A stretch of DNA of 64,000 bases from the sequence record PP488543.1. One strand, 5' to 3'. The stretch comes from Escherichia phage BP9. This document shows positions 1 through 64,000 of the stretch, one piece after another (positions within the stretch are counted from its first letter, which is position 1; each line of letters begins with the position of its first letter). A program made the position numbers and the translations under genes. Below the pieces are notes generated by a model that was not told where the DNA came from, did no database searches, and worked only from the letters and a program-made list of their open reading frames with translations.

Positions 1-651
1 TATGACAGTGTCGGCATGTACGATCCTCGTGCTGATAAAGATTTTCCAGAGGGTGGTATCGTAGGCGCTATGGCATCCAACGATCCGTCTTACGGTGACA
101 GCTTGCACTTAAAACAGATGCCGGGTGTGATTGCACCATCTCTGACTTTAACTCAGCGCATGGCGATTTGGGAAAACCACGTTAACTTCTATAGAATGAT
201 TAACGGTGTTGGTGCTTTCTGGGAAGGTAAGTGTGCTTCAGGTCAGTATGCAGACGCTATTCGTTTTGCACACTGGATCAAGTTCAGATCTGAAGAATCT
301 ATGTTTGGGTACATGCATCGCCGCTCCAACATGGGTTTAAGCATGAAGATGTCTGATGATGATCTTCCGGTTATCAAGTCTGTCTTGATGAACAACCCAA
401 TCAACACTGGCATTAAGAATGGTGCGATCCTGACAGGTTTCGACGAAGACAATAATGTATTCTACGACCCGATCATTACAGTTCCTAAACGTGCAGAAAT
501 CCCAACTAATCAGTTGGCTGCTCGTGTTCTGGAAGGTGTGAAAGTAGAACTGGTGTATAACAACGCCCTGCACTTCGTTCGTATCCGGATCAACGTCCTT
601 CTGGACAAAGTTGGTTCTAAATCCACCAATGCTGTTGCAATGACTGAATAA
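1..651 (+). CDS. tail structural protein, 5'-truncated at window start (C-terminal ~216 aa; tail sheath or major tail protein)
   Basis: Reading frame is open from base 1 (first ATG at 16 has no upstream in-frame stop). Sits directly upstream of a tube-sized gene, a chaperone pair and the tape measure gene. No diagnostic motif recognised; sheath versus major tail is inferred from gene order. Confidence 0.4.
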   Translation, partial: YDSVGMYDPRADKDFPEGGIVGAMASNDPSYGDSLHLKQMPGVIAPSLTLTQRMAIWENHVNFYRMINGVGAFWEGKCASGQYADAIRFAHWIKFRSEESMFGYMHRRSNMGLSMKMSDDDLPVIKSVLMNNPINTGIKNGAILTGFDEDNNVFYDPIITVPKRAEIPTNQLAARVLEGVKVELVYNNALHFVRIRINVLLDKVGSKSTNAVAMTE

Positions 652-661
652 GGAAGCCTAG

Positions 662-1135
662 ATGGAAACTCAAATTTTAACTCCTTATGCGTATGACCCT
701 AAAAAGGTCAAACTGTATCTGATGCAGCAGCGTGTCACTGGCTTCGCTGCTGACACCAAGATTGTTGTTTCAAGAAACGAAGACAACATTTATCCTCACG
801 TTGGTGTGGATGGTGAAATGTCTGCGGCTCTGTCCCGTAACCAATCTGGTGTTATGACTGTATCTTTGCAGAACACTTCTGTATGGAACGCTTACCTTTC
901 TGACTGGCAGAAACAGGCATCGATCACTGGCCTGGTATTCTTCCCGGTTCTGCTGGAAGGTAGCCAGGGCCCCGGTATTTCCACAATCGGTTGGATCCAG
1001 AAACAGCCTGACCTGACTTACGGAACCGAAGTAGGTCAACTGGACTGGGATATCGGTATTCTGGATGCATGGCTCAACCGTGACAACATCACTGGTGCTC
1101 TCACTGGCCTCGCAGGTCTTGCAGGTATTATCTAA
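662..1135 (+). CDS. putative tail tube protein (157 aa)
   Basis: Size and position between the truncated tail gene and the chaperone/tape-measure genes; followed by a strong intrinsic terminator. Assignment by synteny only. Confidence 0.3.
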   Translation: METQILTPYAYDPKKVKLYLMQQRVTGFAADTKIVVSRNEDNIYPHVGVDGEMSAALSRNQSGVMTVSLQNTSVWNAYLSDWQKQASITGLVFFPVLLEGSQGPGISTIGWIQKQPDLTYGTEVGQLDWDIGILDAWLNRDNITGALTGLAGLAGII

Positions 1136-1153
1136 GGGCACACTTTAGCATAG

Positions 1154-1180
1154 GCCTCACCTTCGGGTGGGGCTTTTTGC
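1154..1180 (+). terminator. rho-independent terminator (8-bp GC stem, UUCG loop, T-run)
   Basis: gcctcacc-ttcg-ggtggggc followed by ttttt, immediately after the stop at 1135. Confidence 0.7.
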
Positions 1181-1225
1181 TTTTATGGTTTTGACACACG
1201 TTCTTGAATTGCTTGAAAGGTTAAA

Positions 1226-1254
1226 TTGACAATGCACCATAATCATGGTAAAAT
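1226..1254 (+). promoter_or_regulatory. sigma70-type promoter with extended -10 (TTGACA-17 bp-TGgTAAAAT)
   Basis: -35 TTGACA at 1226-1231, 17-bp spacer, TG at -15/-14 and TAAAAT at 1249-1254; about 44 bp upstream of the 1298 start. Confidence 0.6.
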
Positions 1255-1297
1255 ACACAAATATGGTGCACAACATGACTAATAAGGATGCTATAAA

Positions 1298-1771
1298 ATG
1301 GCTATAAACTTTAGACCTACAACAGAGATTGATTTAGCAGGGCACAACTTTGTGATCACCCACTGGGGACCGATGAAAGCAATGAAAAATATGCCTAAAA
1401 TCGGTAAGATTGTGGCTGTCCCGCTAGGTGCTATCGGTGGATCTATTATCTCAGGTGGTCAGAATATGGCAGAGGTCCTTCCTACTGCTCTGGCTTACCT
1501 GTTCCAAGAACTTGATGATAACTCTATTGAAGAGTTATTTAAAATTTTGTTCGAAGATATTACCGTAGATGGTGTGGATAAGCTTAACCCGGATGTTGTG
1601 TTTGCAGGGCATCTGCTGGAGATGATTAAGCTGGCAGGTAAGGTTCTGGAGGTTAACTACGGCTGTTTTTTCACACAAGACGGTTTAGGAAGCCTTCTGG
1701 AGATGTTACAGCAGATGGGTATGATTCAGCAGGTGAACAACCTGGATCAGACTCCGGAAGAGCAGGAATAA
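1298..1771 (+). CDS. tail assembly chaperone (lambda G / P2 E-like)
   Basis: 157-aa acidic protein immediately upstream of the tape measure gene, with an overlapping -1 frame ORF and a slippery heptamer at 1666-1672. Confidence 0.55.
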   Translation: MAINFRPTTEIDLAGHNFVITHWGPMKAMKNMPKIGKIVAVPLGAIGGSIISGGQNMAEVLPTALAYLFQELDDNSIEELFKILFEDITVDGVDKLNPDVVFAGHLLEMIKLAGKVLEVNYGCFFTQDGLGSLLEMLQQMGMIQQVNNLDQTPEEQE

Positions 1772-2031
1772 GCAAGGTTGTTGTGAGGGCCAGTGAGTGG
1801 GCAGCCAAGAACAGTTCACTAAACTGGTTCGACTTTCTTTGGTGCAGGGTGCTCAAGAATTTCAAAGGGGAAAATTTTGAATCGCTAAATCTTGCAGATA
1901 TGGCGTATTTCCTGAAGCTCTGTGAGTATCTTGATATCGAAGAATTCCTAGATACCGTCCAAAACAGGGAAATGGAGCGGGAGCAGAAGGCTGCCGCAGC
2001 TGCTGCGAAAGCTAAGCGCAGGAGAGGATAA
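1657..2031 (+). CDS. -1 frame extension ORF of the tail chaperone (GT / E+E'-like frameshift product region)
   Basis: The -1 frame is open from 1657 to the stop at 2031 and overlaps the 3' end of the 1298..1771 gene. T_TTT_TTC at 1666-1672 is a classic X_XXY_YYZ slip site. The track ORF 1783..2031 is the GTG-initiated part of this frame. Confidence 0.5.
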   Translation, partial: LRLFFHTRRFRKPSGDVTADGYDSAGEQPGSDSGRAGISKVVVRASEWAAKNSSLNWFDFLWCRVLKNFKGENFESLNLADMAYFLKLCEYLDIEEFLDTVQNREMEREQKAAAAAAKAKRRRG

Positions 2032-2085
2032 TCTAAGGGCCGGATTCCTTTTCTGGGATCTGGCCCTTTTTATTATGAGGAAACC

Positions 2086-4422
2086 ATGGCTACAAACAAA
2101 ATAGTTGCCACAACAGTCAACAAGATTGGCTTTGAGATAGAGAACTCCTCCTACAAAAAAGCTGTAGAGAAAATTCGCAGTATTGGGAGGGAGTTCAGGA
2201 AACTGGGCGAAGATTTTAACTCAGCCAACCCCATGAGTAGATGGCAGGCGGTAGCTGTTAAAACCCAGCAGACAATGCAGCGGGTTGCCAGACAGCAATC
2301 TCAGGCAAATGCTAAGCTGCACAGGGAGAGCGTAGCACAGGCCAAGAAAGAGGCTGCAGTAAGGGCTGCAATAGAACGTAGGGAGAATGCGAGACGTAAA
2401 CAAGCTGTAGGTAATCTTACCGCTAAAAATCCAGAAATGGCTAGGATGCGTAAGTTCTACCAGCAGCAAGCTAAAGAGGCCAAAAAGGCTGCCAAATCTG
2501 CACCAGTGTCTTACGGTGGTTATAAGGCACCTAAGGCAAGAGTTCTTGCTAACGCCAAGTCTTTCAGATATATTCCAGGCAACCCGAACATGGGTGGGGT
2601 GGCTTCAGATCCTAATCTTGTTAAAGCCCAGACCGCTGCCATGAACCGTTATCACAGACAGCTAAGAAGGGACGGTAAAGCTGGTATGGATAATAGGCTT
2701 ATGTCGGATCGTGAGGCAAGAAGAACCCACCTCTACAACTCCGCGATAAGACTTTCTGCCAAGTATGGTGCCGGATTCCGTGGAAGCTTGCCAGGATACT
2801 CAGAGTTAGAGTCCAGGTTTGCTCGCGGGGAGATGAAAAAGTCAACATTTAACGCCCACTTGTCAGCGCTGCAGTCTGGATTTAAAAGCGCCACCAGCCA
2901 AACGCTTACACTAGGCGATGCCATGAGAGACTTACGTAGATCTGTTATTAATGCAACAGCTGCGTATACAGCTTTTTCTGGATTTGCTGCGGTTAACAGA
3001 TCCGGTCACATGATGGAGGGGGCAAGTGCTGCTCTTACTGCTGTTACTGGAGATCCAAACAAAGCCAACAGTGAGGTTGCGTTTGTCCAGCAAGAGGCTA
3101 TGCGTCTTGGTTTTGATCTCAAATCTGGTCTTCAAGGTTACGCCCAGATGTCGGTAAACGCCAAAAACCAGATGACAAATCAGGAAGTGCATGAGCTGTT
3201 TTCTGCATACTCCCAGTATGCTGCTGCTTATGGTGCTGATGAGGTAAAATATCAGCGCGGTATCATGGCAATCCAGCAGATGCTTGGCAAGGGACAAGTA
3301 ATGTCCGAGGAACTGAAGCAACAGCTTGCTGAAGCATTACCTGGTGCATACGAACCTTTTATCAAGGCCACCAAAGAGGCTTTTGGTCTTTCTGAACTCT
3401 CCATGGATCAGTTCATGGACATGATGAAGAAAGGTGAGGTTAAAACAGCCAAGATCATGAAGTATGTGGCTAAGTACATGAACGAGGCATCTGCAGCTGG
3501 TTATGAAAGAATGCAGAAGTCTAACGTGCTGGCAGAAAACAGACTGAAAACCTTCATTGAACTGACTCGTCAGAAACTGTTCACCCGTTGGTCTGACGAA
3601 CTAACAGAGTTCTATTATACACTAATCCGCACTGGTGAGACTCTGCAATTTGTGTGGGATGCCTCTGGTGATTTTGTTAGCGGGTTTGTGAGAGGCCTTA
3701 ACTGGGTAGTTGGTGAACTAAACAACACTATAGTCAAGATCCGCATGTTTTTCCTTGAATGGGGGATTAAATGGGGATTCATAACAGCTAAGACGAAGGA
3801 ATATTCTGAAGAGCTTCATGACACCTTTAGCTATGCTAGATGGGCAGGGTTTGCTGCTGCCATCATGCTGGTAGTCAACGCCCTAACAAAAGGTTTTGTC
3901 ATGGCATCCATGCTTGTAAAAACCTTTAAATTCCTTAACTCTTTAAGAGGTGCAGCTGGAGCAGCTGGTGTCGCTACTGCAGAAGGATCTGGTGGTGGAG
4001 CTCCGGCAGGAAAAGGTGGAGGTGGCCTCAAGACACCTGGTGGCAAAGTTGGTCTGCTTGGTAAGCTGGGTATTATCGGTACAATATTAAGCGCAGGGGA
4101 ATTATTTAATGACCGTTTCAACCCACTAAGTGAAAGAAATCAGCAGCTGGACACTATCAGCGATATGATTCGCAAAGATATCATATCAGGAGGTAACGGG
4201 TTTGTTAATCCTTTGGACACCTTACCGGGCGGGACTCTTCCGTTGCCAGGTGGCCCCGGTTTTGCTTCTCAATTAAGAACTATGGAAATGCTACCTTTAG
4301 AGATCAGTGATGGGAAAATCACGATTTCAATAGATGAGGGTGAGTTTAACAAAATATTTGATGCAAAACTTGAGTGGGAGAACAATAAAGATATCAACTT
4401 CATGTCTACCGACCTTTGGTAA
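2086..4422 (+). CDS. tail tape measure protein (778 aa)
   Basis: Long alpha-helical, Ala/Lys/Gln-rich N-terminal half; conserved tape-measure motif (GIMAIQQMLGKGQVMSEELKQQLAEALPGAYE); hydrophobic segment and Gly-rich region (GAAGAAGVATAEGSGGGAPAGKGGGG); position after the chaperone pair. Confidence 0.85.
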   Translation: MATNKIVATTVNKIGFEIENSSYKKAVEKIRSIGREFRKLGEDFNSANPMSRWQAVAVKTQQTMQRVARQQSQANAKLHRESVAQAKKEAAVRAAIERRENARRKQAVGNLTAKNPEMARMRKFYQQQAKEAKKAAKSAPVSYGGYKAPKARVLANAKSFRYIPGNPNMGGVASDPNLVKAQTAAMNRYHRQLRRDGKAGMDNRLMSDREARRTHLYNSAIRLSAKYGAGFRGSLPGYSELESRFARGEMKKSTFNAHLSALQSGFKSATSQTLTLGDAMRDLRRSVINATAAYTAFSGFAAVNRSGHMMEGASAALTAVTGDPNKANSEVAFVQQEAMRLGFDLKSGLQGYAQMSVNAKNQMTNQEVHELFSAYSQYAAAYGADEVKYQRGIMAIQQMLGKGQVMSEELKQQLAEALPGAYEPFIKATKEAFGLSELSMDQFMDMMKKGEVKTAKIMKYVAKYMNEASAAGYERMQKSNVLAENRLKTFIELTRQKLFTRWSDELTEFYYTLIRTGETLQFVWDASGDFVSGFVRGLNWVVGELNNTIVKIRMFFLEWGIKWGFITAKTKEYSEELHDTFSYARWAGFAAAIMLVVNALTKGFVMASMLVKTFKFLNSLRGAAGAAGVATAEGSGGGAPAGKGGGGLKTPGGKVGLLGKLGIIGTILSAGELFNDRFNPLSERNQQLDTISDMIRKDIISGGNGFVNPLDTLPGGTLPLPGGPGFASQLRTMEMLPLEISDGKITISIDEGEFNKIFDAKLEWENNKDINFMSTDLW

Positions 4423-4432
4423 TAAACTGTGC

Positions 4433-4458
4433 AGGGGGCTCCGGCCCCCTTTATTTTA
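4433..4458 (+). terminator. rho-independent terminator
   Basis: agggggc-tccg-gccccct hairpin followed by ttattttat, right after the tape measure stop. Confidence 0.65.
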
Positions 4459-4464
4459 TCGGTG

Positions 4465-4493
4465 TTGTAAAAACAGCTATTTTATGATACAAT
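4465..4493 (+). promoter_or_regulatory. sigma70-type promoter with extended -10 (TTGTAA-17 bp-TGaTACAAT)
   Basis: -35 at 4465-4470 and -10 at 4488-4493 with 17-bp spacer and upstream TG. Confidence 0.5.
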
Positions 4494-4526
4494 ATCTAGA
4501 TGGTATCGGAGTGTCCTGGAGAGGTT

Positions 4527-5411
4527 ATGCCAAGCAATATAGTTGATGAAAAAGACCTGTACAAGCCTCAAGAGGTTAAATCTCCAAAGGCTGAAAAGGC
4601 AGAGCAGCAAACTGAAAGCGATGTAAAGTACACTATGTTTGTCAGCGGTCTTAACTATGGTGGTCGCAATACGGAGATGAAGGGTAAAAACTTTACTAAC
4701 GATCTTGCCATTATCTTCGACCAGGTTGAGAACTATTCTTTCAAACATTCTGTTGATAAGACTGATTTTGCAGTGGAAGATAAATCTACCCTGTCAGACC
4801 ACGCTGTAATTAAAGATGGTGTATTTTCTTTTACTGGTAGGGTAAATACATCACCACATATAATCTATGAGCAAAACTACATTGACAGGAATACTGACTC
4901 TAAAAACCCTGCAGCATCTATGCGACCGGGCGCTGCACTGGAGGCTTTGACTGAAATCATTAATAAGCGCCAATTGGTTTCTTTGGTTACCGAGGAAAGA
5001 CTCCTTGAGAACTACATTATAACCAGCCTTTCTGCCAGCAAGTCTGTTGGCGAAGGTGCTGCAATGGTTTTTGATGTAGAGCTTACAGAGTTCCGCACAT
5101 TCTACTTGAACAAGGTTGTTAATGCAACTGTATACAGCAATCCTAAGAAAGTAGGCAAGACCCAACAAAAAGGTGCTGTCAACGACTGTAAGAATGGTAG
5201 TAACGTAGGTAACAAGAGGGACACAGGAGCATTCGCAGACACTGCATCCACAAACGCTGCAGAGGAGTGGCAGCCATACAAATCTATGATGTGGACAGAT
5301 GAAAACGGTGTTACCCAATCGGCTGCGGATTGGTATTATCAGGAATATGGAAGACCTTCTACCATAGTCCCATCTGAGCAGGGAAACTACAACAAAGTTA
5401 ACGGGAAATAA
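4527..5411 (+). CDS. tail/baseplate assembly protein of unknown function (post-tape-measure gene)
   Basis: ATG at 4527 has a GGAGAGG Shine-Dalgarno; the track start at 4500 overlaps the promoter -10 and is unlikely. Occupies the position of LysM/DNA-circulation-type proteins in contractile-tail operons; no motif recognised. Confidence 0.35.
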   Translation: MPSNIVDEKDLYKPQEVKSPKAEKAEQQTESDVKYTMFVSGLNYGGRNTEMKGKNFTNDLAIIFDQVENYSFKHSVDKTDFAVEDKSTLSDHAVIKDGVFSFTGRVNTSPHIIYEQNYIDRNTDSKNPAASMRPGAALEALTEIINKRQLVSLVTEERLLENYIITSLSASKSVGEGAAMVFDVELTEFRTFYLNKVVNATVYSNPKKVGKTQQKGAVNDCKNGSNVGNKRDTGAFADTASTNAAEEWQPYKSMMWTDENGVTQSAADWYYQEYGRPSTIVPSEQGNYNKVNGK

Positions 5412-5423
5412 GGGGAGCGTATA

Positions 5424-5804
5424 ATGGAGCTTAAAGATTGGTGCATAATCACCTTTGTGTGGGACATTGACGGCTTTCCTGATCAAACCATGCGTGTTGT
5501 TTTAGACAACGAAACGTATGAAATGCGTATGCAATGGAATGAGAGGGATGAGTCTTGGTGGTTATCTCTTGGTCCAGTAGGTGACAGCCCTTTAGTAACC
5601 AGAAAAGTAACAGCTTGTCAAGATATCTTAGACGGACTGCATTATAGAGACGATTTACCGAAAGGTAGATTGATGGCACTGTCGTTTAAAGATGATCAAT
5701 ATTGGGGCAGGGTTGGAAGATACAACCTTGGAGCAAGATCCGAGCTACAACTTGTATACGGCACTCCAGTTGATCTTTACAAGGAACAGCAAGGGTTAGA
5801 ATAA
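5424..5804 (+). CDS. small baseplate/tail protein of unknown function (126 aa)
   Basis: Translationally coupled (stop/start overlap at 5804) to the gpD-like hub gene. Confidence 0.3.
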   Translation: MELKDWCIITFVWDIDGFPDQTMRVVLDNETYEMRMQWNERDESWWLSLGPVGDSPLVTRKVTACQDILDGLHYRDDLPKGRLMALSFKDDQYWGRVGRYNLGARSELQLVYGTPVDLYKEQQGLE

Positions 5805-6808
5805 TGGCAGAGTACAGACGTAGAACATGGCGATTATTGTTTGGTCGTCCTGTAGAACATGGCGGTAAATCAAAAACCAATATCCCAAAATCTGTTGAAA
5901 AGAAAGGGGAGAGTGATTCCGGAGTTTATGAAGTTAGCTCAGACACTGGTGCTGCCAATATAGAGTTTGACATACAAAAGGACAATACCAAAGAGCCAAA
6001 CAAAGGTTATGTGACAGTTTACAACCTGTCCGACGATACAGTTAACTATCTGGATATGCATCAGGCTGATGCTCTTGCAGTTATGTTTGAAGCTGGCTAT
6101 GATAATGAGAACCAGTTGATATTCTCCGGAACTGTGGAGTTTGTTGAAGACAGATGGGAAGGTCCTACCAGAAAAACTAAGTTCATCTTTGGGGATGGCA
6201 CTGAGAACATCATTAAGTGCCAAAGCACAAGATCTTATCAGAAAGGCACACCTCTGAACTCTGTGCTTAATGACTTACTGAAGGATATGAACTTGCCAAA
6301 AGGTAGGGTTGTTGGTTTTGGAAACCAGACTTTGCAATACTCTATGGCTTTCTCTGGAAACACTGCAGAGAACCTCCGCAGGTTTGCAAGGCTGACCAAC
6401 TCAACATTTAGCGTTCAGGATGGGGCTTTGTATTGGACCAAGGTTGGAAAAAGGTTCAAAGACTCTGTGTTTGAAATAAGCGCAGAGTCTGGGATGCACG
6501 GATCTCCTACCCCTAAAAACCCAGAACCTGCTAAAAAACGAAAAGCTAAAGCTGCTGCCAAAGGTGGTTCGACATCTAAAAAGAAAAAGAAAAACCCGAG
6601 AGAGGATGTTGGCCTTACTGTAACCACATGCCTTAACGGAGCTATCCTCCCAGAGTCCACTATTTATCTTAAAAGCAAGCAATATACAGGCTTCTATAAG
6701 GTGATCACGGTGCATCATAAGGGCACCATAGAAGGTGGTGATTACACTACAGAGCTTGGCCTTGGGGAAACAGTGGGTGGAGTTGTTGACAAAACTGAGG
6801 AGGTATAA
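5804..6808 (+). CDS. baseplate hub protein, Phage_GPD (P2 gpD / Mu gp44 / gp27-like) family
   Basis: C-terminal signature similar to the P2 gpD terminus (GFYKVITVHHKGTIEGGDYTTELGLGE versus GFKPEID..WIITRVTH..GYQTTLELE); size 334 aa; located upstream of the spike and wedge genes. Confidence 0.55.
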   Translation: MAEYRRRTWRLLFGRPVEHGGKSKTNIPKSVEKKGESDSGVYEVSSDTGAANIEFDIQKDNTKEPNKGYVTVYNLSDDTVNYLDMHQADALAVMFEAGYDNENQLIFSGTVEFVEDRWEGPTRKTKFIFGDGTENIIKCQSTRSYQKGTPLNSVLNDLLKDMNLPKGRVVGFGNQTLQYSMAFSGNTAENLRRFARLTNSTFSVQDGALYWTKVGKRFKDSVFEISAESGMHGSPTPKNPEPAKKRKAKAAAKGGSTSKKKKKNPREDVGLTVTTCLNGAILPESTIYLKSKQYTGFYKVITVHHKGTIEGGDYTTELGLGETVGGVVDKTEEV

Positions 6809-7485
6809 TGGCAATAAATAGGAAAGATGCTGCTGTAAGATCCTTCATAGAAAAAATAATGAGGGACTACCACACCAGTATCAGGGCCAGAGTTGTCAGT
6901 GTAGACTACAGTATCCCTTCTGCATCTGTGCAGCCAATAGCTGAAACCACGTTTGATGACGGAGATGTGGAGAGATACCCCCTTATCTATGACGTTCCAA
7001 TTCAGGTGATGTCTGCAAACAGCGGAAAGGCAAGGTTAACACTTCCTATTAAGGCCGGAGATGTTGTAGGATTGCAGTTTTCAGAGAGGAATGAAAACAA
7101 TAACGACGATCAACAAACTCACGGCCTGTTTCCAGGGTGGGCAATCACCTCCGTTCATTCAGACTCAAACGCTTTACAGATCGATCCTGATAACGTAGAG
7201 TTATGGAATGATAGGGTTTATTTTAAACTGACACCTTCTGGCGATTTTGAGCTTCAGACACCGGGTGGAACATTACGGTGCGACAGCAGCGGGGAGTTTT
7301 CTTTCACTAACGGTGCTGCCAATTTGCGAGCTGCTGTGGATGGAAATATCAGAATGAATGGTGCCACAATAGACCCATCTGGTAGAATTATAACTGCTGC
7401 TGGCGTGGATTTGGATTCATTCTATGCAGAATATAAAGGTCATACCCACTCTTGCCCTGATGGCGAGACAAGTGGACCGCACTAA
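6808..7485 (+). CDS. baseplate central spike protein (P2 gpV / Mu gp45-like, OB-fold plus metal-binding apex)
   Basis: C-terminal GHTHSCPDGETSGPH matches the gpV terminus HTHKHPGDSGGTTGSPL; N-terminal region resembles the gpV OB-fold; start overlaps the hub stop. Confidence 0.7.
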   Translation: MAINRKDAAVRSFIEKIMRDYHTSIRARVVSVDYSIPSASVQPIAETTFDDGDVERYPLIYDVPIQVMSANSGKARLTLPIKAGDVVGLQFSERNENNNDDQQTHGLFPGWAITSVHSDSNALQIDPDNVELWNDRVYFKLTPSGDFELQTPGGTLRCDSSGEFSFTNGAANLRAAVDGNIRMNGATIDPSGRIITAAGVDLDSFYAEYKGHTHSCPDGETSGPH

Positions 7486-7497
7486 TAGAGGGCTTTC

Positions 7498-8214
7498 ATG
7501 GCTACGCTTTATAGTGATATATTGATGGACCCACAGACAGGCGATTTGGCGATAGACAAAGGTCTTGAGTTGATAGATTCAAACCAGGTAAGTCTGCGCC
7601 AGCGCTTGTGGATGAGATTTAATACGTGGAAGGGGAGCTGGTACTTTGACGAGCTGTTTGGCTTCCCTTATATGGACTTTCTCAGCAAGAAGGTCATGAA
7701 GACTGTTCTTGATAACAAGATTATGGAAGTGGCAAGACAAGAGCCGGATGTGCTAAACATCATAAACTTCCAATCTACCATGGATAGAAGATCGAGAACA
7801 TACCAAGCGTTCTTTGAGGTTGTTACCAAAGAGAACGAGATTGTAAGGCTGGCTTTTGTAGGTCTTGATCAGTTCACCTACCCACAGCCTGATTCTGGGA
7901 CAACCTCCCTCTGTGATGATGAGGGTTGGATTAAGTGGGCTAATAAACTGTACTATCTGATCAACTTCAGATTGCCTAGAACCGGAGATGCCACATGGTG
8001 GAACCAGTATGCTGGTCCTGAGATGGAAAACCCGATCCCTGTAGGCTCTCTGTTGACTCAGGATAAAGATCTGCTGATGACTGAGGCAGAACAAACCATT
8101 AACCGCAATACCTGGACGCTTGCTCCAGATGAGCGCGAATACTCTGGTGTTATTGCTACCTCCAATGATGAGGCTATTGCCAACCAGTCTGGTCGTGCTA
8201 TTGATGTTAACTAA
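7498..8214 (+). CDS. baseplate wedge protein, gp25/gpW-like (DUF2634-type) with C-terminal extension
   Basis: N-terminal pattern D..TGDLAIDKG..L..QRLWMRFNTWKGSWYFDELFGFPY resembles the gp25/W family consensus. Confidence 0.45.
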   Translation: MATLYSDILMDPQTGDLAIDKGLELIDSNQVSLRQRLWMRFNTWKGSWYFDELFGFPYMDFLSKKVMKTVLDNKIMEVARQEPDVLNIINFQSTMDRRSRTYQAFFEVVTKENEIVRLAFVGLDQFTYPQPDSGTTSLCDDEGWIKWANKLYYLINFRLPRTGDATWWNQYAGPEMENPIPVGSLLTQDKDLLMTEAEQTINRNTWTLAPDEREYSGVIATSNDEAIANQSGRAIDVN

Positions 8215-8223
8215 GGAGAAATC

Positions 8224-8892
8224 ATGGCTGTAGCTTATCCTACAATACCAATTCCAGATCTTGAAGATGCAGAAACAGTCCTGAGTGATGACTTCTTGGT
8301 TGTCAACCAGACTGATGGGACAAGAAAGGCTAAGATTGACGATGTTGTCAACGATCTTAGCATCACTAAGATAGTCTATTTCACAGAGGGTGGTTATCTT
8401 AAGAGCAAGAAGGACTTTGCTTATGATCCAGAAACTAAGCGCTACTACACGTGGAACGGGGATTATCCTAAAATAATCCTCCCAGACTCCACTGTAGAGG
8501 GTGCTGGGGGTGTGTCTGCAAATGCCTGGTCTGTTTTTGGTGAGCTTGCTGCAACTTCTTCTGGCAGAATAGTTGATTACGGATCTATCGGTGGTCAGCT
8601 TGATATGGATCTTGAAGTTGCGGATACCTTTAAGGTTCGACTAACTTCAAATACCACAATCTCTTTTGAAAATCAAACAGAAGGTCTTGAAGGGGTGGCG
8701 AGAACTATAACCGTATGCATTACTCAGACCTCTGGCGGCAACAAAGTCTATTGGCCAGGTAATGTTAAATGGTCCTACGGAAGAGATCCTATCCTAACAT
8801 TTACAGCTGGTGCAACAGACATTTTCAAGTTGGAAACCTACGACAACGGGTTAACTTGGTACGGGGCACTGATTATCGCAGGAGCTATCTAA
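8224..8892 (+). CDS. short fibre/adaptor protein sharing the N-terminal anchor domain of the long fibre
   Basis: N-terminal ~100 aa (DDFLVVNQTDGTRKAKIDDVV..GGYL..DFAY) are clearly paralogous to the N-terminus of the 11528..15340 fibre (DDYLVVQQPDLTRRVKIGDVV..GGKL..DFAY). Confidence 0.5.
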   Translation: MAVAYPTIPIPDLEDAETVLSDDFLVVNQTDGTRKAKIDDVVNDLSITKIVYFTEGGYLKSKKDFAYDPETKRYYTWNGDYPKIILPDSTVEGAGGVSANAWSVFGELAATSSGRIVDYGSIGGQLDMDLEVADTFKVRLTSNTTISFENQTEGLEGVARTITVCITQTSGGNKVYWPGNVKWSYGRDPILTFTAGATDIFKLETYDNGLTWYGALIIAGAI

Positions 8893-8893
8893 G

Positions 8894-11491
8894 ATGCGTA
8901 TTCAACATAACATTGATAACGTATTTCAGATGATTGAGGGGCACAGGAAGTGCCTCGATAACAACACAGGCATTACCAATCTCCCTACGCAGAACAAGCT
9001 GGTAAACCCTGATGGTCTTATAGCTGCAGGGTGGGCAGGTAATAAGATAAATAATGATTGGGCAATGCATGAGTCCCAAGCTGTGTTGATTCTGGGATAC
9101 ATTGAAGCATACAGGGCATCGAAAAGCGATTTCTATCTGGATAGGGCAAAAGATGCTTGGGAAGCTTACAATAGTCATCTTCTGGGTGCATATGCAGTAG
9201 AAAGTAAAATGCAAAGATTGTCCCACTACCCTCTATCTACAGATGGGGTTCCATCACATGGTGGGTTTAAAGATGTGGTGGTGTCTTTTACCAATGGTAG
9301 AGGAAAAATCCCAGCTGGATCTCCGACATGGGGAGAATACCTGGACAAGGCATTCCAAGCGTATAACGGTGTGTTAGGAAGAAACACGGTAGACTCCGAT
9401 GTTTACGGTGGCACAGATGCTAACCCAGATTGGACAACATCCGGATTAAGTTGGTGGGTTGAGTGGTATATAGCATGGGATGGTAACCGCTATTGGGCTA
9501 ACGGTAGCATAGCCGACAGTGGGCATACGTCTGTAGAGTTCGGCACAATCCAATTACAAGATAAGGGTGTTACAGGAAGCCACAAGGTAACCTATTGTGT
9601 AAGATTACCTCAAGAGCAGGGTGGATCGGTGATACCTGCAGGATCCCCTGTAATTGTGAATCCTATAAACGTGGTTGCAGACAATCAAGCCCCAGAGTTG
9701 GACGGGGAAGAAATGTGGTGTGACGCTTGTTATCAACTCTACACCTTGACAGGTGAGGAAAAGTATTACACCGCGTTTAAACAGTCTTACAACAAGTTGC
9801 TTAATTTCAGTGATATAAACGCCTACGACAAACTGTTTAGAAAGACCACGTTGATTAAGGCACCATTTACAGATGGTGCTTGTCTTGTTGCAGGAACAGT
9901 TCCTGTCATGATCAGGGATAGTGACGGGTATATCAATTTTAGAATGAACGCACGCCAGCCTTGCGAAATAATTCAAAAAGGGACTACATACAAAATAGGC
10001 AGAGATGCTGAAATTGTTATGAATTTCGGAGGAGAAGGGGTTCTGTTCCAGCCACATTTCATCCTTAATGATGGCAACAATAACAAAAAACAGTACAGGA
10101 TAGGTGTTCCTTTTGGAGGTGCAGAGGTAACAGAAATAGTTGCCAAGGTTACTGATTTCGTAGAGGTAGTTGGTAAAGACGGTAATCCGTACCTCTTACC
10201 TAAAGAGGAAAACATTGCCGTGAGCGGTGGTGCCAGTGTTAGTATGCAGTACGATACCGACATTTACAACCACTCTGACAACTTCACCCGTTGTAATATA
10301 GCAAGGGGCAAAGTAACTTTCAATTTTGGAAGAGAGATTTCTTTAAACTCAGTAACTTATCGATCAGATGATGAGATGGTAAGGGTCAAATTTCTTGACA
10401 AAGACAGGTGGTTATGGTATGCTGATCTATATGCCACTAATGGACAATGGATAACAGAAACTCTTACTCTAGGAGATTTCAAACTAGATCCGACACAACC
10501 TCATCACACCGAAGAAGAGATTAAACCTTTCTTTGCTAATCCTAAGGGGCTCACCTCTGTAGATTTCAGCCTAAGCGACAGGCAGATAGGTAATGGCTTG
10601 TTTGACCTATATTGTGTCAACACACTGCCGCAATTTTATATTGCAGATAGAGATGCTTATCTAATCTGGTTTAGCGTATGGATGGCAAGCAAGACAGAAT
10701 CAACCGCTAGGGTTGGCGATTGCTATGTCAGAAACTACAAGCAAGGCGCATACAGGCACACACCGGGTGTGTTCCCTGCCGGAAAGGTGATAGATAAGGA
10801 AAACTATCTCTTAGAGGAAAAGCCAAATTGGCCCTACCCTGGCATGCAATATCCAGCAGTCTACTGCATGGGTGCAGAAAACATAGATCGCCATAGATTG
10901 TCAAATACAATAGGCTTTCTGTATGACGCTCAAGTCTGGTATAATAATACATTTAAGACAGAGGGTCCAGTTGCCTCGCGTTATGTATGGCAGAGAGGTA
11001 ATGAAGGGCTGACTGGTTGGTGGGAGATGGTAGATAACTCTAAACTCCAGTCAAGATCTTTTGTTGCTGCGTGCCGCACAATATATGAGCTCAAGAAACA
11101 TAAAGAACCTGTTGATGAAAGACTATTCCTGTTCTGCCAGAAATGGGCATGGTTCCTCAACAGATTCCAGTCATCTCATTCAGGAAATCTGCCCACAGAC
11201 TTTAACACCTCTGGGGGATATTCTTATCAAGACAGAGGAGACAGGATGTGGGTGGTAGGTGAATGGCTTGCAGGTTGCTGCTGGCTAGGTCTGTGCGGGT
11301 ATTCAGAGACAATACCTCAAATAGATATTGTTGTGGAAGCCTGTGTGAAGCTACTGCAAAAGCACCACTTCATTAATGGGGATAATATTTTAAACGGCTG
11401 CTGGGCAGTTTCTGATCCGGTTGGCTATCACTCTGGCGAAATCCTTCGCGGTCTGGGCCTTTATGCTCAATACCGTGGATTGTACCTTTAA
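8894..11491 (+). CDS. putative virion-associated polysaccharide-degrading protein (alpha/alpha-toroid-like ends with a beta-rich insert), 865 aa
   Basis: Trp/Tyr-rich N- and C-terminal segments reminiscent of (alpha/alpha)6-barrel glycosidases/lyases; located among fibre genes. Weak, composition-based inference. Confidence 0.3.
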   Translation: MRIQHNIDNVFQMIEGHRKCLDNNTGITNLPTQNKLVNPDGLIAAGWAGNKINNDWAMHESQAVLILGYIEAYRASKSDFYLDRAKDAWEAYNSHLLGAYAVESKMQRLSHYPLSTDGVPSHGGFKDVVVSFTNGRGKIPAGSPTWGEYLDKAFQAYNGVLGRNTVDSDVYGGTDANPDWTTSGLSWWVEWYIAWDGNRYWANGSIADSGHTSVEFGTIQLQDKGVTGSHKVTYCVRLPQEQGGSVIPAGSPVIVNPINVVADNQAPELDGEEMWCDACYQLYTLTGEEKYYTAFKQSYNKLLNFSDINAYDKLFRKTTLIKAPFTDGACLVAGTVPVMIRDSDGYINFRMNARQPCEIIQKGTTYKIGRDAEIVMNFGGEGVLFQPHFILNDGNNNKKQYRIGVPFGGAEVTEIVAKVTDFVEVVGKDGNPYLLPKEENIAVSGGASVSMQYDTDIYNHSDNFTRCNIARGKVTFNFGREISLNSVTYRSDDEMVRVKFLDKDRWLWYADLYATNGQWITETLTLGDFKLDPTQPHHTEEEIKPFFANPKGLTSVDFSLSDRQIGNGLFDLYCVNTLPQFYIADRDAYLIWFSVWMASKTESTARVGDCYVRNYKQGAYRHTPGVFPAGKVIDKENYLLEEKPNWPYPGMQYPAVYCMGAENIDRHRLSNTIGFLYDAQVWYNNTFKTEGPVASRYVWQRGNEGLTGWWEMVDNSKLQSRSFVAACRTIYELKKHKEPVDERLFLFCQKWAWFLNRFQSSHSGNLPTDFNTSGGYSYQDRGDRMWVVGEWLAGCCWLGLCGYSETIPQIDIVVEACVKLLQKHHFINGDNILNGCWAVSDPVGYHSGEILRGLGLYAQYRGLYL

Positions 11492-11527
11492 CATAGGGGG
11501 GCTGTTTGCCCCCTTTCAGGAGAAAGA

Positions 11528-14500
11528 ATGGCTGATATTAAAGTTGTCAGAATTGAATCTCTTCCTGCCACTACCGCAGTGACAGAGGATGATTACCTGG
11601 TTGTTCAACAACCAGACCTGACCCGTCGTGTAAAAATTGGCGATGTTGTCCATGTTGATGGGACTGTTTCTCATGTAATCTCCTTTAAGGAAGGTGGTAA
11701 GTTAAACGGCCCAATGGATTTTGCCTACTTCGAAGAGGAAGACCTCTACCTGCGTTGGAAAGGCGAATTTCCGCACACTGTTCCTGCACTATCTTCACCG
11801 TACTCCGATGGCGGGATTACTGACGCTGCATGGATGGTATATACTGACCCGTCCTTAAGGGAGGAGCTGGAATCTACCATTGGCGCATCCATGATCATGA
11901 CAGCCGAAGGGCAGTCTGTCCAGGATGTAATGGATGTTACTGTTCAGACAGCTAACGATGCCAAAGCACTTGCACAGCGTGTAGATTTTGGTACAGTGCA
12001 CACTGTAGGCGATGTTATTCACCTTGATAACTTTGTTGGCCCTGCAGTTATTGAAGAGGGAAGAACTACCAACTACCCTTCTGTAGCAGCTGGTGAAAAA
12101 TTTCTGAACGGTGTGGTATCTCGTCGTGATACTACAACTGTTGATGGTATTTTCCGTGGCGCTACCTCCGGAGCAATGTATACCATTGCAGTAACCAACG
12201 GTGTAGCAACAACAAAAAGAATAGCACTTCGTGATGAATTTAAACGCCTGGAGGCAAACAACCAAACAAGAACAATTATCCGTGCTGGAGATGATTTAAA
12301 CACGGCAGGGTACTTGCAGCTTGATGCAACAGGCCGTTGGGGTATGTGGAACCAACAAACAGCTTCTTGGCAGCCTCTTGCTATAGAGCAGGGCGGCACA
12401 GGGGCTAGAGATGCCGCTGGAATCCGTACCAATATCGGTGCTTTCTATAAGCAACGTGCAGCCCTTGAGCCAAATTTCAATATCAATAACTTGACTGGTA
12501 ATCAGGATGGTATATACTACCAGCCGATGACTGCTTATGCAACTGAGGCAAATGGTTATCCTGCAGGTTCTGGTGCTGGTCACTTGATTGTTTGGCAGAA
12601 CAATGCTAACGGTGGTACAGGTTGTCGTCAGGAATACTATCCATTCTCCAACGTAGATGTTTGGTATTTGAGAACCTATCAGGCCAACACAAATCAGTGG
12701 ACTGCATGGCAGCCGATGGTCAGACCTCGTAACGATGATACCTTTAGAGCGCACATCGGTCTCGGGTCTAGAAACTCCCCTACCTTCGGGCACCTTTACC
12801 TGTCTCAAAGCTCTGCGGATGTTAAGTCAGCATCAGGTATTGTTAACGGAGACAAATACAACGCTGACGGTGTCCTTGAGCATGGGTATAGGATCTACTC
12901 TGAGGTAAGGAACGACAATAAGGCTTGGTTGACAATCCACCTGCACAAAGGTGCAAAAGGATCTGAAACTCATAGATATTTAGGCTTCCGTGAGGATGGG
13001 GTCTTAGATTGTCCTAAATATATGCAGGTTGGTGATCTGAACGGTCAGATGGCAAACTGGGGACTTGGAGAATGGATCCGCAGTTCAGGAGCAGAAAGAG
13101 GTTTCTGGGGATCTAAGAAAGCCGCCAAGATGGTCATCTGGGATGGCGGTATGGACGAGCAAGGTGAAGGAACGCTTGAGTGGGGTGTTTATAACAACCG
13201 GAAAGCCAAATGGGAACCACTACCGATAGCTTGTGGTGGTACCAGTGCCAGGACTGTAGGGGATGCTCAAGCACAATTCAGAATCCCTCTGGCAGCAGGT
13301 ACTAGACCATATGTAAACCTGCCTAGAACTGCAGCTATGCAGGACGGTAAGTATTATCCTATTATCGTCAGAACTGACCCCAACTTTGCAGCAACTATCG
13401 GGACAGATTTAACCATTGTCACCAGATCTTCTTCTGGCGGCGACCCAATGAACTGTGCTACACTACAGTGTCACTACAGAATTGGTGGCTGGACAGACAG
13501 AGGTGATTCTTTCCAAGGGGTTATTAATTTCTACCAAAACGAGAAAGCAATCCTCGGATGTGTATCTCCAACCAGAGGTAAGCAGGAGTATGTTGCATTC
13601 TATGTAGAGGCACGTGCATTCCCTGTTACAGTATATGCTGGCGCTACTGTAATAGAAGTGTCAACCAGGGAGGTTGATTGGCAGGTAGGCAACGTGGAAG
13701 GTAACCAAGATGGTGTCAAGTTCTGTGCTCCTCTGGCATCTGCAGATTTGAGTCTTGCAATCAAAGGTGATGATGTAACAAACACTAGACCTCTGGTTGA
13801 GTTCAAAGGGACATCAGGTTTCTACACTGGTGGTGGAACTATGTGGCACTACCTGGGAACTCCTGAACGCTATGCAGTGATGAGCAAAATGAACATGCCT
13901 AAAGTCGAGCTTTGGGCAGACGGTATTGACTACATTTGTCCTGGTAGTCAGACCACTAGAAAAGCACTGTTCTCTAACGCAGGGTTCCAAGCTGCATCGG
14001 AAGGAACAGAGGATCTGATCAACAACACCTTTACCTCTAAATGTGGTAATGGTGCAAGACTACAAGGCCAGGCAGAGTTCAGATCTACTCCAGAGGCTGG
14101 TCAAGTTATTGTTCGTGATGTTGTAGGCACAGCTCATAGATTCTATAACTTCAACAAAGATGGCACTTTCTCAGCCCCTGGTGGTTTTGTATGTCATACT
14201 GGTGCAGACTGGAACAACCAGTTTGGGCCTAACAACCCTTCTAAAATAATGGCAGGCAATGTCAACGGACCTGAAGGATCGATGGTTGTTGGTGGGTTGT
14301 CTGTGGCGTTTTCTGGAAACTATGCCTTCCAAATGGCTGGTCGCCTTGATCAGTTATACACCAGATCTATCGAGGGTGGTAACCATAGGGCATGGAACAA
14401 AGTTATTCAGCACCGTGGTCAAGGTCTGGGGACAGAAGACCTTAATGACTACGATGGTAGCCGTGAAGGTTTCTATCACCAGGGTTCAAACGCTGACGCA

Positions 14501-15340
14501 CTTGTAATAGCTCGTCACTACCCTGCTCCGTACGCTGGTACGCTGCTTGTTTACAAAAACACAGCCAACAGACCGCAAGGTTGTGTGCAGGAATACATTA
14601 CCTATTTTGGTGACAGATATACTCGTGCTGGTAACTACGTTGGCGATGTCTTTACTTGGGAAGAATGGAGACACGATGCTGGTAAGGGCATTCAGTTAAG
14701 ACCTAATTACACTTTCGGTGAAAACAGTACTCAGCTGGAAATTCATGTTGGTGCTAATGGTCTTCCATCCAACGCCGATAACTTACCTACCAACAATGCT
14801 ATACTCCATTATTGGGGTAACGGCAGTGCAGGGACTCGTCCAAACGTGTTAGAGTTTAAGGTTCTTGACGAGTCTCAATCGGCTTATGTATGGCATTGCG
14901 GTACCTTGCCGGATAAATCAAGATATCTTTCTGTAAACGGTGCTGTGAATTGCACATCTGTCAATCAGAGTTCTGACAGAGATCTGAAAGATAACATAGC
15001 TGTTATTCCTGATGCGTTAGAAGCTATCCGGAAGATGAGGGGTTATACTTACACTCTTAAAGAGAACGGTATGCCTTATGCAGGTGTTATAGCACAAGAA
15101 GTTCTTGAAGCGCTGCCGGAAGCAGTTAGCTCTTTCGTGCAAAGAAAGGAAATCCCAAACCCTGATCAGGATGGAACTCCTTTAATAACAGAGGAAAGAT
15201 TCTACAGCGTGGATTACGCAGCTGTAACAGGCTTGCTTGTCCAGGTTTGCAGGGAACAGGATGATAAAATAACCGCCCTTGAGGAGCAGGTTAAAAAATT
15301 GACAGAGGTTGTTACTGGGTTGCAAGAGAAACTGAAGTAA
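11528..15340 (+). CDS. long tail fibre with C-terminal peptidase S74 intramolecular chaperone domain (1270 aa)
   Basis: C-terminus SDRDLKDNIAVIPDALEAIRKMRGYTYTLKENGMPYAGVIAQEVLEALPEAV...coiled coil is the hallmark autoproteolytic chaperone domain of endosialidases and T5 L-shaped fibres; N-terminal anchor shared with 8224..8892. Confidence 0.8.
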   Translation: MADIKVVRIESLPATTAVTEDDYLVVQQPDLTRRVKIGDVVHVDGTVSHVISFKEGGKLNGPMDFAYFEEEDLYLRWKGEFPHTVPALSSPYSDGGITDAAWMVYTDPSLREELESTIGASMIMTAEGQSVQDVMDVTVQTANDAKALAQRVDFGTVHTVGDVIHLDNFVGPAVIEEGRTTNYPSVAAGEKFLNGVVSRRDTTTVDGIFRGATSGAMYTIAVTNGVATTKRIALRDEFKRLEANNQTRTIIRAGDDLNTAGYLQLDATGRWGMWNQQTASWQPLAIEQGGTGARDAAGIRTNIGAFYKQRAALEPNFNINNLTGNQDGIYYQPMTAYATEANGYPAGSGAGHLIVWQNNANGGTGCRQEYYPFSNVDVWYLRTYQANTNQWTAWQPMVRPRNDDTFRAHIGLGSRNSPTFGHLYLSQSSADVKSASGIVNGDKYNADGVLEHGYRIYSEVRNDNKAWLTIHLHKGAKGSETHRYLGFREDGVLDCPKYMQVGDLNGQMANWGLGEWIRSSGAERGFWGSKKAAKMVIWDGGMDEQGEGTLEWGVYNNRKAKWEPLPIACGGTSARTVGDAQAQFRIPLAAGTRPYVNLPRTAAMQDGKYYPIIVRTDPNFAATIGTDLTIVTRSSSGGDPMNCATLQCHYRIGGWTDRGDSFQGVINFYQNEKAILGCVSPTRGKQEYVAFYVEARAFPVTVYAGATVIEVSTREVDWQVGNVEGNQDGVKFCAPLASADLSLAIKGDDVTNTRPLVEFKGTSGFYTGGGTMWHYLGTPERYAVMSKMNMPKVELWADGIDYICPGSQTTRKALFSNAGFQAASEGTEDLINNTFTSKCGNGARLQGQAEFRSTPEAGQVIVRDVVGTAHRFYNFNKDGTFSAPGGFVCHTGADWNNQFGPNNPSKIMAGNVNGPEGSMVVGGLSVAFSGNYAFQMAGRLDQLYTRSIEGGNHRAWNKVIQHRGQGLGTEDLNDYDGSREGFYHQGSNADALVIARHYPAPYAGTLLVYKNTANRPQGCVQEYITYFGDRYTRAGNYVGDVFTWEEWRHDAGKGIQLRPNYTFGENSTQLEIHVGANGLPSNADNLPTNNAILHYWGNGSAGTRPNVLEFKVLDESQSAYVWHCGTLPDKSRYLSVNGAVNCTSVNQSSDRDLKDNIAVIPDALEAIRKMRGYTYTLKENGMPYAGVIAQEVLEALPEAVSSFVQRKEIPNPDQDGTPLITEERFYSVDYAAVTGLLVQVCREQDDKITALEEQVKKLTEVVTGLQEKLK

Positions 15341-15347
15341 CTGTTTT

Positions 15348-15372
15348 GCCCCCGCTTCGGCGGGGGCTTTTT
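15348..15372 (+). terminator. rho-independent terminator (cccccgc-UUCG-gcggggg + T5)
   Basis: Perfect 7-bp GC stem with ttcg tetraloop and ttttt, 8 bp after the fibre stop. Confidence 0.8.
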
Positions 15373-15379
15373 GTTTGTA

Positions 15380-15408
15380 TTGCGTATTAACTCAAAATCT
15401 GGTAAAAT
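15380..15408 (+). promoter_or_regulatory. sigma70-type promoter with extended -10 (TTGCGT-17 bp-TGgTAAAAT)
   Basis: -35 at 15380-15385, -10 TAAAAT at 15403-15408 with TG at -15/-14; same -10 block as the promoters at 1226 and 21196. Confidence 0.55.
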
Positions 15409-15439
15409 AACTATCATGATTGTTTAACCGGGAGGCACA

Positions 15440-16030
15440 ATGTTTTTATGGGAAAGGCCTAGATACCTTCCAGATATTAGATTGGAGCTGCTGGCAGATA
15501 TTGTTACGTTTAAAAGTCCGTTTACAGGTAAAACGCAAAAAGTAACCTATGCCACACCTAACTGGAAAGGCACTTTGACGGTTTCCAATATCAGCGAGTC
15601 ACAGTTGCTAGAGCTTAAGAGCTTTGTTGATCAGGTGTATAAAGATGGAAACATCTTTCTTATTAAAACTTACGGTCACTCAGTAACAGCTAATGAGCCA
15701 ATCGCCCTCGGGCCTACTGGTAACGATGATTTTTTGAGGACGGTTGGGTGGGAGCCAAACAGAGACATAGCCAGAGCTGGGGATAAAATATCTGTCAATG
15801 ATGAATTGAAAGTGGTAACAGCTCCAGTGCGTAGCGATGGTGTTGGGTCTGCTGTTATAAGCATATCTCCAAGACTTAGAAAACCTATTGCCGCAGGGGA
15901 CACTATGAAGATAATAACTCAATCCCCGAAGGGTAGGTTTCATATCAGAGATATTTATAAAATTAAGCAAAAAGTCGATGCTATGCAAAAAGGGGATAAT
16001 ATAGTTATCAACTTCTTTGAGGATTTCTAA
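15440..16030 (+). CDS. putative distal tail / minor tail protein (lambda M or GTA Dit-like position)
   Basis: First gene of a four-gene unit ending in the lambda J-like gene; assignment by synteny. Confidence 0.3.
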   Translation: MFLWERPRYLPDIRLELLADIVTFKSPFTGKTQKVTYATPNWKGTLTVSNISESQLLELKSFVDQVYKDGNIFLIKTYGHSVTANEPIALGPTGNDDFLRTVGWEPNRDIARAGDKISVNDELKVVTAPVRSDGVGSAVISISPRLRKPIAAGDTMKIITQSPKGRFHIRDIYKIKQKVDAMQKGDNIVINFFEDF

Positions 16031-16135
16031 GATGATCAGAGCGCCATTAGATAATTTATTTCTTGAAAGCTGGAGCTTGATGGTGTTGAGATCTTAATTG
16101 CTGCAAAGCTGGAGCTACCGACAGGAACTGTCAGG

Positions 16136-16582
16136 GTGTGCTCAGGCACTGGTGTTGTAGTAATTGAGGGGCAACATTTTATAGGGATAGGTGGGTCAGC
16201 AACATTAACCGCTGTGTCTGAGAAAGATGCCACCAACTTCGGATCTGTGGTAGCGACATTGAACGGGTTTGATCCTAAGTATGTGGGTGATCTGCTGAAG
16301 ACGGAGTATTCTGGTTGTCGTGCCACGTTGTACATTACCGCTATGGAGAATGGTCTGCCTGTTACAACTAATGGCTTGTTTGACGGCCTTATAACAGATA
16401 TGGCTATTCAGACGGGTGAGAATAGCGCTTTGTCCATATCCATCTCTTCCATCTTCAACAGTTGGTTAAGAGGTTTTCCTTATCGGTACACGGAGGAAAG
16501 CCACAGCTCAAGAAACGATAACGACAGATTTTTTAAATATGTGGATCAGGTGGCGAGCCGCCCGATCATTTGGGAGGTTTAA
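16136..16582 (+). CDS. putative minor tail protein (lambda L / hub-associated position)
   Basis: GTG start at 16136 in the track; the frame is open upstream to about 16055 with a possible TTG start near 16076. Synteny only. Confidence 0.3.
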   Translation: MCSGTGVVVIEGQHFIGIGGSATLTAVSEKDATNFGSVVATLNGFDPKYVGDLLKTEYSGCRATLYITAMENGLPVTTNGLFDGLITDMAIQTGENSALSISISSIFNSWLRGFPYRYTEESHSSRNDNDRFFKYVDQVASRPIIWEV

Positions 16583-17007
16583 TGAGCACACATCCTCGTC
16601 TAGTGGACTGGCAAGAAAGATTGTGGAAAGTGTTTGACGAAGAGGCCACCATACCTTTTGAATGGGGATTCCACGATTGTTGCACCTTTGCAGCTAAGTG
16701 TGTTGATGCCCAATACGGAACAGATTTTCTTTCTAACTTCGAAGGAACGTATAAAACAGAGTTGGAAAGCAAAAGATGGTGCATGCTCCGTTTCAAAACC
16801 ACACACCTGCCTACTATTTTTGATCTCTTTATGACTCGGCTGGATACTCCTAAACAGGTTCAGCGTGGAGATATTGTCATTTTCGAAGGTCTGAACGGCC
16901 TCACCGCTGGTGTGTTCTGGAACAACCAGATTTGGGCGAAAGGTGATAAAGGGGTCTTTATGTTCGATATGAAAGATTCTATCGTTGTTGATGTCTGGAG
17001 GTATTAA
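16570..17007 (+). CDS. NlpC/P60-like cysteine peptidase-fold tail protein (lambda K / GTA phage-NlpC family)
   Basis: FEWGFHDCCTFAAKCVDAQYG contains the His-Asp-Cys arrangement typical of phage tail NlpC/P60 proteins; directly precedes and overlaps the J-like gene. Confidence 0.5.
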   Translation: MGGLMSTHPRLVDWQERLWKVFDEEATIPFEWGFHDCCTFAAKCVDAQYGTDFLSNFEGTYKTELESKRWCMLRFKTTHLPTIFDLFMTRLDTPKQVQRGDIVIFEGLNGLTAGVFWNNQIWAKGDKGVFMFDMKDSIVVDVWRY

Positions 17008-20000
17008 TGCCAATTGCAATGATTGATAACATCGTTGCTTCTGCAAGATCTTCAAGTTATGACTGGAACGCATCCAAGGCAGCTCTGGCTGACAGCCTGA
17101 ACACTGTTACCACCAGAACTCTGGATAAGATTTTTGAGGGTAACAAATCTTACAGAAGTCAGCAAGATAGACAAAAGCTTCTCAGATCTTCTGCTGCACC
17201 CTGCTCTGTAGTGTATGGAAAGACACGCACATCTGGATTGCTTGCGTTTTTGGAGCAGGATAGAGACAAAACCCTCCATTGTGCTATTGTTCTTGCCAAT
17301 CACCCTCTGGAAGGTATAGAAGATATACTTATCGATGGTAATCCTATTTCCTCGTATGGAGATTTGGTATCGTGGGAGTTACATAACGACAGAAAAACGG
17401 CTGATCCTTTCATGGGGACACACTGCCCATCGTGGTCACCAGACATGATAGGTAGAGGGATCAGTTGGCTACGTGCCAGCTTCAAGTTCGACCCTAACAA
17501 GTTTCCTTTTGGGTTGCCAAACGTTACACTCGTTAAGGTTGGTAAAAAATGCTATGATCCTCGTATCAGTAAAGAGGTGTACACCAATAACGCATCCTTG
17601 GTGATCCTGGACTATTTAAGAACGTACCTTAAATGTCCTGACGAAACCATCAACTGGGAGTCCTTTAAGGAGGCTGCCAACATATGCGACGAGGCGGTAA
17701 AAAACGCTGACGGAACCAGTGAGCGACGTTACACCATTAACGGTGAGTTTGACATGGATGAGGCCCCAGCAAGTATTATGGCAGAAATGCTGAAAGCTTG
17801 CGGTGCAGACCTTAGTTATGTTGCTGGTAAGTATGGTTTGCTGGTTGGTGCATACTATGGTCCGGCAACAATGACATTGAGTGAGGACTGTGTCTGTGGT
17901 GAGGTTAAGATCTATCCGGAAGCCTCATTTGACAAAAGATCTAACACAATAACTGGCAGATTCACTAGTCCGACCAAAGGGTATTCTGAAACAGATTTCC
18001 CATCAGTGTTTGTCCCAGAGTGGATAGAGAAGGATGGAGAAAGAAAGATAATCGATATAGACTATCGCTTTGTTACCAGTCCTTATCAAGCTCAACGTGT
18101 TTCTGCAATCTTCTTAAGACGTGCTAGAGCTGGCAGGATTATTGAAGTCACCTGCAATATGCGAGGTTTTAAATTTAAGCCTGGCCGTTACGTTACAATG
18201 AATCTCCCAAGTATTGGTATAGTAGGCCAAGAAATGAGGGTTCTTGAATGGGAGTTCACCAAAAAGGGTGGTGTCAAGGTAAAACTTCGTCAAGATGCTA
18301 AAGAGTGGAATGATGCCACAGGGCAACTTCCGGATTCTGGTGATGTAGATATTCCGATATCTCCATCTGGTGTAGCTCAACCGCAAAACTTCAGATACTC
18401 CGTCCTCCAAGCTGGGGAAATAACTCACGGTGTTCTGGCTTGGGACAACGTTGGGACTTACGCTCAAAATATTGTGCAGGTAAGAAAGAACGGAGAGATT
18501 GTTTGGACAGCACAGACAGTTGAGCAGTTTGTCCGAGTAGAAGGCTTGACCAAAGGGTCATACACAGCAACCGTGGTTGCAACATCTTATAAAGGTGGTG
18601 TATCTCCAGAAGCGTACTGCGAGTTTAACATTCAGGCACCTGAAGCTCCTGTTTCTGTAGAGGTTAAGCAGGGATACTTTGCTATCACCTTGATTCCACA
18701 CAGCAGGGATTTAGCAAGTGTAAGCACCCAGTATGACTTTTGGACATCTGGTATGACAAGGTTGCCCGACACCAGCGATGCAACCGTTACTTCAAACGCC
18801 ACCCGTATGGGTGTTGGTTCAACTTGGACATCCGAAGGTCTGCAGAACGATAAGGTTTATTATTGGTATATTCGAACCACAAACGCTTTTGGTAGCTCTC
18901 AGTTTGTAGAGTGTGCTGCACGCTGCTATACCTCCATTGAGGATTTGATGCCTCAGATAGATGCTGAATTCAAAAAGACAGAAACTTATAAAGAGTTGAT
19001 GAGCACTTTGGATTCCTCTATTGAAGAGGTTGAAAATCGTGTCACAGAACTTAACAGGTACATGGATGGTAGAGTTGACGAGGCTTTTGACCACATGGAA
19101 GGTGAGTTCTCTAGAGTAGACAAGCTGTATGCTCAGTTGGGAGATAGGGTTGGAATATTCATCCAAGAAACCCACGACAACTTCCAGGACGTTAATGGAA
19201 CGCTTACCACTCTAGATCAGAAACTGGTAGCCACTCAGAACAAGTTTGCAGATGATCTTTCTAAAGAAAGTGGCAAGCTTGCTTCTCTAATCCAGACCAC
19301 TAACAAAGCTACAACCGATCTGTTAAATCAGAAAACTGAAGCTTTGGACGAGAAGATTGTTTCAACCAGGGGTGAGTTGGAAGATGCTTTAGCGCAGGAA
19401 AGCTCTGAGCTGAACTCCCTGATTGTATCAACCAATAAAACGACTACAGATCTCCTTAATCGGAAAACCGAGGCTTTAGACAATAAGCTGACGGCAACGA
19501 AAGGTGAGTTGACCAACAATCTGCAGAATGAGAGTGCTAAACTATCGTCCTTGATTGAGTCAACCAACAAATCCACCACTGATCTTCTTAATAAGAAAAC
19601 AGAGGCGTTGGATGAAAAACTGGTTGCTGCACAGGGCGAGTTGACTGAGCAGATCGGAGATGTTGAAAAAGGCTATCTGGCTGGTGATAAGAGCCTAGAG
19701 GGCAAGTTGAATACTCAAAGATCTGAGTTGGATGCGAGCATTCTGAGCACTAACCAGGCCACTGTGGACTTGCTGAACAGAACTTCTGAGACTCTTGACC
19801 AGAAGATTAGCCAGACCAACGCCACAGTGTCCAAAAACTACACCACGCTTGATGGTAAGATAAACACCGCCAAGTCTGATCTTAATACGTTGATTTCTAC
19901 CACCAACAAGGCCACAACTGACCTGTTGAATCAGAAAACGGCAGCTTTGACTGAGCAGTTAACCACTGCTAAAGGGCAGATTACAACCAACACCAATAAT

Positions 20001-21152
20001 ATTACTGGGTTGGACAATAAGCTGACTCAGACGAAGAAAGACTTGTCTGCGAATATTTCTGAAACTAATAACGCCACTGTTGATCTGATTAACGGCACAG
20101 CGTCAGCTATTCGTCAAGAACTTGCTGTTGCTAAGCAGGAGATCATTGATGGTGTTGGCGATGTGTCCGAGATCAGGGCTGCAGTAGCTACAACAGCTAA
20201 GGCTGTGACCGACTTAGAGGGTAAAGTAAATGCTCAGTGGGGTACAAAAATACAGGTAGACTCCGCAGGGAATAAATATGTTGCAGGTATCCAGTTGGGG
20301 ATGGAAGGGTCTGGGGGCCAAGTTCAATCCTACTTCATGGTTAGTGCAAACAATTTTGCGGTATACAATCCTGGCAATGGAACAGCAACCCTTGCTTTCG
20401 CAATCAAGAACAACCAAGCGTTCTTGAAAGACGCTTTTATAGAGAATGGCACGATCTCCTCTGCCAAGATCGCACAAGAAATTTCGTCAAACAACTACGA
20501 TGGCAACGGGTACCATAAATACGGTTGGTATATTAACAAGAACGGGCACGCCCAATTTATGGATGTGTGGGTGAAAGGCAACATCAACGCCAGTTCTGGT
20601 AACTTCACAGGGGCAGTTAACGCCACTAGTGGTACCTTCCGTGGGGATGTTTATGCCAATAATGGTAGCTTTAGAGGCACCATAGATGCAACCGGAGGTA
20701 CCTTCCGTGGTCGTGTAGAAGCTTCTGTTATCCGTGCCAACCAGTTCGAAGGTGCAATTGTTGCACACAGGACTTACGGGGATTGTGCTCCAGTATATAA
20801 CTCTCAGCAAAGGGTTTGCCGTTGGAGGTGGAGATACGTAGATAACGTTTCAGGTCAGGGTAAGAACGTAACATTCTTCTTTAAACTGAACGGTACTCTT
20901 GCCAGCTCCCAACTGAATGCATGGATAGCTGGTCATCAGATCCTTGCTGGCAAGAAGTATTTTAACGACAACAACGGCATGTGTGCGGTAGGGATAACAG
21001 GTCTGGGTGAACAAACTATAGACATTGTTATCGAGATTTACACACCGTGGTCAACGTCGAGCGTGACAGGTGTCACAATCTCCTGTCCCACTGTGATAGT
21101 AAGTCGTTCAAACTCTAGCTTCCAGGGACCTTGGAACGAGTCTCACGACTAA
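17007..21152 (+). CDS. lambda J-like host specificity / central tail fibre protein (1381 aa) with internal coiled-coil repeat insert
   Basis: Segment ILDYLRTYLKCPDETINWESFKEAANICDEAV...RYTINGEFDMDEAPASIMAEMLKACGADL parallels the lambda J Phage-tail_3 core (AWCLWDMLTHPRYGMG...DKWALYVIGQYCDQSV...RITCNAYL). Further matches: APEAPVSVEVKQGYFAITLIPH versus lambda [23 protein letters not shown], and KIQVDSAGNKYVAGIQLGMEGS versus lambda [21 protein letters not shown]. Confidence 0.8.
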   Translation: MPIAMIDNIVASARSSSYDWNASKAALADSLNTVTTRTLDKIFEGNKSYRSQQDRQKLLRSSAAPCSVVYGKTRTSGLLAFLEQDRDKTLHCAIVLANHPLEGIEDILIDGNPISSYGDLVSWELHNDRKTADPFMGTHCPSWSPDMIGRGISWLRASFKFDPNKFPFGLPNVTLVKVGKKCYDPRISKEVYTNNASLVILDYLRTYLKCPDETINWESFKEAANICDEAVKNADGTSERRYTINGEFDMDEAPASIMAEMLKACGADLSYVAGKYGLLVGAYYGPATMTLSEDCVCGEVKIYPEASFDKRSNTITGRFTSPTKGYSETDFPSVFVPEWIEKDGERKIIDIDYRFVTSPYQAQRVSAIFLRRARAGRIIEVTCNMRGFKFKPGRYVTMNLPSIGIVGQEMRVLEWEFTKKGGVKVKLRQDAKEWNDATGQLPDSGDVDIPISPSGVAQPQNFRYSVLQAGEITHGVLAWDNVGTYAQNIVQVRKNGEIVWTAQTVEQFVRVEGLTKGSYTATVVATSYKGGVSPEAYCEFNIQAPEAPVSVEVKQGYFAITLIPHSRDLASVSTQYDFWTSGMTRLPDTSDATVTSNATRMGVGSTWTSEGLQNDKVYYWYIRTTNAFGSSQFVECAARCYTSIEDLMPQIDAEFKKTETYKELMSTLDSSIEEVENRVTELNRYMDGRVDEAFDHMEGEFSRVDKLYAQLGDRVGIFIQETHDNFQDVNGTLTTLDQKLVATQNKFADDLSKESGKLASLIQTTNKATTDLLNQKTEALDEKIVSTRGELEDALAQESSELNSLIVSTNKTTTDLLNRKTEALDNKLTATKGELTNNLQNESAKLSSLIESTNKSTTDLLNKKTEALDEKLVAAQGELTEQIGDVEKGYLAGDKSLEGKLNTQRSELDASILSTNQATVDLLNRTSETLDQKISQTNATVSKNYTTLDGKINTAKSDLNTLISTTNKATTDLLNQKTAALTEQLTTAKGQITTNTNNITGLDNKLTQTKKDLSANISETNNATVDLINGTASAIRQELAVAKQEIIDGVGDVSEIRAAVATTAKAVTDLEGKVNAQWGTKIQVDSAGNKYVAGIQLGMEGSGGQVQSYFMVSANNFAVYNPGNGTATLAFAIKNNQAFLKDAFIENGTISSAKIAQEISSNNYDGNGYHKYGWYINKNGHAQFMDVWVKGNINASSGNFTGAVNATSGTFRGDVYANNGSFRGTIDATGGTFRGRVEASVIRANQFEGAIVAHRTYGDCAPVYNSQQRVCRWRWRYVDNVSGQGKNVTFFFKLNGTLASSQLNAWIAGHQILAGKKYFNDNNGMCAVGITGLGEQTIDIVIEIYTPWSTSSVTGVTISCPTVIVSRSNSSFQGPWNESHD
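19240..20180 (+). repeat. tandem ~40-45-aa coiled-coil repeats (about 6-7 units) inside the J-like gene
   Basis: Recurring unit S(L/I)I.STNK(A/T)TTDLLN.KTEALD.KL....GEL seen repeatedly in the translation, with corresponding DNA periodicity. Confidence 0.7.
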
Positions 21153-21160
21153 CCTTTAAA

Positions 21161-21188
21161 GCCCCGCTTCGGCGGGGTTTATTTTTAT
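21161..21188 (+). terminator. rho-independent terminator (gccccgc-UUCG-gcggggt + T-run)
   Basis: Hairpin with ttcg loop followed by ttatttttat, 9 bp after the J-like stop. Confidence 0.8.
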
Positions 21189-21195
21189 GCTCAGA

Positions 21196-21224
21196 TTGAC
21201 TATTGTTACAAAATTTGGTAAAAT
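21196..21224 (+). promoter_or_regulatory. sigma70-type promoter with extended -10 (TTGACT-17 bp-TGgTAAAAT)
   Basis: -35 TTGACT at 21196-21201, -10 TAAAAT at 21219-21224, TG at -15/-14. Confidence 0.6.
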
Positions 21225-21257
21225 ACCTTGTAGAGATTTTCATACCGGAGGAGTGAC

Positions 21258-22748
21258 GTGGCTAAGTATGGATTGACAGAGGCTGGTTTCGTTATACCAA
21301 CCCTAAATGACCTAATCGTTGAAACTAAGCAAAGCCTGATCCGTGCTTTTGGCGAAAACTTCAACGTACAGAGTAACTCCGTTGCAGATAAGCTGACCAC
21401 TATCTTCAACGAGCGAGAGTATCAACTTATTCTTATGGCAGCATCTGTATACGCATCACAGACGCTGTATGGGGCAGAAGGTATTTACCTAGATGAGCTT
21501 CTTGGAAGACAGGGTATTTACCGAAGAGGCCGTTCTAAATCATCAGGTACCTGCCAGTTGACAATCAACACAACTGTGCCGTACAATATGATTTATGATT
21601 CCAAAACTTATACGCTGGACAGTGGCAACTTTGTTCTTAGCAACGATGTGCAAGTAGCAGGGAATCTTATTGCTCACAGAATAAATGCTCCAGACCTAAG
21701 GATTGGGAAATACAACTTCCAAATTACCAACCAGACAGATGGAAGTATCAAAACAAAAAGCCTGGTTTTAACAGATAAGTCTCTGGACTCTTCTGATTTG
21801 CCAAGCTTTTACGGAGAGATTAAGCAATTCATTGTCGATAATACAACCCTGTTGAACGACGATTTGATTCAGATCGATATGTTGACAGGGACGTTGTGGA
21901 TAGGGTACAATTCAAATCTTGATCAAGTTGGACTTAATAGCAGAGTAGATTTCAGAGTATCCCCGATTGTAGGGGAAAGAACTATCACACTGGATGTTAT
22001 CGCTAACGAGGCTGGTGAGCTGTCAAGAGAAGCAGAAACCGTGACAACAATGTCGCCTACTCCTAGTGGATTTATCAAGCTTACCAACCGAGAAAGATTC
22101 AATGAGGGCAGGGATGTTGAGAAAGACTCAGAGTATCGCTTAAGAGCTTCCAGCACAAAACAGTTAACATCGAAGGCTACCCGTCCTGCAATCCTTAGCG
22201 CTGTAAGCGAGGTAAAAGGTGTTGAGAAAGTGAGAGTGTTCTCCAACAACACCGATAAAACTGATGCTAAAGGTATACCTCCTTACAAGTTCCAAGTGGT
22301 TGTGTTTGGTGGTGCAACGGAGGACATTTGCCAAGCACTTTACCAAACTATAGCCTGTACGAACAGGACTTATGGTAATATTTTCTACGATATCACTACA
22401 TCTGACGGTCAAACTGAAAGAATTTATTACTCCAGGGCAAATACCTACCGCCTAGATGTAAGAATTACCTATTCCGGCGCTGCGCTTTCCACAACCGAAA
22501 AAGATGCCATTGTAGAGGCTCTTTTGCAGGTTGTTAACGGACTTGATGTTGCAGATACGTTGTACAATATCCAATTGGTCGGTGCTGCATCCGCTGCTGT
22601 GTCGATAGGTAGATTTAATAGACTGGTAATTCAAGTTAAACCAGTAGGAGCTTCTGATGAAGCTTACACGACAAACGATATTGTTGCGAACATGACCGAG
22701 GTGTTTGACCTCGACGAAAGTAATATAACTTTCCAACAAACTATTTAA
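21258..22748 (+). CDS. putative baseplate wedge protein (baseplate J / gp6-like)
   Basis: GTG start with GGAGG Shine-Dalgarno. N-terminus MAKYGLTEAGFVIPTLNDL...FGENFNV resembles the N-terminal pattern of baseplate J-family proteins as I recall it; downstream partner of a gpI-like position. Not verified. Confidence 0.4.
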   Translation: MAKYGLTEAGFVIPTLNDLIVETKQSLIRAFGENFNVQSNSVADKLTTIFNEREYQLILMAASVYASQTLYGAEGIYLDELLGRQGIYRRGRSKSSGTCQLTINTTVPYNMIYDSKTYTLDSGNFVLSNDVQVAGNLIAHRINAPDLRIGKYNFQITNQTDGSIKTKSLVLTDKSLDSSDLPSFYGEIKQFIVDNTTLLNDDLIQIDMLTGTLWIGYNSNLDQVGLNSRVDFRVSPIVGERTITLDVIANEAGELSREAETVTTMSPTPSGFIKLTNRERFNEGRDVEKDSEYRLRASSTKQLTSKATRPAILSAVSEVKGVEKVRVFSNNTDKTDAKGIPPYKFQVVVFGGATEDICQALYQTIACTNRTYGNIFYDITTSDGQTERIYYSRANTYRLDVRITYSGAALSTTEKDAIVEALLQVVNGLDVADTLYNIQLVGAASAAVSIGRFNRLVIQVKPVGASDEAYTTNDIVANMTEVFDLDESNITFQQTI

Positions 22749-22759
22749 GGCGGCGAGAT

Positions 22760-23446
22760 ATGGCAGAGATTAAGTCGGATGTTAACCACATCCACACTCT
22801 GCCAGATTTTGTTCAGGGAGGTCTTGACTACCTACCTGGAGATTTTCTGGCTGAGAAGGTTAATTTAGTCACATTCTTAACCGTATACCTTAAAAGGTTG
22901 GAGGATGTTGATAAGATGCTGGTAGGTTTGGCTGAAGGAAGATTGCTTAACAATGCCAGCGGAAGATACCTTGACGAAGTTGGTAATCAATTTGGTATTC
23001 TTAGGAATGGACTTTCAGATGCTGATTTTCGTGCCACACTAATTATTCAGCAGGCCGCAGCATCAAGGGGCGGGACTCGCGAAGATGTCATCTCCACCTT
23101 GCGACAATTGTTCGGAAGAGACAATTTCGATACGTGGAAAGGAGACAACTTCAGGTTTGACATAAATATTAGAAAAACTTGCTTTGACATATTGCAGTCT
23201 ATCGATCAGATCTTAGATATGCTACCATTGCCTTGTCATTTGCGTCTTACAGAATCGCAAGGGCAAGCTTTTGGTTTTGAAGGGGACTCTACAGCTCTTG
23301 GCTTCGGATCGGTGTGGGAAGAAAACCAATTCGGAGTTGGTGGGCTGGCTACTTTGCTGTATGTTCCTGACGTAAGACCTGATTGGGACACCACAACCAT
23401 TTATTGTGAAAGTATTACAGTAAACGCAACTAGACAGGAGGGTTAA
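22760..23446 (+). CDS. baseplate/fibre-associated protein of unknown function (gpI-like position)
   Basis: Position between the putative baseplate J gene and the first distal fibre gene; no motif recognised. Confidence 0.25.
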   Translation: MAEIKSDVNHIHTLPDFVQGGLDYLPGDFLAEKVNLVTFLTVYLKRLEDVDKMLVGLAEGRLLNNASGRYLDEVGNQFGILRNGLSDADFRATLIIQQAAASRGGTREDVISTLRQLFGRDNFDTWKGDNFRFDINIRKTCFDILQSIDQILDMLPLPCHLRLTESQGQAFGFEGDSTALGFGSVWEENQFGVGGLATLLYVPDVRPDWDTTTIYCESITVNATRQEG

Positions 23447-25518
23447 TGGCAACAGCTGTTTTTAAACCTTACCGTGATTACTCTACAATGGCTGCACAGT
23501 TTCATTACCGAACAGTTCAGGATACTGCCGTTCCTGGTAGGGATTATAATCATGTTGAGGGCGATGTAACTATCCCAATTGGGGCAACCAGTATTGAAAT
23601 CCCAGTGGAAATTGTTGACAAATTACCCAACAGGTTACCAAGAAGCTTCTTTATGGAGTTTTCATCAAAATCTCAAGGGGTGATGATTGGGACACAAAGG
23701 GCAAAATGTACAATAGTTTCAGATGAGAATCTTGACAGGATATCTTGGGATACTGTTGAGGAGAGAATGTTTCACCCAAGATATTGGGTTACAACCACCC
23801 AGCAGACTGAAAGTACCTGTATTGTTGCAGATGACAACTGTTGTATTAACCGTTTAGTGTCAAGAACATATGGGGGTATGGCTGGGTGCATTTGGGAAAC
23901 AGTTGACAAGTATGACCATTTCGGTATTGGGTTTGATGATCACTATGAGATGAGAAATACCAAGCTTTGGTTCAGAATGTCAATAACCAATGCCAGCAAC
24001 TTCTCCACTCCTGAAAAGATGATTATGACTGTAGACCTTGTTGATGGCACAATCATCTATGTTCCTTTAGCTCAATATGCTGTCAGCATCTCAGAGGATA
24101 AGAATGTTGCAGAAATTCATATTGATTTTGAGGACTGCGTCGGGATGGACCAGAACAACAACATGATGGGTGTTGATCCTCGGCAGGTGAGAAGGATTTT
24201 AATACCGCTCATGCCTAAAGACTGGGTAAGTAATAGCACAGACCCGAGAACGGAAAATGTAGAGTGCGAGTTGCGCTTAGACCTGCTTCAGCCAGACACA
24301 GGTTGGAAAATGATGCAACTTAACAATATTCAGGTTAAAGAGCACGACGTTGGGATCTGCACTGCATATGACGATATGTGGAACGTATCCCCTTTAAGGG
24401 TGTTGAACAATATCAAGCGTCTGGGCTATACCGGAACCATAAACCATTATGTTGGTATGAGTCATTATTATGACTACACGTGGTCAGGAACCCAATGGTC
24501 TATAAACAGAACAGGGGCGCTAAACGCTGCAGCTTATAAATGGCATGATGATTTTATGTACAATGCCAAACGACATAACTTCGACGTTATGCAGTCTGTA
24601 AGTTTTGAGCTTTACAGCGATGCCTGCCCGTTGGAATGGACCCAAAGAGACTGGAACGATAACTACGCTAAAACAGGGTATACACCTTGTAGCTACCTCC
24701 TGTCTCCAACCATTGAAGAGGGTATGAATTTCCTTACTGCAGTATTTAAGAATTTTGCATCAGCCGCTATGAGAAACAACCTGCCAGTGATTATGCAGGT
24801 TGGTGAACCGTGGTGGTGGTACAATACCGATACTCGTAGACCTTGTATTTATGATTACCCTACAAAACAGGCGTTTTATGATGAGACAGGCGAGTATGCA
24901 TTAGATATTGGGACTATTGACGATCCTAAAACTGGCGGTGTTTACGATAAGTATGTAGCATTTTGTCGTGGTAAGCTTGGCGCTCGTATTGCGGCTATTT
25001 CAAAGGCAATAAAGGCACACGCTGCATCAGCTCAGATGACAGCTCTGCTGTTTTTCCCAACCATTATGGAAACCGAGCTTACGCAAAAGCTTAACCTTGC
25101 TGACCAATATAAAAAGGAAGCAGGTGCTCTTGATTTCTTCTGCACCGAGTGCTACGATTGGGTGATGCAGGGAGGTATTGAAAAGGCAAAAGAGTCTGTA
25201 AACATACCTATCGTTAAGTTAGGTTGGCAACCGTCTGAAATACAATACCTTGCAGGGTTCGTTCCTAGCAAAGAGCTTGCTCCGGTATATGGCTACGACC
25301 CAACCAGGAATTACCAAGAATTCTTATGGAGATGTATCTGCGGAAACATGGCAACTATAGAGTATAGATACCCTGAGGTAAAACAGTATGTGTGGGCATA
25401 CCCGCAAGTAATGTCTGACAGCATTACTGTTACCGCTAGAGATTCTACCGTGCTTCATATGGGGCAGGTTGCTCTGAAAGGGTATGTAGAGGATGTTGTC
25501 CCGCCAGACTTCTCATAA
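23446..25518 (+). CDS. putative tailspike/depolymerase: N-terminal Calx-beta-like domain plus TIM-barrel glycoside-hydrolase-like domain (690 aa)
   Basis: N-terminal DYNHVEGDVTIPIGATSIEIPVEIVD resembles Calx-beta; central/C-terminal region has a GEPWWWY segment reminiscent of the NEP acid/base motif of clan GH-A hydrolases. Confidence 0.35.
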   Translation: MATAVFKPYRDYSTMAAQFHYRTVQDTAVPGRDYNHVEGDVTIPIGATSIEIPVEIVDKLPNRLPRSFFMEFSSKSQGVMIGTQRAKCTIVSDENLDRISWDTVEERMFHPRYWVTTTQQTESTCIVADDNCCINRLVSRTYGGMAGCIWETVDKYDHFGIGFDDHYEMRNTKLWFRMSITNASNFSTPEKMIMTVDLVDGTIIYVPLAQYAVSISEDKNVAEIHIDFEDCVGMDQNNNMMGVDPRQVRRILIPLMPKDWVSNSTDPRTENVECELRLDLLQPDTGWKMMQLNNIQVKEHDVGICTAYDDMWNVSPLRVLNNIKRLGYTGTINHYVGMSHYYDYTWSGTQWSINRTGALNAAAYKWHDDFMYNAKRHNFDVMQSVSFELYSDACPLEWTQRDWNDNYAKTGYTPCSYLLSPTIEEGMNFLTAVFKNFASAAMRNNLPVIMQVGEPWWWYNTDTRRPCIYDYPTKQAFYDETGEYALDIGTIDDPKTGGVYDKYVAFCRGKLGARIAAISKAIKAHAASAQMTALLFFPTIMETELTQKLNLADQYKKEAGALDFFCTECYDWVMQGGIEKAKESVNIPIVKLGWQPSEIQYLAGFVPSKELAPVYGYDPTRNYQEFLWRCICGNMATIEYRYPEVKQYVWAYPQVMSDSITVTARDSTVLHMGQVALKGYVEDVVPPDFS

Positions 25519-25530
25519 TCAGGAGATAAA

Positions 25531-26571
25531 ATGTCAAAACCTAGTTTTCCATTAGAGATTTGGGCAGAGGAGGATCAGGTTCTGCCTAACACCCACAGAC
25601 AGAACAGGCTACGCCCGATTGATGATTTGTGGAGAAAAGGTTGGGATCTTGGTCAAAAGCCCTCATGTGAAGAACTTAACTATATTTTCAATATGCTCGG
25701 AACTTGGGCAAAATACATTGCTGACGAGCAGATCCCCGCTCAAGAAGGCCGTTATCTGGTACGTGATAATAACTTGAGTGATCTTTTGAACATCCCTGTT
25801 GCCCGTAGAAACCTTGGGATTATTACCAAGGAAGAGGCAGACGCCAGGTATGTAAAAGTTACAGGTGATACAATGACAGGCCCGTTGGGTTTGCAACGTA
25901 TCAACTTTAAAGCTGCCGAGACAGATAAGGCTTGGATAGAGACAACTATTGGCCCAGATAAGACAACTCTCGACTTCGGGTTAAGTGATAATATTGGGTC
26001 GTTTGATGATGGTGGTACATCTACAGTAGATGCGTTTCGTTGGAGATTCCAGCCAACTCAGCCGGATATTAATCCAGAGTTCACTTTGATGTACCTTAAC
26101 GCGATCACGGCGAACCGTGCGCTGTTGAAAGTGGTAGGCAATGTTGAAGTTGTCGATAACATGAGGTGCAATAACCTTACTATCAGCAATACAGCAACAT
26201 TCACCAACTGTAATGTGGCTAGTCAGTTGACGGCCGGGTCAGTATATGTTAATGGTGGTGCAAGTTGTGACAGCATGGTTGTAAGAAGTCAGCACTGTGT
26301 TGTCGGTAACAGAAATGTGGTTCGCTCTGTGAACGGAGTGACGGCTAACGGTAACGGTGATGTAACGATCACTATCCCGCAGACAGGTGTGCAAGACATC
26401 AGAATCGGTGCAAGACTTGTTGACGGCGTTTCTGAATCTCCAATTCGCAACGGCTACGTTGTCACAGGCTGGCATTTCGGTGACAAAAAAGAGATGCGTG
26501 GTTCAACCTACTGGGCAGGACCTTTACAAAAACTTGTAAATGGTCAATGGATCACTGTTAATTATGCATAG
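25531..26571 (+). CDS. tail fibre protein with P2 gpH / Mu S-like C-terminal receptor-binding region
   Basis: C-terminus ...GWHFGDKKEMRGSTYWAGPLQKLVNGQWITVNYA parallels the P2 gpH end (...AGWHFYSQ...YINGTWYNVAQV); followed by a Tfa gene. Confidence 0.7.
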   Translation: MSKPSFPLEIWAEEDQVLPNTHRQNRLRPIDDLWRKGWDLGQKPSCEELNYIFNMLGTWAKYIADEQIPAQEGRYLVRDNNLSDLLNIPVARRNLGIITKEEADARYVKVTGDTMTGPLGLQRINFKAAETDKAWIETTIGPDKTTLDFGLSDNIGSFDDGGTSTVDAFRWRFQPTQPDINPEFTLMYLNAITANRALLKVVGNVEVVDNMRCNNLTISNTATFTNCNVASQLTAGSVYVNGGASCDSMVVRSQHCVVGNRNVVRSVNGVTANGNGDVTITIPQTGVQDIRIGARLVDGVSESPIRNGYVVTGWHFGDKKEMRGSTYWAGPLQKLVNGQWITVNYA

Positions 26572-26585
26572 ATCGGAGGACTAGC

Positions 26586-27170
26586 ATGAAAATACTTCAA
26601 GAGTTTAAACTTTACCAACCGGGATCTGGCGAATACCACGCCAACAAGGAAACCAAAGAGCTGACCCCTCAAGAGGTTGAGGATTACACCGCATACACTG
26701 GGTATTTTTTACGTAATGATGATGGCGATTGGTATGTGCAGTCACGAACATTACGACAAGAAAATCCGGGTTGTATCTTCCTACTTGTTGACGAGAAGGG
26801 AATTCTTAAGACATCTACAGAAGAACCTGATGCCTTATGGCCTGCTCCAGGTCTTCGTGTGGTTATCGCCAAAAAAGAAGAGGTACCAGAAAACATTATG
26901 CTTCACCACGACGCTTTGCGTTTAGTTGGTGATGAATTTGTCACAGATAATGAATTCTTTGTTCAACAGGCAGAGGGTGTCATAGAGACAGAACTTGCTT
27001 GGGCTACTGCTAGAATTGGTGCCTATCAAGACATGATTGACCTTGAATATGATCTTACTGATGACCAGAAACGTAACATCAGGGATTTGAAAATGTACAG
27101 GGTAAAACTTCTTGAAATAGATACATCTAAAGCCCCTGACATTTTCTTCCCGGAGCGACCTACCCTCTAA
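26586..27170 (+). CDS. tail fibre assembly chaperone (Tfa / P2 gpG-like)
   Basis: C-terminal block QKRNIRDLKMYRVKLLEIDTSKAPDIFFPERP matches the conserved Tfa terminus (..YR..L..VD...AP.I.WPEKP); immediately downstream of a fibre gene. Confidence 0.7.
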   Translation: MKILQEFKLYQPGSGEYHANKETKELTPQEVEDYTAYTGYFLRNDDGDWYVQSRTLRQENPGCIFLLVDEKGILKTSTEEPDALWPAPGLRVVIAKKEEVPENIMLHHDALRLVGDEFVTDNEFFVQQAEGVIETELAWATARIGAYQDMIDLEYDLTDDQKRNIRDLKMYRVKLLEIDTSKAPDIFFPERPTL

Positions 27171-27181
27171 GAGGAGGTGTT

Positions 27182-27496
27182 GTGGAGTTGGATTTGGCGG
27201 CATTGTACGGTATCTGCATGGGTACCGTTGTCCCGATCTGTGTATGGGCTTTCAACCAGTGGCACACCAAATGGAAAGGCATTTCCAAGAGGCTGGATGA
27301 ACTGGAGAAAGACCTCATCTTAGTGAAAAACAGTATGGTTACAAAAGATAAACTTGATTCCGTTATCGAGACCCGGTTAAGCAAGCTAGAGGCCGATATT
27401 AACGACCTTAAGCAGGATGTCAGGACAGATGTCTCCGGCATCAGAGCTGATGTACAAAAGATTTTGCACATGCTTGTAGAGCATAGTAAAAGGTAA
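27182..27496 (+). CDS. small N-terminally membrane-anchored coiled-coil protein (104 aa), function unknown
   Basis: GTG start after GAGGAGG; hydrophobic N-terminus LAALYGICMGTVVPICVWAF followed by heptad-rich sequence; architecture is i-spanin-like, but no partner lipoprotein was seen. Confidence 0.35.
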   Translation: MELDLAALYGICMGTVVPICVWAFNQWHTKWKGISKRLDELEKDLILVKNSMVTKDKLDSVIETRLSKLEADINDLKQDVRTDVSGIRADVQKILHMLVEHSKR

Positions 27497-27505
27497 ACAA
27501 AGGTC

Positions 27506-27540
27506 AGAACGGAAAGGACTCCGTTCTTGCATTTTGTTCT
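27506..27540 (+). terminator. rho-independent terminator
   Basis: agaacgg-aaaggact-ccgttct hairpin followed by a T-rich tract. Confidence 0.55.
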
Positions 27541-27555
27541 CTAAAGTGTTAAAAT
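27527..27555 (+). promoter_or_regulatory. sigma70-type promoter with extended -10 (TTGCAT-17 bp-TGtTAAAAT)
   Basis: -35 at 27527-27532 overlapping the terminator 3' arm; -10 TAAAAT at 27550-27555 with TG upstream. Confidence 0.5.
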
Positions 27556-27582
27556 AGTTCTAAGGAATTTTCTCAGGAGAAC

Positions 27583-28629
27583 GTGATGACTAAACCAGTT
27601 ATCCCTCTTGATATTTGGGCCAATCAGGATGTTGTGCTTGAAAATACGGGAGAGTTGAATAAATCTCAACCAAAAAAAGAAGAGAGATTGAAAGGTTGGG
27701 ATATGACACAAAGAATGGCATGTGAAGTTGTTAACTTTGAACTTCACATGCTTTCTGCGTGGTTGAAGCATTTAACAGAAGATGTTGTCCCTGGATGGGA
27801 TAATAGATTCTTAAGGGTCACTAATAATCTGGCAGACGTTCCAGACAAAGCTGCTGCACGTCAAGTTCTCAATGTATACTCGCCTGAAGAAATGGATGAC
27901 CTTTATGTTGACAAGACTGGAGACACAATGATCCAGACTCAAACTTTAGGTCTTCAAAGGATCGAGTTTGCATCTGCGTCAACAGACAATGCGGCGATAT
28001 ACACCACCATAACTCCAGACAAGACGATGATGGATTTCTGGATTATGGACAACATCGGTGGTGCTGACGGCACAGACCTTGATGACCCTTCTCACCAAAT
28101 AGACGGTTTCCGTTGGAGATTTCAACCTTCTGGTGGGCAGCCTGTGTTTTCGGCTATGAAGCTCAATGCTATAACTGCCAACCGTGCAAGACTGGCTATC
28201 CAAGGAAATCTTGAATGCAATGATGCAAAAAGCTCCTCTGCAAATGCTAATGCGGTAACGATACCAAGAGCCACTGTTAATGGGCAACAATCCTGCGGCA
28301 GCGCTCAAATAGGTGGAAGAGTAGATTGTAACGATAAAACCGCCAGGGGTCAATATGCAACAGTTGGTGGAAGAAACGTGGTCCGCAGGGTAAATGGTAG
28401 TAGCGCAGATAGCAGTGGTAACCTTACTATTCCTATGCCTAGTAGGGGTGTTGAAGATGTAAGGATAGCAAACCGTTTCAGAACCACCTATAGAGAATCA
28501 AGAGTATACCCTGGGCATGTAATGTGCTCCGGCAATTACGCCTATAAACACCCGTATCAGGGCGACTATTGGACTGGAGCTATTCAAAAATTTGTAAACG
28601 GTCAATGGATCACCATATCTTATGCTTAA
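27583..28629 (+). CDS. tail fibre protein, paralogue of 25531..26571 (P2 gpH-like C-terminus)
   Basis: Shared N-terminal (P(V/S)(I/F)PL(D/E)IWA..D.VL.NT) and C-terminal (YWTGAIQKFVNGQWITISYA) blocks with the upstream fibre; probable ATG start at 27586. Confidence 0.7.
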   Translation: MMTKPVIPLDIWANQDVVLENTGELNKSQPKKEERLKGWDMTQRMACEVVNFELHMLSAWLKHLTEDVVPGWDNRFLRVTNNLADVPDKAAARQVLNVYSPEEMDDLYVDKTGDTMIQTQTLGLQRIEFASASTDNAAIYTTITPDKTMMDFWIMDNIGGADGTDLDDPSHQIDGFRWRFQPSGGQPVFSAMKLNAITANRARLAIQGNLECNDAKSSSANANAVTIPRATVNGQQSCGSAQIGGRVDCNDKTARGQYATVGGRNVVRRVNGSSADSSGNLTIPMPSRGVEDVRIANRFRTTYRESRVYPGHVMCSGNYAYKHPYQGDYWTGAIQKFVNGQWITISYA

Positions 28630-28638
28630 AGAGGGTAA

Positions 28639-28905
28639 ATGAAATTAACTCAGTTTTTATGGGGACTGGTTGCAGCATCTGATGACCCTACAAAAGTGTC
28701 CCAATCTAAGCTATGGTCAAACATAGGCATGGCAGTGATGACTGGGGTGTTTATTCATATGGGGTACAATGATACGCTTCCTGAATGGTATGCGTGGATA
28801 TACGCACCTTCGGTAGCCTGCCCCCAGCTTATTAGCAAATTCATCTCGCTCCGGTGGGGTTGCCAGCACCCTGACCACGTTAAAAACGAAGAGCAAAAAG
28901 CTTAA
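28639..28905 (+). CDS. small putative membrane protein (88 aa), function unknown
   Basis: Hydrophobic segment LWSNIGMAVMTGVFIHMGY and charged C-terminus; occupies the position where a Tfa would be expected but lacks Tfa motifs. Confidence 0.3.
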   Translation: MKLTQFLWGLVAASDDPTKVSQSKLWSNIGMAVMTGVFIHMGYNDTLPEWYAWIYAPSVACPQLISKFISLRWGCQHPDHVKNEEQKA

Positions 28906-28914
28906 GGAGAAATC

Positions 28915-30660
28915 ATGGCGCAAGACATGACAAGCTTCGAGCAGGCGGTAGATCAAGTAATTGTTGATTCTGAACGTTTGCACTTGATTGTCAACGGTAA
29001 CGCTGTGGATGAAGTTGTCGTAGAGGATGGGACCACTATCCCTACGGTACGAAAAGCCATGCTTGACACCCTTTATTTTAAAACGCCACCAATCCCTTGG
29101 GCGTATGGTGCATCCACAACAGTTTTTAACCAGTTGTATGAGTTTAAAGGGGATACAGGCACTCAGTGGTGGTACGCCCCAGCAGCATCAAAATCTAACC
29201 CAGTTAGGATGCCAGCAGATCCTTCACAATCTCCGAACTGGAGATTATATACAGATTCTGCAGTAATGGCAAAATACTACGCAAAACTTAACAGCCCAAG
29301 GTTCGAAGGTGATCCGAGAGCACCTACACCTCCAATGGACGATAAGTCCGAGTCTATAGCAAACACAGAGTTTGTTGTTGACTATGTGGATAGTATATTC
29401 AAAGCCATGGAGGGGATGAAAGTAACTGTAGGGTCTTTGGTAGTGAAAGGTCTTACAGAACTGGCTAACACCATAGTTGGTGGCACCCTTACCATACACG
29501 GGCCTGTTAATGGGGCTGATTCTACTGCACGCTTCAGGAACCTAATCCTTACTGCAAATACTTCTACACTAACTTTTGCGTGGAGCGATCCTAAGCATGC
29601 AGACTGGAGAAGCACAGAGCTGCAACCTCATGAAGTGGTCACCCACAGAGTTATAGCTGACACTATAACTTCTGGGAAACCAGTGGCTAATAACAACGAT
29701 GTGCATTTTGATGGTCTAGGTAATAACTTTTTTGACTACGTGTACATTCGTGGTAATGCCATGAAGGCAGCAACCGAACCGACATTGCAGGTTGATGGGA
29801 CCACCAGGGTTAAGAACCTTGAGGTGACAGGCACCGTTACAGGGATAACCTACTCTGTGGATGGCACCATGATCTACCCTAGCTATATTGAAAGCACAGG
29901 GGATGCACTGATCAATGGGGATTTAGAGGTTGGCGGATCTATAGTCATTCGTGGCACAGCATCTGTTCAGAACATATCTTTAAATACTCTGAGGGTGAAT
30001 GAGCGTGCCACTTTTGAAGGGGAAGGGCTTACTGCCAACAAAGGTGTGATTACCGAGCTGACAGCCACCACTCTAACTGCAACAACTGCAAACTCTGAAA
30101 ACTGCAACGTTACCCGCAACTTGCAGGTAAATGGAGATGTTAGTTTAAACGCAGCAGGTACGGGTACCACCTCTGTTCACAACCTTGAAATATCTGGCAC
30201 GGTGACTGGGTGGCTGCCAGACTTCTCTAATGTCAACTTTGTCTGCAACGGCATTAACTCTAGTGGTAAGATAACCACCTCTCAAGAAATTGAGGCTGGT
30301 AAAACTATTACTGCCCCTACTTTCCACGCAGGGAAGGTAGATTTTGATCTAGAGGAGGTTGACGCATCAGGTGGGACATGGACACCTAACGGGCAGGCCA
30401 GCATGTATGTTGTCCACGCGAAAGGGGATTTTACAATAGGCCAATGGCCTGGAACATCGGCTGAAGATAAACCTTACCCGTTTACTGCAATCATCTATGT
30501 CATTCAAGATGCTGTAGGCCACAACGTGACTTTGCACGATAAATATGCCATACTGTCGGCTACCCCTGTCATTAACAACAAAGCCAACAGCGTTACCTTG
30601 CTACAATTGACATATTGTGGTGTTGGTGATATTGTGGATGTGGTTATTGCACAACGTTAA
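28915..30660 (+). CDS. tail fibre protein (581 aa) with conserved fibre collar motif
   Basis: Motif APTPPMDDKSESIANTEFV matches the widespread fibre shaft motif (for example lambda Stf PTAPTALRGTNNTQIANTAFV); C-terminal region Thr/Gly/Asn-rich and beta-like. Confidence 0.6.
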   Translation: MAQDMTSFEQAVDQVIVDSERLHLIVNGNAVDEVVVEDGTTIPTVRKAMLDTLYFKTPPIPWAYGASTTVFNQLYEFKGDTGTQWWYAPAASKSNPVRMPADPSQSPNWRLYTDSAVMAKYYAKLNSPRFEGDPRAPTPPMDDKSESIANTEFVVDYVDSIFKAMEGMKVTVGSLVVKGLTELANTIVGGTLTIHGPVNGADSTARFRNLILTANTSTLTFAWSDPKHADWRSTELQPHEVVTHRVIADTITSGKPVANNNDVHFDGLGNNFFDYVYIRGNAMKAATEPTLQVDGTTRVKNLEVTGTVTGITYSVDGTMIYPSYIESTGDALINGDLEVGGSIVIRGTASVQNISLNTLRVNERATFEGEGLTANKGVITELTATTLTATTANSENCNVTRNLQVNGDVSLNAAGTGTTSVHNLEISGTVTGWLPDFSNVNFVCNGINSSGKITTSQEIEAGKTITAPTFHAGKVDFDLEEVDASGGTWTPNGQASMYVVHAKGDFTIGQWPGTSAEDKPYPFTAIIYVIQDAVGHNVTLHDKYAILSATPVINNKANSVTLLQLTYCGVGDIVDVVIAQR

Positions 30661-30668
30661 TATATCTG

Positions 30669-30694
30669 ACCGCTCCTGACGGGGCGGTTTTCTT
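30669..30694 (+). terminator. rho-independent terminator
   Basis: ccgctcc-tgac-ggggcgg hairpin followed by ttttctt. Confidence 0.6.
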
Positions 30695-30708
30695 ATCTGG
30701 AGAACACA

Positions 30709-33700
30709 ATGCTTCCAATCCCTTTGCTAAAACTTGGTCGTCATTTCCTCGATAAGAGGGGTGGAGTTAAGGAACTTGCTGTTCTGTCATACCCAATAGA
30801 CAACAGTGACGGTACAAGCACTACAGTAGCCTATGTAAATAGTTTAGCTATACTTTTTGACGACGGTCAACTTAATATTACAGGGTACAACAGGTTCGGG
30901 GAGTGTAGGACTGGGGATCTTGACACGATAAACTACCCTAATGAGGCTGCCTGGAACGTTGATCATGTGTGGAGAGCAGATCGTGCGTTTGTGATCCGAA
31001 CTTTTGATAATCAGTTTTTCTACATCGGCTGTACTGCAGGGCTTATTGGGTCTGATGCTGCAGGCGGTAATGATGTTTGTGTAAGGGAGTGGACACCTCT
31101 TCCTGAACAAATCGTTAAAGGATTGCACCTTGACACCCACCCAGAGCGCCTTGTTGAGGTGATGGGTGGTATTAACAACACCGTCTGGGTTATGGCAGAG
31201 GCAGAAGGTACTGGCATTTTACACCTGTACGGATCTGGTAACAACACCTACGGATCTTTGCATGTGGATAAAAACCAGCATGCAACTCCTGTAAAGATTG
31301 GTGAAACATCGGAAAATCCTGAAACAGGTCCTTGGAAAAACCCAAGCATCAACTGTGAGGTGCATGATAACTCTGTTATTTTCGGCGGTCCTAAAGGTTT
31401 CTGGATTGCGGGATACGACTTTCTGAGAAACAACAGTAGAAACGACCTTGTTTGGCCTCCTGCTCAGATTACTCGTGACGATTTGAGAGGTATTCCTGCA
31501 GATGAGGAGTGGAAAGGGTTCATGTGTGGTCCGAACGGGGCAGTGGTTGTAACACAAAGAATGCACAGACCTGATGACCAGCAACTTGTTAACGTATTCT
31601 ACGGGCAAAACATCTGGGGAGATGATACATGGCGTTCCTTAAATCTTACCTACACCCATGAAGTAATAATGGCGCGTGGGTACGGAACAAGCGGCATTTT
31701 CTTCAATAATGGCACTAAGCAGTACCGTGGATTCTCTCGCAACTTATGTAATGATATTGGTGCACAGTCTGCAAACAATAGCCCTAGGGATAATTTTATC
31801 CACTATCAAGCCCTTGCTACAGCTAAATATGTTGAGCAAAGACTGCCAGTCAGCTGGACAGAGAGTGTTTATTTCCAAGGCATTCACAGAGAAGGTTTTT
31901 TAGGAACTTTTACCGTTGTTAATGGTAAACTTTGGTGGTCAGGTATCCCAAGGGGAAGTTTTGCAGGCTCTAATAACCTGTTTGGCGGCAGACTTAATAG
32001 CCAAGGGTTCACGGAGGTCCCTGAGAATTGGTATAAAAATGTCCCAGTAGATAGTTGGGGTGTTGATGATATTTTCGACGTTAACGGTGTTAGCAGCGTT
32101 AGCAATATCTACATTGGCGACACGGTCAAGATGAAATTGAAGCCTCAGCCAGAGGGGGCTACGTTCATTATTGACAAGATTGAACTGGTAAATGCTGCAG
32201 GTACGGTTGTTACAGATGCAAATTACCAATTCTCTACCAACTGGAACCACGGCGGGGCCAACGAAGTTATTGTTACCCAGTATAACAGGAATGTTAACAG
32301 ACGTGGACTGTACTCCGTAAAAATAACCTATCATGACAAACATGGCACAGGCAGGACCCACACAACAAGGACTTTGAACTGGAACACTATTGTCCCTGCG
32401 TATCCGTCTGATGGTAAATGGCATACTGTCGGTAGAAACAAACAGTTCCATGTTAATGACACTGTATACTTTGGACTAAATGCGGCCCAGCCTGCAGTAG
32501 AAGGGGATACATCGTATATGGTCAGACTCCATAGAATGGATGCTGGGTCAGTAACCTATGATGTTACCCAAGAGATTTATAATCAGCGACGAAATACCTA
32601 TGATAACTTGGTGCAGACACAGGCCCTATGGGAGTTCAACCCAAACGGAAGGGGTGGTAAAATGTTGCAGGTCAACGAACAAAACGGGACATCGTTGACT
32701 GTTCACGAACACCCAAACCCTTGGCCTGATCCTGGAAAACCTAACTCTGGTGCTCGTACACTAAAAATTGTCAGCCATGACGTAGGATATTTCGGAATAC
32801 GCTGGGAAGCCACAGTAAGATATGCCGACGGGACAACAAACAATATAGGGATTACCCTTGGTGGCACCAGTGAGAATAACTCGCTGAAAATTGCCTACAC
32901 TCCTAGAGGTATTTCTATTGATAATATGGATGTTGTTCGCAACGGTTACGGGGATGTGAACATCAAAGTTACTCTTGGTGAACATCTTGGCGGGGAAAGG
33001 ATCATCATGTATGCCTTTGATCATGACCCTCGCACCAACGGAACATATGCAGACCAGGCGTGGAGCTACCTGATAAGCGCACCTGAGCCAAATACCAAAG
33101 AATTCTACTACGGTATGAAGCGAGATGTGTGCAAGAAAACAGGGACACATGACTGGATTGCGATCTGTGTTAAAGATGAACGTACCGCTTGGAACGAGCC
33201 TGTTAACAGATGGTTCATAGGTATTCCCACCCGAAGTGATAAATACGTTGAAGAATACATTGTGTGCATGGGCGGCACCAACCTTAATATGTGTTGGAAC
33301 GGGGATGCAAACAACAAATACTCTGATTATGACTATATGCGGGACTATTCTTGCAATCAGTGGTTTAACCAACCTGGATATGCTGATCGACAGGCAAGAG
33401 TGAATCCTGCAATCTTTACAGATACGCAGGTTTTCTTGACAAAACAGGCCAACGAGGTTCAGACCTTCAAGAACAAATACGACCCTAACAAGTGGTTTTA
33501 TAACTGTTATGGCGCATTTTTCTGGGGTCCTGGGGAACTACCTGGCGGGGGATCTTGCTTCGAGTCTGCAACTTACGCCAGTGACTACATCATGGGGCAG
33601 GTTAAGAAGTATAAGATAATCCCCGGCCCTGAAACTTTGGGCAATGCCGTTGACCCTTATATCGTCATGACTGCGCTGAGATCAAACATGGATGGGACAT

Positions 33701-36345
33701 CCATGTCTATGCAAATCCCAGTAACAAATGGGTACAAACGTGTTGTAATGATCATTAAGTGCGACCTAATAGGTAAACAAGTTCTTGCGGAAAACGGTAC
33801 CTCCACACATCCTTTTGAGATCGCTCTACACTATCAGTTTGCTGACTCGCCTTTTGCAGGTGATAAGAGAATATCTGATACAGATACACAGCGTTGTAAG
33901 AAGGTGTTGTTAGGTGCAGGTTGGTGGTGGTATGAATTTGATTTAACAGACAAATTCACCGACACGTCAAAAGTTGTAACGGGTCTTCGCCTAGACCTTG
34001 GCGAGAACATGCATAAAGCTGTTTGTGATGGCACCTATGGTGATCCTACAGTATATCTAAAGTATGTCTCTTTTGAGCATCCGGAAGATGTTGTTTACGG
34101 TCCAAAACTGAGATTGTTTGGCAGTTGGATTGCAAAAGACAGGGTAGGCATGGGTAAAAAGGTAAGAGGGTTCTTAGTTGATGCAGGAACAGAGGACATG
34201 CTGGTTAATGCAGTATGGCCTGAATTGCCCGGCACTCAGTGGGATAACTCTGCCAAATCTATAAACTGGTTCAACATTCACAGGGCTATGTGGACCACTA
34301 ACTGCTACTTGTGGAGAGAGCTTAACGATCAGGCTTTTGGCTTCAGCAACGGCAGAAGGATGGCAATCATTTGCTGGACAACGCTGCAAAGGTGCTATGA
34401 CCATGACTACGAGATTGGCGGTAGGGCATGGAAAAATATCAGGGATAGAATCATAACCAATTTTGCAGACGACAACGGAGGTGGAGCACATAACTTCGGC
34501 ACAAGTAGACTTATTCACTTGAATGGGTCATCTGCATATAAGAAAGAGGGTTATTCTGGGTCTATGATCGAGTGGGGTCTGGTGAAAGATGCTCGCGTAT
34601 TGATGGGTCAACAACTTGCTGCTGCAATAGGACCTAACGCAGTGCAGTCTGTTAAACCAGCGTGGTTCGATATCCCAATATGGTCATCTGGAACACCAGG
34701 AACTGCGGCAATCAACCCTACCACTGGGGATCTGGAAATCTCTTGGGAGGACTTAAAGCAGGTTGGTGGCTGGGATAAGACTGGGTACCAAGTGCAATGG
34801 TGGAGATCTGACGGATCGTTAGCGGCTGATGAGTTTGTTAAGGACAATTTCTACACTATGTCCTCTGCAAAAGCACAGCAATTGTTTGGTCAAGCAACTC
34901 CGTCAACGATCACTATGTCTATGTGCTGTAAAGATACCAGGACTGGAGCTCTGGGGCCAAGGGTTGCTAAAGTTTTCTCAGGTATTAAGTGGAATCTTCC
35001 TGTTCAAAGTGTTTCATGGAAGCAAATAGGTGATAACAAGCTACTGGTTACTCCTGCCTGCCAGTTCAACGCAACTCTCAACGTTGACCCAGCTGTTGCA
35101 GCAAACTCGGCTAGAGCTTCTGACTTCTCTGTGTCTAACACTGCCATGGCAGATGTGAGAAAGATTGACACACTGAATGCCAGAATTACCTGTAAAAACA
35201 CTTATGGCACATTCCAGATCATCAACAACTTTACAGATGTTGATTCTAAGGCAGTGAGGACAGCCAGCCAGACTATGCAGTTAGGCACTCTGGCATACTC
35301 TGCACTGATCACTGAACAGTCTCCTACCCTTCAGGGTGGGGGTGTTGGTAAGTTGATTACAACTCCTGTATGGAAGCCAAATGAGTGGGTTGTATTCGAT
35401 TTGACTGTGGACTTCTCCAGTGATAATAACTGGACATGGGTAAGGAATTGTTTGTCACAGCTGATGGGTGGCCCAAACTCCATTAGTGATAGCCATGACT
35501 CTACTGACCCGAGTGTGTTCCAGGTTGGTAAAACTCACCCAGAAACTGGGGCACAGTTGCCTGACAGGAAGTATGCTTTGGTTTGCATCTCCAACGGCAA
35601 GGCAGATGTAACCTTCTCAGGGACACACACATATAACGGCACTTACAACTTCTCTAAAAAGTACAGCCTCAAGGCAGGTAACATTGTAGACGAGGTTGGT
35701 GCGTTGTATAATCCGGGAAACGGGATAGGGATTGTAGGTGGTAAACTGCAGATGCAGGAACCTTCTATTACCCCTTCCAATGTGCCAGGAATCAGAAAGA
35801 CTTGGGAAAGTAGTAATACCAACATTGCAACAGTGGATGCCACCACAGGATTGGTAACATTTAAAGCTACTGGGAATGTCACCATAAAGTTTGTAGTTAC
35901 AGATGATGCAGGGCGCAAAACGTCTTCAACATCTTTTACTGTCAAACAGATGGCACCGCAGTGGAGAATGTGGATAGGTACAGCAACAAACGGGGCATAC
36001 CCTAATCCGGCAGGTACTTCTGGTATGAAGACTTTCTCTACAAGCAAACCGATGGAGTACGGCAGCGGTCCTAAGGTAGGGCAGATGGTGTACTTTGGTG
36101 CGTATATTCCTGAAATTATAGGGCTTCCGAGAAGTCAGCTTCAGTTGCTGTTTGGGGCTGGTGTTGACGATCTTGCCACTTTCGGGTATAGCGACAACAT
36201 CGAGGCTGCAAGGAGTTCAGGATGGGTAGGGTTCAGAATGGAGTCTGGAAAGGAAGGCAGGATTCTAGGGACAGCCTCTATAGGTGTTATGTTCCCTGGT
36301 GACCAGCAGTATCGTCTAGAAGCCTACGCAACCTTTTCTCGTTAA
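30709..36345 (+). CDS. giant virion-associated protein (1878 aa) with N-terminal RCC1-like beta-propeller repeats and a C-terminal Big_2 Ig-like domain
   Basis: RCC1-like repeats (ITGYNRFGECRTGD, YGSGNNTYGSLH); Big_2-like segment VPGIRKTWESSNTNIATVDATTGLVTFKATGNVTIKFVVTDDAGRKTSSTSFTV; last gene of the fibre cluster before a bidirectional terminator. Confidence 0.5.
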   Translation: MLPIPLLKLGRHFLDKRGGVKELAVLSYPIDNSDGTSTTVAYVNSLAILFDDGQLNITGYNRFGECRTGDLDTINYPNEAAWNVDHVWRADRAFVIRTFDNQFFYIGCTAGLIGSDAAGGNDVCVREWTPLPEQIVKGLHLDTHPERLVEVMGGINNTVWVMAEAEGTGILHLYGSGNNTYGSLHVDKNQHATPVKIGETSENPETGPWKNPSINCEVHDNSVIFGGPKGFWIAGYDFLRNNSRNDLVWPPAQITRDDLRGIPADEEWKGFMCGPNGAVVVTQRMHRPDDQQLVNVFYGQNIWGDDTWRSLNLTYTHEVIMARGYGTSGIFFNNGTKQYRGFSRNLCNDIGAQSANNSPRDNFIHYQALATAKYVEQRLPVSWTESVYFQGIHREGFLGTFTVVNGKLWWSGIPRGSFAGSNNLFGGRLNSQGFTEVPENWYKNVPVDSWGVDDIFDVNGVSSVSNIYIGDTVKMKLKPQPEGATFIIDKIELVNAAGTVVTDANYQFSTNWNHGGANEVIVTQYNRNVNRRGLYSVKITYHDKHGTGRTHTTRTLNWNTIVPAYPSDGKWHTVGRNKQFHVNDTVYFGLNAAQPAVEGDTSYMVRLHRMDAGSVTYDVTQEIYNQRRNTYDNLVQTQALWEFNPNGRGGKMLQVNEQNGTSLTVHEHPNPWPDPGKPNSGARTLKIVSHDVGYFGIRWEATVRYADGTTNNIGITLGGTSENNSLKIAYTPRGISIDNMDVVRNGYGDVNIKVTLGEHLGGERIIMYAFDHDPRTNGTYADQAWSYLISAPEPNTKEFYYGMKRDVCKKTGTHDWIAICVKDERTAWNEPVNRWFIGIPTRSDKYVEEYIVCMGGTNLNMCWNGDANNKYSDYDYMRDYSCNQWFNQPGYADRQARVNPAIFTDTQVFLTKQANEVQTFKNKYDPNKWFYNCYGAFFWGPGELPGGGSCFESATYASDYIMGQVKKYKIIPGPETLGNAVDPYIVMTALRSNMDGTSMSMQIPVTNGYKRVVMIIKCDLIGKQVLAENGTSTHPFEIALHYQFADSPFAGDKRISDTDTQRCKKVLLGAGWWWYEFDLTDKFTDTSKVVTGLRLDLGENMHKAVCDGTYGDPTVYLKYVSFEHPEDVVYGPKLRLFGSWIAKDRVGMGKKVRGFLVDAGTEDMLVNAVWPELPGTQWDNSAKSINWFNIHRAMWTTNCYLWRELNDQAFGFSNGRRMAIICWTTLQRCYDHDYEIGGRAWKNIRDRIITNFADDNGGGAHNFGTSRLIHLNGSSAYKKEGYSGSMIEWGLVKDARVLMGQQLAAAIGPNAVQSVKPAWFDIPIWSSGTPGTAAINPTTGDLEISWEDLKQVGGWDKTGYQVQWWRSDGSLAADEFVKDNFYTMSSAKAQQLFGQATPSTITMSMCCKDTRTGALGPRVAKVFSGIKWNLPVQSVSWKQIGDNKLLVTPACQFNATLNVDPAVAANSARASDFSVSNTAMADVRKIDTLNARITCKNTYGTFQIINNFTDVDSKAVRTASQTMQLGTLAYSALITEQSPTLQGGGVGKLITTPVWKPNEWVVFDLTVDFSSDNNWTWVRNCLSQLMGGPNSISDSHDSTDPSVFQVGKTHPETGAQLPDRKYALVCISNGKADVTFSGTHTYNGTYNFSKKYSLKAGNIVDEVGALYNPGNGIGIVGGKLQMQEPSITPSNVPGIRKTWESSNTNIATVDATTGLVTFKATGNVTIKFVVTDDAGRKTSSTSFTVKQMAPQWRMWIGTATNGAYPNPAGTSGMKTFSTSKPMEYGSGPKVGQMVYFGAYIPEIIGLPRSQLQLLFGAGVDDLATFGYSDNIEAARSSGWVGFRMESGKEGRILGTASIGVMFPGDQQYRLEAYATFSR

Positions 36346-36354
36346 CAAGGGGTA

Positions 36355-36389
36355 AATAAAAAGGGGCCGTTTGGCCCCTTTCTTTTTAT
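36355..36389. terminator. bidirectional intrinsic terminator between convergent gene blocks
   Basis: aggggcc-gttt-ggcccct hairpin flanked by an A-run upstream and a T-run downstream; lies between the 36345 stop (+) and the 36392 stop (-). Confidence 0.75.
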
Positions 36390-36391
36390 AG

Positions 36392-36592
36392 TTAGTAATA
36401 CTCCCAACATGCCCCATCTTCAGACGGCTTGACGCGCTTACCTTTATGGTCAACATAGGTATAGCCACAACCTTCACAAATAACAGGTGCTGCATAGCCT
36501 TCCTTCCACTGATCCTCAGTGATCAGACCTTCCAAATCTTTGCAGTCAAAGCCAAACAACTCTTCAGAGCAATCTTTACAAAAATCAGCCAT
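36392..36592 (-). CDS. small zinc-ribbon protein (66 aa)
   Basis: Two CxxC pairs (CKDC ... CEGC). Confidence 0.4.
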   Translation of the reverse strand: MADFCKDCSEELFGFDCKDLEGLITEDQWKEGYAAPVICEGCGYTYVDHKGKRVKPSEDGACWEYY

Positions 36593-36595
36593 TTC

Positions 36596-37042
36596 TCAGT
36601 CCTCGCATTTAACAAATTTTTCTACAGATCCACCAAGCACAGCTTGTTGTTTGATGGCACTTTCTTCATCATAGTGGATAGACTTATGTTCCGTACCTCC
36701 AAACTTACCTGTGTGGAAGGTGTGCACCCAAATCTCTTTAGGAAGGGATTTATTCTCTTCTTCCACCAACTCCCACATTCCCCATAAGTGATCTGTGATA
36801 TCTCTGATGAAATATCCCTCGCCGAGGTTTGTATTCACACTATAAGCTGATTCGTGATTTCCACAAATATAACGGAAGGCTGTGTACTCTTTACCTGGTG
36901 TGAAGTGAGTGTCCATTAGTATAGCTGTTAAAGAATAAGGGTCTCGAAAGCCCAAGAACTTTAGTTTAACAATTTCGACATTTACATCTGCAAGATTGTT
37001 CATGACGATCTCCTCTGTTTGGTTGGTGAGATAATCATACAT
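36596..37042 (-). CDS. hypothetical protein (148 aa)
   Basis: ORF tightly packed in the minus-strand block; contains a GNHE tetrapeptide but no other phosphoesterase motifs. Confidence 0.35.
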   Translation of the reverse strand: MYDYLTNQTEEIVMNNLADVNVEIVKLKFLGFRDPYSLTAILMDTHFTPGKEYTAFRYICGNHESAYSVNTNLGEGYFIRDITDHLWGMWELVEEENKSLPKEIWVHTFHTGKFGGTEHKSIHYDEESAIKQQAVLGGSVEKFVKCED

Positions 37043-37167
37043 AGATCTGATGTTGGAGTCAAGCTTAATTTTAAACGATTTTGGGGAGGTATTTTGTTCA
37101 GGAGGGTAATCACATAGGGTAGGACAATTTATGAAGGCACAGGCCTCGTTTGAGGCCTTAAAATCGA

Positions 37168-37548
37168 TTATGACACTTTGACGTAACGCTCTGACAGAGC
37201 TGGAAAGCCAAAAGCAGTACCTATACTACCGTATGCTACCCACCATTGAAGTTCATCGTGACACCATTTTCCGATCAGGAAGGTGCTGGGGTAGCGGGTC
37301 AGTATTTTGGCATAAGCTTTAGGGTCTGCATCTTCTGGGATAATGATACTTGGAACATCTTTGTTATGACCACAGCAGCAGTTTAGAGTTTTCAATCCTG
37401 CCGCCCATAGACTCATGATAGGCTTAGCCATGCACTTATCAAGGCACACACGTTTTTTGCCGTCACGGAGCTTTTTAGGCACATCAACGATAACATTTTG
37501 ATGCTTGGCACCTTTCACTTTCCAATTATAGGATTTACACTTGCACAT
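37168..37548 (-). CDS. Cys-rich hypothetical protein (126 aa)
   Basis: Multiple Cys/His (CKCK, CLDKC, CCCGH, WCH), probably metal-binding; family not recognised. Confidence 0.35.
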   Translation of the reverse strand: MCKCKSYNWKVKGAKHQNVIVDVPKKLRDGKKRVCLDKCMAKPIMSLWAAGLKTLNCCCGHNKDVPSIIIPEDADPKAYAKILTRYPSTFLIGKWCHDELQWWVAYGSIGTAFGFPALSERYVKVS

Positions 37549-37754
37549 TTAATCAGTCTCCATCTAGAAAGCAATACTTTACTTAAAATCTTTGTCACCT
37601 ATTACGATTGCACGAATCCACTCATTGTGATGTTCAATGGCGGCAAGGCGTAACATAATGCAGTGATTGTCATTACTAAACACGGTGCGGTAAGCTTTAG
37701 CAGCACCATGATATAACTTCCACATCAGGTAATGATATCTTCGCCTCATAGCTC

Positions 37755-38226
37755 TTACTCCGGTTCAGGATCTGGGTAATCTTCAATAATAAAGGGCCAT
37801 CCGTTCCGCTTAGCCTCAGACTTATACTCAATCTCCTTCATTGCAAACTCTAACTGATTCTTAGCCGGAATACATGCCGGAGAATCATCAATCCAGATGT
37901 CTGGGTAGATATCAAACTGCGCCAGATAGGCTGCCTTCTGAACACCTCCAGTATAAAACACACCAACATCAAGCTCCTTGCGCCAATACTCAATGTCTAC
38001 ATTGTCTTGAGTAATGAATCGGAAAGTCACAAGGTAGACTGTCCACCCCCTCCTTCTTCAGATCCCTGATCAGGCGGGAGAAGATGAAAGGGCTCGCATT
38101 AAATGTTCCATCAAAGTCAATGGCAATGATGTGTGTGCCGTGGCGTGTCTCATATGGATTGCTTGTGGTAAGATTGCTGTAGTTAAAAGGGACCTCTTCC
38201 CCGCAGTAGCTGTAGTCCATATTCAC
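37755..38226 (-). pseudogene. HAD-superfamily 5'(3')-deoxyribonucleotidase-like phosphatase, split by a frameshift at a homopolymer run
   Basis: Track ORFs 37990..38226 (N-terminal part with the HAD motif IIAIDFDGTF) and 37755..38030 (C-terminal part with IWIDDSP) overlap in different frames. Removing one base from the C5 run at about 38046-38050 (G5 on the coding strand) gives one continuous ~157-aa HAD protein reading ...LKKEGWTVYLVTFR.... Confidence 0.6.
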
Positions 38227-38498
38227 ACCTTCTCGTTGATAAATTTACGGGCGGTTTGGTGAGTTGTTTCTGCTGTCTTCAGAATGATATTAATTTTATC
38301 GTCAAGATCATTCATCTCAGCAGTTAATTCAGGAATCTCTCCGGCATGCATGGTGAAATCATACATAGACATGCCAAGGATCTCATTGATTCGGCGGTTG
38401 CATTCTGCAGCACGCTGGTTCATTTTCCAAGCCAACACCAGAGCCTCTTGCGTAGCCTCCAGTGCAAAGTCTAATACGTCAGCTTCTTCTTTCGTCAT
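38223..38498 (-). CDS. hypothetical protein (91 aa)
   Basis: ORF in the co-directional block; stop/start overlap with the neighbouring gene. Confidence 0.35.
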   Translation of the reverse strand: MTKEEADVLDFALEATQEALVLAWKMNQRAAECNRRINEILGMSMYDFTMHAGEIPELTAEMNDLDDKINIILKTAETTHQTARKFINEKV

Positions 38499-38553
38499 CT
38501 CAGTCTCTCTTGTTGTATTGTTAGTAGGTGCATGAACACCTTATATCTCACTT

Positions 38554-39120
38554 TTATTCAAACTGCAATAGCAAGTCCACCACCGCGCTAGGTCTGTCAA
38601 CAAATTCCCCAGGTCCACATGCCCACAGAGGGTATCCGTCCACATACCGCCAAATCCAACCTGCAGTGTGGAGTTCGAGCAGGGCAGTACCGTCCTTACT
38701 GTCAACCACTCTTTCCCACAGTGTTGGGCAGCGAAGCTTGAGAATCGGATCACCTCCCTTATACCCGTCCATGTAGATACCCATTGCAAAGTTCAGCATC
38801 ATCTTTTTGTGCACTGATCTCTTACTGAGGGTGCTCATCACTTCCTCTTTGTGAATGTTTGTAAGCTTCTCTTTGGCTACCTGCAGATCGTTGCAACCAT
38901 TGTTCAGCAGATCTTCCAGACACTTGATCCGGAGGTCGTGAATGTCTTTGTCGTGTACCGTTGGCACAGGGTCGTAGCGGTATAGCACTGTTGATACAAG
39001 GTTGCTCGGGTGTGGGTCTGACAGCAACCCATAACCCCAATACTCTTCTGTATCTGAAAGGACAAGACACCCAATGTCTCTGTCAAGCTTTCCTGTGTTG
39101 TAAGCCACATTGACCGCCAT
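38554..39120 (-). CDS. hypothetical protein (188 aa)
   Basis: ORF in the co-directional block; no motif recognised. Confidence 0.4.
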   Translation of the reverse strand: MAVNVAYNTGKLDRDIGCLVLSDTEEYWGYGLLSDPHPSNLVSTVLYRYDPVPTVHDKDIHDLRIKCLEDLLNNGCNDLQVAKEKLTNIHKEEVMSTLSKRSVHKKMMLNFAMGIYMDGYKGGDPILKLRCPTLWERVVDSKDGTALLELHTAGWIWRYVDGYPLWACGPGEFVDRPSAVVDLLLQFE

Positions 39121-39122
39121 GA

Positions 39123-39368
39123 CTATAGCTCCACTAGCAAAGTGCTTTCAAAGTGCCGTTCATGCAGACCGTTGTAAGGGACCACTTCCACAACACCATC
39201 ACGGACATACGGGGCCATCATAGTGGTATAATCTCCAAACGGGTTGGTATTGTCACTAACCACAACCACCTTCTGCCCTTCCTTGGCAGAGTGCCAAATA
39301 GATCTACACTTCATCAGGTGTTCGAGAGCTCCAGGTAAAATTTTGTTACGTTCTTTACGGGTCTTCAT
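39123..39368 (-). CDS. hypothetical protein (81 aa)
   Basis: ORF in the co-directional block. Confidence 0.3.
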   Translation of the reverse strand: MKTRKERNKILPGALEHLMKCRSIWHSAKEGQKVVVVSDNTNPFGDYTTMMAPYVRDGVVEVVPYNGLHERHFESTLLVEL

Positions 39369-39814
39369 AACAGATATAGCTCCTTATGAAAGTGGTCTTT
39401 TAATTTCTCACTGAGAAACTTCTTGATACCTTCCTCTAAAGTGTTTTCGATGTAGTCCAGCTTAACTGCTTCGATGGACATATCATAGATCGCCAGCTCT
39501 AAGCTGTCAAGTCCCATCATAGCATGAACCATAAGATTTTCATCTTCAGATACATTCAGGGGACTTCCTATAACATCTGTAGGTAGGATAGTTTCCCAAT
39601 TATTCTGAGTGGTAGTTCTCCCACCATCCACTTTACGGCGCAGTTCGAAGGTGTTCTTAGTGTAGAACACTTCATAAGAAACGATACGACTATCGCTCTC
39701 ATAATAAACGAAGTTCAGGTAGGAGCCTAGCCGCAGTCGGCAAACTTCTACCCCAAACCATTGTTTCTTATAAGAATTCAGGCTAATGCTGTCGCATTCA
39801 CGCTTGCTCAACAC
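39365..39814 (-). CDS. hypothetical protein (149 aa)
   Basis: ORF in the co-directional block; 4-bp overlap with the downstream gene. Confidence 0.4.
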   Translation of the reverse strand: MLSKRECDSISLNSYKKQWFGVEVCRLRLGSYLNFVYYESDSRIVSYEVFYTKNTFELRRKVDGGRTTTQNNWETILPTDVIGSPLNVSEDENLMVHAMMGLDSLELAIYDMSIEAVKLDYIENTLEEGIKKFLSEKLKDHFHKELYLL

Positions 39815-39830
39815 GGCTATCTCCTTTTTG

Positions 39831-40064
39831 TTAATCTTCGTAAATCAGGATTTCTGCTTTAGGTTTTCGTGCTTTCAAGTCCAGCTCTATCCAGTGCACC
39901 ATAGCTGTTTCAAGAAAAACAGCTTGGATGCATCCGTCCTCAGCGTGCCCCACCAACATAACAAGATCTTCACCTTCGTCATCTGCATCACGAACATACA
40001 GAATATCTCCAGATTCAAAGTCTTTCACAACCTGATTGCTGGATAATTTACGAATTTTTGCCAT
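39831..40064 (-). CDS. hypothetical protein (77 aa)
   Basis: ORF in the co-directional block. Confidence 0.3.
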   Translation of the reverse strand: MAKIRKLSSNQVVKDFESGDILYVRDADDEGEDLVMLVGHAEDGCIQAVFLETAMVHWIELDLKARKPKAEILIYED

Positions 40065-40065
40065 A

Positions 40066-40329
40066 TCAGAAACCCTCTAAAAAGCTCTTGTAGAAAACAA
40101 TCTCAGTATCAACACCAGTCACGATCTTGTCGTTCCGGATTTCATCGGTAAGATAGGTGTCAAAACGCAGAACCTGTGTGGTGTTGTCACACATCCACTC
40201 AGCTGTGACCATTGCGAAAATCTTAGCATCTTCATTATCTGGTGTGAATGTTACCACCTCGCCGCATTTAAACTTTTCGATAGGTTGCGTGTTAGCTTTC
40301 GGTTCTGCAATAGTGATTTTCGTGGTCAT
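40066..40329 (-). CDS. hypothetical protein (87 aa)
   Basis: ORF in the co-directional block. Confidence 0.3.
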   Translation of the reverse strand: MTTKITIAEPKANTQPIEKFKCGEVVTFTPDNEDAKIFAMVTAEWMCDNTTQVLRFDTYLTDEIRNDKIVTGVDTEIVFYKSFLEGF

Positions 40330-40595
40330 TACTCTTCCTCCATAGTTTCACCAAATACTTCGATACGAGCATCGAGCTCGGTTGCTTTCAGCTCCCCAAC
40401 AAAATCTTTTAGTTCTTTCTCATCCAGATCGTAAGCCCACACACAAGAAGAACATGCAGATTTCACAATCAGCAGCGTAGATACACGACCTGACTCTGTG
40501 ATCATGCTCACAATGGTCCCCACAGGGAACGTGTTGATAGCTTTTTTAACTGGACGTTCAGCTTTAATTACTACCTCTGTTGCCATAAATAACAT
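40329..40595 (-). CDS. hypothetical protein (88 aa)
   Basis: ORF in the co-directional block. Confidence 0.3.
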   Translation of the reverse strand: MLFMATEVVIKAERPVKKAINTFPVGTIVSMITESGRVSTLLIVKSACSSCVWAYDLDEKELKDFVGELKATELDARIEVFGETMEEE

Positions 40596-40601
40596 CCTCT
40601 C

Positions 40602-42083
40602 TTACTTAGCGTACTCGATTAATTCCACAGTTTTACCAAAGCTAGGGATATAATTTTTATTATACCCTTCGGTGAGAACCCATAAAGTATCGTACTTTTT
40701 CCACTTGTTGTCAACAGCCTTTTGTTCAAAGTTATGCTCAAAGTATAGGTCGGTCAGGACGATGACATCTTTTGCATTTGGTATGTTGGCATCCAGATAC
40801 TCGAACACGCAAGCAGCTGTTGTGCCCCATGTTGAGTGGACCTCATAGTTGATCATTTCGTCTATGTTGCCGCGAGTATATACTTTAACCTCTCCGACTT
40901 CAGTTGACCAACAGAACATTGTAACCTTAAACTCTTTATACAGATTGCACAATCCGGTGATTTCATTGAACATTTTCTTTAAAGTTCTTTGAGAGATCGA
41001 GCCAGAAACGTCTAAAGCTACCACAATATCTATGGTGTTTTCCGGATTACGACCAGGAACAATAACGTGCTGGTTCTTGTTTATAGCCCCAACTTTTCGC
41101 ATTGTGCTGGTCAAAGACCCAGATCGGCGACCAGGTTTTCTGTAGGTCAGTTCGGCCTTTCGTTTAGACAACATGCGTTGCTTAATGATGTCTATATAGT
41201 TGATTACAGGCTTACCTCTGTTCTTGACAAACTCACGCACCGCCTCGGGGCAACGACCTCCGGAAGCTTGCATTGCTGCTTCCAGCATGTCACCAGAGTC
41301 TTGCATGGCCTGATCTTTATCAGATTGGCTGATTACAGGTTGTGGCTGATCATACCCCATAGCCTTTCCAAGATCATCGCTGGTGCCACCGTTCCCACTC
41401 ATGTGATCATCGGTTTGTCGCTTATCCCCTTGAGAGTTCTCACCTTTACCGCTCTTACTTTTACCGTTATTCTGATCTCTTTGCTTATCAAGAACCGCAT
41501 AGACGTTCTCAGCAATCCATCCATGAAACCTCATGTCGCAGTAGCAGCTGGCTAAGAAACCAAAAGGCTTACCTTTCACGAACGTAGTGCTTTTCCCCTT
41601 CGGGAAGAAAACACAGGGAGGCTTGCTAAAGTCAACCACAAGACCTGTGTTGATAACATGATCACAAGCAATATTAAACAGTTCCGGCTCGAAGCTTTTA
41701 CCACGGACCAGGTGATCACAGATAATATGCCCCACCTCGTGTGACAGAAGAAAAGCCACCTCTTTCACAGATTTGGGAGAATAGAAAACCTCAGCCATCT
41801 CAAACTGTTCGTCAGTTAGAGAAGCCTTAAGAATAGCCTTGCGTTCATCAGCCAATCCCATAATGAACTCAGGGCTGTAATAGATGCGTTTATGGTCGGT
41901 TGCCATGGTGGAGCACCATGTGTGGTTTTCTACGAACTGCAATCCTGACAGCAGTGTGCCATAAAACGGCAGCTTTTCAAGGAGATACATACGTGCAGCC
42001 TGCAACATTCTCAGGGCATCATCTTTCTGTGAGGCAATGATTTCTGAACTTCTGCTATCCATTAAAACTCCAGAAGGGGCCAA
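40602..42083 (-). CDS. VWA-domain protein with N-terminal zincin-like (HExxH) domain (DUF2201-type), 493 aa
   Basis: HEVGH metallopeptidase motif (LLSHEVGHIICDH) in the N-terminal half and a MIDAS motif (IVVALDVSGSIS) in the C-terminal half. Confidence 0.7.
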   Translation of the reverse strand: MAPSGVLMDSRSSEIIASQKDDALRMLQAARMYLLEKLPFYGTLLSGLQFVENHTWCSTMATDHKRIYYSPEFIMGLADERKAILKASLTDEQFEMAEVFYSPKSVKEVAFLLSHEVGHIICDHLVRGKSFEPELFNIACDHVINTGLVVDFSKPPCVFFPKGKSTTFVKGKPFGFLASCYCDMRFHGWIAENVYAVLDKQRDQNNGKSKSGKGENSQGDKRQTDDHMSGNGGTSDDLGKAMGYDQPQPVISQSDKDQAMQDSGDMLEAAMQASGGRCPEAVREFVKNRGKPVINYIDIIKQRMLSKRKAELTYRKPGRRSGSLTSTMRKVGAINKNQHVIVPGRNPENTIDIVVALDVSGSISQRTLKKMFNEITGLCNLYKEFKVTMFCWSTEVGEVKVYTRGNIDEMINYEVHSTWGTTAACVFEYLDANIPNAKDVIVLTDLYFEHNFEQKAVDNKWKKYDTLWVLTEGYNKNYIPSFGKTVELIEYAK

Positions 42084-42095
42084 TGGCCCCTGTCA

Positions 42096-43151
42096 TTATT
42101 TAACGTGTTTGAAAATACCTGCCAACTCGGTCATTGTCATGCGGGTGGTCTTCATAAGATCTGTCATAGCTTTCTCCATAATTGGAGATACTACCATAAA
42201 GTTACCCTTGGTGAAACCTTTATTCCAGTCGGTCACTAATAGTGGTTTAAGTCCGACCCCGAGACGCTCACCAGTTAAAGCACAACATTTTCGAATGTAC
42301 GTGCTCTTAAATTGACTGAATGACAGATCAACTTTCATACCTGCATCGTAGAACGTCTGACAATAGAAAGTGTAAGCTTTGGCAATCTCAACATCGTCAG
42401 GCAGTGCAGGAACCTCTTCTGTGAGCTCTTCTTCGTCCCCTTGAGGCTCTTTTTCCTCTTCGTAAGCCTGTTGCGCCACTTCTTTAATCTCCTCTGCTGC
42501 AGGCTCGTTTACAATGTCAGAAATGTGCTTGTTGGCTCCACGGTTAGCCATGAAGTTTTTAAAATCCTGCATTGGTGACATATCTTCCTCCCATTCTTCG
42601 TCAAAGAGTGCCAGTTTATCCTCTTCCGTCCCATATTGCAAGATGAAATCTTCAAAAGTGTAATCACCTTTCAATTTCTCCATGCGCTCTTCGCTCAGGT
42701 GGAGCATCATCTGCTGGACAATTTTTCGATCAGTTTTGTCTTTAATCAAGATTGCGGTCTTTTTATCTACCAGGCAGTCTTTCAGAGAGTTACACCTCAA
42801 TCCTACCACACAACAGTTATCAATTGCGTAAGGACCTTCATCATCTATCCGCTCCAGAGATGGGTAGAAAGGATTCCCCAGCCCGTTTTCATCTGTGTAC
42901 ATGTCGAAAGGTATAAGGGTATAGTCGCATACCCCCTCTCCTAAAAGTTTTTTACCAAATAGGAGGTATTCTTCCCATGACAGGTTGAACTCTATATCCC
43001 GTTTCCGTGCATTATTCTGTTTGCGTCTATATTTTTTGAGCAGGCGCTCTAACTCTTCTGGTGTATAATATTTTTCAAGATTCATGAGTTGTCTCTTGTG
43101 CTCTGTAGGTGAAGAAATCTTATCAAGTGCCTCAACAGATGTCAACCTCAA
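42096..43151 (-). CDS. hypothetical protein (351 aa) with acidic linker
   Basis: TTG start at 43151 in the track; first gene of the minus-strand block, read from a divergent promoter region; no family recognised. Confidence 0.4.
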   Translation of the reverse strand: MRLTSVEALDKISSPTEHKRQLMNLEKYYTPEELERLLKKYRRKQNNARKRDIEFNLSWEEYLLFGKKLLGEGVCDYTLIPFDMYTDENGLGNPFYPSLERIDDEGPYAIDNCCVVGLRCNSLKDCLVDKKTAILIKDKTDRKIVQQMMLHLSEERMEKLKGDYTFEDFILQYGTEEDKLALFDEEWEEDMSPMQDFKNFMANRGANKHISDIVNEPAAEEIKEVAQQAYEEEKEPQGDEEELTEEVPALPDDVEIAKAYTFYCQTFYDAGMKVDLSFSQFKSTYIRKCCALTGERLGVGLKPLLVTDWNKGFTKGNFMVVSPIMEKAMTDLMKTTRMTMTELAGIFKHVK

Positions 43152-43158
43152 AAACGTG

Positions 43159-43187
43159 TTGACTTTACCCTAAATCCACGATATAGT
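43159..43187 (+). promoter_or_regulatory. sigma70-type promoter (TTGACT-17 bp-TATAGT) for the plus-strand accessory block
   Basis: -35 at 43159-43164, -10 at 43182-43187 in the divergent intergenic region; AGGAG Shine-Dalgarno precedes the ATG at 43228. Confidence 0.5.
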
Positions 43188-43227
43188 GCACCCATTCGAA
43201 AGAAAACGAACACAGGAGTACTTAATC

Positions 43228-44127
43228 ATGGCAAATCTTAACAGCTTTAGCACTCGGTGGAAACAAGATATCACAACCAATCTCTCAGCAGGCGATATCC
43301 TTTCTGCAATTTACGAGGCTTTGGATGATAAAGCTACTTCAAAAGCGGTTTGTACCAACCCACTAATTCCTGTAGTGATGAAGGTTATTGAGCGTAGATT
43401 GGTATCTGGGTCTGATAAGTGGACATATTTAGATAATGAAGGACACACCTATTCCAATGGGTACGTCGATATAAAAGTAGAATACGCGGTATCATACCGC
43501 CGGAGCGGTTCTGTAACTTTCAACTTCTCTGGAGGTTTTCGATCTCTGGCTACCTCACCTTTTGTTTCCTCAGAGGAGAAGTATGAGCTTCCATTTCTTT
43601 GGATGATGGCTAACGCGACAGGAAAAACCCCCGTTAGCATCCGAGTAAAATACAACTACAACGGATCTAGTAAGATCTATGCCGAGAGTGTCTCAGCAAG
43701 TTTTTATTTTGTGATGGGGGATGGAATCCTCAAACATATAAAGATGTGCGATATGCATGATGTTATAAATGAAGTGACTGATAAGAATGTTCTGGTGAAG
43801 GATCTCAACAATTTTTATACACCCGGAGACTATTACGTCAGCCGTCCACTGTGCATCTTTAATGCCGCACACCCTCTAGGTGAGTATTTGATCGCCAATA
43901 GCGATATTGCCAATAACCGCTTCGAGGTAGCAAGAGTACAGAATGAGGTATTGACATCTTGCAAGAGCGGTGATAAGTTTACCGAAGAAGAGATGGGTGT
44001 TTTAGAAATGATGGGATATAAGTGTAGCCTTTGGGTAGATGAGGTGTTTAATGATTGCATCTATGGACAGGATATTTACCCATTAAAGAAGTATACTGAT
44101 TCCAGTTTAATTTACGCGGAGATTTGA
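43228..44127 (+). CDS. hypothetical protein (300 aa)
   Basis: ATG at 43228 with AGGAG Shine-Dalgarno; the track start at 43186 overlaps the promoter -10. Confidence 0.45.
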   Translation: MANLNSFSTRWKQDITTNLSAGDILSAIYEALDDKATSKAVCTNPLIPVVMKVIERRLVSGSDKWTYLDNEGHTYSNGYVDIKVEYAVSYRRSGSVTFNFSGGFRSLATSPFVSSEEKYELPFLWMMANATGKTPVSIRVKYNYNGSSKIYAESVSASFYFVMGDGILKHIKMCDMHDVINEVTDKNVLVKDLNNFYTPGDYYVSRPLCIFNAAHPLGEYLIANSDIANNRFEVARVQNEVLTSCKSGDKFTEEEMGVLEMMGYKCSLWVDEVFNDCIYGQDIYPLKKYTDSSLIYAEI

Positions 44128-44402
44128 CTATGATGAAGTCATGTGGTAGTGTATATTATGTTGGTGAGAATGTTCAGGCAGATAGTGTGTGGAAATCCAT
44201 TAAGTCCACCACCGATGATGCCTTTCTGAGCGGGTTATGCTTTCCCAGCCCAGGGGACACTCTCCCTTACCCTGGAGATTTTGTTGTCAACAAGATGGAC
44301 GGTTATACCGTGTGCCTGATGGTTGAAAAAATCTTTTTAGACACTAGACACAATCACCGTCTTGTGTTAAAATTTCAAGAATGTAAAATGACAATTGCCT
44401 AA
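44124..44402 (+). CDS. hypothetical protein (92 aa)
   Basis: 4-bp start/stop overlap with the upstream gene. Confidence 0.35.
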   Translation: MTMMKSCGSVYYVGENVQADSVWKSIKSTTDDAFLSGLCFPSPGDTLPYPGDFVVNKMDGYTVCLMVEKIFLDTRHNHRLVLKFQECKMTIA

Positions 44403-44415
44403 GGAGACCTTGCCG

Positions 44416-44772
44416 ATGTCTAAAGTTACTTATCGTGCAGCTATTTACTGCAATGAACACCCAATCTATAATGATGGTCACTGCCTTTTTAAAGAAAATC
44501 AATTGGGCTGTATTGTCCTCCCTGATGAAGGTGAAGGTTATCTGATTGCGTTGACAGGGTTTGAACCTGAAGCTCTGGAAACCAATCTTGACTACCTGGT
44601 AGAAGAGGGTGCTGCAGACCTGGTTGCCAATGGCCTATCCGTAAGCCTTGATGAAGTGGAGCGCTTCATGGGCAATTACCGTGTAGTGCGTGAGTTTACT
44701 ATCGAGGTGGAAACTCCAGAGTGGGGTAGCACTGAAACTAATGCCGAAGAAAAAGAAGAGGAGGTAGAATAA
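44416..44772 (+). CDS. hypothetical acidic protein (118 aa)
   Basis: ATG at 44416 preceded by TAAGGAGA; the track start at 44395 is less likely. Confidence 0.4.
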   Translation: MSKVTYRAAIYCNEHPIYNDGHCLFKENQLGCIVLPDEGEGYLIALTGFEPEALETNLDYLVEEGAADLVANGLSVSLDEVERFMGNYRVVREFTIEVETPEWGSTETNAEEKEEEVE

Positions 44773-45029
44773 TGAAAGTGCAGATCTTGACTAATGCCGA
44801 GAAGATGTTTATTGAAGATACACCTTTTGAAGCTGGTGAGCTACAGTTCGTTTATTTTGTTGACTTAGATAAGGTGTTCCCTGCACTGAATCTGGGTCTG
44901 GATGAAGTTCCTCATAAGGTTTTGTGCCAAGTTGTTCGTGCCTTAGCGGCAGAGGGGGAGTTCCACACCCTTCAAGATATCCAGACCTACGGGTATCTTG
45001 AACTACAACGAGAAGAAGAGGTGGACTGA
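44772..45029 (+). CDS. hypothetical protein (85 aa)
   Basis: Stop/start overlap with the upstream gene. Confidence 0.35.
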   Translation: MKVQILTNAEKMFIEDTPFEAGELQFVYFVDLDKVFPALNLGLDEVPHKVLCQVVRALAAEGEFHTLQDIQTYGYLELQREEEVD

Positions 45030-45031
45030 TA

Positions 45032-45412
45032 ATGGCTCAGTGGAAGACAACAGTTGACCTTCATGATCAGTGGTTAGGACGCATCACTGAAGACGGGAAG
45101 TTAGTTGAGTGGGACAATAAGCATGTTAGCGAGTTGGCAAGTATTGTGGCTGGCAAGTTACGATCCAAGTTCCCTGAACAACTGGATCCTGATAGTTCAA
45201 AGTTCGATCCTGAGTTGGAGGATGTTGTATACTACTTCGACACCGTGGATGACTACGATGCGTGGTTTGCAGCACGGGAGCTTTACCCACAAGGATCTGC
45301 TATGCGCCAGATGGAAGAAGATTATCCTCCGTGCGAGCAATTCAATAGTGCAATGACTTGCCTCTACGATTGGGCAGATAAGAACCTTGTCTGGATTCGG
45401 ACTGCATTTTAG
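45032..45412 (+). CDS. hypothetical protein (126 aa)
   Basis: Tightly packed ORF. Confidence 0.4.
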   Translation: MAQWKTTVDLHDQWLGRITEDGKLVEWDNKHVSELASIVAGKLRSKFPEQLDPDSSKFDPELEDVVYYFDTVDDYDAWFAARELYPQGSAMRQMEEDYPPCEQFNSAMTCLYDWADKNLVWIRTAF

Positions 45413-45456
45413 TGGGCAGGAATGGCGGCAAGGATGCTGCTTAAGGAGTAGTAGAG

Positions 45457-45726
45457 ATGTTATACCAGCAATATGAACTTCGTGCAGAAAAAGAGTTAAA
45501 TTTTGACAAAGATATTCACAGATATTATTATGGGAAAGTTAGAGGGCAAGCAAGAAAGTGTACTCCAACACTCTTTTATGCCAGCAGACGACTAGCGCCA
45601 GAAGAGGCAACAGCAGAAAGGGTTGCGTACAACTGGAGAGTCACGTATGATATTGACAGATCCGATGTGATATCTGTTTTGGAAAACTTTGAAAACACTT
45701 ACACACAAGTAGAGGACTTTTACTAA
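45457..45726 (+). CDS. hypothetical protein (89 aa)
   Basis: Tightly packed ORF whose stop overlaps the ATPase start. Confidence 0.35.
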   Translation: MLYQQYELRAEKELNFDKDIHRYYYGKVRGQARKCTPTLFYASRRLAPEEATAERVAYNWRVTYDIDRSDVISVLENFENTYTQVEDFY

Positions 45727-46910
45727 TGTCAAGAAACGTATTTGAAAGTGGTCAAATCACTGTCCGTGAGTTGCCAGCTATCATTCAGTTTGCCCAGCGT
45801 CATAACCGATCTGTCCTGATTTTAGGACCAATGGGTGTGGGAAAGAGCCAGGTGATGAAGCAGATCGCAGACAATATGTTCGGTGAGCGAGATGACAACT
45901 TGGTTGACGTGCGGTTGTCAGATAAAGATCCTGCCGACTTATCTGGGCTACCTATCCCTGTAGAAGCGGATGGAACTACACGTACAGTGTTTGCAATTCC
46001 AGAATTTTGGCCTGCGGATCCTGGCTGGAGCGGAATTATCTTTCTGGATGAGCTCACTCATGCAGATAACTACCTGCAAAAGGTTGCAATGCAAATTATG
46101 CTCGACCACAAGTGCGGTACCTATGCATTCCCTAAAGGTTCTGTTTTTGTGGCTGCTGGTAACCGTTCTACAGATGGTGCGGTTCTTTCGGCGCTCGAAG
46201 CCCCTCTGGCTAACCGTTTTATCATTGTAGAAGTTACAAGCAATGCAGAGGTGTTTATTGAGGACTACGCATTCCTTAATGGGGTGCACTCCTCTGTAAT
46301 TGGATATTTGAAAAGAGTTCCATCAGCTATCGATAATTATGAGGCTATGGCTGAGATTAATTGTCCATCTTTTGCCACACCACGATCTTGGGTTGCTGCA
46401 TCTGACATCTTGCACGATTTTGACAGCGGTATTATTTCTGACGCTATGGCCCGTGTTCTTCTGCAAGGTGCTGTTGGTCACACTGCAGCGGTAGAGATCT
46501 GGACTTACCACATCAAGAAACGTAACTTACCGGAAATCGGTCGGATTATGGCAGGAGGTTGCAAAGAATATGTAGGTCCTAAACAGCCAGACATCTTGTG
46601 GATTCTTGGATCTGAAGGTTGTATCGCTATTCGTAATATGATGGAAAATGCAAGTATCTCCGACGAAGATCTTGTTAGCTGTGTGGCAAACTTCCTCGAT
46701 TTCCTTTGGGAAAATTTCAAGGACGAGAACCGAGATTTTGTATTCTCAGTCTTTATGGCGATGATGAAACCTAATGCCTTAGGAAATGCCTTGCTTATCG
46801 GTAAAGGGCGTGACAAGATTGTTGCTCAGCTGATCAAAGCATACCCAAACCTAATGAAGATTGTAAAAGAGTTTGGTGAAGAGTTTAGCGCCATTTTGGC
46901 TAAAGCTTGA
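45726..46910 (+). CDS. MoxR-type AAA+ ATPase (AAA_5 family)
   Basis: Walker A LILGPMGVGKSQ, Walker B IIFLDELTHA, sensor region VFVAAGNRSTDGA..LANRF typical of MoxR/RavA-like ATPases. Confidence 0.8.
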   Translation: MSRNVFESGQITVRELPAIIQFAQRHNRSVLILGPMGVGKSQVMKQIADNMFGERDDNLVDVRLSDKDPADLSGLPIPVEADGTTRTVFAIPEFWPADPGWSGIIFLDELTHADNYLQKVAMQIMLDHKCGTYAFPKGSVFVAAGNRSTDGAVLSALEAPLANRFIIVEVTSNAEVFIEDYAFLNGVHSSVIGYLKRVPSAIDNYEAMAEINCPSFATPRSWVAASDILHDFDSGIISDAMARVLLQGAVGHTAAVEIWTYHIKKRNLPEIGRIMAGGCKEYVGPKQPDILWILGSEGCIAIRNMMENASISDEDLVSCVANFLDFLWENFKDENRDFVFSVFMAMMKPNALGNALLIGKGRDKIVAQLIKAYPNLMKIVKEFGEEFSAILAKA

Positions 46911-46919
46911 GGAGGTTGT

Positions 46920-47300
46920 ATGGCTAAAGTAGGTAAGCGGGGAAACTACTTGGTAGTATTGACCGAGGAGCCGGAGAAGGAGTACGAATGCAGCTCCACT
47001 TGCGTGATCGATATCCGAGAAAAAGATGTAGATGAAATCTGGTTTGAAATATTAGACGCTTGCGACAGCAGTGATTATTTCTTCATCTATGTCAACGATA
47101 AAGCCGGGTTCTTCCATGACGACGGAGAGTTGCCGTATGAAATCTATGAGCTTGTAGAGGCTTGCCATCGTGGAGATGCGGAGTTGTTTGGCTTACGGCT
47201 GAAAAGCGGTAAATTCTTCTATCAAGATGAGTGCATGAATCTTCATAACTTTGTAGAGGGAACTTGCAACGATGGAGAGATTTTGGTACACTACGATTAA
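46920..47300 (+). CDS. hypothetical acidic protein (126 aa)
   Basis: ORF followed by a strong terminator. Confidence 0.4.
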   Translation: MAKVGKRGNYLVVLTEEPEKEYECSSTCVIDIREKDVDEIWFEILDACDSSDYFFIYVNDKAGFFHDDGELPYEIYELVEACHRGDAELFGLRLKSGKFFYQDECMNLHNFVEGTCNDGEILVHYD

Positions 47301-47311
47301 TTTCTAAGACA

Positions 47312-47340
47312 CCCCCGCTTCGGCGGGGATTTTCTATTTG
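47312..47340 (+). terminator. rho-independent terminator (ccccgc-UUCG-gcgggg + T-rich)
   Basis: Same hairpin core as the terminators at 15348 and 21161. Confidence 0.75.
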
Positions 47341-47348
47341 GAGTTATT

Positions 47349-47849
47349 GTGAAAATTAAGATCTTTGCTATTATTTTGAGCGCACTTTTATCGCTGCCTG
47401 TTGTTGCAGCACCAAAACAAAAAGTATATCATACTTGCAAGCCATCGGATACTAAGGAAAACATTCTGGCATGCAATATCTACAGGGAAGCTAGAGGAGA
47501 TGGCACGATGGGTATGCTGGCATCTGGGTTTGCCACCCTAAACAGGAAATCTCATCCCAAATACCCGGACACTATAAGAAAGATTGTCTACCAACCTAAT
47601 CAGTTTTCGTGGACAACCTACGGCAAAACTTTTAAGGTGACAGAAAAAGATTCATGGGATCACGCTAAAAGTCTTGCAAAGATGCTTCTAAAGGTCTATA
47701 ATAACAACCATGTTGCATACATGGCTATGGATATAACAGGTGGAGCAACACACTACCATACGACCAAAGTACGACCGAAATGGGCAAAAAAGATGCAGAG
47801 GACAGCTCAATTCGGGAGTCATATCTACTACAAGGAGCGCAATAAATGA
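47349..47849 (+). CDS. secreted cell-wall hydrolase, SleB/CwlJ (Hydrolase_2) family, with N-terminal signal peptide
   Basis: GTG start after GGAG. Signal peptide MKIKIFAIILSALLSLPVVAAP. Conserved block NIYREARGDGTMGMLASGFATLNRKSHPKYPDTIRKIVYQPNQFSW matches the SleB-family consensus (..EARGE..GQ.AVA.V..NR..S..FP.T...VVFQP.QFS). Confidence 0.7.
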   Translation: MKIKIFAIILSALLSLPVVAAPKQKVYHTCKPSDTKENILACNIYREARGDGTMGMLASGFATLNRKSHPKYPDTIRKIVYQPNQFSWTTYGKTFKVTEKDSWDHAKSLAKMLLKVYNNNHVAYMAMDITGGATHYHTTKVRPKWAKKMQRTAQFGSHIYYKERNK

Positions 47850-49828
47850 TTGTAAACAGTAATGAAACTAAAGCAGTGCTAACTGGAAATATGGAGGTCA
47901 CCAGGGGCTCAATTTCTCTGAACAAAGAGACTTTTGGGCTAATCATTAAAGGGATTTACGAAGATAAGGTGCTGGCAAGCTGCCGTGAACCAATCTTCAA
48001 TGCTGTGGACTCTCATGTTGAGTCTGGACGGGGTGATGTACCGATCATCATTCACTCTCCTACAGACCTTGAACCATACTTCTTTGTGCAGGACGTTGGA
48101 TTAGGCATGTCAGAAGAGATGGTCCGCAACACTTTCATGAACCTCGGAGAGTCAACCAAGCGCAACAGCAACGCTCTGGTGGGTAATAAAGGTGTTGGTT
48201 CAAAGGCCCCGTTCAGCATGGTGGACACTTTCGATGTGATCAGTGTACACAATGGTGTTGAAAGCACATATCTATTGTTCTTGGATCAGGGTATCCCAAA
48301 CGTTACCAAAATCCGCGAGCGGAAGACCGAAGAGCACAATGGGGTAAAAGTTCAGTTCCATGTTAAGAAAGAGCATGTTCTGAAATATCGCACTGCTATT
48401 GCATCATGCCTACGCTATGCAAAGTTTCCGTTTACCGTTACCGATCCTATGACCAATAAGATGCTGGAAGGTGACAAGGTTGAGGCGCAGTATCGCTACG
48501 AGAAAGATGGTTGGAAAATGACCATCCTAAAGGGCTATACCAGCTCTGACGAGAGTCGCGTGGTAATGGGTCACCAACCTTACCGTTCTAAGTTCCTGGA
48601 GACATTAACAGACTACCCTGCAATCTGTGTAGAGATCCCTATCGGGGATTGCAATATTAACCCTGGGCGCGAATGGACCATAGAGGGGCACGACGATGGT
48701 GGATTCCAAGAGCGGTTGGAGGCTTTTGTCAAAGAGGGTATCCGTCTTCGTGGGGCAGAAGTTGTTGCGGAATTGGAGACAGCAAAAACATCCTCAGAAG
48801 CACGTGAGATGATGAAGAACAGTGGAGTGTTCGGGCACATCTTCGGTAAGAATTTTATGTGGGACCGATGGGAAGAGACAGGACTAGGAAGTTTGGGAGA
48901 TTGTGAGATCTTCGCTGGCGGCTTAAATAAAGGCCGCATAGGTTACGCCTGCTACGGAAAGTCGGAGTTCTTACGAGGGGTCTACTTAGTGTTTAACGAC
49001 GGAGACGGCAAATATAACCGAAATAAGTGTAACTACTTAAGCGAGATCACCGGACGCAACGTTTTCTATTGCCGTAACACGGATTTGGTGGAAGAGTTTA
49101 AAGAAGCGGCACACCACCCGTTCTTTGCAGATACGGTCAAATTGTTATCAGAGCTTCCTCGCCGACCTGTGAAGAAAGGTGAAACCAAAACTCGTTACGA
49201 GCCAGGCTATTGGGTTAAAAAACTTGAGAAGGATGGTTACTTCCGTCGTGAGCGTATTACTAAGGCAGAGTTCAGGAAGATTAAGCACTGCATTCCTTAT
49301 GAGGGTGATATCCAACGTGGAAGTTGTTGGCTGGGACAGCTGAGTAACATCTACCAGCAAAATTATGACCGTGTGCGTGCGGCACTCCAGATTCCTGAAG
49401 GGGAAGATCTGTACCTAGTATCAGAATCTCGTCTGCTTTGGACTGATCCTGATTGCCAGTATGTTACAGAGAAGAATGTGGAACATTTGTTGAAAGAGGA
49501 CGCCTGGAAATTCTTACTGACTCGCGCAGCAAATGAAACTTCATATGACAGCCTGTATAGACAATTAGGGAAAATTATTCCCATGCAAGATTTTGGAAAT
49601 TATCGGCCACATTTCCACAAGTGGGAAGGTAACACCGCGTGGAAGCACAGTGAGCTAAATCATCGTGCCAAAATCTTAATCGCCAACCGAGTTAAATGCG
49701 GGAAGGCCTATATTGCAAGATTGGAAAAGAAATACCCACTTTTGAAGCATGTAGGCTTGAAATATTGGGACACTCCTGCTATGATTGAATACCGTGAACT
49801 GATCGATACAAAGAATAACATCAAATAA
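47846..49828 (+). CDS. GHKL (Bergerat-fold) ATPase-domain protein, possibly rIIA-like (660 aa)
   Basis: N-box FNAVDSHVESG, G1 box VQDVGLGMS and G2 box GNKGVGSKAPF in the N-terminal 150 aa; start overlaps the hydrolase stop (ATGA). The rIIA relationship is an inference from domain architecture. Confidence 0.55.
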   Translation: MIVNSNETKAVLTGNMEVTRGSISLNKETFGLIIKGIYEDKVLASCREPIFNAVDSHVESGRGDVPIIIHSPTDLEPYFFVQDVGLGMSEEMVRNTFMNLGESTKRNSNALVGNKGVGSKAPFSMVDTFDVISVHNGVESTYLLFLDQGIPNVTKIRERKTEEHNGVKVQFHVKKEHVLKYRTAIASCLRYAKFPFTVTDPMTNKMLEGDKVEAQYRYEKDGWKMTILKGYTSSDESRVVMGHQPYRSKFLETLTDYPAICVEIPIGDCNINPGREWTIEGHDDGGFQERLEAFVKEGIRLRGAEVVAELETAKTSSEAREMMKNSGVFGHIFGKNFMWDRWEETGLGSLGDCEIFAGGLNKGRIGYACYGKSEFLRGVYLVFNDGDGKYNRNKCNYLSEITGRNVFYCRNTDLVEEFKEAAHHPFFADTVKLLSELPRRPVKKGETKTRYEPGYWVKKLEKDGYFRRERITKAEFRKIKHCIPYEGDIQRGSCWLGQLSNIYQQNYDRVRAALQIPEGEDLYLVSESRLLWTDPDCQYVTEKNVEHLLKEDAWKFLLTRAANETSYDSLYRQLGKIIPMQDFGNYRPHFHKWEGNTAWKHSELNHRAKILIANRVKCGKAYIARLEKKYPLLKHVGLKYWDTPAMIEYRELIDTKNNIK

Positions 49829-49838
49829 GGAGACCAAG

Positions 49839-50738
49839 ATGATTTTCATCTACGAACATTTCAAAACCCGTAAAGAAGCAAGAGACCGCCGTGCAGAACT
49901 TGAGAAGAAGGGTTTCATATGTGCCATTGAGAAAGGCGACACAACCTGGACACTGGCAGTTGGTGCCCCAGAGTTGTTCGATCCTGACCGTGACAGCGTC
50001 TGCTACACCCGTGAAGATTTTGAAACCCGCGAAGAGGCCCGTTTATTTCGATACGGTCTGGAAGATAACGGTAAGTACGCCATGATCTTAGATTTAGGCG
50101 AAGGGTCCGTTAAACGTTGGGGCGTGGTATACCCACTGTGTGTTGTTCATGGTGTGGGGTTCACTGGGGTAGCAATCAAGTCAGAAGAACCTTTAGTAGA
50201 AGTCAAAGATCCGGTGCTGGAGGTGGTGAGCAGTGTATCTCAGCAACAGACTCGAAGTATTGAGCCTTTGGTAGTTATTTGTGGGGAACTCCTCCAGATC
50301 ACCTGCAACGAAGGCATTTTTGAAATTCGCCGCAGTGAAAGTGAGGAAGTTTACCAGAAAGTCTTCGACCATATCTCTGTCCAGAAATATGACGAGGCAA
50401 TTGGTGAAATCCTTGTCTGGTTGGAACGCAAGAATGAGTTCACTACACTTGCAGACAACCTGATCATGAAAGATGGTAAGCTCTACTACTACGGTGTAGA
50501 GATGCGATCCACCATTGCAAAGAAAATTGAGAAAGATTATGCAGACGGAACACTAGATGACCGCTATGTGAAATTCCTAGTTCGCCTGCTACGCAATCCT
50601 TCTGCAAAATCTGTAAACATGCTCTACGATTTTATGCAGGCCAACGATATCCAGCTTGCAGAAGATGGTCGAATCATTTGCTACAAAGGAGTTCATTTTC
50701 CATCGTTTTTTTGCCGAGCAGGAGCTGGAGTTCTTTAA
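49839..50738 (+). CDS. hypothetical protein with two N-terminal repeats; 3' end replaced by IS2 sequence (possible rIIB-like partner, unverified)
   Basis: Repeats [19 protein letters not shown] / [18 protein letters not shown]; the last ~17 codons are encoded by IS2-derived DNA (IS2 homology begins at about 50688), so the native C-terminus is lost. Confidence 0.4.
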
Positions 50739-50976
50739 TCTGCTTCATGGCAGCAGCAAGTTCAGAGGCAGGAACGACCTGTTCTCCTGCGGCCACAGCA
50801 GTAAGACTTCCCTCCTGGTATTGCTTGCGCCAGAGAAATAACTGGCTGGCTGCCACACCGTGTTGCCGGGCAACAAGGGAGACCGTCATTCCCGGTTCAA
50901 AGCTCTGCTGAACAATAGCGATCTTTTCCTGTGTAGTACGCCGTCTGCGTTTCTCCGGTCCTAAGACATCAATCAT
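50674..50976 (-). pseudogene. insC: truncated IS2 insC (orfA) reading out of the IS fragment into phage DNA
   Basis: InsC N-terminal ~96 aa are intact, then the frame runs across the junction at about 50688 and terminates at 50674. Confidence 0.8.
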
Positions 50977-51067
50977 CTGCTCTCCAATGACTAGTCTAAA
51001 AACTAGTATTAAGACTATCACTTATTTAAGTGATATTGGTTGTCTGGAGATTCAGGGGGCCAGTCTA
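50688..51067 (-). mobile_element. IS2 fragment (left inverted repeat plus 5' part of insC/orfA), truncated internally
   Basis: Reverse complement matches the IS2 left end TAGACTGGCCCCCTGAATCTCCAGACAACCAATATCACTTAAATAAGTGATAG... and the start of InsC ([84 protein letters not shown]..); only ~380 bp of the 1.3-kb element is present. Confidence 0.9.
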
Positions 51068-51386
51068 TATTCCACGCTGTACTGCAGTGATGAATGGAGT
51101 ATCTTCTGATCTTATCGGTTCAAATTCGTTTCAGGTAAACCCATCTATTTTTCACAAACATACTAGTTCAATCGATGTCAATAATGGAATTCATTCTATG
51201 GCATACGATAATCACATGGCCTCTGGTAACATTGCAGAAACTGAAATATCTGAACTTACTCAGGATATTGTATCTAAAATAAAACTTGGTTATGCAAGTG
51301 AAACGACTTCTGGAGTTGATGTTGTTATTGCCAGAGTGCAGGTTATTTTTGATGGATTAACATCATCTGGAGTTTGCAGGAAATAA
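51068..51386 (+). CDS. 3' remnant of a gene interrupted by the IS2 insertion (product unknown)
   Basis: The frame is open across the IS2 end at 51067; the encoded C-terminal ~100 aa are Gly/Ser/Asn-rich; no family recognised. Confidence 0.3.
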
Positions 51387-51549
51387 ATTTTGGCAACTAA
51401 TAAACCGCCTTACATTTATGGTTGTTTATGAATATTGTCATCAAAAACCAATGAATTGATAGTTATTTCAGAATATCTGATGGTTAAACATATATGGTTT
51501 GTTGTGTGTGGTGAGCTGTAAGTGAAGAGGTTCGATATGTACAAAAAAA

Positions 51550-51966
51550 ATGGTGTGTGCTATGTCGGTTAACATAACAACTGAGTCTTTAAATCAATGG
51601 CTTAGTGTGAGCTCTCTTGCTGCGGTTATCGTAGGCGTTCCGCCAGAGGTGGCGCTCGGTGCTCTTGCTGGCGCGGTAATTTTTGTTACCTCTGCGGTAG
51701 AGTATCCAATTCGTCGTCGCGTACTCTTGTCGATGCTCAGCTTTCTCTGCGGACTTCTTTTCTACAAACCAGCAGCATCAATTCTTATCGGCATAGCCAG
51801 CCTGATCCCTACCATCACGCAGGACTCTTTTGAAAAAGGTATTGTTTTCTCTGCTGGCGCATTCGTGTCAGCAATTGTCGCTGTGCGTATTGGTATATGG
51901 CTCTACCACCGTTCAGACAATCCACGCGATTTAATTCCGGGGAGAAAAGACGATGGTAACGCATGA
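51550..51966 (+). CDS. putative holin (multi-pass membrane protein, 138 aa)
   Basis: 3-4 predicted transmembrane helices; first gene of a cassette containing endolysin and spanins; alternative in-frame start at codon 5. Confidence 0.5.
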   Translation: MVCAMSVNITTESLNQWLSVSSLAAVIVGVPPEVALGALAGAVIFVTSAVEYPIRRRVLLSMLSFLCGLLFYKPAASILIGIASLIPTITQDSFEKGIVFSAGAFVSAIVAVRIGIWLYHRSDNPRDLIPGRKDDGNA

Positions 51967-52261
51967 GTTTTTTTTGCTTATCACCAATGCAGTTATTTGT
52001 ACTGGCATAGCAATTCGCGTTGTCACATTCCGGCGTAACGGATCTCAACACCGAAGATGGGGTGGGTGGATTGCTTATTTCCTGATTGTTGCTGCGGCCA
52101 GTATTCCTGTTCGTGTCGTTTATGCAATCTGGTTACGCACGCCAATGGCTGTGGATTTATCTGAGGTCATTATCAACGCTGTCATGCTTGCTGCGGTTAT
52201 TAAAACGCGCGGTAACGTCGTTCAGATTTTCAAAATAACGAGGTCTAAACATGGAGATTAA
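51953..52261 (+). CDS. putative second lysis membrane protein (holin/antiholin-like, 102 aa)
   Basis: Three hydrophobic helices; overlaps the holin stop and the endolysin start. Confidence 0.45.
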
Positions 52262-52880
52262 ACAATTCCAGCGAGCTGCTGGTATTAGAGAGGCGCTGGC
52301 CGCTCGCTGGTTCTCGCATATAACTTCTGCGATGAAAGAGTTTGGTATCAGCAAAGCAGAGGATCAGGCAATGTTTATTGCTCAGGTCGGGCATGAATCT
52401 GTGGGCTTCACCAGATTGCAGGAGAATTTCAACTACAGTGTCAGCGGTCTGGCTAACTTCGTTCGGGCTGGGCGTCTCACTCAGGGGCAGGCTAATGCAC
52501 TGGGTCGCCGTGCTGGTGAACCACCATTGCCACTCGAGCGCCAGCGAGCGATCGCCAATCTGGTGTACAGCAAACGCATGGGGAACAATTCCCCTGGTGA
52601 CGGCTGGAATTACCGAGGCCGTGGACTTATCCAGATTACCGGTTTGAATAACTATCGTGACTGCGGAAACGGCCTGAAAGTGGACCTGCTGGAGAATCCT
52701 GAACTGTTAGCGCAGGACGAATATGCGGCTCGTAGCGCGGCGTGGTTCTTCTCCAGCAAAGGTTGCATGAAGTATACCGGCGATATTGCACGTGTAACTT
52801 TGATTATCAATGGTGGCAGGAACGGCATCGACGACCGGAGAGCGCGGTACATCACTGCCAGTAAGGTGCTGGCGGTATGA
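52251..52880 (+). CDS. endolysin, glycoside hydrolase family 19 (chitinase-like lysozyme)
   Basis: GH19 signatures ([12 protein letters not shown] ... [16 protein letters not shown]) in a lysis-cassette context. Confidence 0.8.
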
Positions 52881-53359
52881 TCTGGGCATTCGTAAAAGCA
52901 TACTGGAAACAGTTGCTTATCGTGGCGGTGCTTGCTGTTCTGGTCATATCAGGGGTTGTTGCCTGGAATGTACACGGTAGTCGTCAGTACGACGCCGGGT
53001 ATGCACAGGCGAAAGAAGACCGCAAAACCGAAGATGAGAGAGTTCGTCAGCACTACGAACAGGAGAAATCGATCAATGAACGTGAAGCGCAGCAGAGGAT
53101 CGACCAGGCGCGCAATGATGCTCTTGATGCTGCCGCTCGCGCTGGCCGGTTGCAGCAACAGCTCGTTGCCATCCGTGAGCAGCTCAGGCAGTATAACGCC
53201 ATTGTCGGCGCTGGGACGTCAGCCGCAGACACCGGAGTTTTGCTTGCCGACGTGCTCAGTAAATCTCTCGAGAGAAACAGACAACTGGCAGAGTATGCTG
53301 ACCGGGCAGCCGAAGCCGGAAGAGTCTGTGAAAAACAGTACGACACCCTGACCAGATAG
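52877..53359 (+). CDS. Rz: i-spanin (Rz-like)
   Basis: N-terminal transmembrane segment ([18 protein letters not shown]) followed by coiled-coil periplasmic domain; contains an embedded lipoprotein gene in another frame. Confidence 0.65.
53076..53351 (+). CDS. Rz1: o-spanin (Rz1-like outer-membrane lipoprotein) embedded within Rz
   Basis: ATG at 53076 preceded by AGGAGAAATCGATCA; lipobox LALAGC ([30 protein letters not shown]), Pro-rich mature part; entirely inside the Rz gene in a different frame. Confidence 0.7.
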   Translation: MNVKRSRGSTRRAMMLLMLPLALAGCSNSSLPSVSSSGSITPLSALGRQPQTPEFCLPTCSVNLSRETDNWQSMLTGQPKPEESVKNSTTP

Positions 53360-53532
53360 CATGGCATTTTTCATGGTACTGATTTCCGGTGACGGTATAT
53401 AAAACGGTACGGTAAAAATTGAGATTTGGAAAAATGTTATCACTCAATTGGTTATGGTATCCGTAAATAATTGAGTGGGAATGATTAACAGCTAACTCAT
53501 AGCAAATCATTCCTATTCAGATGCTAACTCAA

Positions 53533-53566
53533 CCCTCTGTTTTTGCAGAGGGTTTTTGTTTTTATG
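53533..53566 (+). terminator. rho-independent terminator downstream of the lysis cassette
   Basis: ccctctg-tttttg-cagaggg hairpin followed by tttttgtttttat. Confidence 0.6.
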
Positions 53567-53676
53567 TATTCATTTCTATTCACTCTACACCATATTTTTC
53601 GGCGGTACAGGTGACGGTATTACCTTAAAGGTATACTCTCATACCGTCATGAAAATGGTTTCTATATGGGTGAATT

Positions 53677-54933
53677 GTGCTTACCGATACAAAATTAAAA
53701 AACCTCAAGCCGCAGGACAAACTGTACAAGGTCTCCGACCGTGACGGGCTGTATGTAGCTGTGCTTACGTCAGGCACGGTCTCGTTTCGCTATGACTACC
53801 GTATCAACGGTCGCCGCGAAACACTGGTAATCGGGCAGTATGGGCGTGACGGTATCAGCCTGGCAGAAGCGCGAGAAGAACTGATTGCTGCAAAGAAGCT
53901 GCTTAAAGCAGGCCAGTCACCGGCTGCGGCTAAACGTGACGGTATCAAAAAGATTCGTGGTGCCGAGACGTTTGCGGTACATACCGACAGTTATATGAAA
54001 CACGTCATCCTGGCTGACAGTACCCGCGCAATGAAGCAGGCGGTGATCGACCGTGACATACTTCCGGTTCTTGGCAACAAAATGATGGCTGAAATTACCA
54101 CATCGATGGTTCGTGATTTGTGTGACCGGATTGTCGAACGCGGTGGTCGGGCAACAGCAGTACAGGCCAGGGAGATCATCAGCAGCGTATACCGTCACGC
54201 CAATGACCGTGGTCATGGTTTGTTTAATCCTGCGGCTGACATTAAACCTTCGTCTATCGCCATATTTAAACCACGAGAGCGAACACTGACACCAGAAGAA
54301 ATTGGCCTGTTCTTCCGCACGCTGGATGCCATTGGTGCTATGGGCACTATGAAAATGGCTTTAAAGCTGGTGCTTATCACTATGGTTCGTAAAGGCGAAT
54401 TCACCAATGCAACGTGGGATGAAATAGATTTTAAAAAATGGACATGGACAATTCCTTCAGACCGCATGAAGGGAAGCCGGGCGCACGTTATTTACCTGCC
54501 TAAACAGGCACAGGATATATTGGTTGGGTTGCAGATGTGCGCTGGTGGAAGTGAATATCTGGTTCCTGGTCGTTACAATTTCCGGAAGCCATTATCTAAT
54601 GCCGCGCTGAACTCTCTGATCGACAGAACGGTGAAAATAATAAATGAAGATGGTGAGCATATTCAGGGCTTCACCGTACACGATATGCGCCGTACAGCCA
54701 GTACGTTGTTGCATGAGGCTGGTTATCCTTCAGACTGGATTGAAAAGGCGCTGGCACATGAGCAGAAAGGTGTGCGCGCCGTATATAACAAAGCGGAATA
54801 CGCCAGACAGCGCGCCTGGATGTTGCAGCAGTGGGCCGATATGATTGATTCCTGGATTAACGGGGAGCATACGGATCTGATTCCGTTCTCCCCGTCGAAG
54901 TTTGAGAGGTGGATGGAAGACAGTAATAAATAA
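53677..54933 (+). CDS. int: tyrosine integrase, P4-like family
   Basis: N-terminus MLTDTKLKNLKPQDKLYKVSDRDGLYVAVLTSGTVSFRYDYRINGRRETLVIGQYG is the classic P4-type integrase arm-binding domain; the C-terminal catalytic region contains HDMRRT and a tyrosine near the end (RAVYNKAEY). Confidence 0.9.
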   Translation: MLTDTKLKNLKPQDKLYKVSDRDGLYVAVLTSGTVSFRYDYRINGRRETLVIGQYGRDGISLAEAREELIAAKKLLKAGQSPAAAKRDGIKKIRGAETFAVHTDSYMKHVILADSTRAMKQAVIDRDILPVLGNKMMAEITTSMVRDLCDRIVERGGRATAVQAREIISSVYRHANDRGHGLFNPAADIKPSSIAIFKPRERTLTPEEIGLFFRTLDAIGAMGTMKMALKLVLITMVRKGEFTNATWDEIDFKKWTWTIPSDRMKGSRAHVIYLPKQAQDILVGLQMCAGGSEYLVPGRYNFRKPLSNAALNSLIDRTVKIINEDGEHIQGFTVHDMRRTASTLLHEAGYPSDWIEKALAHEQKGVRAVYNKAEYARQRAWMLQQWADMIDSWINGEHTDLIPFSPSKFERWMEDSNK

Positions 54934-54935
54934 TT

Positions 54936-55595
54936 CTATCCTTCCTGGACTTTGGTAAGCGTCAGATTTCCGCAGAACACTGCGCCGGTGTCGATGTACA
55001 TCTGGTTTGCATACACCAGTGGGTGATGTGCTGGCGTATGACCGAAGATGAACAAATCGGCACCGGTTATCTCCGAGACAATACCGTCCTGCGCGTCGCT
55101 AACCCGCTCACGATTCCATATCACCATTTCTTCTGGTACTGGCTTATCGAATGCGTATTCGTTGTGCGGGTAGTCTGCGTGACAGATGACGACCTTCTTA
55201 TTGCCGGTAACCAGTTCGATAATCATCGGGAGGTTGGTAATCTTTGGCAGAAGGTATTTGAGTTGCACATCCTGCTCAGAATCAAGTTGGTGCCACCATC
55301 CACCGCCGTTTGACATCCAATGTCCGAAACTTCCGCCGTTGACCAGTGCATCCAGCATCATCTGCTCATGGTTGCCACGAACAGCTCGGAACCACGGCAT
55401 AGTAATCAAATCCAGGCATTCGACGTTTTCAGCGCCGCGGTCAACAAGGTCACCAACGGAAATAAGTAAATCGCGCGCCGGGTCGAATGAAACTTTGTCG
55501 AGTTCGTTCATCAGCAGCGTGTAGCACCCATGCAGATCGCCGACGACGAAGATATTGCACCAGTCAGCACCATTGATGCGTTGATATAGGTTCAT
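54936..55595 (-). CDS. Ser/Thr protein phosphatase (lambda NinI / PP-lambda-like metallophosphatase)
   Basis: Metallophosphatase motifs GDLHGC, GDLVDRG, GNHE. The probable start is the internal Met ([12 protein letters not shown]) at about 55595, giving ~219 aa and a 4-bp overlap with the upstream gene; the track ORF extends to 55715. Confidence 0.85.
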
Positions 55596-56242
55596 GCTGC
55601 ACGCTCCCGCCCCTGGTTGTCTATTGGTGACACCGGAGCATTGCTGAATGCATTTGTTAATCCGCCAATATCCAACGCGTATCCAGGGTGTAGTTGCACT
55701 ACCGGGTCTTCGCACTGATTACCCCAAACATCGAAGCCATGAGACGTCTGGCGGGCGAACAGTTCAATGCGAGAAACATCGCCTAACAATTGCACAAGTT
55801 TTTCACGAACGACATCTGGTTTTCTTGAATGCTCAAGCCGCGGTGCGGTAAATGCCTGAACGATCCCTGCATTAATGCGTGGAGGTAGTTTTCCCTTTAC
55901 TGCAAACAGGCAATCTTCACTATTGGCGCGAGTCATGTGTCCCATACCCATAACCAGTTTATCTGGTTGTCGACTACCACATTTTATCCACGTGAAGCCC
56001 TTCATCGTCATCAGACGAAATCCCCAGGCTTCAACAACTTTTAGTGCTTCGAGTGGTTGTGTTGGCACCCACCACATGGCCAACAGACAGTTTTCATCGG
56101 CCAAATCCCACACAGGAAGGCGGCAGATATCCAGCACACTCATAACCGGATATTTAAAACCGGCACCGCGATTACCATCTGCGGCTTTGTCCCGGTATAC
56201 CCAGGGTGGATCTGCATAGATTAGCGTGTATTTCTTAGTCAT
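55592..56242 (-). CDS. MT-A70 family N6-adenine DNA methyltransferase (orphan, no cognate nuclease seen)
   Basis: Catalytic DPPW motif ([10 protein letters not shown]) and the MT-A70 fold pattern. Confidence 0.8.
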
Positions 56243-56534
56243 AAACCACCCCGCAACATCCTATGCCGCTATAGTCGCCACGGCGAAGGCCGTTACCTTT
56301 TGTGATACATTGGTCCCTGCGAACCGCGATCCTTGCACGCTCAACATCACCAGAAGCAACATCCATACACTTAAGCCAAAGGTGAGCGGCAATGCGGAAC
56401 TGTCCTTTTTTCTCTCTTTCAATTGCGCGTTTTTCGAACTCTATCGCCGCAGGAGTAACGGCGACAATCTTTGACGGACTGCGCATTGAAACCTTGTTCA
56501 TGTGATATTTTTCAAGTCGGCTTAACTTTCTCAC
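56235..56534 (-). CDS. hypothetical early protein (99 aa)
   Basis: ORF in the leftward early operon overlapping the methyltransferase start; no family recognised. Confidence 0.35.
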   Translation of the reverse strand: MRKLSRLEKYHMNKVSMRSPSKIVAVTPAAIEFEKRAIEREKKGQFRIAAHLWLKCMDVASGDVERARIAVRRDQCITKGNGLRRGDYSGIGCCGVVYD

Positions 56535-56643
56535 TTAATCCAACCCTCTCTGAAAATTAATGCCAGCAGATAAAGCCATGCTGAAACAGAGGCCAGGAAT
56601 AAGTACCATCCTGACCATTTGCTCCAGTGCCTTAGCAGCACAC

Positions 56644-56892
56644 TCATGCAGCGTTGCTCACAGGACGATATACACGTTGCTGAACAGGAGGCTTTTTACC
56701 CTGGAACTCTGCCGGGCTTGCTGCCTGACGTTCATCAAGCCAACGCTCAACTTCATCACGGTTCCATGCGCAGCGTTTGTCAGTGATATACCAGCGTTTA
56801 GGAAATTCCCCTGCGCGCTCCATGCGGTCGATAGTGCTCCATGACAGTGGCACCACCGCCAGGAGTTCCTTCTTACCTAATGCACCTTTCAT
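56644..56892 (-). CDS. AlpA-family transcriptional regulator / putative excisionase
   Basis: MerR-like helix-turn-helix (..ELLAVVPLSWSTIDRMERAGEFPKRWYITDKRCAWNRDEVERWL) typical of AlpA/Xis proteins that accompany P4-type integrases. Confidence 0.6.
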   Translation of the reverse strand: MKGALGKKELLAVVPLSWSTIDRMERAGEFPKRWYITDKRCAWNRDEVERWLDERQAASPAEFQGKKPPVQQRVYRPVSNAA

Positions 56893-56941
56893 AAATACCT
56901 CTCTTGGTTGCAGTGCGGCGCGCGTGGCGCCGCGGTGGTGG

Positions 56942-57910
56942 TTACATAGATGTTTCGTTTAATTCTTCCCGACGAACGCTGTAAACGTCGGTGGCTTTTG
57001 CCAGCAGTTCGTCATCATCTGAAAGTTTTTGTGCAATGTATTTGTAAGCTTTATCCAGTTCGGAGACAGTGCTGTAATTCATCGCTGCGCTGGTAAAGGC
57101 CATCAGCATTTCTTCTGGATCACGGCTATCCGCTTTACGCGTTTGCTCATCAGGCTTTTTCACTTGTTTAGCGTTGATCAGACTGTTCATTCCCGCAGCA
57201 GTGGTCGTTTGCGGAGTAATGTCTCGCTCAACGCGCGGTGCCGTTTCCTGTAATTCGTCTGGTGTGTAGACGCCCATGATTACGTCAGGACAGTGCAAGC
57301 GAGACCAGCGTTTTGTCGCAAGGTATGCGAGTTGTTGTTTCGGATCACTGGCCCAAAGTGTGGAGTTTCTTACCTGTGCTTGAGATAGCATTAACTCAAG
57401 CACTCGAGGTTGATCCTCGCCCTTCATGGTTGCCCATACGCGAACACCGCAGCCTTCTTCGTCTTTTAGAGTCCAGCCTGGTGCAATATATGGATTGCCG
57501 TTTTTGGATGTTTTCTCAACAAACTTACCGATCACGCGTTCCCACGGCCCGAACCACTCGTAGTTGATGCGATCTTTTGTTGGCGACATCGTTGAGATAA
57601 CTGCGTTTACTAATTGGGCTTCATAACCTAGCGTGCCGTTCACAACATGGGTTTTCTGAGCCACGGCAAACGGGTTCATTCCCCACTGCGCAGCCTGCAT
57701 TGCCACGGCCATGCAATCAGCTGGTTTCCCGGCGAGGTGCGCCGGTACCGTTACGCGGCTTTGCGCCATTACCTCGGCGAATTTCATCAGTTGGTTCAAG
57801 CCGTCTGGGCTGAAAATAGTTGCAGCAGTTCCAGCGATTGCTGTGTCTACTGGTGCGTTGATGTTTGCGATGTCGTTGCTCATATGTACATATCCTGTTT
57901 GCGTGCCCAC
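56942..57910 (-). CDS. RecT/Red-beta-family single-strand annealing protein
   Basis: Domain order and conserved C-terminal block (QQLAYLATKRWSRLHCPDVIMGVYTPDELQE) resemble RecT; overlaps the upstream exonuclease gene as in recET/red operons; probable ATG start at about 57883. Confidence 0.55.
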   Translation of the reverse strand: MGTQTGYVHMSNDIANINAPVDTAIAGTAATIFSPDGLNQLMKFAEVMAQSRVTVPAHLAGKPADCMAVAMQAAQWGMNPFAVAQKTHVVNGTLGYEAQLVNAVISTMSPTKDRINYEWFGPWERVIGKFVEKTSKNGNPYIAPGWTLKDEEGCGVRVWATMKGEDQPRVLELMLSQAQVRNSTLWASDPKQQLAYLATKRWSRLHCPDVIMGVYTPDELQETAPRVERDITPQTTTAAGMNSLINAKQVKKPDEQTRKADSRDPEEMLMAFTSAAMNYSTVSELDKAYKYIAQKLSDDDELLAKATDVYSVRREELNETSM

Positions 57911-58701
57911 TCAGGGCGTTTAATGATTTCCACACCGCCCCATTCATCATTGATGCGGCATTCGTGATAGGTATTCAGATCCCGGCGGAACAGAGCGTGC
58001 CCGGCATCGACATCCTGCGCATCCAGCTCGAACACGCGTACCGGATACCGACCACAATCAATGCTTTCGCTCACGGCAAGAAAGAAAAAACCATGCGGCT
58101 GACCAGTAACCCTCATTGCGCCTTCGCGGTACATTGCGTCCTGCACGTGGTAGCGGAATTCCTCGATGTGGCGTGCAAAACGGTCCATATCTGCAACCTT
58201 TTTCACGTCGACGATCACGTTGTGCTCGTTCAGCCATTTGTCTGGACGAATTCGGCACAACTCACCCGTCTCTTCATCGTTCCAGTACATTGACGCTTCG
58301 CAGTAACCAGGTGCTTCCAACATCCAGCGTGCAGCCGGGTGAGCCATTGTGCTATCACGCATCAGCTCCAGTTTTCGCCACTGCTCGACATCAAGTACCG
58401 TAATACCCATATCCGCCACATCACGAAGAAATGCTTCTTCGTCAGCTTTACCTTGTTTTGTCCGACGATCGAATTTCGGTGAAACGATGAAGCGTTTGTC
58501 GAATTCTCCAGGTTCCAGAAGCAGACAGTGCAATGCGGTTCCCATATCCAGTGCAGACTTTTTCTCTTCGTCTTCTGGTGCTGCCTGAACCCATTTAAGA
58601 AGCGCCGGATTCTTGGCAACCATGTCAAGTTGCGACTTACTCACGCCGTCACCGGCGTGGTAGTCTTCGTTGCTGATGCCGAAATAAATTCCCGGTTTCA
58701 T
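57880..58701 (-). CDS. PD-(D/E)XK-family phage exonuclease (YqaJ/RecE-like recombination exonuclease)
   Basis: Catalytic motif arrangement (..CRIRPDKW..VIVDVKKV..) and genomic pairing with a RecT-like gene. Confidence 0.55.
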   Translation of the reverse strand: MKPGIYFGISNEDYHAGDGVSKSQLDMVAKNPALLKWVQAAPEDEEKKSALDMGTALHCLLLEPGEFDKRFIVSPKFDRRTKQGKADEEAFLRDVADMGITVLDVEQWRKLELMRDSTMAHPAARWMLEAPGYCEASMYWNDEETGELCRIRPDKWLNEHNVIVDVKKVADMDRFARHIEEFRYHVQDAMYREGAMRVTGQPHGFFFLAVSESIDCGRYPVRVFELDAQDVDAGHALFRRDLNTYHECRINDEWGGVEIIKRPEWARKQDMYI

Positions 58702-59012
58702 GCCGCGTCCTTCTGTCCATCAAGCTGATCCGCCAGATCCCAGCGGGCGATAATTGCCATTGCCTCTCGCCGGTAGGCATCCATTAGTTCTTCGAACTCA
58801 GGGCTGTCTTTAGCGGCCTCCAGCACTTCCTGACGAACGCCTTTGCCTGTTACAACGTCAAAAGTTGAGGCCAGTTGATGAAGCCGGATACTCTCAATCA
58901 GTTCGACTTGTCGGTCATATAGCTGTTCTGACAGGCGGTAGTCCTTGTCGAATGCCAGCATGATTTTTTGAAGATTTTTCTGCTGATTAACGTTCATTAT
59001 CAGCCCTCCCAT
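58698..59012 (-). CDS. hypothetical early protein (104 aa)
   Basis: ORF in the leftward early operon, at the position held by gam/kil-type genes in lambda; no motif recognised. Confidence 0.35.
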   Translation of the reverse strand: MGGLIMNVNQQKNLQKIMLAFDKDYRLSEQLYDRQVELIESIRLHQLASTFDVVTGKGVRQEVLEAAKDSPEFEELMDAYRREAMAIIARWDLADQLDGQKDAA

Positions 59013-59171
59013 ATCTCGTTATCGTTGGCCACATCGCGAGCTTCTTTGCTGACGAAAGCCCACTTAATGCCTTCCTGTAAGGTGCGGAACTTCCAGCTCA
59101 TGAATCCGCATGCAGTAACGCAGTACCAACCGTTGATGATTTTCCACTGCATAACTTGTTACCTCGGTCTG

Positions 59172-59186
59172 TTACCGTTGAGGTAA
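59172..59186. promoter_or_regulatory. operator half-site pair TTACC-N5-GGTAA (leftward early promoter region)
   Basis: TTACCgttgaGGTAA; an extra TTACC half-site lies 9 bp upstream. Confidence 0.5.
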
Positions 59187-59232
59187 TGATTATGCGTATT
59201 TGGTTTGGTGTCAATAGATATGAGTTAAAAAA

Positions 59233-59249
59233 ATTACCCTTAAGGTAAT
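59233..59249. promoter_or_regulatory. 17-bp operator ATTACC-N5-GGTAAT (leftward early promoter region)
   Basis: ATTACCcttaaGGTAAT, perfect inverted half-sites, located between the repressor terminator and the leftward early genes. Confidence 0.6.
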
Positions 59250-59260
59250 TGTGTAGACAA

Positions 59261-59283
59261 TAAAAAAGCCGCCAGAAGGCGGC
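59261..59283 (-). terminator. rho-independent terminator of the repressor gene
   Basis: On the minus strand gccgcc-ttct-ggcggc followed by a U-run (the plus strand shows AAAAAA then gccgcc-agaa-ggcggc), 20-45 bp downstream of the repressor stop. Confidence 0.7.
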
Positions 59284-59305
59284 TTACTTACTGAAAAATA
59301 TGATT

Positions 59306-59890
59306 TTATTGTTTGTTTTTTTCGTTCTGGTTGATGACAAATTCAATGTAACTTTCGATCTTTGCTTTCTCGGTTTCGGGTAACAATGCGTAGCGCGAGC
59401 GGTCATAGTTGATGGTCGCAGGGTCGTGCGGGTGAATCAGTAATTCATAGCCGTGACGCCCGAATGCGGATGCAACATTCTCCAGGGTGGAAATGGAAAC
59501 GCTGACCTCATTGTTTAACAGGCGGCTGATTGTCACCTGGGCGACGCCGGATGCGCGGTGAAGTTTTCCCTGTGTTGAAAGGTCGCGGCTTTCGCTCATC
59601 CAGCGTTCCAGGTTGTGAGCCGCCAGCTGACCAATGTCGCTTGGGCCGACAGGCTGAAAACCTTCCTGAGAAAGCGAGCGATCGATATCAAGCCAGTTAC
59701 GGGGTTTATTGGCGGCAGCTTCAATTTTTCGCGCAACCTGGTCGCCGATAACCTTCTTGCCAAGAGCCCAGCGGTTTACCAGATTTGCCTGAGTTCCAAG
59801 TTTTTCTGCCATCCGCGTCTGAACACCATTGAATTCACGGTCGATCAAGTCGTTGAGATTTTGCCTGCGGACGTCCTGGATACTTTTCAT
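59306..59890 (-). CDS. CI-like repressor with helix-turn-helix domain(s) and no recognisable LexA/S24 peptidase domain
   Basis: Divergent from a cro-like gene; helix-turn-helix segment QTRMAEKLGTQANLVNRWALGKKVIGDQVARKI and a second HTH-like segment ASGVAQVTISRLLNNEVSVSISTLENVASAF; operators on both sides. Confidence 0.6.
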   Translation of the reverse strand: MKSIQDVRRQNLNDLIDREFNGVQTRMAEKLGTQANLVNRWALGKKVIGDQVARKIEAAANKPRNWLDIDRSLSQEGFQPVGPSDIGQLAAHNLERWMSESRDLSTQGKLHRASGVAQVTISRLLNNEVSVSISTLENVASAFGRHGYELLIHPHDPATINYDRSRYALLPETEKAKIESYIEFVINQNEKNKQ

Positions 59891-59944
59891 TTTCTGGAAA
59901 ATCGCCTCGTATATGAATCAGTAGATGATTCAATTTAAAGCAAT

Positions 59945-59961
59945 ATTACCCAACAGGTAAA
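59945..59961. promoter_or_regulatory. 17-bp operator ATTACC-N5-GGTAAA in the divergent repressor/cro control region
   Basis: ATTACCcaacaGGTAAA, 55 bp from the repressor start. Confidence 0.6.
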
Positions 59962-59990
59962 TGCACCCCATAGGTAACTATCCTTGATTT

Positions 59991-60019
59991 TTGTTACCTT
60001 ATGGGTGAATATTTATTAT
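59991..60019 (+). promoter_or_regulatory. putative rightward early promoter (TTGTTA-17 bp-TATTAT) with overlapping operator TTACC-N5-GGTGA
   Basis: -35 at 59991-59996, -10 at 60014-60019; the imperfect operator at 59994-60008 lies in the spacer; cro-like ATG at 60045. Confidence 0.45.
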
Positions 60020-60044
60020 CTGAAATAAATATCAGGCAATAGCT

Positions 60045-60275
60045 ATGAGCGATAACGGACATTTCGATTTCAAAAAGCACTGGCTTGCACTTACTCCGGA
60101 TGAGCGTGAAGCCTTCGCACAGGAAGCCGGAACGACGAGTCACTATATCCAGACTCACTTAACAGGTAAGCGCAAAATGCCAGGTAAAGTATTGATGAAT
60201 GGGCTTTTTAAAGCCTGTAAAACAAGACAATGGCTGCGCTCAAAAGCAGAACTGGCATACTTCTTCTACTCATGA
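60045..60275 (+). CDS. Cro-like / YdaS-like small DNA-binding regulator (76 aa)
   Basis: Small basic protein transcribed divergently from the repressor, in the canonical cro position. Confidence 0.5.
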   Translation: MSDNGHFDFKKHWLALTPDEREAFAQEAGTTSHYIQTHLTGKRKMPGKVLMNGLFKACKTRQWLRSKAELAYFFYS

Positions 60276-60425
60276 TATCCAGCCACAACCCTCTGTAGAC
60301 CGCCACCCGGCGGTCTTTTCATATCTATTCGCACCTCAAAGGTAATAAAAAACCAAATCTGGTTGATCTTTTTTTTGTGTCAGCACAAAATGACCGTAAT
60401 CCCAATACTAATAACAGGGCTTACC

Positions 60426-60626
60426 ATGGAAATCATTACACGTATTGATGCCGCAAAGCGCGGACTTAAACGCTACTACACCGGAAAACCATGTAAGCAC
60501 GGACATGACAGTGAACGTTGGGTTTACAACGGACACTGTGTTGAGTGCACCATGGAATCAAACCGTCGCATCAGGGCTGAGATTAAGCAGATCATGATTA
60601 ATTCCTCCCCACAACATTCAAGCTGA
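60426..60626 (+). CDS. small zinc-binding protein in the cII position (about 66 aa from the internal ATG)
   Basis: CKHGHDSERWVYNGHCVEC Cys/His cluster; the track ORF starts at 60363 but its N-terminus is hydrophobic junk-like, so the internal Met is preferred. Confidence 0.4.
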   Translation: MEIITRIDAAKRGLKRYYTGKPCKHGHDSERWVYNGHCVECTMESNRRIRAEIKQIMINSSPQHSS

Positions 60627-60641
60627 TAGCGGAGATTAATC

Positions 60642-61433
60642 ATGAGCAGACATGCAACAGATTGGGCCTGGGAGACAGATCCAGGTAGCTCATCATTAAA
60701 GCTCATACTGCTCTCGATGGCTGACAGAGCCGATGAATATAACCTCTGCTACCCCAGCATAGAACGCCTCGTTAAAGACACTTGCCTGAATAAAAAAACC
60801 GTGCAGGCCGGGCTTATATCGCTCATGAAAATGGGGCTTATTTCAGATACCGGAGAGAGAAAGGGAGCGACAAAAAGAGTGCGGGTTTTCTCTCTTAATA
60901 TAACCAAAAACGGGAACATTAAAGGCAACCGGGAGGGGGGCAATGAACCCGAAAACGGTAATGTTACCGAAAACGGGAATATACCCAAAAACGGGATGTT
61001 GAATGATCCCAAAAACGGGATCCAGAACCAGTCATATAACCAGTCATTTAACCAAGAGAGGGAGAGCAGGACAAAAAACGGGGATTCTGTGCCTCATGAC
61101 CCCGACGCAAACAACGCCGTGATGAATAACTTTGTTCCTCCTGGTGGGCCAGGGCAATTAGGCAAATTTGTCATGCATGAACAATGGCAGCCATCAGATG
61201 ACTTTCTTCGGAAAAGCTCATTGCAGGGGATCTACCTGGACAGTCTGCCAACGGCACAGGAACTTGCAGAGTTCAGAATTTACTGGATGGCTGAGGGTAA
61301 GGCATACCATCAGGCACAGTGGGAGCAGAAGCTGGCAAGGCGGCTGCAGATTAGCAGACAGAAGCAATCAACATTACCTGATAACAACGTTCCGCACTGG
61401 AACAGCCCTGAAGCATGGGAGGATTTCTTGTGA
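60642..61433 (+). CDS. replication initiator / replisome organiser (lambda O-like) containing the putative origin
   Basis: N-terminal winged-helix pattern like lambda O; six AAAACGG(G/T)AA iterons lie inside the gene; directly followed by a lambda P homologue. Confidence 0.65.
   Translation: MSRHATDWAWETDPGSSSLKLILLSMADRADEYNLCYPSIERLVKDTCLNKKTVQAGLISLMKMGLISDTGERKGATKRVRVFSLNITKNGNIKGNREGGNEPENGNVTENGNIPKNGMLNDPKNGIQNQSYNQSFNQERESRTKNGDSVPHDPDANNAVMNNFVPPGGPGQLGKFVMHEQWQPSDDFLRKSSLQGIYLDSLPTAQELAEFRIYWMAEGKAYHQAQWEQKLARRLQISRQKQSTLPDNNVPHWNSPEAWEDFL
60906..61088. repeat. iteron array (six copies of about cc.aAAAACGG(G/T)AA), candidate origin of replication
   Basis: Copies begin near 60906, 60951, 60968, 60986, 61011 and 61073, inside the O-like gene, followed by an A/T-richer stretch with ccagtcat repeats. 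Confidence 0.6.
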
Positions 61434-62215
61434 ACAACGTTTTTACCGCGATACAAAACCGTGACGGAGAAGCCCTTTCTCGCATGTCAGGTTATGAGCA
61501 TCAGTACGTCAACAATGACAATGTGGTGAACATGTCAGCAGAGAGGCTTGTTGATGCCCTTTTTAAACAGCTGAAACAACTGTTTCCGGCGGCAGTGGTA
61601 ACCAACCTGAAGACGCCAGAGCAGGAAGTTGCTGCAAAACAGCAGTGGATTGCTGCGTTTGCCGAAGGGGGGATCCGAACCCGTGAACAGGTTTCTGCTG
61701 GTATGCGCCACGCCCGCGCCAGTGAATCTCCGTTCTGGCCGTCTCCAGGGCAATTTATCAAGTGGTGCAAAGACAGCAAGATGGTTCTTGGCGTCACCAT
61801 TGACGATGTGATGGCGGAGTTTCACCGGTACAGCAAGGAAAAAAGTTTATATCCTGGTGGTCCCGAAAGATTCCCGTGGCGACATCCGGTTATGTACTGG
61901 GTCGTATGTGATACCCGCCGCGCAATGTATCAGCGCCAGCTTAGCGAGATTGAGGTTGAGAAACACGCACGCAGGCTGCTCGATGATTGGGCGAAAAAGG
62001 TGGCTTCCGGACAGCAGATACCCGATCCGGTGATCAGCATACAGGCAAAGCCAGAACCCATGAGTACGCCTCCGGACACAGGGAGAGACGTTTACCATCC
62101 ACCAGGGCGAAGTTTCGGGTGCATGCCTAACGCCGCCACCCTTGGGGGAATAACACCGGCGCAGTGGCTGATGGAGGAATACAGGCGGGGAAAGGCGGCA
62201 GGATTTATCAAGTAA
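61415..62215 (+). CDS. P: replication protein P homologue (DnaB helicase loader)
   Basis: Strong similarity to lambda P: AAFAEGGIRTREQVSAGMRHARASESPFWPSPGQFIKWCKD versus lambda LAFRENGITTMEQVNAGMRVARRQNRPFLPSPGQFVAWCREE. Confidence 0.85.
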   Translation: MGGFLVNNVFTAIQNRDGEALSRMSGYEHQYVNNDNVVNMSAERLVDALFKQLKQLFPAAVVTNLKTPEQEVAAKQQWIAAFAEGGIRTREQVSAGMRHARASESPFWPSPGQFIKWCKDSKMVLGVTIDDVMAEFHRYSKEKSLYPGGPERFPWRHPVMYWVVCDTRRAMYQRQLSEIEVEKHARRLLDDWAKKVASGQQIPDPVISIQAKPEPMSTPPDTGRDVYHPPGRSFGCMPNAATLGGITPAQWLMEEYRRGKAAGFIK

Positions 62216-62220
62216 TACCA

Positions 62221-62240
62221 GCGCGATAGCGCATTTTTTT
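62221..62240 (+). terminator. rho-independent terminator after the P-like gene
   Basis: gcgc-gata-gcgc hairpin followed by attttttt, beginning 6 bp after the P stop. Confidence 0.5.
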
Positions 62241-62245
62241 ACGTC

Positions 62246-62274
62246 TTGATAATTACCTGTTGGGTAATAAAATA
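62246..62274 (+). promoter_or_regulatory. repressor-gated promoter: TTGATA -35, 17-bp operator ATTACCtgttgGGTAAT as the spacer, AAAATA -10
   Basis: The 17-bp palindromic operator (62252-62268) exactly fills the spacer between the -35 (62246-62251) and -10 (62269-62274) hexamers. Confidence 0.55.
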
Positions 62275-62313
62275 TTCTAAAATCTATTGATTTCGTGTCT
62301 TATGTGGTTTTTA

Positions 62314-62330
62314 ATTACCTTAGAGGTAAA
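62314..62330. promoter_or_regulatory. second operator ATTACC-N5-GGTAAA overlapping the Shine-Dalgarno of the 62333 gene
   Basis: ATTACCttagaGGTAAA ends 2 bp before the ATG at 62333; the GAGG ribosome-binding site is inside the operator. Confidence 0.55.
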
Positions 62331-62332
62331 TC

Positions 62333-62680
62333 ATGAGAAAACAGATACAGGCTCTTGGTCGACTCAAAACAGGCCAGATGAACAAAACAGAATCTGCGTA
62401 TTGCCAGCACCTTGAGCAGCGTAAACGTGCAGGGGAAATCGCCTGGTATCGATTCGAGGGTATTAAGCTGCGGTTAGCTGACAACACGTTCTATACGCCC
62501 GATTTCGCTGTGATGCTCGCCACCGGAGAGATGGAACTGCACGAAGTGAAAGGGGGATTCTGGACCGACGACGCCAGGGTGAAAACCAAAGTAGCCGCAG
62601 ATCAGTATCCGTTCCGAATCATCGGGGTAACGGTTAAACCAAAGAAAGCAGGTGGCGGCTGGAACATCGAAGAGTTCTGA
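62333..62680 (+). CDS. DUF1064-like PD-(D/E)XK nuclease-fold protein (115 aa)
   Basis: Pattern ..MNKTESAYCQHLEQRKRAGEIAWYRFE..L.LA..TFYTPDFAV....ELHEVKGG....AR.KTKVAADQYP matches the DUF1064 layout with a PD..E.K core. Confidence 0.5.
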   Translation: MRKQIQALGRLKTGQMNKTESAYCQHLEQRKRAGEIAWYRFEGIKLRLADNTFYTPDFAVMLATGEMELHEVKGGFWTDDARVKTKVAADQYPFRIIGVTVKPKKAGGGWNIEEF

Positions 62681-62741
62681 ATCGACGATCTTTTTAGTTA
62701 TCAATGTAATCAATAAGTTATGTGGATAAGCGAGGGTAAAG

Positions 62742-63278
62742 ATGGAAAGTAATATCAAAGGGTTAGTTTCCGCCGGGCATGAGATGGCTTCGGAACTGAA
62801 AGCTGAATGTGGTGCCGTTGATATGCGTAGTGTGGCAAAGCTGCTCAGCGATTTGGCAACGCAACTGGAAGTGCAACTGGTGCGTGCTAATGCGCTGGCA
62901 GCGGAGAGTGCGGGGCTGAAGTCTGCGCACCCTCAACCATTCGGACATGAGATGATGAAGGCTCTTGATGCGTATGAGAAGCATCAGGATGAAGTGCCAG
63001 AGACTGGAATGCTCAATGCATTTTTCATCTTGCGCGACAGCATCCGTGTTGACACCCCAGCCACCGACGCTTTCCTGGCTGAAGTACGGGCGCAGGGCGT
63101 GGATGCTGCTATAGAAGCTGCAAAAAATCTGGTGGCCCAAGAATATGAGTATAAGGATTTCAAAGCGGCGCAGAGTGATTGCTGTATGCACCCTGGTTCA
63201 GACCTGGTAGGGAAGGTTGAAATGACTGAGTGGTTAGTTGACTTTGCTGCCCAGCTTCGCAAAGGAGGCAACCAGTGA
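62742..63278 (+). CDS. hypothetical protein (178 aa)
   Basis: ORF in the rightward operon; 4-bp overlap with the downstream gene. Confidence 0.4.
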   Translation: MESNIKGLVSAGHEMASELKAECGAVDMRSVAKLLSDLATQLEVQLVRANALAAESAGLKSAHPQPFGHEMMKALDAYEKHQDEVPETGMLNAFFILRDSIRVDTPATDAFLAEVRAQGVDAAIEAAKNLVAQEYEYKDFKAAQSDCCMHPGSDLVGKVEMTEWLVDFAAQLRKGGNQ

Positions 63279-63826
63279 GCGAAATTAATTACCAGGCACT
63301 GCGTGAGGCGGCGGAACGTGCAATTCCAGCAATGGAACGCCTGTTAATGTTGCCAGCTGATGATGATTTGTTAAGTGAACAGGAACTTAAAGATTACGGT
63401 GTGGATATTGATGCGCTCAACGCCTTCAAATTTCTGGCCGGACCAGAAACCGTGCTGGCACTACTGGATGAACGGGAAAGGAACCAGCAATACATCAAAT
63501 CCCGCGACCAGGAGAACGAGGATATTGCGCTAACGGTAGGGAAGTTGCGCGTTGAGCTGGAAGCAGCAAAATCAAAACTCAACGAGCAGCGTGAGTATTA
63601 CGAAGGTGTTATCTCTGATGGGAGTAAGCGCATAGCAGAGTTAGAAAGTGGTTCTCAGGCACAAAAGTTAGTTGAAGCAATCATTGTTGCGATAGAAAAC
63701 GAACAGGAACGTCTTTTTGATGAAGATTACCTAATGGATTCGAAAGAATGCATTGACGTAATTCGTGAAGAAGTAAAGCGATGGGATGATTCCCGCGCCG
63801 CTGGCATTGGCATCAAAGGAGAGTGA
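63275..63826 (+). CDS. ead/Ea22-like coiled-coil protein (183 aa)
   Basis: N-terminus MSEINYQALREAAERA resembles the Ea22-family start as I recall it; acidic coiled-coil rest. Confidence 0.4.
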   Translation: MSEINYQALREAAERAIPAMERLLMLPADDDLLSEQELKDYGVDIDALNAFKFLAGPETVLALLDERERNQQYIKSRDQENEDIALTVGKLRVELEAAKSKLNEQREYYEGVISDGSKRIAELESGSQAQKLVEAIIVAIENEQERLFDEDYLMDSKECIDVIREEVKRWDDSRAAGIGIKGE

Positions 63827-63828
63827 TA

Positions 63829-64000
63829 TGGCAACTTTGACAAAAAAAGAACAAGCATGGTTGAGCGAATTACAGGACGTTCTTGATCGCTGCCCATCAC
63901 CGAAAAAAATTGGTTTTTACACCATTGGCGATAAAAGCATTTACCTGTATGACCTGCGCCGCATGGATGAAATCATGGAGGCTCTTGATAATCGTTCGTC
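63829..64000 (+). CDS. hypothetical protein, 3'-truncated at window end
   Basis: ATG at 63829 (MATLTKKEQAWLSELQDVLDRCPSPKK...) with the frame open to the window edge. Confidence 0.35.

Follow-up and report, generated by a model that had tools for sequence, protein, structure and literature searches.

Tandem hendecad repeats in the lambda J-like tail fibre protein of Escherichia phage BP9 and their probable role as a length-setting stalk

In lambda gpJ, an alpha-helical shaft (AHS) of 53 residues (aa 809-861) forms a three-helix bundle between FNIII-2 and the beta-prism (PDB 8iyk/8xck), and its residues 841-861 become beta strands upon LamB binding (PMC11101478). In the F7 pyocin, a 163-aa coiled coil converts to a beta-prism built on the 11-residue strand motif SxSxxMxxLxS in alternating orientation, Gln at the small positions prevented this switching, and the same switch has been predicted in 21 of 24 siphophage central fibre proteins (PMC12874032). 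Further, RBPseg multimer models depict J-like needles with coiled coils 'of varying lengths', and an elongated Vequintavirinae fibre, of the type of the BASEL orthologue discussed below, with 'large coiled-coil domains' (PMC12143355). Mass spectrometry of rV5 virions identified the corresponding protein, gp37 (1279 aa; PMC3606486), and strong allelic variation has been reported for the rV5-type J-like gene (PMC8594841; the alignment positions of that paper were assigned to this gene from their coordinates). The large coiled coil of the rV5 orthologue and the allelic variation of the gene are thus already published.

The orthologue of rV5 gp37 in Escherichia phage BP9 lies at 17007..21152 of the window, which is the whole 64,000-nt stretch of record PP488543.1 that was analysed; all features given here are on the plus strand. 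The gene encodes 1381 aa and shares 99.9% nt identity with that of phage VB-EcoM-WM. Its product matches phrog_31 'central tail fiber J' (E=5.6e-160) and, over aa 44-502, phrog_5616 (E=1.2e-73), and from aa 48 onwards it is 42-50% identical in amino acids to siphophage 'central tail fiber J' proteins; these matches indicate homology to the N-terminal hub of J. Directly upstream, three genes (15440..17007) encode a Dit-like protein (phrog_1302), a phrog_2048 tail protein that is frameshifted in the window and a DUF6950 protein, so that a siphovirus-type Dit/hub-protein/K-like/J tip module is present, in the gene order of 9g gp65-68. By sequence, the protein belongs among the lambda J-like tip attachment or central tail fibre proteins. 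The genome is that of an rV5-like myovirus and also encodes a separate Dit_like tube initiator, baseplate hub, spike N-domain and wedge genes. The protein would accordingly not form the closed tip of a non-contractile tail, and since this contractile-tailed phage already has a hub and a spike, a 'central fibre' geometry cannot be assumed. In phi92, no tip module is found between gp143 and gp145.

The domain order of the fibre protein is that of lambda J, with a pair of Ig/FN3-like domains followed by a tail-tip domain. The pair (18483..18962) comprises Ig_J at aa 493-545 (PF24421, E=3e-5, under its cut-off) and Ig_J_second at aa 547-652 (PF24489, E=1.3e-30). The tail-tip beta domain (Phage_Tail_Tip, PF09327, E=7.6e-39) occupies aa 1059-1199 (20181..20603), and AF2 places the first beta strands at aa 1058. 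Query residues 497-678 align to lambda J 666-844 and residues 1065-1218 to J 850-991, leaving about 385 residues in excess of lambda J. The preliminary description had set the repeats between a Phage-tail_3 core and the C-terminal region; Pfam returned no Phage-tail_3 match in this protein at E<=1, and the array sits between Ig_J_second and PF09327. It had also regarded the segment as an insertion absent from lambda J. Nothing comparable in length is present in J, but the shaft to which the segment corresponds is, and the array is therefore an expansion of the helical element already at the equivalent position of gpJ (PMC11101478), not a foreign insertion. Distally, a C-terminal beta-sandwich at aa 1249-1365 (20751..21101) is a putative receptor-binding head, modelled by AF2 at low confidence (pLDDT 54). 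No Pfam family matches it, and Foldseek places it closest to the C-terminal fibre of lambda gpJ (8xck_F, E=8e-5, TM 0.33), so the receptor-binding role proposed earlier for this region is weakly supported. The region is 98-99% identical in nucleotides among alleles.

The repeat array itself was confirmed. The motif [ST]N.xT[TV]DL[LI]N occurs six times (aa 765, 809, 853, 915, 966 and 1020), marking six clear units that start at aa 760, 804, 848, 910, 961 and 1015 and measure 44, 44, 62, 51, 54 and about 62 aa. Units 1 (aa 760-803; 19284..19415) and 2 (aa 804-847; 19416..19547) are not found in 4-unit alleles. Unit 3 (aa 848-909; 19548..19733) consists of 44 aa plus an 18-aa insertion and is orthologous to the first unit of RudolfGeigy (RG_U1; 75% nt and 84% aa identity), while unit 4 (aa 910-960; 19734..19886) is orthologous to RG_U2, with 100% aa and 80% nt identity over its first 38 codons. 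Unit 5 (aa 961-1014; 19887..20048) was delimited by the motif and by unit comparison, and unit 6 (aa 1015-1076; 20049..20234) continues into the tail-tip domain and is orthologous to the final unit of the 4- and 3-unit alleles. Upstream, a degenerate partial unit (aa 729-751; 19191..19259; DNA repeat family D5) is marginal by the unit HMM (i-E 0.11). The earlier count of six to seven units holds in this sense, as does the position of the array, although it ends about 55 nt farther downstream than first described. All 15 unit pairs score above shuffles (Smith-Waterman z = 6.3-20), and a DNA repeat search recovered a 132-nt period. DNA identity between copies is only 40-67%, too low for Tandem Repeats Finder to report an array over the region, and the longest identical run that units have in common is 14 bases. 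The basic unit of 44 residues corresponds to four hendecads (4x11), and later copies carry additions of 7, 10 and 18 residues.

The segment is predicted to be alpha-helical, as had been expected. The shaft (aa 644-1050; 18936..20156), homologous to the lambda AHS and about eightfold longer, comprises three AF2 helices (aa 644-656, 659-890 and 897-1050), for which the block-mean pLDDT is about 54-88. The model, a monomer built on a 96-sequence alignment (pTM 0.28), thus contains about 400 helical residues with one break or possible hinge at aa 891-896 (LAGDKS; 19677..19694), placed by predicted secondary structure and a pLDDT dip within the unit-3 insertion. The units had been called heptad-rich, a reading that the periodicity contradicts. 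Hydrophobicity peaks at 3.64-3.66 residues (power 8.0), and its power over aa 645-1076 is 6.5 against a shuffle maximum of 1.1 +/- 0.2; this period points to hendecads (44 = 4x11) instead of heptads. A single phase is kept through 17 hendecads (aa ~744-930), with I or L at every a-position, and power at the canonical heptad value of 3.5 is close to zero over aa 744-930. Heptad-like spacing is seen in the initial ~45 residues, starting at aa 645, and the peak across aa 645-759 as a whole is 3.58. Several core d/e positions are polar (T, N, K, R). A weak, sub-threshold Pfam match to Apolipoprotein fits the 11-residue period, this family being built on 11/22-residue repeats.

We consider that the array probably represents the much elongated helical shaft of a trimeric, lambda-J-like tail fibre protein and that this shaft acts as a length-setting stalk. 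The stalk would fix the distance from the N-terminal hub and FN3 part to the distal beta-prism and C-terminal beta-sandwich, and the unbroken hendecad core of aa ~744-930 would be expected to give an almost straight coiled coil of parallel helices. With a rise of 0.15 nm per residue, the stalk would measure about 58-60 nm with six units, 43-45 nm in the common 4-unit allele and 33 nm in the 3-unit allele, and the sizes of the allelic indels would preserve the coiled-coil register. We infer the spacer function, and likewise the trimeric parallel geometry, the latter by homology to lambda gpJ and from the published multimer models of the BASEL orthologue; a monomer model with a pTM of 0.28 does not discriminate between this packing and fold-back bundles. 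Several observations count against a stalk. A passive spacer does not readily account for the fact that divergence and exchange are greatest in the shaft instead of in the distal tip. The polar core positions could confer marginal stability. Finally, in a contractile-tailed phage with its own hub and spike, neither the virion position of the fibre nor what the stalk spans can be taken over from lambda J.

Among Vequintavirus relatives, the unit number is six, four or three, in register with unit boundaries: the window allele has six units, the rV5/RudolfGeigy type four and the EdH4 type three. The rV5/RudolfGeigy type has exactly 88 aa (two units) fewer than the window allele, plus a 14-aa indel, and the EdH4 allele lacks the unit-3 insertion with the helix break. 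Indels between alleles measure 88 (8x11), 14 (2x7), 18 (7+11) and 11 residues. The sole strongly divergent part of the gene is a cassette at 19107..20156, which is 55-78% identical in nucleotides to RudolfGeigy between flanks that are 95-99% identical. Between 6- and 4-unit alleles, the cassette has pS 0.76 and pN 0.137, compared with pS 0.07-0.17 and pN 0.001-0.004 in the flanks. The shaft pN/pS of about 0.18 indicates divergence under purifying selection, and saturation of its synonymous sites shows that the two alleles diverged anciently. Saturated sites in the shaft next to nearly identical flanks make the shaft a sharply bounded, exchangeable cassette, an old one that is swapped among Vequintaviruses while the remainder of the gene stays nearly the same. 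No homologue with a conserved non-repetitive domain at this position was found.

Recombination had been proposed to vary the repeat number. The number does differ among relatives, through in-register indels, and this is what an active contingency array would predict, in which slippage or unequal crossing-over frequently changes unit number within phage populations. A slippage-prone locus would carry near-identical DNA copies, whereas these units have the low identity and the at most 14 shared bases noted above and escape Tandem Repeats Finder. Only discrete 6-, 4- and 3-unit classes were seen; no 5- or 7-unit protein was present among the best matches in 5.8 billion proteins, and a length of exactly 1381 aa is shared by 13 of the 15 proteins listed for the 6-unit cluster. 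Units 1 and 2 also predate the split between alleles. Ongoing change of this kind is close to refuted.

The variability of the shaft could also be accounted for if it were a docking scaffold co-evolving with its partners, the units or the non-helical break at aa 891-896 binding other fibre proteins and the unit number setting valency instead of reach. Vequintaviruses have many fibre proteins whose arrangement is unresolved (PMC8594841; PMC12143355), and He et al. suggested that side fibres may attach where the coiled coil of a central fibre is interrupted by a short non-coiled stretch (PMC12874032). The genes around the locus speak otherwise. The remaining fibre genes within 11-27 kb are 94-100% identical across allele classes, and the only other strongly variable fibre segment nearby, a gp41-like one at 13107-14906, varies regardless of which shaft allele is present: EduardKellenberger, Murica and EI-SP-GF combine a window-like gp41 allele with 4- or 3-unit shafts, and A140-A142 combine a 6-unit shaft with a gp41 segment of 78.6% identity. 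The break-bearing insertion is, moreover, missing in the 3-unit allele. We regard a scaffold as very unlikely.

A metastable fold switch, in which the coiled coil beside the tail-tip beta-prism would turn into beta-prism after receptor binding as in the F7 pyocin, is unlikely too but deserves more weight. Such a switch would shorten the fibre and release energy or a signal to the hub, and added units would be added switchable length. The position is the same in a homologous protein: a long coiled coil stands immediately N-terminal of the beta-prism seed (helix to aa 1050, strands from aa 1058), and the tail-tip domain together with the ~100 preceding residues aligns to the F2-pyocin fibre across this junction (E=1.6e-17). 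The 11-residue periodicity of the shaft, the F7 precedent and its predicted siphophage counterparts, and the strand transition in the lambda AHS agree with this reading. Matches to at least 4 of the 5 motif positions are modestly enriched, numbering 48 against 36 +/- 5 in shuffles (p~0.01; 0.011), and three of the six perfect matches fall within the last 55 residues. However, perfect 5/5 matches show no enrichment (6 where 3.5 were expected, p=0.13), and in units 1-3 the first hendecad alone fits the motif, the 'small-residue' positions elsewhere often being D, E, K or Q, of which Gln blocks the F7 switch. AF2 returns helix only, but from a monomer model this says little for or against a trimeric prism. 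Having a contractile tail and a separate spike, the phage would not need a switch as energy source, and the relative phi92 works without the entire J module.

A broader reading, which we hold to be rather speculative and improbable, is that the hendecad shaft works as a tunable, functional part of a tail-tip module of siphovirus origin, which Vequintaviruses would have taken up and put to new use on their contractile tail. The shaft would be either a metastable coil-to-beta-prism spring or trigger with its stroke set by unit number, or a set of anciently maintained length alleles matched to the thickness of host surface layers. If true, either version would account for divergence and exchange being concentrated in the shaft and not in the tip. 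Non-contractile tails rely on J-like fibres to trigger infection and, in some systems, to power it, and the helical shaft has lately been found mechanically active in lambda and F-type pyocins. Natural alleles of 3, 4 and 6 modules (estimated at ~33, 44 and 59 nm) exist in E. coli phages that are easy to grow and hardly differ elsewhere, which makes the locus convenient for studying the importance of shaft length or metastability and the role of a siphovirus-type tip module in a myovirus.

Compared with the lambda AHS, the window shaft belongs to the same protein family and occupies the same position between FNIII-2 and the beta-prism/tail-tip domain, but it is ~400 aa long, modular and hendecad-based, whereas that of lambda has 53 aa and is non-repetitive. 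Lambda J closes a non-contractile tail tip, while the BP9 tail is contractile with separate hub and spike. F-type pyocin and siphophage central fibres (PMC12874032; PDB 25vf, F2-pyocin fibre) share the homologous tail-tip domain after a long coiled coil and the 11-residue periodicity. Compared with the 163-aa switch region of F7, the window shaft is 2.5 times longer, matches SxSxxMxxLxS only weakly and carries mainly T, S, D, E or K instead of Ala at the small positions, and the tail context is contractile. The direct orthologues, rV5 gp37 and Vequintavirinae bas52_0030 of the BASEL collection (RBPseg class TC5), are 95-99% identical in nucleotides outside the shaft and carry four copies of the same unit family; relative to the rV5 gp37 type, the window allele has two more 44-aa units and a 14-aa segment (1381 against 1279 aa), with shaft DNA 55-78% identical. 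The annotation of bas52_0030 reads 'lateral tail fiber protein with fibronectin type III domain'.

Outside Vequintavirus, the closest relatives are Queuovirinae J-like tail tip proteins (9g gp68 and WildeMaa bas23_0020), with 46-50% aa identity in tblastn-aligned pieces covering 77-78% of the query and the same four-gene module order; their linker is 88-89 aa, heptad-like (period 3.51-3.55) and without a recognisable unit. Coiled-coil length also differs among members of the P22-type tail needle gp26 family. This family (PDB 4lin) likewise forms trimeric phage coiled-coil fibres and shows weak similarity to units 3-6 (E=1.3e-3), but membership was rejected, as no domains are shared and the similarity is only of repetitive coiled-coil composition. 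Across 69 J-like representatives, the linker joining the corresponding two domains covers a continuous range of lengths, from 23 to 2467 aa, and exceeds that of the window protein in 14, and wherever measurable its hydrophobic period is 3.35-3.73 or at a boundary value. The array thus falls within the known variation of the J-like family and is an ordinary example of its fibre length variation.

The J-like gene of phage BP9 (17007-21152, plus strand) encodes a tail fibre protein of 1381 aa and is 99.9% identical in DNA to its counterpart in Escherichia phage VB-EcoM-WM and 92-98% identical to those of many rV5-like myoviruses (genus Vequintavirus). Its orthologue in rV5 is gp37 (1279 aa), a protein found in virions by mass spectrometry (PMC3606486), and the BASEL phage orthologue is labelled 'lateral tail fiber protein with fibronectin type III domain'. 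Some orthologue records (e.g. LN881735 slur12 and KP869102) call the gene 'omp-alpha: outer membrane protein alpha precursor', which looks like an automatic transfer from coiled-coil composition, not homology. Also, 18 GenBank records (MG065644-MG065690) titled 'Campylobacter phage', with C. jejuni as host, are rV5-like genomes 92-97% identical to the J-like gene, and the host given in them looks questionable. For A142, A141 and A13b, the match covers 4145 nt, one base less than the 4146-nt query.

Pfam domains flank the repeat array of this protein, with Ig_J_second (aa 547-652) on the N-terminal side and the tail-tip domain PF09327 (aa 1059-1199) on the C-terminal side. Alignment with solved lambda J structures pairs aa 497-678 with lambda J 666-844 and aa 1065-1218 with lambda J 850-991, so that about 385 residues stand opposite only a handful in lambda J. 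At this position, lambda has an alpha-helical shaft (AHS) formed by a bundle of three helices, which spans aa 809-861 and lies between FNIII-2 and the beta-prism (PMC11101478). Because the AHS occupies the same place, the segment is an eight-fold expansion of an element already present in lambda J and not a foreign insertion. AlphaFold2 predicts helix at aa 644-656, 659-890 and 897-1050 and beta strands from aa 1058; the model is a monomer built on a 96-sequence alignment, and its helices say nothing either way on a trimeric prism. Sub-threshold Pfam matches in the repeat region (Apolipoprotein, DUF7217, DUF1664 and Spectrin_7) were attributed to composition or periodicity rather than homology, and a PHROGs search with the repeat region alone gave no useful match. 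The P22-type needle gp26, the sole PDB sequence match to the shaft alone (E=1.3e-3), was rejected as a relative. Minus-strand ORFs also occur within the repeat region (e.g. 19328-19579, 83 aa), but nothing singles them out.

The repetitive nature of the shaft is evident from six occurrences of the motif [ST]N.xT[TV]DL[LI]N in the protein (aa 765, 809, 853, 915, 966 and 1020), which set units of 44, 44, 62, 51, 54 and about 62 aa over 19284-20234. All 15 unit pairs scored above shuffled controls in pairwise comparison (z 6.3 to 20), and a repeat search also recovered the 132-nt spacing of the array at the DNA level. An HMM of the unit detected a marginal partial seventh copy at aa 729-751 and, over the whole window, nothing beyond this and the six units. 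The preliminary description thus gave the repeats and their consensus correctly, and its placement of the array at 19240-20180 holds except that the array ends about 55 nt further on. Tandem Repeats Finder, at a minimum score of 30, reported no array, as identity between the units is only 40-67% in DNA; with copies too diverged for that program, the repeats are demonstrated at the protein level. The single predicted break in the helix of ~400 residues (19677-19694; aa 891-896) lies within an 18-aa insertion in unit 3 (GDVEKGYLAGDKSLEGKL region) that is also found in the 4-unit allele of related phages and is missing from the 3-unit allele. In the predicted fold, the break could serve as a hinge or an attachment site.

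The units had been read as heptad-rich, but they are hendecads. Hydrophobicity in the repeat region peaks at a period of 3.64-3.66 residues. The power is 8.0 over the linker (aa 653-1058); over aa 645-1076 it is 6.5, compared with a maximum of 1.1 +/- 0.2 in shuffled sequences. From aa ~744 to ~930, equivalent to 17 hendecads, the 11/3 period keeps its phase, and power at 3.5 is near zero in that span. A 44-aa unit comprises four hendecads, in which position a is always I or L, h is T/L/L/L, and d and e are polar. Heptad-like spacing is found at the start of the shaft (the first ~45 residues from aa 645), and aa 645-759 as a whole peak at 3.58. The weak Apolipoprotein match probably reflects the 11-residue period.

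Comparison with RudolfGeigy, a Vequintavirus carrying the 4-unit allele, revealed a sharply delimited cassette: DNA identity of the J-like gene is 95-99% at 17007-19100 and 20157-21152, versus 55-78% at 19107-20156. The pS is 0.76 (saturated) in the shaft versus 0.17 and 0.07 in the flanks, and the corresponding pN values are 0.137 versus 0.004 and 0.001. The shaft is therefore an anciently diverged segment, held under purifying selection and placed by recombination within a recently shared gene. Units 3-6 of the window are orthologous one-to-one to RudolfGeigy units 1-4 (73-87% nt identity). No RudolfGeigy orthologue exists for units 1 and 2, whose identity to unit 3 is only 61-67%; the duplications are therefore older than the split between the alleles. 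This bears on the suggestion that repeat number could vary by recombination, as it would in a contingency array with changing unit number. Such an array is essentially excluded, as the longest run of identical bases between units is 14 and no 5- or 7-unit forms were present among the best matches in 5.8 billion proteins. In the 6-unit protein cluster, 13 of the 15 listed members are exactly 1381 aa long, and one member has 1139 aa.

Three allele classes were distinguished with the unit HMM, having six units (window), four units (all 119 examined proteins of 1279-1280 aa, rV5-type and BASEL phages among them) and three units (the 1199-aa type of EdH4, Vequintavirus murica). Between the 6- and 4-unit forms, the difference amounts to exactly 88 aa, or two units, plus a 14-aa indel. 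In the phage collection, the 6-unit cassette occurs at >=95% identity in 12 records, and 14 cover >=80% of the cassette; the 4-unit cassette, at about 74%, is carried by about 58 records, and a single intermediate record stands at 80.5%. Strong allelic variation was reported for BASEL phages at alignment positions 16,000-19,000 from the tape measure gene (PMC8594841), which by arithmetic on coordinates is the J-like gene. The only other divergent island in the surrounding 16 kb is the distal half of a gp41-like lateral fibre (13107-14906; protein of 1270 aa), with 63-86% nt identity to RudolfGeigy versus 94-100% elsewhere in the region. Across phages, the shaft and gp41-like fibre alleles do not co-vary, and the two islands assort independently. 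The shaft might alternatively be a docking scaffold, which we consider very improbable; this lack of co-variation with other fibres weakens it.

The window also codes for a normal myovirus centre, including a Dit_like tube initiator (4500-5411), hub (5804-6808), spike N-domain (6808-7485), gp25-like protein and wedges. The J-like gene closes a four-gene siphovirus-type tip module (15440-21152; Dit-like, phrog_2048, DUF6950 and J), with the gene order of the siphophage 9g. The module is placed between a lateral fibre gene and a baseplate wedge gene of a myovirus with its own hub and spike, and its nearest counterparts are found in Queuovirinae siphophages. At the corresponding place (9765-14323 compared), phi92 lacks the module and carries only a small gene for a membrane protein. 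No J-like protein is present in the solved baseplate structure of phi92; because phi92 is without the module, the paper on that structure is uninformative about the position of the J-like protein. Searches of the literature turned up no account of where the Vequintavirus J-like protein lies in the virion. This tail context, with its own hub and spike and with phi92 lacking the module, limits all mechanisms proposed for the shaft. Two genes upstream of J, at 16060-16070, the window reads GAAAG where VB-EcoM-WM and RudolfGeigy read GAAAAG. One A of the run is missing, 33 nt from the start of the phrog_2048 tail-protein gene, which spans 16032-16582 in relatives. The frame from ATG-16032 ends after 21 codons, and an ORF starts again at GTG 16136. 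The deletion is either an error in sequencing the homopolymer or a genuine frameshift.

Within these limits, the shaft is probably a coiled-coil stalk, trimeric and nearly straight, with the number of modules setting its length. As a parallel trimer, the stalk would measure about 58-60, 43-45 and 33 nm in the 6-, 4- and 3-unit alleles, may hinge at aa 891-896, and would bear a distal beta-prism and a C-terminal beta-sandwich. Receptor binding by the C-terminal region, as first proposed, is only suggested: the best fold match of the domain model is indeed the lambda gpJ C-terminal fibre, but at TM 0.33 from a low-confidence model (pLDDT 54) whose other matches are lectin-like sandwiches. The main rival is that the coiled coil switches to a beta-prism upon receptor contact, as happens at the same position in F7 pyocin via an 11-residue motif (He et al. 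2026, PMC12874032). The window shaft shares this position and period, and homology reaches across the junction of shaft and tail-tip domain; however, a motif scan found the F7 motif only weakly enriched, charged residues in units 1-3 occupy positions that must be small, and the phage tail is contractile. A switch seems unlikely.

Among known systems, a long J-like shaft as such is not very unusual. The linker from Ig_J_second to the tail-tip domain spans a continuous range of 23 to 2467 aa across 69 proteins that carry both flanking domains (representatives of 50%-identity clusters, together with the five phage proteins compared here), and 14 of them exceed the 406 aa of the window. A search with window 18624-20726 found five J-like representatives (P0243, P0245, P0249, P0254 and P0374) with 1800-2470 residues between FN3 and tail-tip domains and total lengths of 2783-3530 aa. 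The nearest relatives outside Vequintavirus, the Queuovirinae siphophages 9g and WildeMaa (46-50% aa identity in aligned pieces), have a heptad-like linker of 88-89 aa without recognisable units, whereas the window has six hendecad units. From RBPseg multimer models, the Vequintavirinae fibre of this type has already been described as elongated and as having 'large coiled-coil domains', and J-like needles as having coiled coils 'of varying lengths' (PMC12143355). The J-like shaft described here is a longer allele of this known kind, and the new details are its hendecad modules and its ancient, sharply bounded cassette.

Follow-up and report, generated by a model that had tools for sequence, protein, structure and literature searches.

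The closest described systems are the gp27–gp43 cluster of rV5 (V5) and its counterparts in the Vequintaviruses EmilHeitz/Bas49, YN3, FV3, Murica and LL12, which have the same gene order and sizes as the locus of Escherichia phage BP9 described here. In Vequintavirinae, three sets of lateral fibres are accompanied by two short fibres, paralogues with homology to Mu S/U, and fibre variation is limited to the three largest genes (PMC8594841). Mass spectrometry of rV5 virions detected gp30, 32, 33, 34, 37, 41, 42 and 43 (PMC3606486), and LL12, with seven predicted fibres, depends on LPS GlcI (PMC7229145). All tested members of the group are NGR-dependent (PMC8669472), and K-12 genetics has yielded only two receptors, the NGR glycan and the LPS outer-core glucose (PMC8669472, PMC7229145). 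Cryo-EM of phi92, Bas49 and Bas54 resolves only three fibre types near the baseplate (PMC13450770, PMC12143355, PMC8594841).

The same concept, several fibre/spike sets on one myovirus baseplate, is found in phi92 (Justusliebigvirus), whose fibres are reported to be co-expressed (PMC8594841). This array was named a "multivalent adsorption apparatus" (Schwarzer et al. 2012, cited in PMC8594841), and BASEL calls the host-recognition set of rV5-like phages a "nanosized Swiss army knife" (PMC8594841). In phi92, gp147 is the published orthologue of the short fibre, gp142 that of gp34 (NGR domain) and gp141 that of gp42, while gp150 weakly resembles the gp28-type fibre at the N terminus (PMC7229145). 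That phage encodes only one short fibre, together with an endosialidase (gp143) and a colanic-acid spike (gp150); in rV5-like phages the endosialidase is missing and the short fibre is present as two paralogues (PMC8594841, PMC7229145). In phiTE (Certrevirus, Vequintavirinae; PDB 9cuy/9mjn), the wedge-docking N terminus of the solved short tail fibre matches residues 1–108 of gp33 (9cuy_c, E 1.4e-19), and the long fibre gp241 (9cuy_g, "putative tail fiber protein") matches residues 8–325 of gp28 with its N-terminal half (E 5.8e-76). The resemblance does not extend to the distal, receptor-binding regions: flagellotropic phiTE has a 554-aa short fibre with Ig-like domains, whereas the BP9 short fibres have ∼346 aa and a Mu-S-like tip.

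We analysed a 64,000-nucleotide window of BP9 (PP488543.1), of which positions 1–50699 are a Vequintavirus (rV5-like myophage) genome. Judged by its sequence, the region 23446–36345 is the conserved multi-fibre host-recognition cluster usual in rV5-like phages of E. coli (genus Vequintavirus). It is collinear with 107 full-length phage records at 94–96% nucleotide identity, almost all of them E. coli Vequintaviruses, and matches rV5 gp34–gp27 gene for gene with 93–100% protein identity; the wider locus likewise reproduces rV5 gp27–gp43 in order and size (Table 1). The five large consecutive ORFs listed in the earlier note (gp34, gp33, gp30, gp28 and gp27) are all present on the + strand, exactly at the positions it gave, and follow two baseplate genes. 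The genes are real and the finding is ordinary, the cluster having already been described in the literature. The set had been called exceptionally large, but for this lineage it is not exceptional, the locus being conserved across the genus with this identity to rV5; the gene order persists even in the distant relative L006, whose gp27 is only 45% identical. Pfam and PHROG assignments across the locus are all tail or fibre, and each product either belongs to a tail family in PHROGs or has a virion homologue known from a structure or from proteomics, which argues against most of them being non-virion proteins. We consider it very probable that this is a conserved, late-expressed tail-fibre locus whose products sit at the periphery of the baseplate and are all displayed at once, not in alternation.

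Table 1. Features of the BP9 tail-fibre locus (window coordinates)
Feature	Position	Strand	Evidence or remark
Upstream fibre module gp43/gp42/gp41	8224..15340	+	Pfam, PHROG
Siphovirus-like tail-tip module: gp40 (Dit-like), gp39, gp38 (DUF6950), gp37	15440..21152	+	Pfam, PHROG
Late-promoter motif TGGTAAAATA (rV5 P036)	21216..21225	+	heads gp36-to-gp31 unit; identical to rV5 P036, Table S4
gp36 orthologue, baseplate wedge protein	21258..22748	+	Pfam Baseplate_J; PHROG baseplate wedge subunit; 99% identical to rV5
gp35 orthologue, baseplate protein	22760..23446	+	phrog_4056 "baseplate protein", E 3.4e-103; 99.6% identical to rV5
gp34 orthologue, 690 aa: Calx-beta, NCTSP_N, N4-sheath-type TIM barrel	23446..25518	+	Pfam, PDB
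gp33 orthologue, 346 aa, short tail fibre 1	25531..26571	+	phrog_4465 tail fibre, E 8.9e-172
gp32 orthologue, tail fibre assembly chaperone	26586..27170	+	Pfam Caudo_TAP, E 8.4e-12; phrog_136, E 2.1e-36
gp31 orthologue, 104 aa, hydrophobic N terminus then coiled coil	27182..27496	+	phrog_5345
Terminator-like hairpin	27506..27527	+	between gp31 and gp30; weak T-run, hence inferred
Late-promoter motif TGTTAAAATA (rV5 P030)	27547..27556	+	before second short-fibre gene
gp30 orthologue, 348 aa, short tail fibre 2	27583..28629	+	phrog_4465, E 2.8e-164
gp29 orthologue, 88 aa, annotated membrane protein	28639..28905	+	phrog_1322 "membrane protein", E 2.7e-32; RefSeq rV5 agrees
gp28 orthologue, 581 aa, lateral/long tail fibre, phiTE gp241 type	28915..30660	+	phrog_4549; PDB match
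Intrinsic terminator (rV5 t028, Table S4)	30668..30689	+	directly upstream of gp27
gp27 orthologue, 1878 aa: beta-rich conserved N-terminal part, variable C-terminal Ig-like array	30709..36345	+	Big_2 at 1686-1733
Bidirectional terminator (rV5 t027/t026)	36360..36381	.	end of late structural unit

The late promoters P036/P030 and terminators t028/t027 are common to rV5, other Vequintaviruses and the BP9 locus. The promoter motif TGNTAAAATA occurs five times in the window without mismatch, always on the + strand, where 0.73 occurrences would be expected, and lies before both gp36 and gp30; around the latter the sequence equals rV5 P030 (Table S4) except for one base. In L006 the position of the P036 motif is conserved, and an exact motif occupies the same intergenic site as P030 (6816, gene at 6854). 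A sigma-70 scan of the region returned 35 sites against 30.4 expected by chance. The proposal that each short fibre has its own promoter thus holds for the second gene but not for the first, as the 12 nt separating it from gp34 contain no promoter motif. Transcription from P036 would run through gp36–gp31 and restart at P030 for gp30–gp28, with gp27 reached only by read-through of t028.

Upstream, the J-like (17007–21152), S74-chaperone (11528–15340) and 865-aa (8894–11491) genes named previously are all present, and PHROGs assigns each to a tail family. gp43 (222 aa) carries a Tail_spike_N anchor, gp42 (865 aa), a PHROG tail protein, has no Pfam match, and gp41 (1270 aa) combines Tail_spike_N with a C-terminal S74 intramolecular chaperone; the N-terminal domains of gp41 and gp43 are 38% identical. 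The gp41 allele varies (86–92% identical to relatives), as does that of the J-like fibre gp37, a 1381-aa protein with internal 132-nt repeats (repeat family D1, 19296–19958), which is 81% identical to rV5 gp37 (1279 aa) and 99.5% to that of YN3. Together with gp27, these variable genes are probable strain-specific determinants. Relative to rV5 and other Vequintaviruses, BP9 differs only in the alleles of the known variable genes gp37 and gp41, in a single-base frameshift within gp39 and in its chimeric end, where the sequence continues beyond position 50699 with a piece of IS2 followed by a phiV10-like E. coli prophage; the frameshift and the chimeric contig end are probably sequence-quality issues.

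gp34 matches the Pfam TIM barrel PF23845 (E 1.9e-79) and PF23844 (E 8.5e-13), as well as Calx-beta at 27.0 bits, exactly at the cut-off. NCTSP_N and TIM-barrel_NCTSP, both well above the Pfam cut-off, are shared with N4 gp64/gp65, which surround the podovirus tail as a six-fold sheath and serve as the gate of its plug (PMC13434306), and N4 Gp64 is also the PDB match (9lc0_M, E 3.3e-24). In BP9, whose tail is contractile, the domain is instead part of a 690-aa protein to which Calx-beta has been added. Of the earlier description as a Calx-beta plus GH-like putative depolymerase, the Calx-beta domain and TIM barrel stand, but the fold family is that of the N4 non-contractile sheath, whose TIM-barrel domain is called deacetylase-like in the literature; a depolymerase activity of gp34, like an enzymatic role of gp42, is at most putative. 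At residue 337 (window position 24454) lies a GMSHY motif, reported as the NGR-specific feature of Vequintavirus, Justusliebigvirus and N4 (bioRxiv 10.64898/2026.04.02.716166), and the rV5 gene table lists gp34 as "structural protein (MS evidence)". By analogy, gp34 probably binds the NGR glycan as primary receptor.

The two short fibres, 99.7% (gp33) and 96.5% (gp30) identical to their rV5 counterparts, are indeed paralogous, with 43% identity over their full length (E 7e-96). Their alignment, suggested previously for mapping a variable receptor-binding segment, places the divergence along the whole protein, not in a swapped tip. The likely true start of gp30 is ATG 27586 (347 aa), as annotated in relatives, and not GTG 27583. 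Residues 286–343 of gp33 match Mu fibre protein S (5yvq, E 1.7e-6), and the predicted Tfa chaperone is confirmed as the Caudo_TAP gene directly 3′ of gp33, an organization like the Mu S/U and P2 H/G pairs; BASEL reports the same Mu fibre/chaperone homology (PMC8594841). In contrast to those pairs, the locus has no invertible segment or alternative C-terminal cassettes, gp30 has no chaperone gene of its own, and the N-terminal two-thirds of gp33/gp30 are unrelated to Mu S or P2 H. The gene for gp28 encodes a fibre, as proposed, but no collar motif was detected: Pfam Collar gives no match even at E<=1, and W..CDG and LPDLR motifs are absent from gp28, only the widespread fibre motif ...SIANTEFV... 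being present at about residue 160. The phiTE homologue of gp28 has been modelled on the baseplate (PMC11972413), and the L006 orthologue carries Pfam Phage_phiTE_241_N and _C.

Gene content, homologies, motifs and conservation come directly from our sequence analysis, whereas we infer receptor assignments, assembly positions and expression levels from the literature on relatives or by reasoning. In the proposed sequence of events, gp34, through its GMSHY-bearing TIM barrel, would first engage NGR exopolysaccharide as primary receptor, letting the phage pass the O-antigen layer. In the next step, binding of the downward-pointing gp33 and gp30 to the LPS outer core would trigger contraction, with their phiTE/phi92 gp147-type N termini docked on the wedge and their Mu-S/P2-H-type tips folded by gp32; in phi92, fibre III is the short-fibre homologue gp147 and triggers contraction (PMC13450770). 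Finally, gp28, gp27, the gp43/gp42/gp41 module and gp37 may add glycan-binding or adhesin functions.

The earlier note suggested a broad or switchable host range. If it were switchable, the short-fibre paralogues or other fibre genes would alternate, by inversion like that of the Mu G-segment or P1 C-segment or by DGR mutagenesis, giving virion subpopulations that differ in specificity. Homology to Mu S, the U/Tfa-type chaperone and the tandem paralogues, the second with its own promoter motif, would fit. However, both paralogues are complete, co-oriented genes with their own N termini; neither inverted repeats of at least 20 nt flanking gp33/gp30 nor a template/variable repeat pair was found, and the region revealed no inversion or repeat structure able to switch host range. 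The divergence is spread over the whole length, gp30 and gp33 were both detected in rV5 virions (PMC3606486), and the arrangement is fixed in all relatives examined. Alternation is thus extremely improbable, and simultaneous display remains our reading. Many co-encoded recognition proteins and broad host recognition match the published view of the group (phi92; PMC8594841; PMC7229145), and the multivalency idea is already in print for phi92, rV5, LL12 and BASEL phages. As for "seven or more" recognition proteins, the multi-protein set stands, but the number, if read as distinct receptors, is probably an overcount because cryo-EM shows only three fibre sets per baseplate, and several products are probably subunits of composite fibres. 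It is quite possible, if somewhat short of an even chance, that most products merely build up three composite lateral fibres, as their anchor, shaft, branch or tip, and one set of short fibres, implying about three or four specificities and an effectively bivalent phage (NGR plus LPS core) on ordinary E. coli. phi92 has only three fibre densities per wedge (PMC13450770), the Vequintaviruses Bas49 and Bas54 show three fibres against nine annotated fibre proteins (PMC12143355), and BASEL calls such phages "effectively monovalent on E. coli K-12" (PMC8594841). The Tail_spike_N anchor common to gp43 and gp41 is typical of branched tailspike assemblies, and most of the locus is 97–100% conserved and therefore not tracking host variation. 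On the other hand, distinct binding or enzymatic-type domains reside in separate products (NCTSP TIM barrel, Mu-S tip, J-type tip, S74-matured tip, Ig arrays), and flexible distal fibres at low cryo-EM resolution may conceal further appendages.

Whether the fibre run extends to gp27, a putative adhesin or fibre, bears on the same count. The gp27 gene closes the tail-fibre operon in every case, distant relatives included; residues 38–197 match PHROG 11922 "tail protein", a conserved N terminus with a variable C terminus is the usual receptor-binding protein pattern, and BASEL annotates it as a lateral tail fibre with moderate allelic variation (PMC8594841). Alternatively, the run ends at gp28, and gp27 is a low-copy decoration or adhesin on head, neck or sheath, or a non-virion protein, which we think unlikely. 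The gene follows an intrinsic terminator and has no promoter motif of its own, and PHROG 215, a "structural protein with Ig domain" family in the head and packaging category, matches the C-terminal part of its product. The make-up of gp27 is also unlike that of trimeric fibres, a densely conserved, beta-rich N terminus with a weak RCC1-like match (44–199) preceding Ig beads. There are only 15 homologue clusters, in which the N-terminal ∼76% of the length is conserved; AF2 models have low confidence (pLDDT 47 and 58), and that of the C terminus shows chained beta-sandwiches matching cadherins, S-layer proteins and adhesins. Evidence for gp27 in the virion is weak, the proteomic part negligible: in the rV5 mass-spectrometry data, its 3.1% coverage came from non-tryptic peptides and was on a par with that of non-structural rIIA.

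Two small genes accompany the short fibres. The product of gp29, which follows the second fibre gene, is a membrane protein according to PHROGs and RefSeq, in agreement with the earlier note, and its hydrophobicity is only moderate. The gp31 gene, between the chaperone and the second fibre gene, was absent from that note; its maximum Kyte-Doolittle 19-residue mean is 1.9 (residues 3–24), and the rV5 table gives it "1 TMD".

The region at 23446–36345 is a real locus and a near-identical copy of a gene set that is already published. In a megablast search against a phage collection it matched 124 records, 107 of which span ≥80% of its length at 90–96% identity; nearly all are E. coli Vequintavirus, the rV5-like myophages. 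The preceding 23.4 kb gives a like result, with the same collinearity and high identity to Vequintavirus genomes. The region is collinear with the Vequintavirus tail-fibre locus at high nucleotide identity, and gene content and order are identical in the annotated genomes of EmilHeitz (Bas49), rV5_ev146, YN3 and rV5. Two short-fibre paralogues separated by a single Tfa chaperone gene, with gp34-type and gp28/gp27-type genes on either side, are found here, in these four genomes and in the divergent relative L006. The product sizes are identical to those in the published rV5 gene table (PMC3606486 Table S3), after which the genes are named here. The five long open reading frames that an earlier note had placed at 23446, 25531, 27583, 28915 and 30709 are all present. 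Its description of the set as exceptional is unwarranted within this lineage, a well-studied genus in which such a set is standard.

Genes, late-promoter motif copies and terminators in and around the fibre locus
Feature	Position	Strand	rV5 product size (PMC3606486 Table S3)	Basis
gp36			496 aa	
gp35			228 aa	
gp34	23446–25518		690 aa	
gp33	25531–26571		346 aa	
gp32	26586–27170		194 aa	
gp31	27182–27496		104 aa	
gp30	27583–28629		347 aa	
gp29	28639–28905		88 aa	
gp28	28915–30660		581 aa	
gp27	30709–36345		1878 aa	
TGNTAAAATA	1246	+		motif search
TGNTAAAATA	15262	+		motif search
TGNTAAAATA	15400	+		motif search
TGNTAAAATA	21216	+		motif search
TGNTAAAATA	27547	+		motif search
terminator t028	30668–30689			conserved with rV5
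terminators t027/t026	36360–36381			conserved with rV5

At the protein level, gp34, gp33, gp32, gp31 and gp29 are 99–100% identical to their relatives, gp28 ∼98%, gp30 96–98.6% and gp27 93–97%. The only clearly variable genes are gp41 (86–92%) and gp37 (81% to rV5, 99.5% to YN3), both upstream. The window thereby shows the pattern described for the BASEL phages, in which only the three largest genes vary (PMC8594841). Phages of the rV5 type are often considered for therapy or biocontrol of pathogenic E. coli, and their adsorption range is set by this locus; the copy in the window adds nothing new, since multivalency, dependence on NGR and the LPS core, and paralogous short fibres have all been published. 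As a separate observation, 16–18 unannotated “Campylobacter phage” records (host Campylobacter jejuni; for example, MG065662.1 and MG065672.1) match this rV5-like E. coli phage genome at ∼96% identity from end to end, and these entries look mislabeled or contaminated.

The short fibres gp33 and gp30 are paralogues, as had been proposed: the 346- and 348-aa products share 43% identity (E 7e-96), matching the 42.3% published for rV5 gp33 and gp30. The earlier note had suggested aligning 25531–26571 with 27583–28629 to map a variable receptor-binding segment. In that alignment the two proteins diverge along their whole length (27–63% identity per 30-residue block), with no single swapped segment. 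Their description as P2 gpH-like holds for the tip, where residues 286–343 match residues 440–501 of Mu S (5yvq; E 1.7e-6), a Mu S/P2 H-type tip; in the PDB, the N termini match the phiTE short tail fibre, whose structure is solved. A Caudo_TAP chaperone (Pfam, E 8.4e-12) lies directly 3′ of the first paralogue, and the second is followed by an 88-aa “membrane protein” with no chaperone match in Pfam or PHROG, so the predicted Tfa chaperone and small membrane protein are both borne out. In addition, a gene 3′ of the chaperone, absent from the earlier note, encodes a 104-aa product that combines a transmembrane segment with a coiled coil. The mechanically called reading frame of the second fibre starts at GTG 27583; the start annotated in relatives is ATG 27586, one codon downstream, giving 347 aa as in rV5 gp30.

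Each paralogue had also been placed behind its own promoter, which is correct for the second but not for the first, as only 12 nt separate gp34 from gp33. The gp31–gp30 spacer contains a hairpin followed by TGTTAAAATA. Because a sigma-70 scan of 21000–37500 was uninformative, returning 35 sites against 30.4 expected by chance, we used the phage's own late-promoter motif instead. The sequence TGNTAAAATA occurs five times in the window against 0.73 expected, always on the + strand, and four of the five copies lie just upstream of genes, whereas the one at 15262 falls within gp41, at its 3′ end. It agrees with the consensus of the rV5 late promoters, TggTAaAAtA, for which the phage is not known to encode a late sigma factor or activator. 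Two of the copies, at 21216 and 27547, correspond to late promoters published for rV5, P036 and P030, the latter preceding the second paralogue, and the distant relative L006 carries exact copies of the motif at both equivalent intergenic sites.

The first gene of the set, gp34, had been read as a Calx-beta plus GH-like putative depolymerase. The Calx-beta domain is present in Pfam at 27.0 bits, exactly at the cut-off, and so is a TIM barrel, but the protein is better described as carrying an N4-sheath-type, deacetylase-like barrel. Pfam assigns NCTSP_N and TIM-barrel_NCTSP (barrel E 1.9e-79), and both N4 sheath domains (PF23844/PF23845) exceed the gathering score (267.7 and 48.4 bits; cut-off, 27). 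This TIM barrel of the NCTSP family is the sole catalytic-type domain that Pfam finds in gp34. Against the PDB, it matches the N4 sheath subunit Gp64 (E 3.3e-24). The pentapeptide GMSHY at residue 337 is the only occurrence in a six-frame translation of the window; it is reported as a perfectly conserved, NGR-specific feature of the deacetylase-like domain in receptor-binding proteins of Vequintavirus, Justusliebigvirus and N4 (10.64898/2026.04.02.716166; 2026 preprint), and gp34 carries this signature of NGR-binding receptor-binding proteins. Because of the N4 Gp64-type barrel and the GMSHY motif, we relabel gp34, from its sequence, as a probable NGR binder. In N4, the sheath surrounds a non-contractile tail, whereas the phage here is a myovirus, and the rV5 table places genes for a tail sheath and tube upstream. 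For this reason, an N4-like quaternary role for gp34 is unlikely, and the homology is at the level of domains. The 865-aa gp42, also listed as an enzyme, has no match in Pfam, whether scanned whole or in two halves, or in the PDB.

The 581-aa gp28 had been called a collar-motif fibre. It contains neither a Collar domain (PF07484) at E ≤ 0.01 or E ≤ 1 nor a W..CDG or LPDLR motif, and that label does not stand. Residues 8–325 instead match the phiTE long tail fibre gp241 (9cuy_g; E 5.8e-76), whose N terminus has been modeled on the phiTE baseplate (PMC11972413), and the L006 orthologue of gp28 is assigned Phage_phiTE_241_N and _C by Pfam. Relaxing the Pfam scan to E ≤ 1 for gp28 and gp33 and splitting gp42 gained little; for gp28 it added a sub-threshold, bactofilin-like (β-helix) match.

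The remaining large gene, gp27, is the sole part of the finding with some residual novelty. It carries a Big_2 domain, and PHROG describes its N-terminal part as “tail protein” and its C-terminal part as “structural protein with Ig domain.” Among 5.8 billion proteins searched, there were only 15 homologue clusters, all full-length orthologues on Vequintavirus-like contigs, and no informative distant relatives; the most distant, at 45% identity, keeps the syntenic position. Across the 15 clusters conservation extends over the N-terminal 76% of the protein, and the C terminus is variable. Pfam scans of six overlapping segments found Big_2 and a weak RCC1-like match at residues 44–199, far below the cut-off. 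Using a 16-sequence alignment, the AlphaFold2 model of residues 1–700 is mostly β with a mean pLDDT of 47, too poor for a structure search, and that of residues 1101–1878 has a mean pLDDT of 58, with confident chained β-sandwiches at ∼1330–1760. With the C-terminal model, Foldseek retrieved only generic proteins (tandem Ig, cadherin, S-layer) at low TM-scores, and the model supports a beads-on-a-string β-sandwich array, nothing more specific.

The gp27 gene lies after a terminator and has no promoter motif of its own, from which we infer that its expression is probably low and by read-through. In the rV5 proteomics (Table S5), gp27 has 3.1% coverage from non-tryptic peptides, at a level equal to that of rIIA; we discounted this as too weak to serve as virion evidence. 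A doubtful, speculative reading is that gp27 is not a conventional trimeric fibre but a low-copy giant adhesin made only by read-through, with a conserved, perhaps RCC1/β-propeller-like N terminus and a variable Ig chain. It could correspond to the “fiber II”-type density of rV5/phi92-like phages, or be a decoration that binds mucus or another surface.

A switchable host range, as had been proposed, is unsupported. Repeat searches found no inverted repeats of at least 20 nt bracketing the fibre genes and no template/variable repeat pair of the DGR type around them, and the direct repeats shared by the paralogues amount only to short stretches of conserved coding sequence; in its repeats the locus resembles neither the invertible Mu G and P1 C segments nor a DGR. 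Both paralogues are complete and co-oriented in every relative examined, gp30 and gp33 were both detected in rV5 virions (PMC3606486), and the phi92 fibres have been described as co-expressed (PMC8594841). A count of this size for the distinct host-recognition proteins, seven or more, has already been published for LL12, with seven predicted fibres (PMC7229145). As a number of independent specificities it may be an overstatement, because cryo-EM shows only three fibre sets in phi92 and in two Vequintaviruses, Bas49 and Bas54, although nine fibre proteins are annotated in the latter two (PMC13450770, PMC12143355), and because gp43 and gp41 share a common anchor domain, typical of branched assemblies. 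By transfer from close relatives, NGR, which serves all tested Vequintavirinae as a common primary receptor (PMC8669472), would be bound first; the short fibres, whose homologue gp147 is “fiber III” of phi92, would rearrange to trigger contraction (PMC13450770); and the variable large genes would probably be the strain-specific determinants (PMC8594841). The interpretation repeats the published idea of a “multivalent adsorption apparatus” and is already known.

The window itself is chimeric at its far end. The match to rV5-like genomes breaks off at 50699, within rIIB (here 299 aa, versus 401 aa in relatives), and 50687–51067 is the IS2 left arm, reversed, with the IS2 terminal repeat abutting 51068. 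From 51067 onward the sequence is 99–100% identical to E. coli chromosomal prophage DNA, and from 51575 onward ∼96% identical to the temperate phage phiV10, with holin, endolysin, Rz, integrase, recET, repressor and replication genes; GC rises from ∼0.44 to ∼0.50 across the chimeric end (50687–64000). Because rIIB meets IS2 at a point internal to IS2 and ∼13 nt are shared by both flanking alignments, an assembly artefact joining reads of a lytic phage and a host prophage is more likely than a real recombinant. We rejected the possibility that this 50.7-kb chimera affects the fibre locus, since many complete genomes are collinear with 1–36345 as a single uninterrupted block.

Within the upstream tail genes, a one-base deletion in an A4 run near 16066 (AAAA to AAA, relative to EmilHeitz and YN3; window 16031–16140) frameshifts the first ∼12 codons of the conserved tail protein gp39, so that its longest reading frame starts at GTG 16136 and encodes 148 rather than 183 aa; the probable cause is a sequencing error in the homopolymer. 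The J-like fibre gp37 (17007–21152) contains five diverged 60-nt copies at 19296–19958 (60–80% identity, spaced 132–186 nt), a region that Pfam scores as an apolipoprotein-like coiled coil. The protein has 1381 aa in this phage and YN3, 1279 aa in rV5 and EmilHeitz, and 1199 aa in rV5_ev146, and repeat gain or loss may therefore set the fibre length. More broadly, 15440–21152 encodes a siphovirus-like tail-tip gene set in a contractile-tailed phage, comprising a Dit-like “distal tail protein,” a tail protein, a DUF6950 protein and a lambda-J-like protein that contains Ig_J, Ig_J_second and Phage_Tail_Tip domains. Fibre modules flank the set on both sides, the Baseplate_J wedge gene lies downstream of it, and the set is known from the rV5 annotation for its similarity to Yersinia phage PY54.

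What the first reader, a model, noticed from the sequence alone, without database searches (positions are those of the whole stretch)
30709..36345. 1878-aa protein combining RCC1-like beta-propeller repeats with a Big_2 domain
This giant ORF closes the fibre cluster. It has RCC1-like repeats at the N-terminus, a long Trp/Gly-rich central region and a Big_2 Ig-like domain near the C-terminus. The architecture is unusual for a tail fibre and could be an adhesin, an enzyme carrier or an injected protein.
Basis: partly seen in the sequence, partly recalled or inferred. Interest (0 to 1): 0.5.

Follow-up and report, generated by a model that had tools for sequence, protein, structure and literature searches.

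The report
Giant propeller-and-Ig phage tail-cluster protein
This is the intact 1878-residue orthologue of coliphage rV5 gp27, a conserved but uncharacterised protein that most likely forms a flexible sugar-binding accessory fibre on the virus particle; it is a known gene whose function has never been tested.

The parts
30709..36345 (+). Complete ORF, 1878 aa plus stop; orthologue of rV5 gp27
   Evidence: phrog_15684 matches full length
30699..30702 (+). Shine-Dalgarno GGAG, 6 nt before the ATG
   Evidence: read from the sequence
30668..30689 (+). Terminator-like hairpin (9 bp, 6 GC) plus T-run between the stop of the upstream fibre gene (30658-30660) and this start; it may attenuate read-through (inference)
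30607..30635 (+). Sigma-70-like promoter match (TTGACA-17-TATTGT, with TG) inside the end of the upstream gene; consensus match only, and the number of matches in the region is no higher than in shuffles
30709..32058 (+). aa 1-450: most conserved module of the protein; a divergent RCC1-like beta-propeller candidate with an invariant N-terminus M-x-P-I-P
   Evidence: conservation; alignment to RCC1-positive relatives over the whole length; fold not verified
30826..31308 (+). aa 40-200: the part with statistical RCC1-like support (about three blades, GxNxxG motifs at aa 59 and 177)
   Evidence: PF25390 E 1.6e-4 and RCC1_2 E 0.055; phrog_4219 E 9e-8 and phrog_11922 E 7e-29; hhalign 98.7% to Seunavirus RCC1+Big_2 proteins
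32059..33222 (+). aa 451-838: about three Ig/FN3-like beta-sandwich units (the last, aa ~737-838, is confident, pLDDT ~80)
   Evidence: secondary structure and pLDDT; Foldseek top hits are three-domain FN3/Ig arrays, E ~1e-4
33223..33513 (+). aa 839-935: strongly conserved orphan segment (invariant GGTN, YDYxRD, TDxQxFLxKQANEVQ)
   Evidence: invariant columns; no homologue outside the family; model not confident
33514..34083 (+). aa 936-1125: beta-jelly-roll with a carbohydrate-binding-module-like fold; its sequence varies between lineages
34084..34692 (+). aa 1126-1328: conserved, mainly helical orphan segment rich in invariant Trp, Glu, Asp, His, Arg and Cys (EDMLVNxVWP, SINWFNxHRAMW, CWxxLxRCY, EGYxGSMIEWG)
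   Evidence: no Pfam, NCBIfam or PDB match
34699..34983 (+). aa 1331-1425: FN3-like beta-sandwich
   Evidence: pLDDT 57-78
35020..35688 (+). aa 1438-1660: two Ig-like units; the first (aa ~1441-1520) is the most variable segment between alleles
35725..35976 (+). aa 1673-1756: Big_2 (intimin-type) Ig domain; Pfam core aa 1686-1733 = 35764-35907
   Evidence: pLDDT up to 92
35977..36342 (+). aa 1757-1878: C-terminal beta-rich tip domain with two hypervariable patches (aa 1761-1800 and 1841-1878); two allele groups exist among Vequintaviruses
   Evidence: covered by phrog_215
36360..36381 (+). Strong GC-rich hairpin terminator at the convergent junction with the minus-strand genes
28915..30660 (+). 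Upstream partner gene: 581-aa tail fibre (phrog_4549; its orthologue carries Pfam Phage_phiTE_241_N/C). It is always adjacent to the propeller-headed gene in related genera

Best explanation
The gene encodes a low-copy protein on the virion surface that belongs to the tail-fibre apparatus. It is most likely a long, flexible, probably monomeric 'beads-on-a-string' accessory fibre or adhesin. Proposed mechanism, with inferred steps marked: (1) The conserved N-terminal module (aa 1-450, a divergent RCC1-like propeller with an invariant MxPIP N-terminus) is the constant part that docks the protein on the particle, probably on or next to the adjacent gp241-type fibre or the baseplate periphery [inferred from conservation, synteny and polarity]. 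(2) About eight Ig/FN3-like beta-sandwiches act as spacers and weak glycan binders [fold shown at low to moderate confidence; role inferred]. (3) The CBM-like jelly-roll, set inside a conserved orphan region, binds, and perhaps processes, a conserved surface polysaccharide [fold-level evidence only]. (4) The variable distal units (the Ig unit at aa ~1441-1520, and the C-terminal tip domain that follows the conserved Big_2 unit) make strain-specific contacts [inferred from localised allelic diversification]. The net effect would be reversible capture of cells or exopolysaccharide, raising adsorption and modulating host range. Primary receptor binding on K-12 belongs to the deacetylase fibre (window 23446-25518), not to this protein.
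Confidence: 0.5

Rival explanations
1. Enzyme carrier. The conserved orphan central region (aa ~839-935 plus 1126-1328, flanking the CBM-like domain) is a new glycan-degrading or glycan-modifying catalytic domain, and the protein is a depolymerase fibre like the other enzymatic fibres of this phage group. This reading can coexist with the adhesin reading.
For: The two segments are dense in invariant Asp, Glu, His, Arg, Trp, Tyr and Cys across homologues down to 45% identity, which is more than expected for a spacer. They flank a CBM-like module, a common layout in carbohydrate-active enzymes. Vequintavirinae fibres are known to carry several glycan-active domains (PMC8594841; Pfam NCTSP TIM-barrel in the neighbouring 690-aa protein).
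Confidence: 0.15
2. Head, neck or sheath decoration (a Hoc-like or whisker-like filament) rather than a baseplate fibre. The protein would decorate the capsid, collar or sheath and mediate weak adherence to mucus, biofilm matrix or cell surfaces.
For: Ig-like strings are typical of decoration proteins. phrog_215, which matches the C-terminus, is categorised under 'head and packaging'. Related RCC1-like proteins are virion components of Rak2-like jumbo phages that bear unexplained 'hairy' filaments on the sheath and capsid (PMC7247149, PMC5259590). A nonsense allele suggests the gene is dispensable.
Against: [quoted passage not shown] The rV5 spectral count is low for a protein that would decorate many sites. 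The C-terminal hypervariable patches look like receptor-driven diversification.
Confidence: 0.15
3. Reverse polarity. The C-terminal domain anchors the protein and the N-terminal propeller is the distal ligand-binding head, since beta-propellers often bind ligands on their top face.
For: Propellers are ligand-binding platforms in several Gram-positive phage receptor-binding proteins (established knowledge; not tested here). The 411-413-aa slot-mates in Certrevirus and Septuagintavirus consist of the propeller-sized part alone yet are virion proteins, so that part must itself both bind the particle and do something.
Against: The propeller is the least variable part (90-100% among alleles and about 70-80% in 45-58% relatives), whereas the parts C-terminal to it are swapped wholesale between genera. 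This is the pattern of an N-terminal anchor with exchangeable distal modules. The C-terminal tip shows patchy hypervariability.
Confidence: 0.12
4. Internal or ejected protein, or a 'DNA condensation' protein as the RCC1 name suggests. The protein would be packaged in the head and act on DNA or be injected.
For: Several phage papers have proposed DNA condensation for RCC1-domain virion proteins on the basis of the name alone (PMC11370258, PMC7247149).
Against: In this family the propeller is fused to Big_2, Ig, FN3 and CBM-like modules, which are extracellular adhesion modules. The gene lies in the fibre cluster. There are no hydrophobic segments (max KD19 1.13), the pI is 6.3 so the protein is not basic, and there is no protease or lysozyme domain.
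Confidence: 0.03
5. Annotation or assembly artefact: several genes fused into one ORF by a sequencing error.
For: A few database records annotate two CDSs under the region (for example ECP26, naswa, APECc02), and one metagenomic contig splits it into 557 + 1272 aa.
Against: 107 records carry at least 80% of the gene, and all but a few of the records listed annotate a single feature there. rV5 gp27 is exactly 1878 aa. Homologues at 45-74% identity are 1876-1976 aa. The split contig differs by a single in-frame TGG-to-TGA change, not by a frame boundary. Conservation runs continuously through all domain junctions.
Confidence: 0.01

Closest known systems
Escherichia phage rV5 gp27 and its Vequintavirus orthologues (for example FV3; EmilHeitz bas49_0041 'lateral tail fiber protein with intimin domain')
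   Same: Orthologue: same length (1878 aa), same position, 90-94% nucleotide identity and up to 97% amino-acid identity.
   Different: Nothing substantive; this window carries one allele of it. The deposited annotations mention only the Ig/Big_2 domain. None of the records listed mentions the RCC1-like N-terminus or the CBM-like module.
Propeller-headed slot-mates: Seunavirus GAP31_232 (567 aa: RCC1-like + 2x Big_2), Phapecoctavirus tuntematon gp128 (890 aa; phrog_11922 'tail protein'), Certrevirus phiTE_242 and Septuagintavirus A5-4_249 / W70_106 (about 412 aa; phrog_15692)
   Same: Same genomic slot after the gp241-type fibre and before the strand switch. Homologous N-terminal module (30-40% identity over aa 1-200; hhalign 98.7% and 93.4%). 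Big_2 follows the propeller in the Seunavirus and Phapecoctavirus forms.
   Different: The relatives are 2 to 4.5 times shorter. They lack the central orphan region, the CBM-like domain and most Ig units. In this protein aa 200-450 have diverged beyond reliable detection.
Eukaryotic RCC1 / RCC1-like domains (HERC2 RLD, RAN-RCC1; Pfam PF00415, PF25390)
   Same: Blade signature (hydrophobic strand - G - x - N - x - x - G - x - L - G) at aa 59 and 177. Weak matches to PF25390, to HERC2 RLD (3kci, E 0.56) and to RAN-RCC1 (1i2m_B, Foldseek E 0.016).
   Different: All matches in this protein are below the curated thresholds. There is no evidence of GEF or chromatin function, and the context is a phage structural module.
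RCC1-domain virion proteins of large enterobacterial myophages (W70_237-239, GAP32 gp1, phAPEC6 paralogues; phrog_4219)
   Same: The N-terminal module matches phrog_4219 (E 9e-8), and those proteins are mass-spec-confirmed virion components of unknown role.
   Different: Those are stand-alone proteins of about 40 kDa encoded outside the fibre cluster, often as tandem paralogues. This one is a 208-kDa fusion inside the fibre cluster.
Intimin/invasin-type Big_2 domains and bacterial S-layer or adhesin Ig arrays (intimin 1f00/1f02, Sap, SbsC, LigB)
   Same: One Big_2 domain with direct sequence similarity to intimin D-domains (E 0.005-0.01) and fold similarity to tandem Ig arrays.
   Different: No beta-barrel, LysM or C-type-lectin domain, so this is not an intimin. 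The BASEL label 'intimin domain' refers only to the Ig unit.
Beta-jelly-roll carbohydrate-binding modules (CBM27, CBM4/22, CBM11, CBM28 and others)
   Different: 5-14% identity, no Pfam CBM hit, ligand-binding residues not identifiable, and a model of only moderate confidence.

Membership tests
RCC1-like repeat beta-propeller (Pfam PF00415 RCC1 / PF13540 RCC1_2 / PF25390 RCC1-like domain) | The sequence reaches the curated Pfam score for the repeat or the domain | tested here: not met
   PF25390 21.6 bits against a cutoff of 150 (E 1.6e-4, aa 44-199); RCC1_2 13.8 against 22 (E 0.055); PF00415 not reported
RCC1-like repeat beta-propeller | Demonstrable homology to proteins that do reach the thresholds | tested here: met
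   GAP31_232 and tuntematon gp128 pass PF00415 (32.7 and 23.9 bits against 21.7) and score E about 1e-10 on PF25390. hhalign between the giant-type N-termini and the Seunavirus set gives 98.7%, E 2.5e-16 over aa 1-201. phrog_4219 matches at E 9e-8
RCC1-like repeat beta-propeller | Seven tandem blades of about 50-60 aa closing into a propeller | tested here: inconclusive
   Seven blade-like segments can be read by eye in aa 20-450, but only about three have statistical support. The last blade aligns weakly (P about 4e-4 to 1e-3) and the self-repeat signal is E 0.33. AlphaFold pLDDT is below 50 over aa 234-434, and RAN-RCC1 appears only at rank 48, E 0.016
Big_2 bacterial Ig-like domain (PF02368) | Pfam score above the gathering threshold, and an Ig fold | tested here: met
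Classical trimeric phage tail fibre or tailspike | Encoded in the tail-fibre module, and present in virions | tested here: inconclusive
   The module position is met. Virion presence rests on weak rV5 mass-spec data and on solid data only for the distant short slot-mate W70_106
Classical trimeric phage tail fibre or tailspike | Trimeric shaft elements (coiled coil, triple beta-helix or beta-helix), a known N-terminal adaptor domain, or a C-terminal intramolecular chaperone | tested here: not met
   No such Pfam or PHROG domain is found, in contrast to the neighbours with Tail_spike_N and Peptidase_S74. No heptad pattern. The predicted secondary structure is a series of discrete beta-sandwiches. 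Oligomeric state itself could not be tested
Classical trimeric phage tail fibre or tailspike | Conserved N-terminus with variable or exchangeable distal part | tested here: met
Carbohydrate-binding module (beta-jelly-roll CBM families) | Jelly-roll fold similar to characterised CBMs | tested here: inconclusive
Carbohydrate-binding module (beta-jelly-roll CBM families) | Sequence membership of a CAZy or Pfam CBM family; demonstrated sugar binding | tested here: not met
   No Pfam or NCBIfam hit for aa 836-1330 even at E<=10. Binding itself cannot be tested with these tools
Intimin/invasin adhesins | N-terminal beta-barrel anchor, an Ig array and a C-terminal lectin-like domain | tested here: not met
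   Only about 40 residues of one Ig domain match; NCBIfam intimin scores 23 bits against a cutoff of 1400
Hoc-like capsid decoration proteins | Ig-domain string plus a capsid-binding domain; encoded with the head genes; high copy number | tested here: inconclusive
   The Ig string is present and phrog_215 is categorised 'head and packaging'. However, the gene lies in the fibre module and the rV5 spectral count is low. Location on the particle cannot be tested here

The most novel reading that the evidence does not exclude
The N-terminal RCC1-like propeller with its invariant MxPIP start is a dedicated virion-docking (fibre-branching) module. It defines a previously unrecognised class of 'propeller-headed' accessory fibres found across Vequintavirinae, Stephanstirmvirinae and possibly the Rak2-like jumbo phages. 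This would explain the long-puzzling RCC1 'DNA-condensation' proteins seen in virion proteomes as external adhesion or fibre components. In the Vequintavirus giant form, the orphan central region would be a new glycan-active domain.
Probability: 0.2. Interest if true: 0.6.

Novelty: new member of a known kind. Interest (0 to 1): 0.38.

Why it matters
rV5-like phages are among the most commonly isolated coliphages. They are used in O157 typing and in therapeutic and biocontrol cocktails, yet it is still unclear which genes build which of their fibres (PMC8594841), and fibre II of phi92 remains unassigned (PMC13450770). This 208-kDa protein is the largest product of the fibre cluster and has no assigned place or function. 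Three results make it a concrete candidate for unassigned fibre density and for host-range engineering: it has a fixed N-terminal module, exchangeable distal adhesion modules, and a hypervariable tip. The fusion of an RCC1-like propeller to Ig, CBM and leucine-rich-repeat-like modules also argues against the name-based 'DNA condensation' reading of RCC1 virion proteins in several phage papers. None of this changes a paradigm, and the gene itself is already in the databases.

Tried and rejected
(2) Foldseek against PDB on both models was dominated by tandem Ig/FN3 arrays; models cannot be cropped, so individual domains could not be searched. (3) Two of the three word-indexed homologue searches returned little: 3 fragments for aa 1-460 and 10 proteins for the N-terminal profile. 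(4) Exhaustive phmmer of aa 836-1440 against 1.84 billion representatives returned only family members. (5) Profiles of the N-terminal and central regions against PDB sequences gave only HERC2 RLD at E 0.56, and nothing, respectively. (6) NCBIfam added only the intimin Ig hit. (7) There is no paralogue in the window. (8) The phi92, phiTE, LL12, BASEL and receptor-prediction papers were searched for a localisation or phenotype, and none exists. (9) The PVP-SE1 proteomics paper is not held. In Table S6 of the W70 paper, the PVP-SE1 locus tags and product names look offset by one and the bold marking is lost, so I did not count PVP-SE1 as mass-spec support. (10) I considered and dropped a resemblance between the invariant motif 'NWFNxHRAMW' and the 'NNHSYW' motif of PL5 alginate lyases (recalled from memory); the spacing differs and no search supports it. 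(11) The idea that the 70-nm 'thin fibres' seen on rV5 (PMC3606486) are this protein fits a rough length estimate but cannot be tested here.
Full report
WHAT IS THERE. The window is part of a Vequintavirus (rV5/FV3-like) Escherichia coli myophage. Megablast of the region finds 120 phage records, and 107 of them hold at least 80% of the gene; the best is phage HMD-6 at 94.4% nucleotide identity. The ORF is exactly as reported: 30709-36345 on the + strand, ATG start, 1878 codons, with GGAG six nucleotides upstream. The predicted protein is 208.6 kDa with pI 6.3. It is the last gene of the long + strand structural block. Upstream lie the baseplate and fibre genes, including a J-like 1381-aa protein, an N4-gp65-like deacetylase fibre of 690 aa, two short-tail-fibre paralogues and a 581-aa fibre. 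Downstream there is a strong hairpin terminator at 36360-36381, and both gene orientation and GC skew flip. A weaker terminator-like hairpin (30668-30689) separates the gene from the 581-aa fibre gene.

NOT AN ARTEFACT. The rV5 orthologue, gp27, is also 1878 aa and 208,334 Da (Table S3 of PMC3606486). Homologues at 74% and 45-58% identity are 1876-1976 aa long. Conservation runs through every domain junction. The few split annotations in databases do not mark gene boundaries: in the one case I examined (Logan contig SRR22133733_6753), the split is caused by a single in-frame TGG-to-TGA change at codon 558, and the remaining ~1320 codons are intact.

DOMAIN CONTENT, TESTED. (i) Big_2 is confirmed. 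PF02368 matches aa 1686-1733 at 31.7 bits against a cutoff of 22.8, or 36.2 bits when the fragment is scanned alone. There is direct sequence similarity to intimin and Sap Ig domains, and the model reaches pLDDT 92 in this region.

(ii) The RCC1-like N-terminus is partly confirmed. The full-length Pfam scan is silent. Scanned alone, aa 44-199 match the RCC1-like-domain model PF25390 at E 1.6e-4, but at only 21.6 bits against a curated 150, and RCC1_2 scores E 0.055. PHROGs gives phrog_4219 'regulator of chromosome condensation' at E 9e-8 and phrog_11922 'tail protein' at E 7e-29. The decisive evidence is transitive. The proteins in the same genomic slot in Seunavirus (GAP31_232, 567 aa) and Phapecoctavirus (tuntematon gp128, 890 aa) pass the Pfam RCC1 repeat cutoff (32.7 and 23.9 bits against 21.7) and score E about 1e-10 on PF25390. 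They align with my protein over the whole of aa 1-450. A profile-profile comparison of the giant-type N-termini with the Seunavirus set gives 98.7% probability and E 2.5e-16, but only over aa 1-201. For aa 200-450 the only signal is a weak, collinear match of the last blade-like segment (P about 4e-4 to 1e-3).

The fold itself could not be verified. The AlphaFold model of aa 1-840 has mean pLDDT 49.8 and is below 50 over aa 234-434. RAN-RCC1 appears only at rank 48 of the Foldseek list, at E 0.016. A profile search of PDB sequences finds only HERC2 RLD, at E 0.56. My conclusion is that about three RCC1-type blades are securely present, and that a complete, divergent seven-bladed propeller is likely but not shown.

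(iii) aa ~451-838 form about three Ig/FN3-like beta-sandwiches.

(v) aa ~1331-1756 contain an FN3-like unit, two Ig-like units and the Big_2 unit. The Foldseek top hits are tandem Ig arrays: NUP210, cadherins, and the Sap, SbsB and EA1 S-layer proteins.

(vi) aa 1757-1878 form a beta-rich terminal domain.

There are no transmembrane-like segments (maximum 19-residue Kyte-Doolittle score 1.13), no coiled coil and no long linkers. Trp is enriched at 3.0% overall and 3.7% in aa 841-1330, against a mean of 1.7% for 24 other ORFs in the window. Gly is only mildly enriched.

COMPARATIVE CONTEXT. The slot 'immediately after the gp241-type fibre, last gene before the strand switch' is occupied in five genera by a protein that begins with the same module, with an M-x-P-[IF]-[PA] start followed by RCC1-type blades. 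The occupants are: Vequintavirus (1878 aa); an uncultured relative with perfect synteny (P0015, 1976 aa); Phapecoctavirus (890 aa: propeller + 2x Big_2 + a leucine-rich-repeat-like C-terminus); Seunavirus (567 aa: propeller + 2x Big_2); and Certrevirus phiTE_242 and Septuagintavirus A5-4_249 (413 and 411 aa, about the size of the propeller alone). The short forms belong to phrog_15692. They link to the Seunavirus set at 93.4% probability and E 2.5e-7; their direct link to the giant form alone is weak (E 0.038).

The upstream neighbour is orthologous throughout: 64% identity to the neighbour of P0015, which carries Pfam Phage_phiTE_241_N/C. So the constant parts of the system are the propeller module and its partnership with that fibre gene. 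Everything C-terminal to the propeller is exchangeable.

VIRION ASSOCIATION. W70_106, the Septuagintavirus slot-mate (phrog_15692, 44 kDa), gave 115 spectra from purified virions, and its CB7_37 orthologue is annotated as a structural protein (PMC11370258). For rV5 gp27 the evidence is thin: three non-tryptic peptides, 9 spectra and 3.1% coverage, in a list that also includes gp1, which has the same length (660 aa) as the rIIA orthologue (PMC3606486). No cryo-EM study has placed a family member. The phiTE paper models the STF and LTF and leaves a 'third putative fiber' unmodelled. The phi92 paper leaves fibre II unassigned. BASEL states that it is unclear which genes form which fibre.

POLARITY. 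Among Vequintavirus alleles the N-terminal 450 aa stay at 90-100% identity. Identity collapses in short patches of the C-terminal domain: aa 1761-1800 fall to 42-45% and aa 1841-1878 to 57%, even in an allele that is 91% identical overall. In the Ig unit at aa 1441-1520, identity to the 74% allele is 25-37%. The last 294 aa fall into two allele groups, at 95-99% and about 79% identity. A fixed N-terminus with a diversifying distal end is the signature of a particle-anchored, host-facing protein.

MECHANISM PROPOSED. The protein is a low-copy, probably monomeric, flexible accessory fibre or adhesin. The propeller module docks it on the particle, most plausibly on or near the neighbouring fibre or the wedge periphery. 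The Ig/FN3 units provide reach. The CBM-like domain and the conserved orphan region engage a conserved glycan. The variable distal units give strain-specific contacts. What is shown: the ORF, its position, Big_2, RCC1-type homology of aa 1-201, the orphan status of the centre, the synteny and the variability map. What is shown only at fold level and with moderate confidence: the Ig array and the CBM-like domain. What is inferred: the docking role of the propeller, the monomeric state, glycan binding and the accessory role. The primary K-12 receptor (the NGR glycan; BASEL interpreted the wecB dependence as use of ECA) is attributed in the literature to the deacetylase fibre, which is the 690-aa protein at 23446-25518. 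I put this reading at about 0.5. The rivals are a novel enzymatic domain (0.15, not exclusive), head, neck or sheath decoration (0.15), reverse polarity (0.12), an internal or injected or DNA-condensing protein (0.03) and an artefact (0.01).

COMPARISON WITH THE KNOWN, AND NOVELTY. The gene is an allele of rV5 gp27, deposited in more than 100 genomes as 'Ig-like domain-containing protein', 'structural protein with Ig domain' or 'lateral tail fiber protein with intimin domain'. It is not an intimin, since only one Ig unit matches. It is not a classical trimeric fibre, since no shaft, adaptor or chaperone element is found. By Pfam's own thresholds it is not formally an RCC1-family member, although it is homologous to proteins that are. 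Four points appear to be unremarked in the records and papers I could read: (a) the RCC1-type N-terminus of the Vequintavirus protein; (b) the five-genus 'propeller-headed slot-mate' series of 411 to 1976 aa; (c) the CBM-like module and the orphan conserved region; and (d) the implication that RCC1-domain virion proteins, which several papers interpret by name as DNA-condensation factors, are more plausibly external fibre or adhesion components, because here the same module is fused to Ig, CBM and leucine-rich-repeat-like adhesion domains inside the fibre cluster. This is a useful re-annotation and a testable hypothesis, not a new kind of system.

VERDICT. This is a known gene of unknown function and of moderate interest (0.38). 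The most novel reading not excluded is that the propeller is a dedicated docking or branching module defining a class of accessory fibres, and that the orphan centre is a new glycan-active domain. I give that about 0.2 probability and an interest of about 0.6 if true.

Noticed in passing
Locus L007 8001-13628 (Logan SRR22133733_6753); equivalent to window 32380-32382 (codon 558): A natural Vequintavirus allele (85.5% nucleotide identity, collinear) carries an in-frame TGG-to-TGA change at codon 558, with the remaining ~1320 codons intact. The 557-aa product (cluster P0016, 77 member sequences) would be propeller plus one Ig unit, resembling the short Seunavirus form. It could be a recent nonsense mutation, a sequencing error or a read-through site.
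   Followed up: partly
window 30668-30689: A terminator-like hairpin plus T-run lies between the 581-aa fibre gene and the giant ORF, with a sigma-70-like match (30607-30635) just upstream. The giant gene may therefore be expressed at a different, probably lower, level than the preceding fibre genes.
   Followed up: no
window 17007-21152: The 1381-aa protein of this myophage carries lambda-J-type domains (Phage_Tail_Tip, Ig_J, Ig_J_second; phrog_31 'central tail fiber J'). These are usually associated with siphophage tail tips. BASEL annotates it as a lateral tail fibre with an FN3 domain.
   Followed up: no
window 23446-25518: The 690-aa protein has the N4 gp65-type 'non-contractile tail sheath' N-terminal and TIM-barrel domains plus Calx-beta. 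This is the deacetylase fibre that the literature credits with binding the NGR glycan (BASEL: ECA) as primary receptor of Vequintaviruses.
   Followed up: partly
window ~52000-64000: GC content rises from about 0.43-0.46 to 0.48-0.50 in the last 12 kb of the window, with another change of GC-skew sign at about 56-60 kb.
   Followed up: no
GenBank MG0656xx records (hits H36, H41, H48, H64 and others): Fifteen to twenty records named 'Campylobacter phage', with host given as C. jejuni, are rV5-like or Phapecoctavirus-like coliphage genomes at 89-95% protein identity to this gene. This is probably mislabelling or contaminating coliphages.
   Followed up: no
Protein P0018 (NCBI, 318 aa, 'hypothetical protein, partial [Eggerthella lenta]'): This fragment is 99-100% identical to part of the N-terminus of the phage protein but is filed under a Gram-positive gut bacterium, on a 955-bp contig. 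Its assignment to Eggerthella lenta is therefore doubtful; coliphage contamination of that assembly would explain it.
   Followed up: no
Table S6 of PMC11370258: PVP-SE1 locus tags and product names appear shifted by one relative to their orthologues. For example, gp041 'putative tail fibre protein' is paired with the 88-aa membrane protein gp29 of rV5. Cross-genus proteome comparisons drawn from that table need care.
   Followed up: partly
window 36446-36787 (+): This 113-aa ORF just downstream has no PHROG match and overlaps the minus-strand ORF 36596-37042. In the related phage EmilHeitz this region is annotated only with minus-strand genes, so the ORF is probably not a gene.
   Followed up: partly
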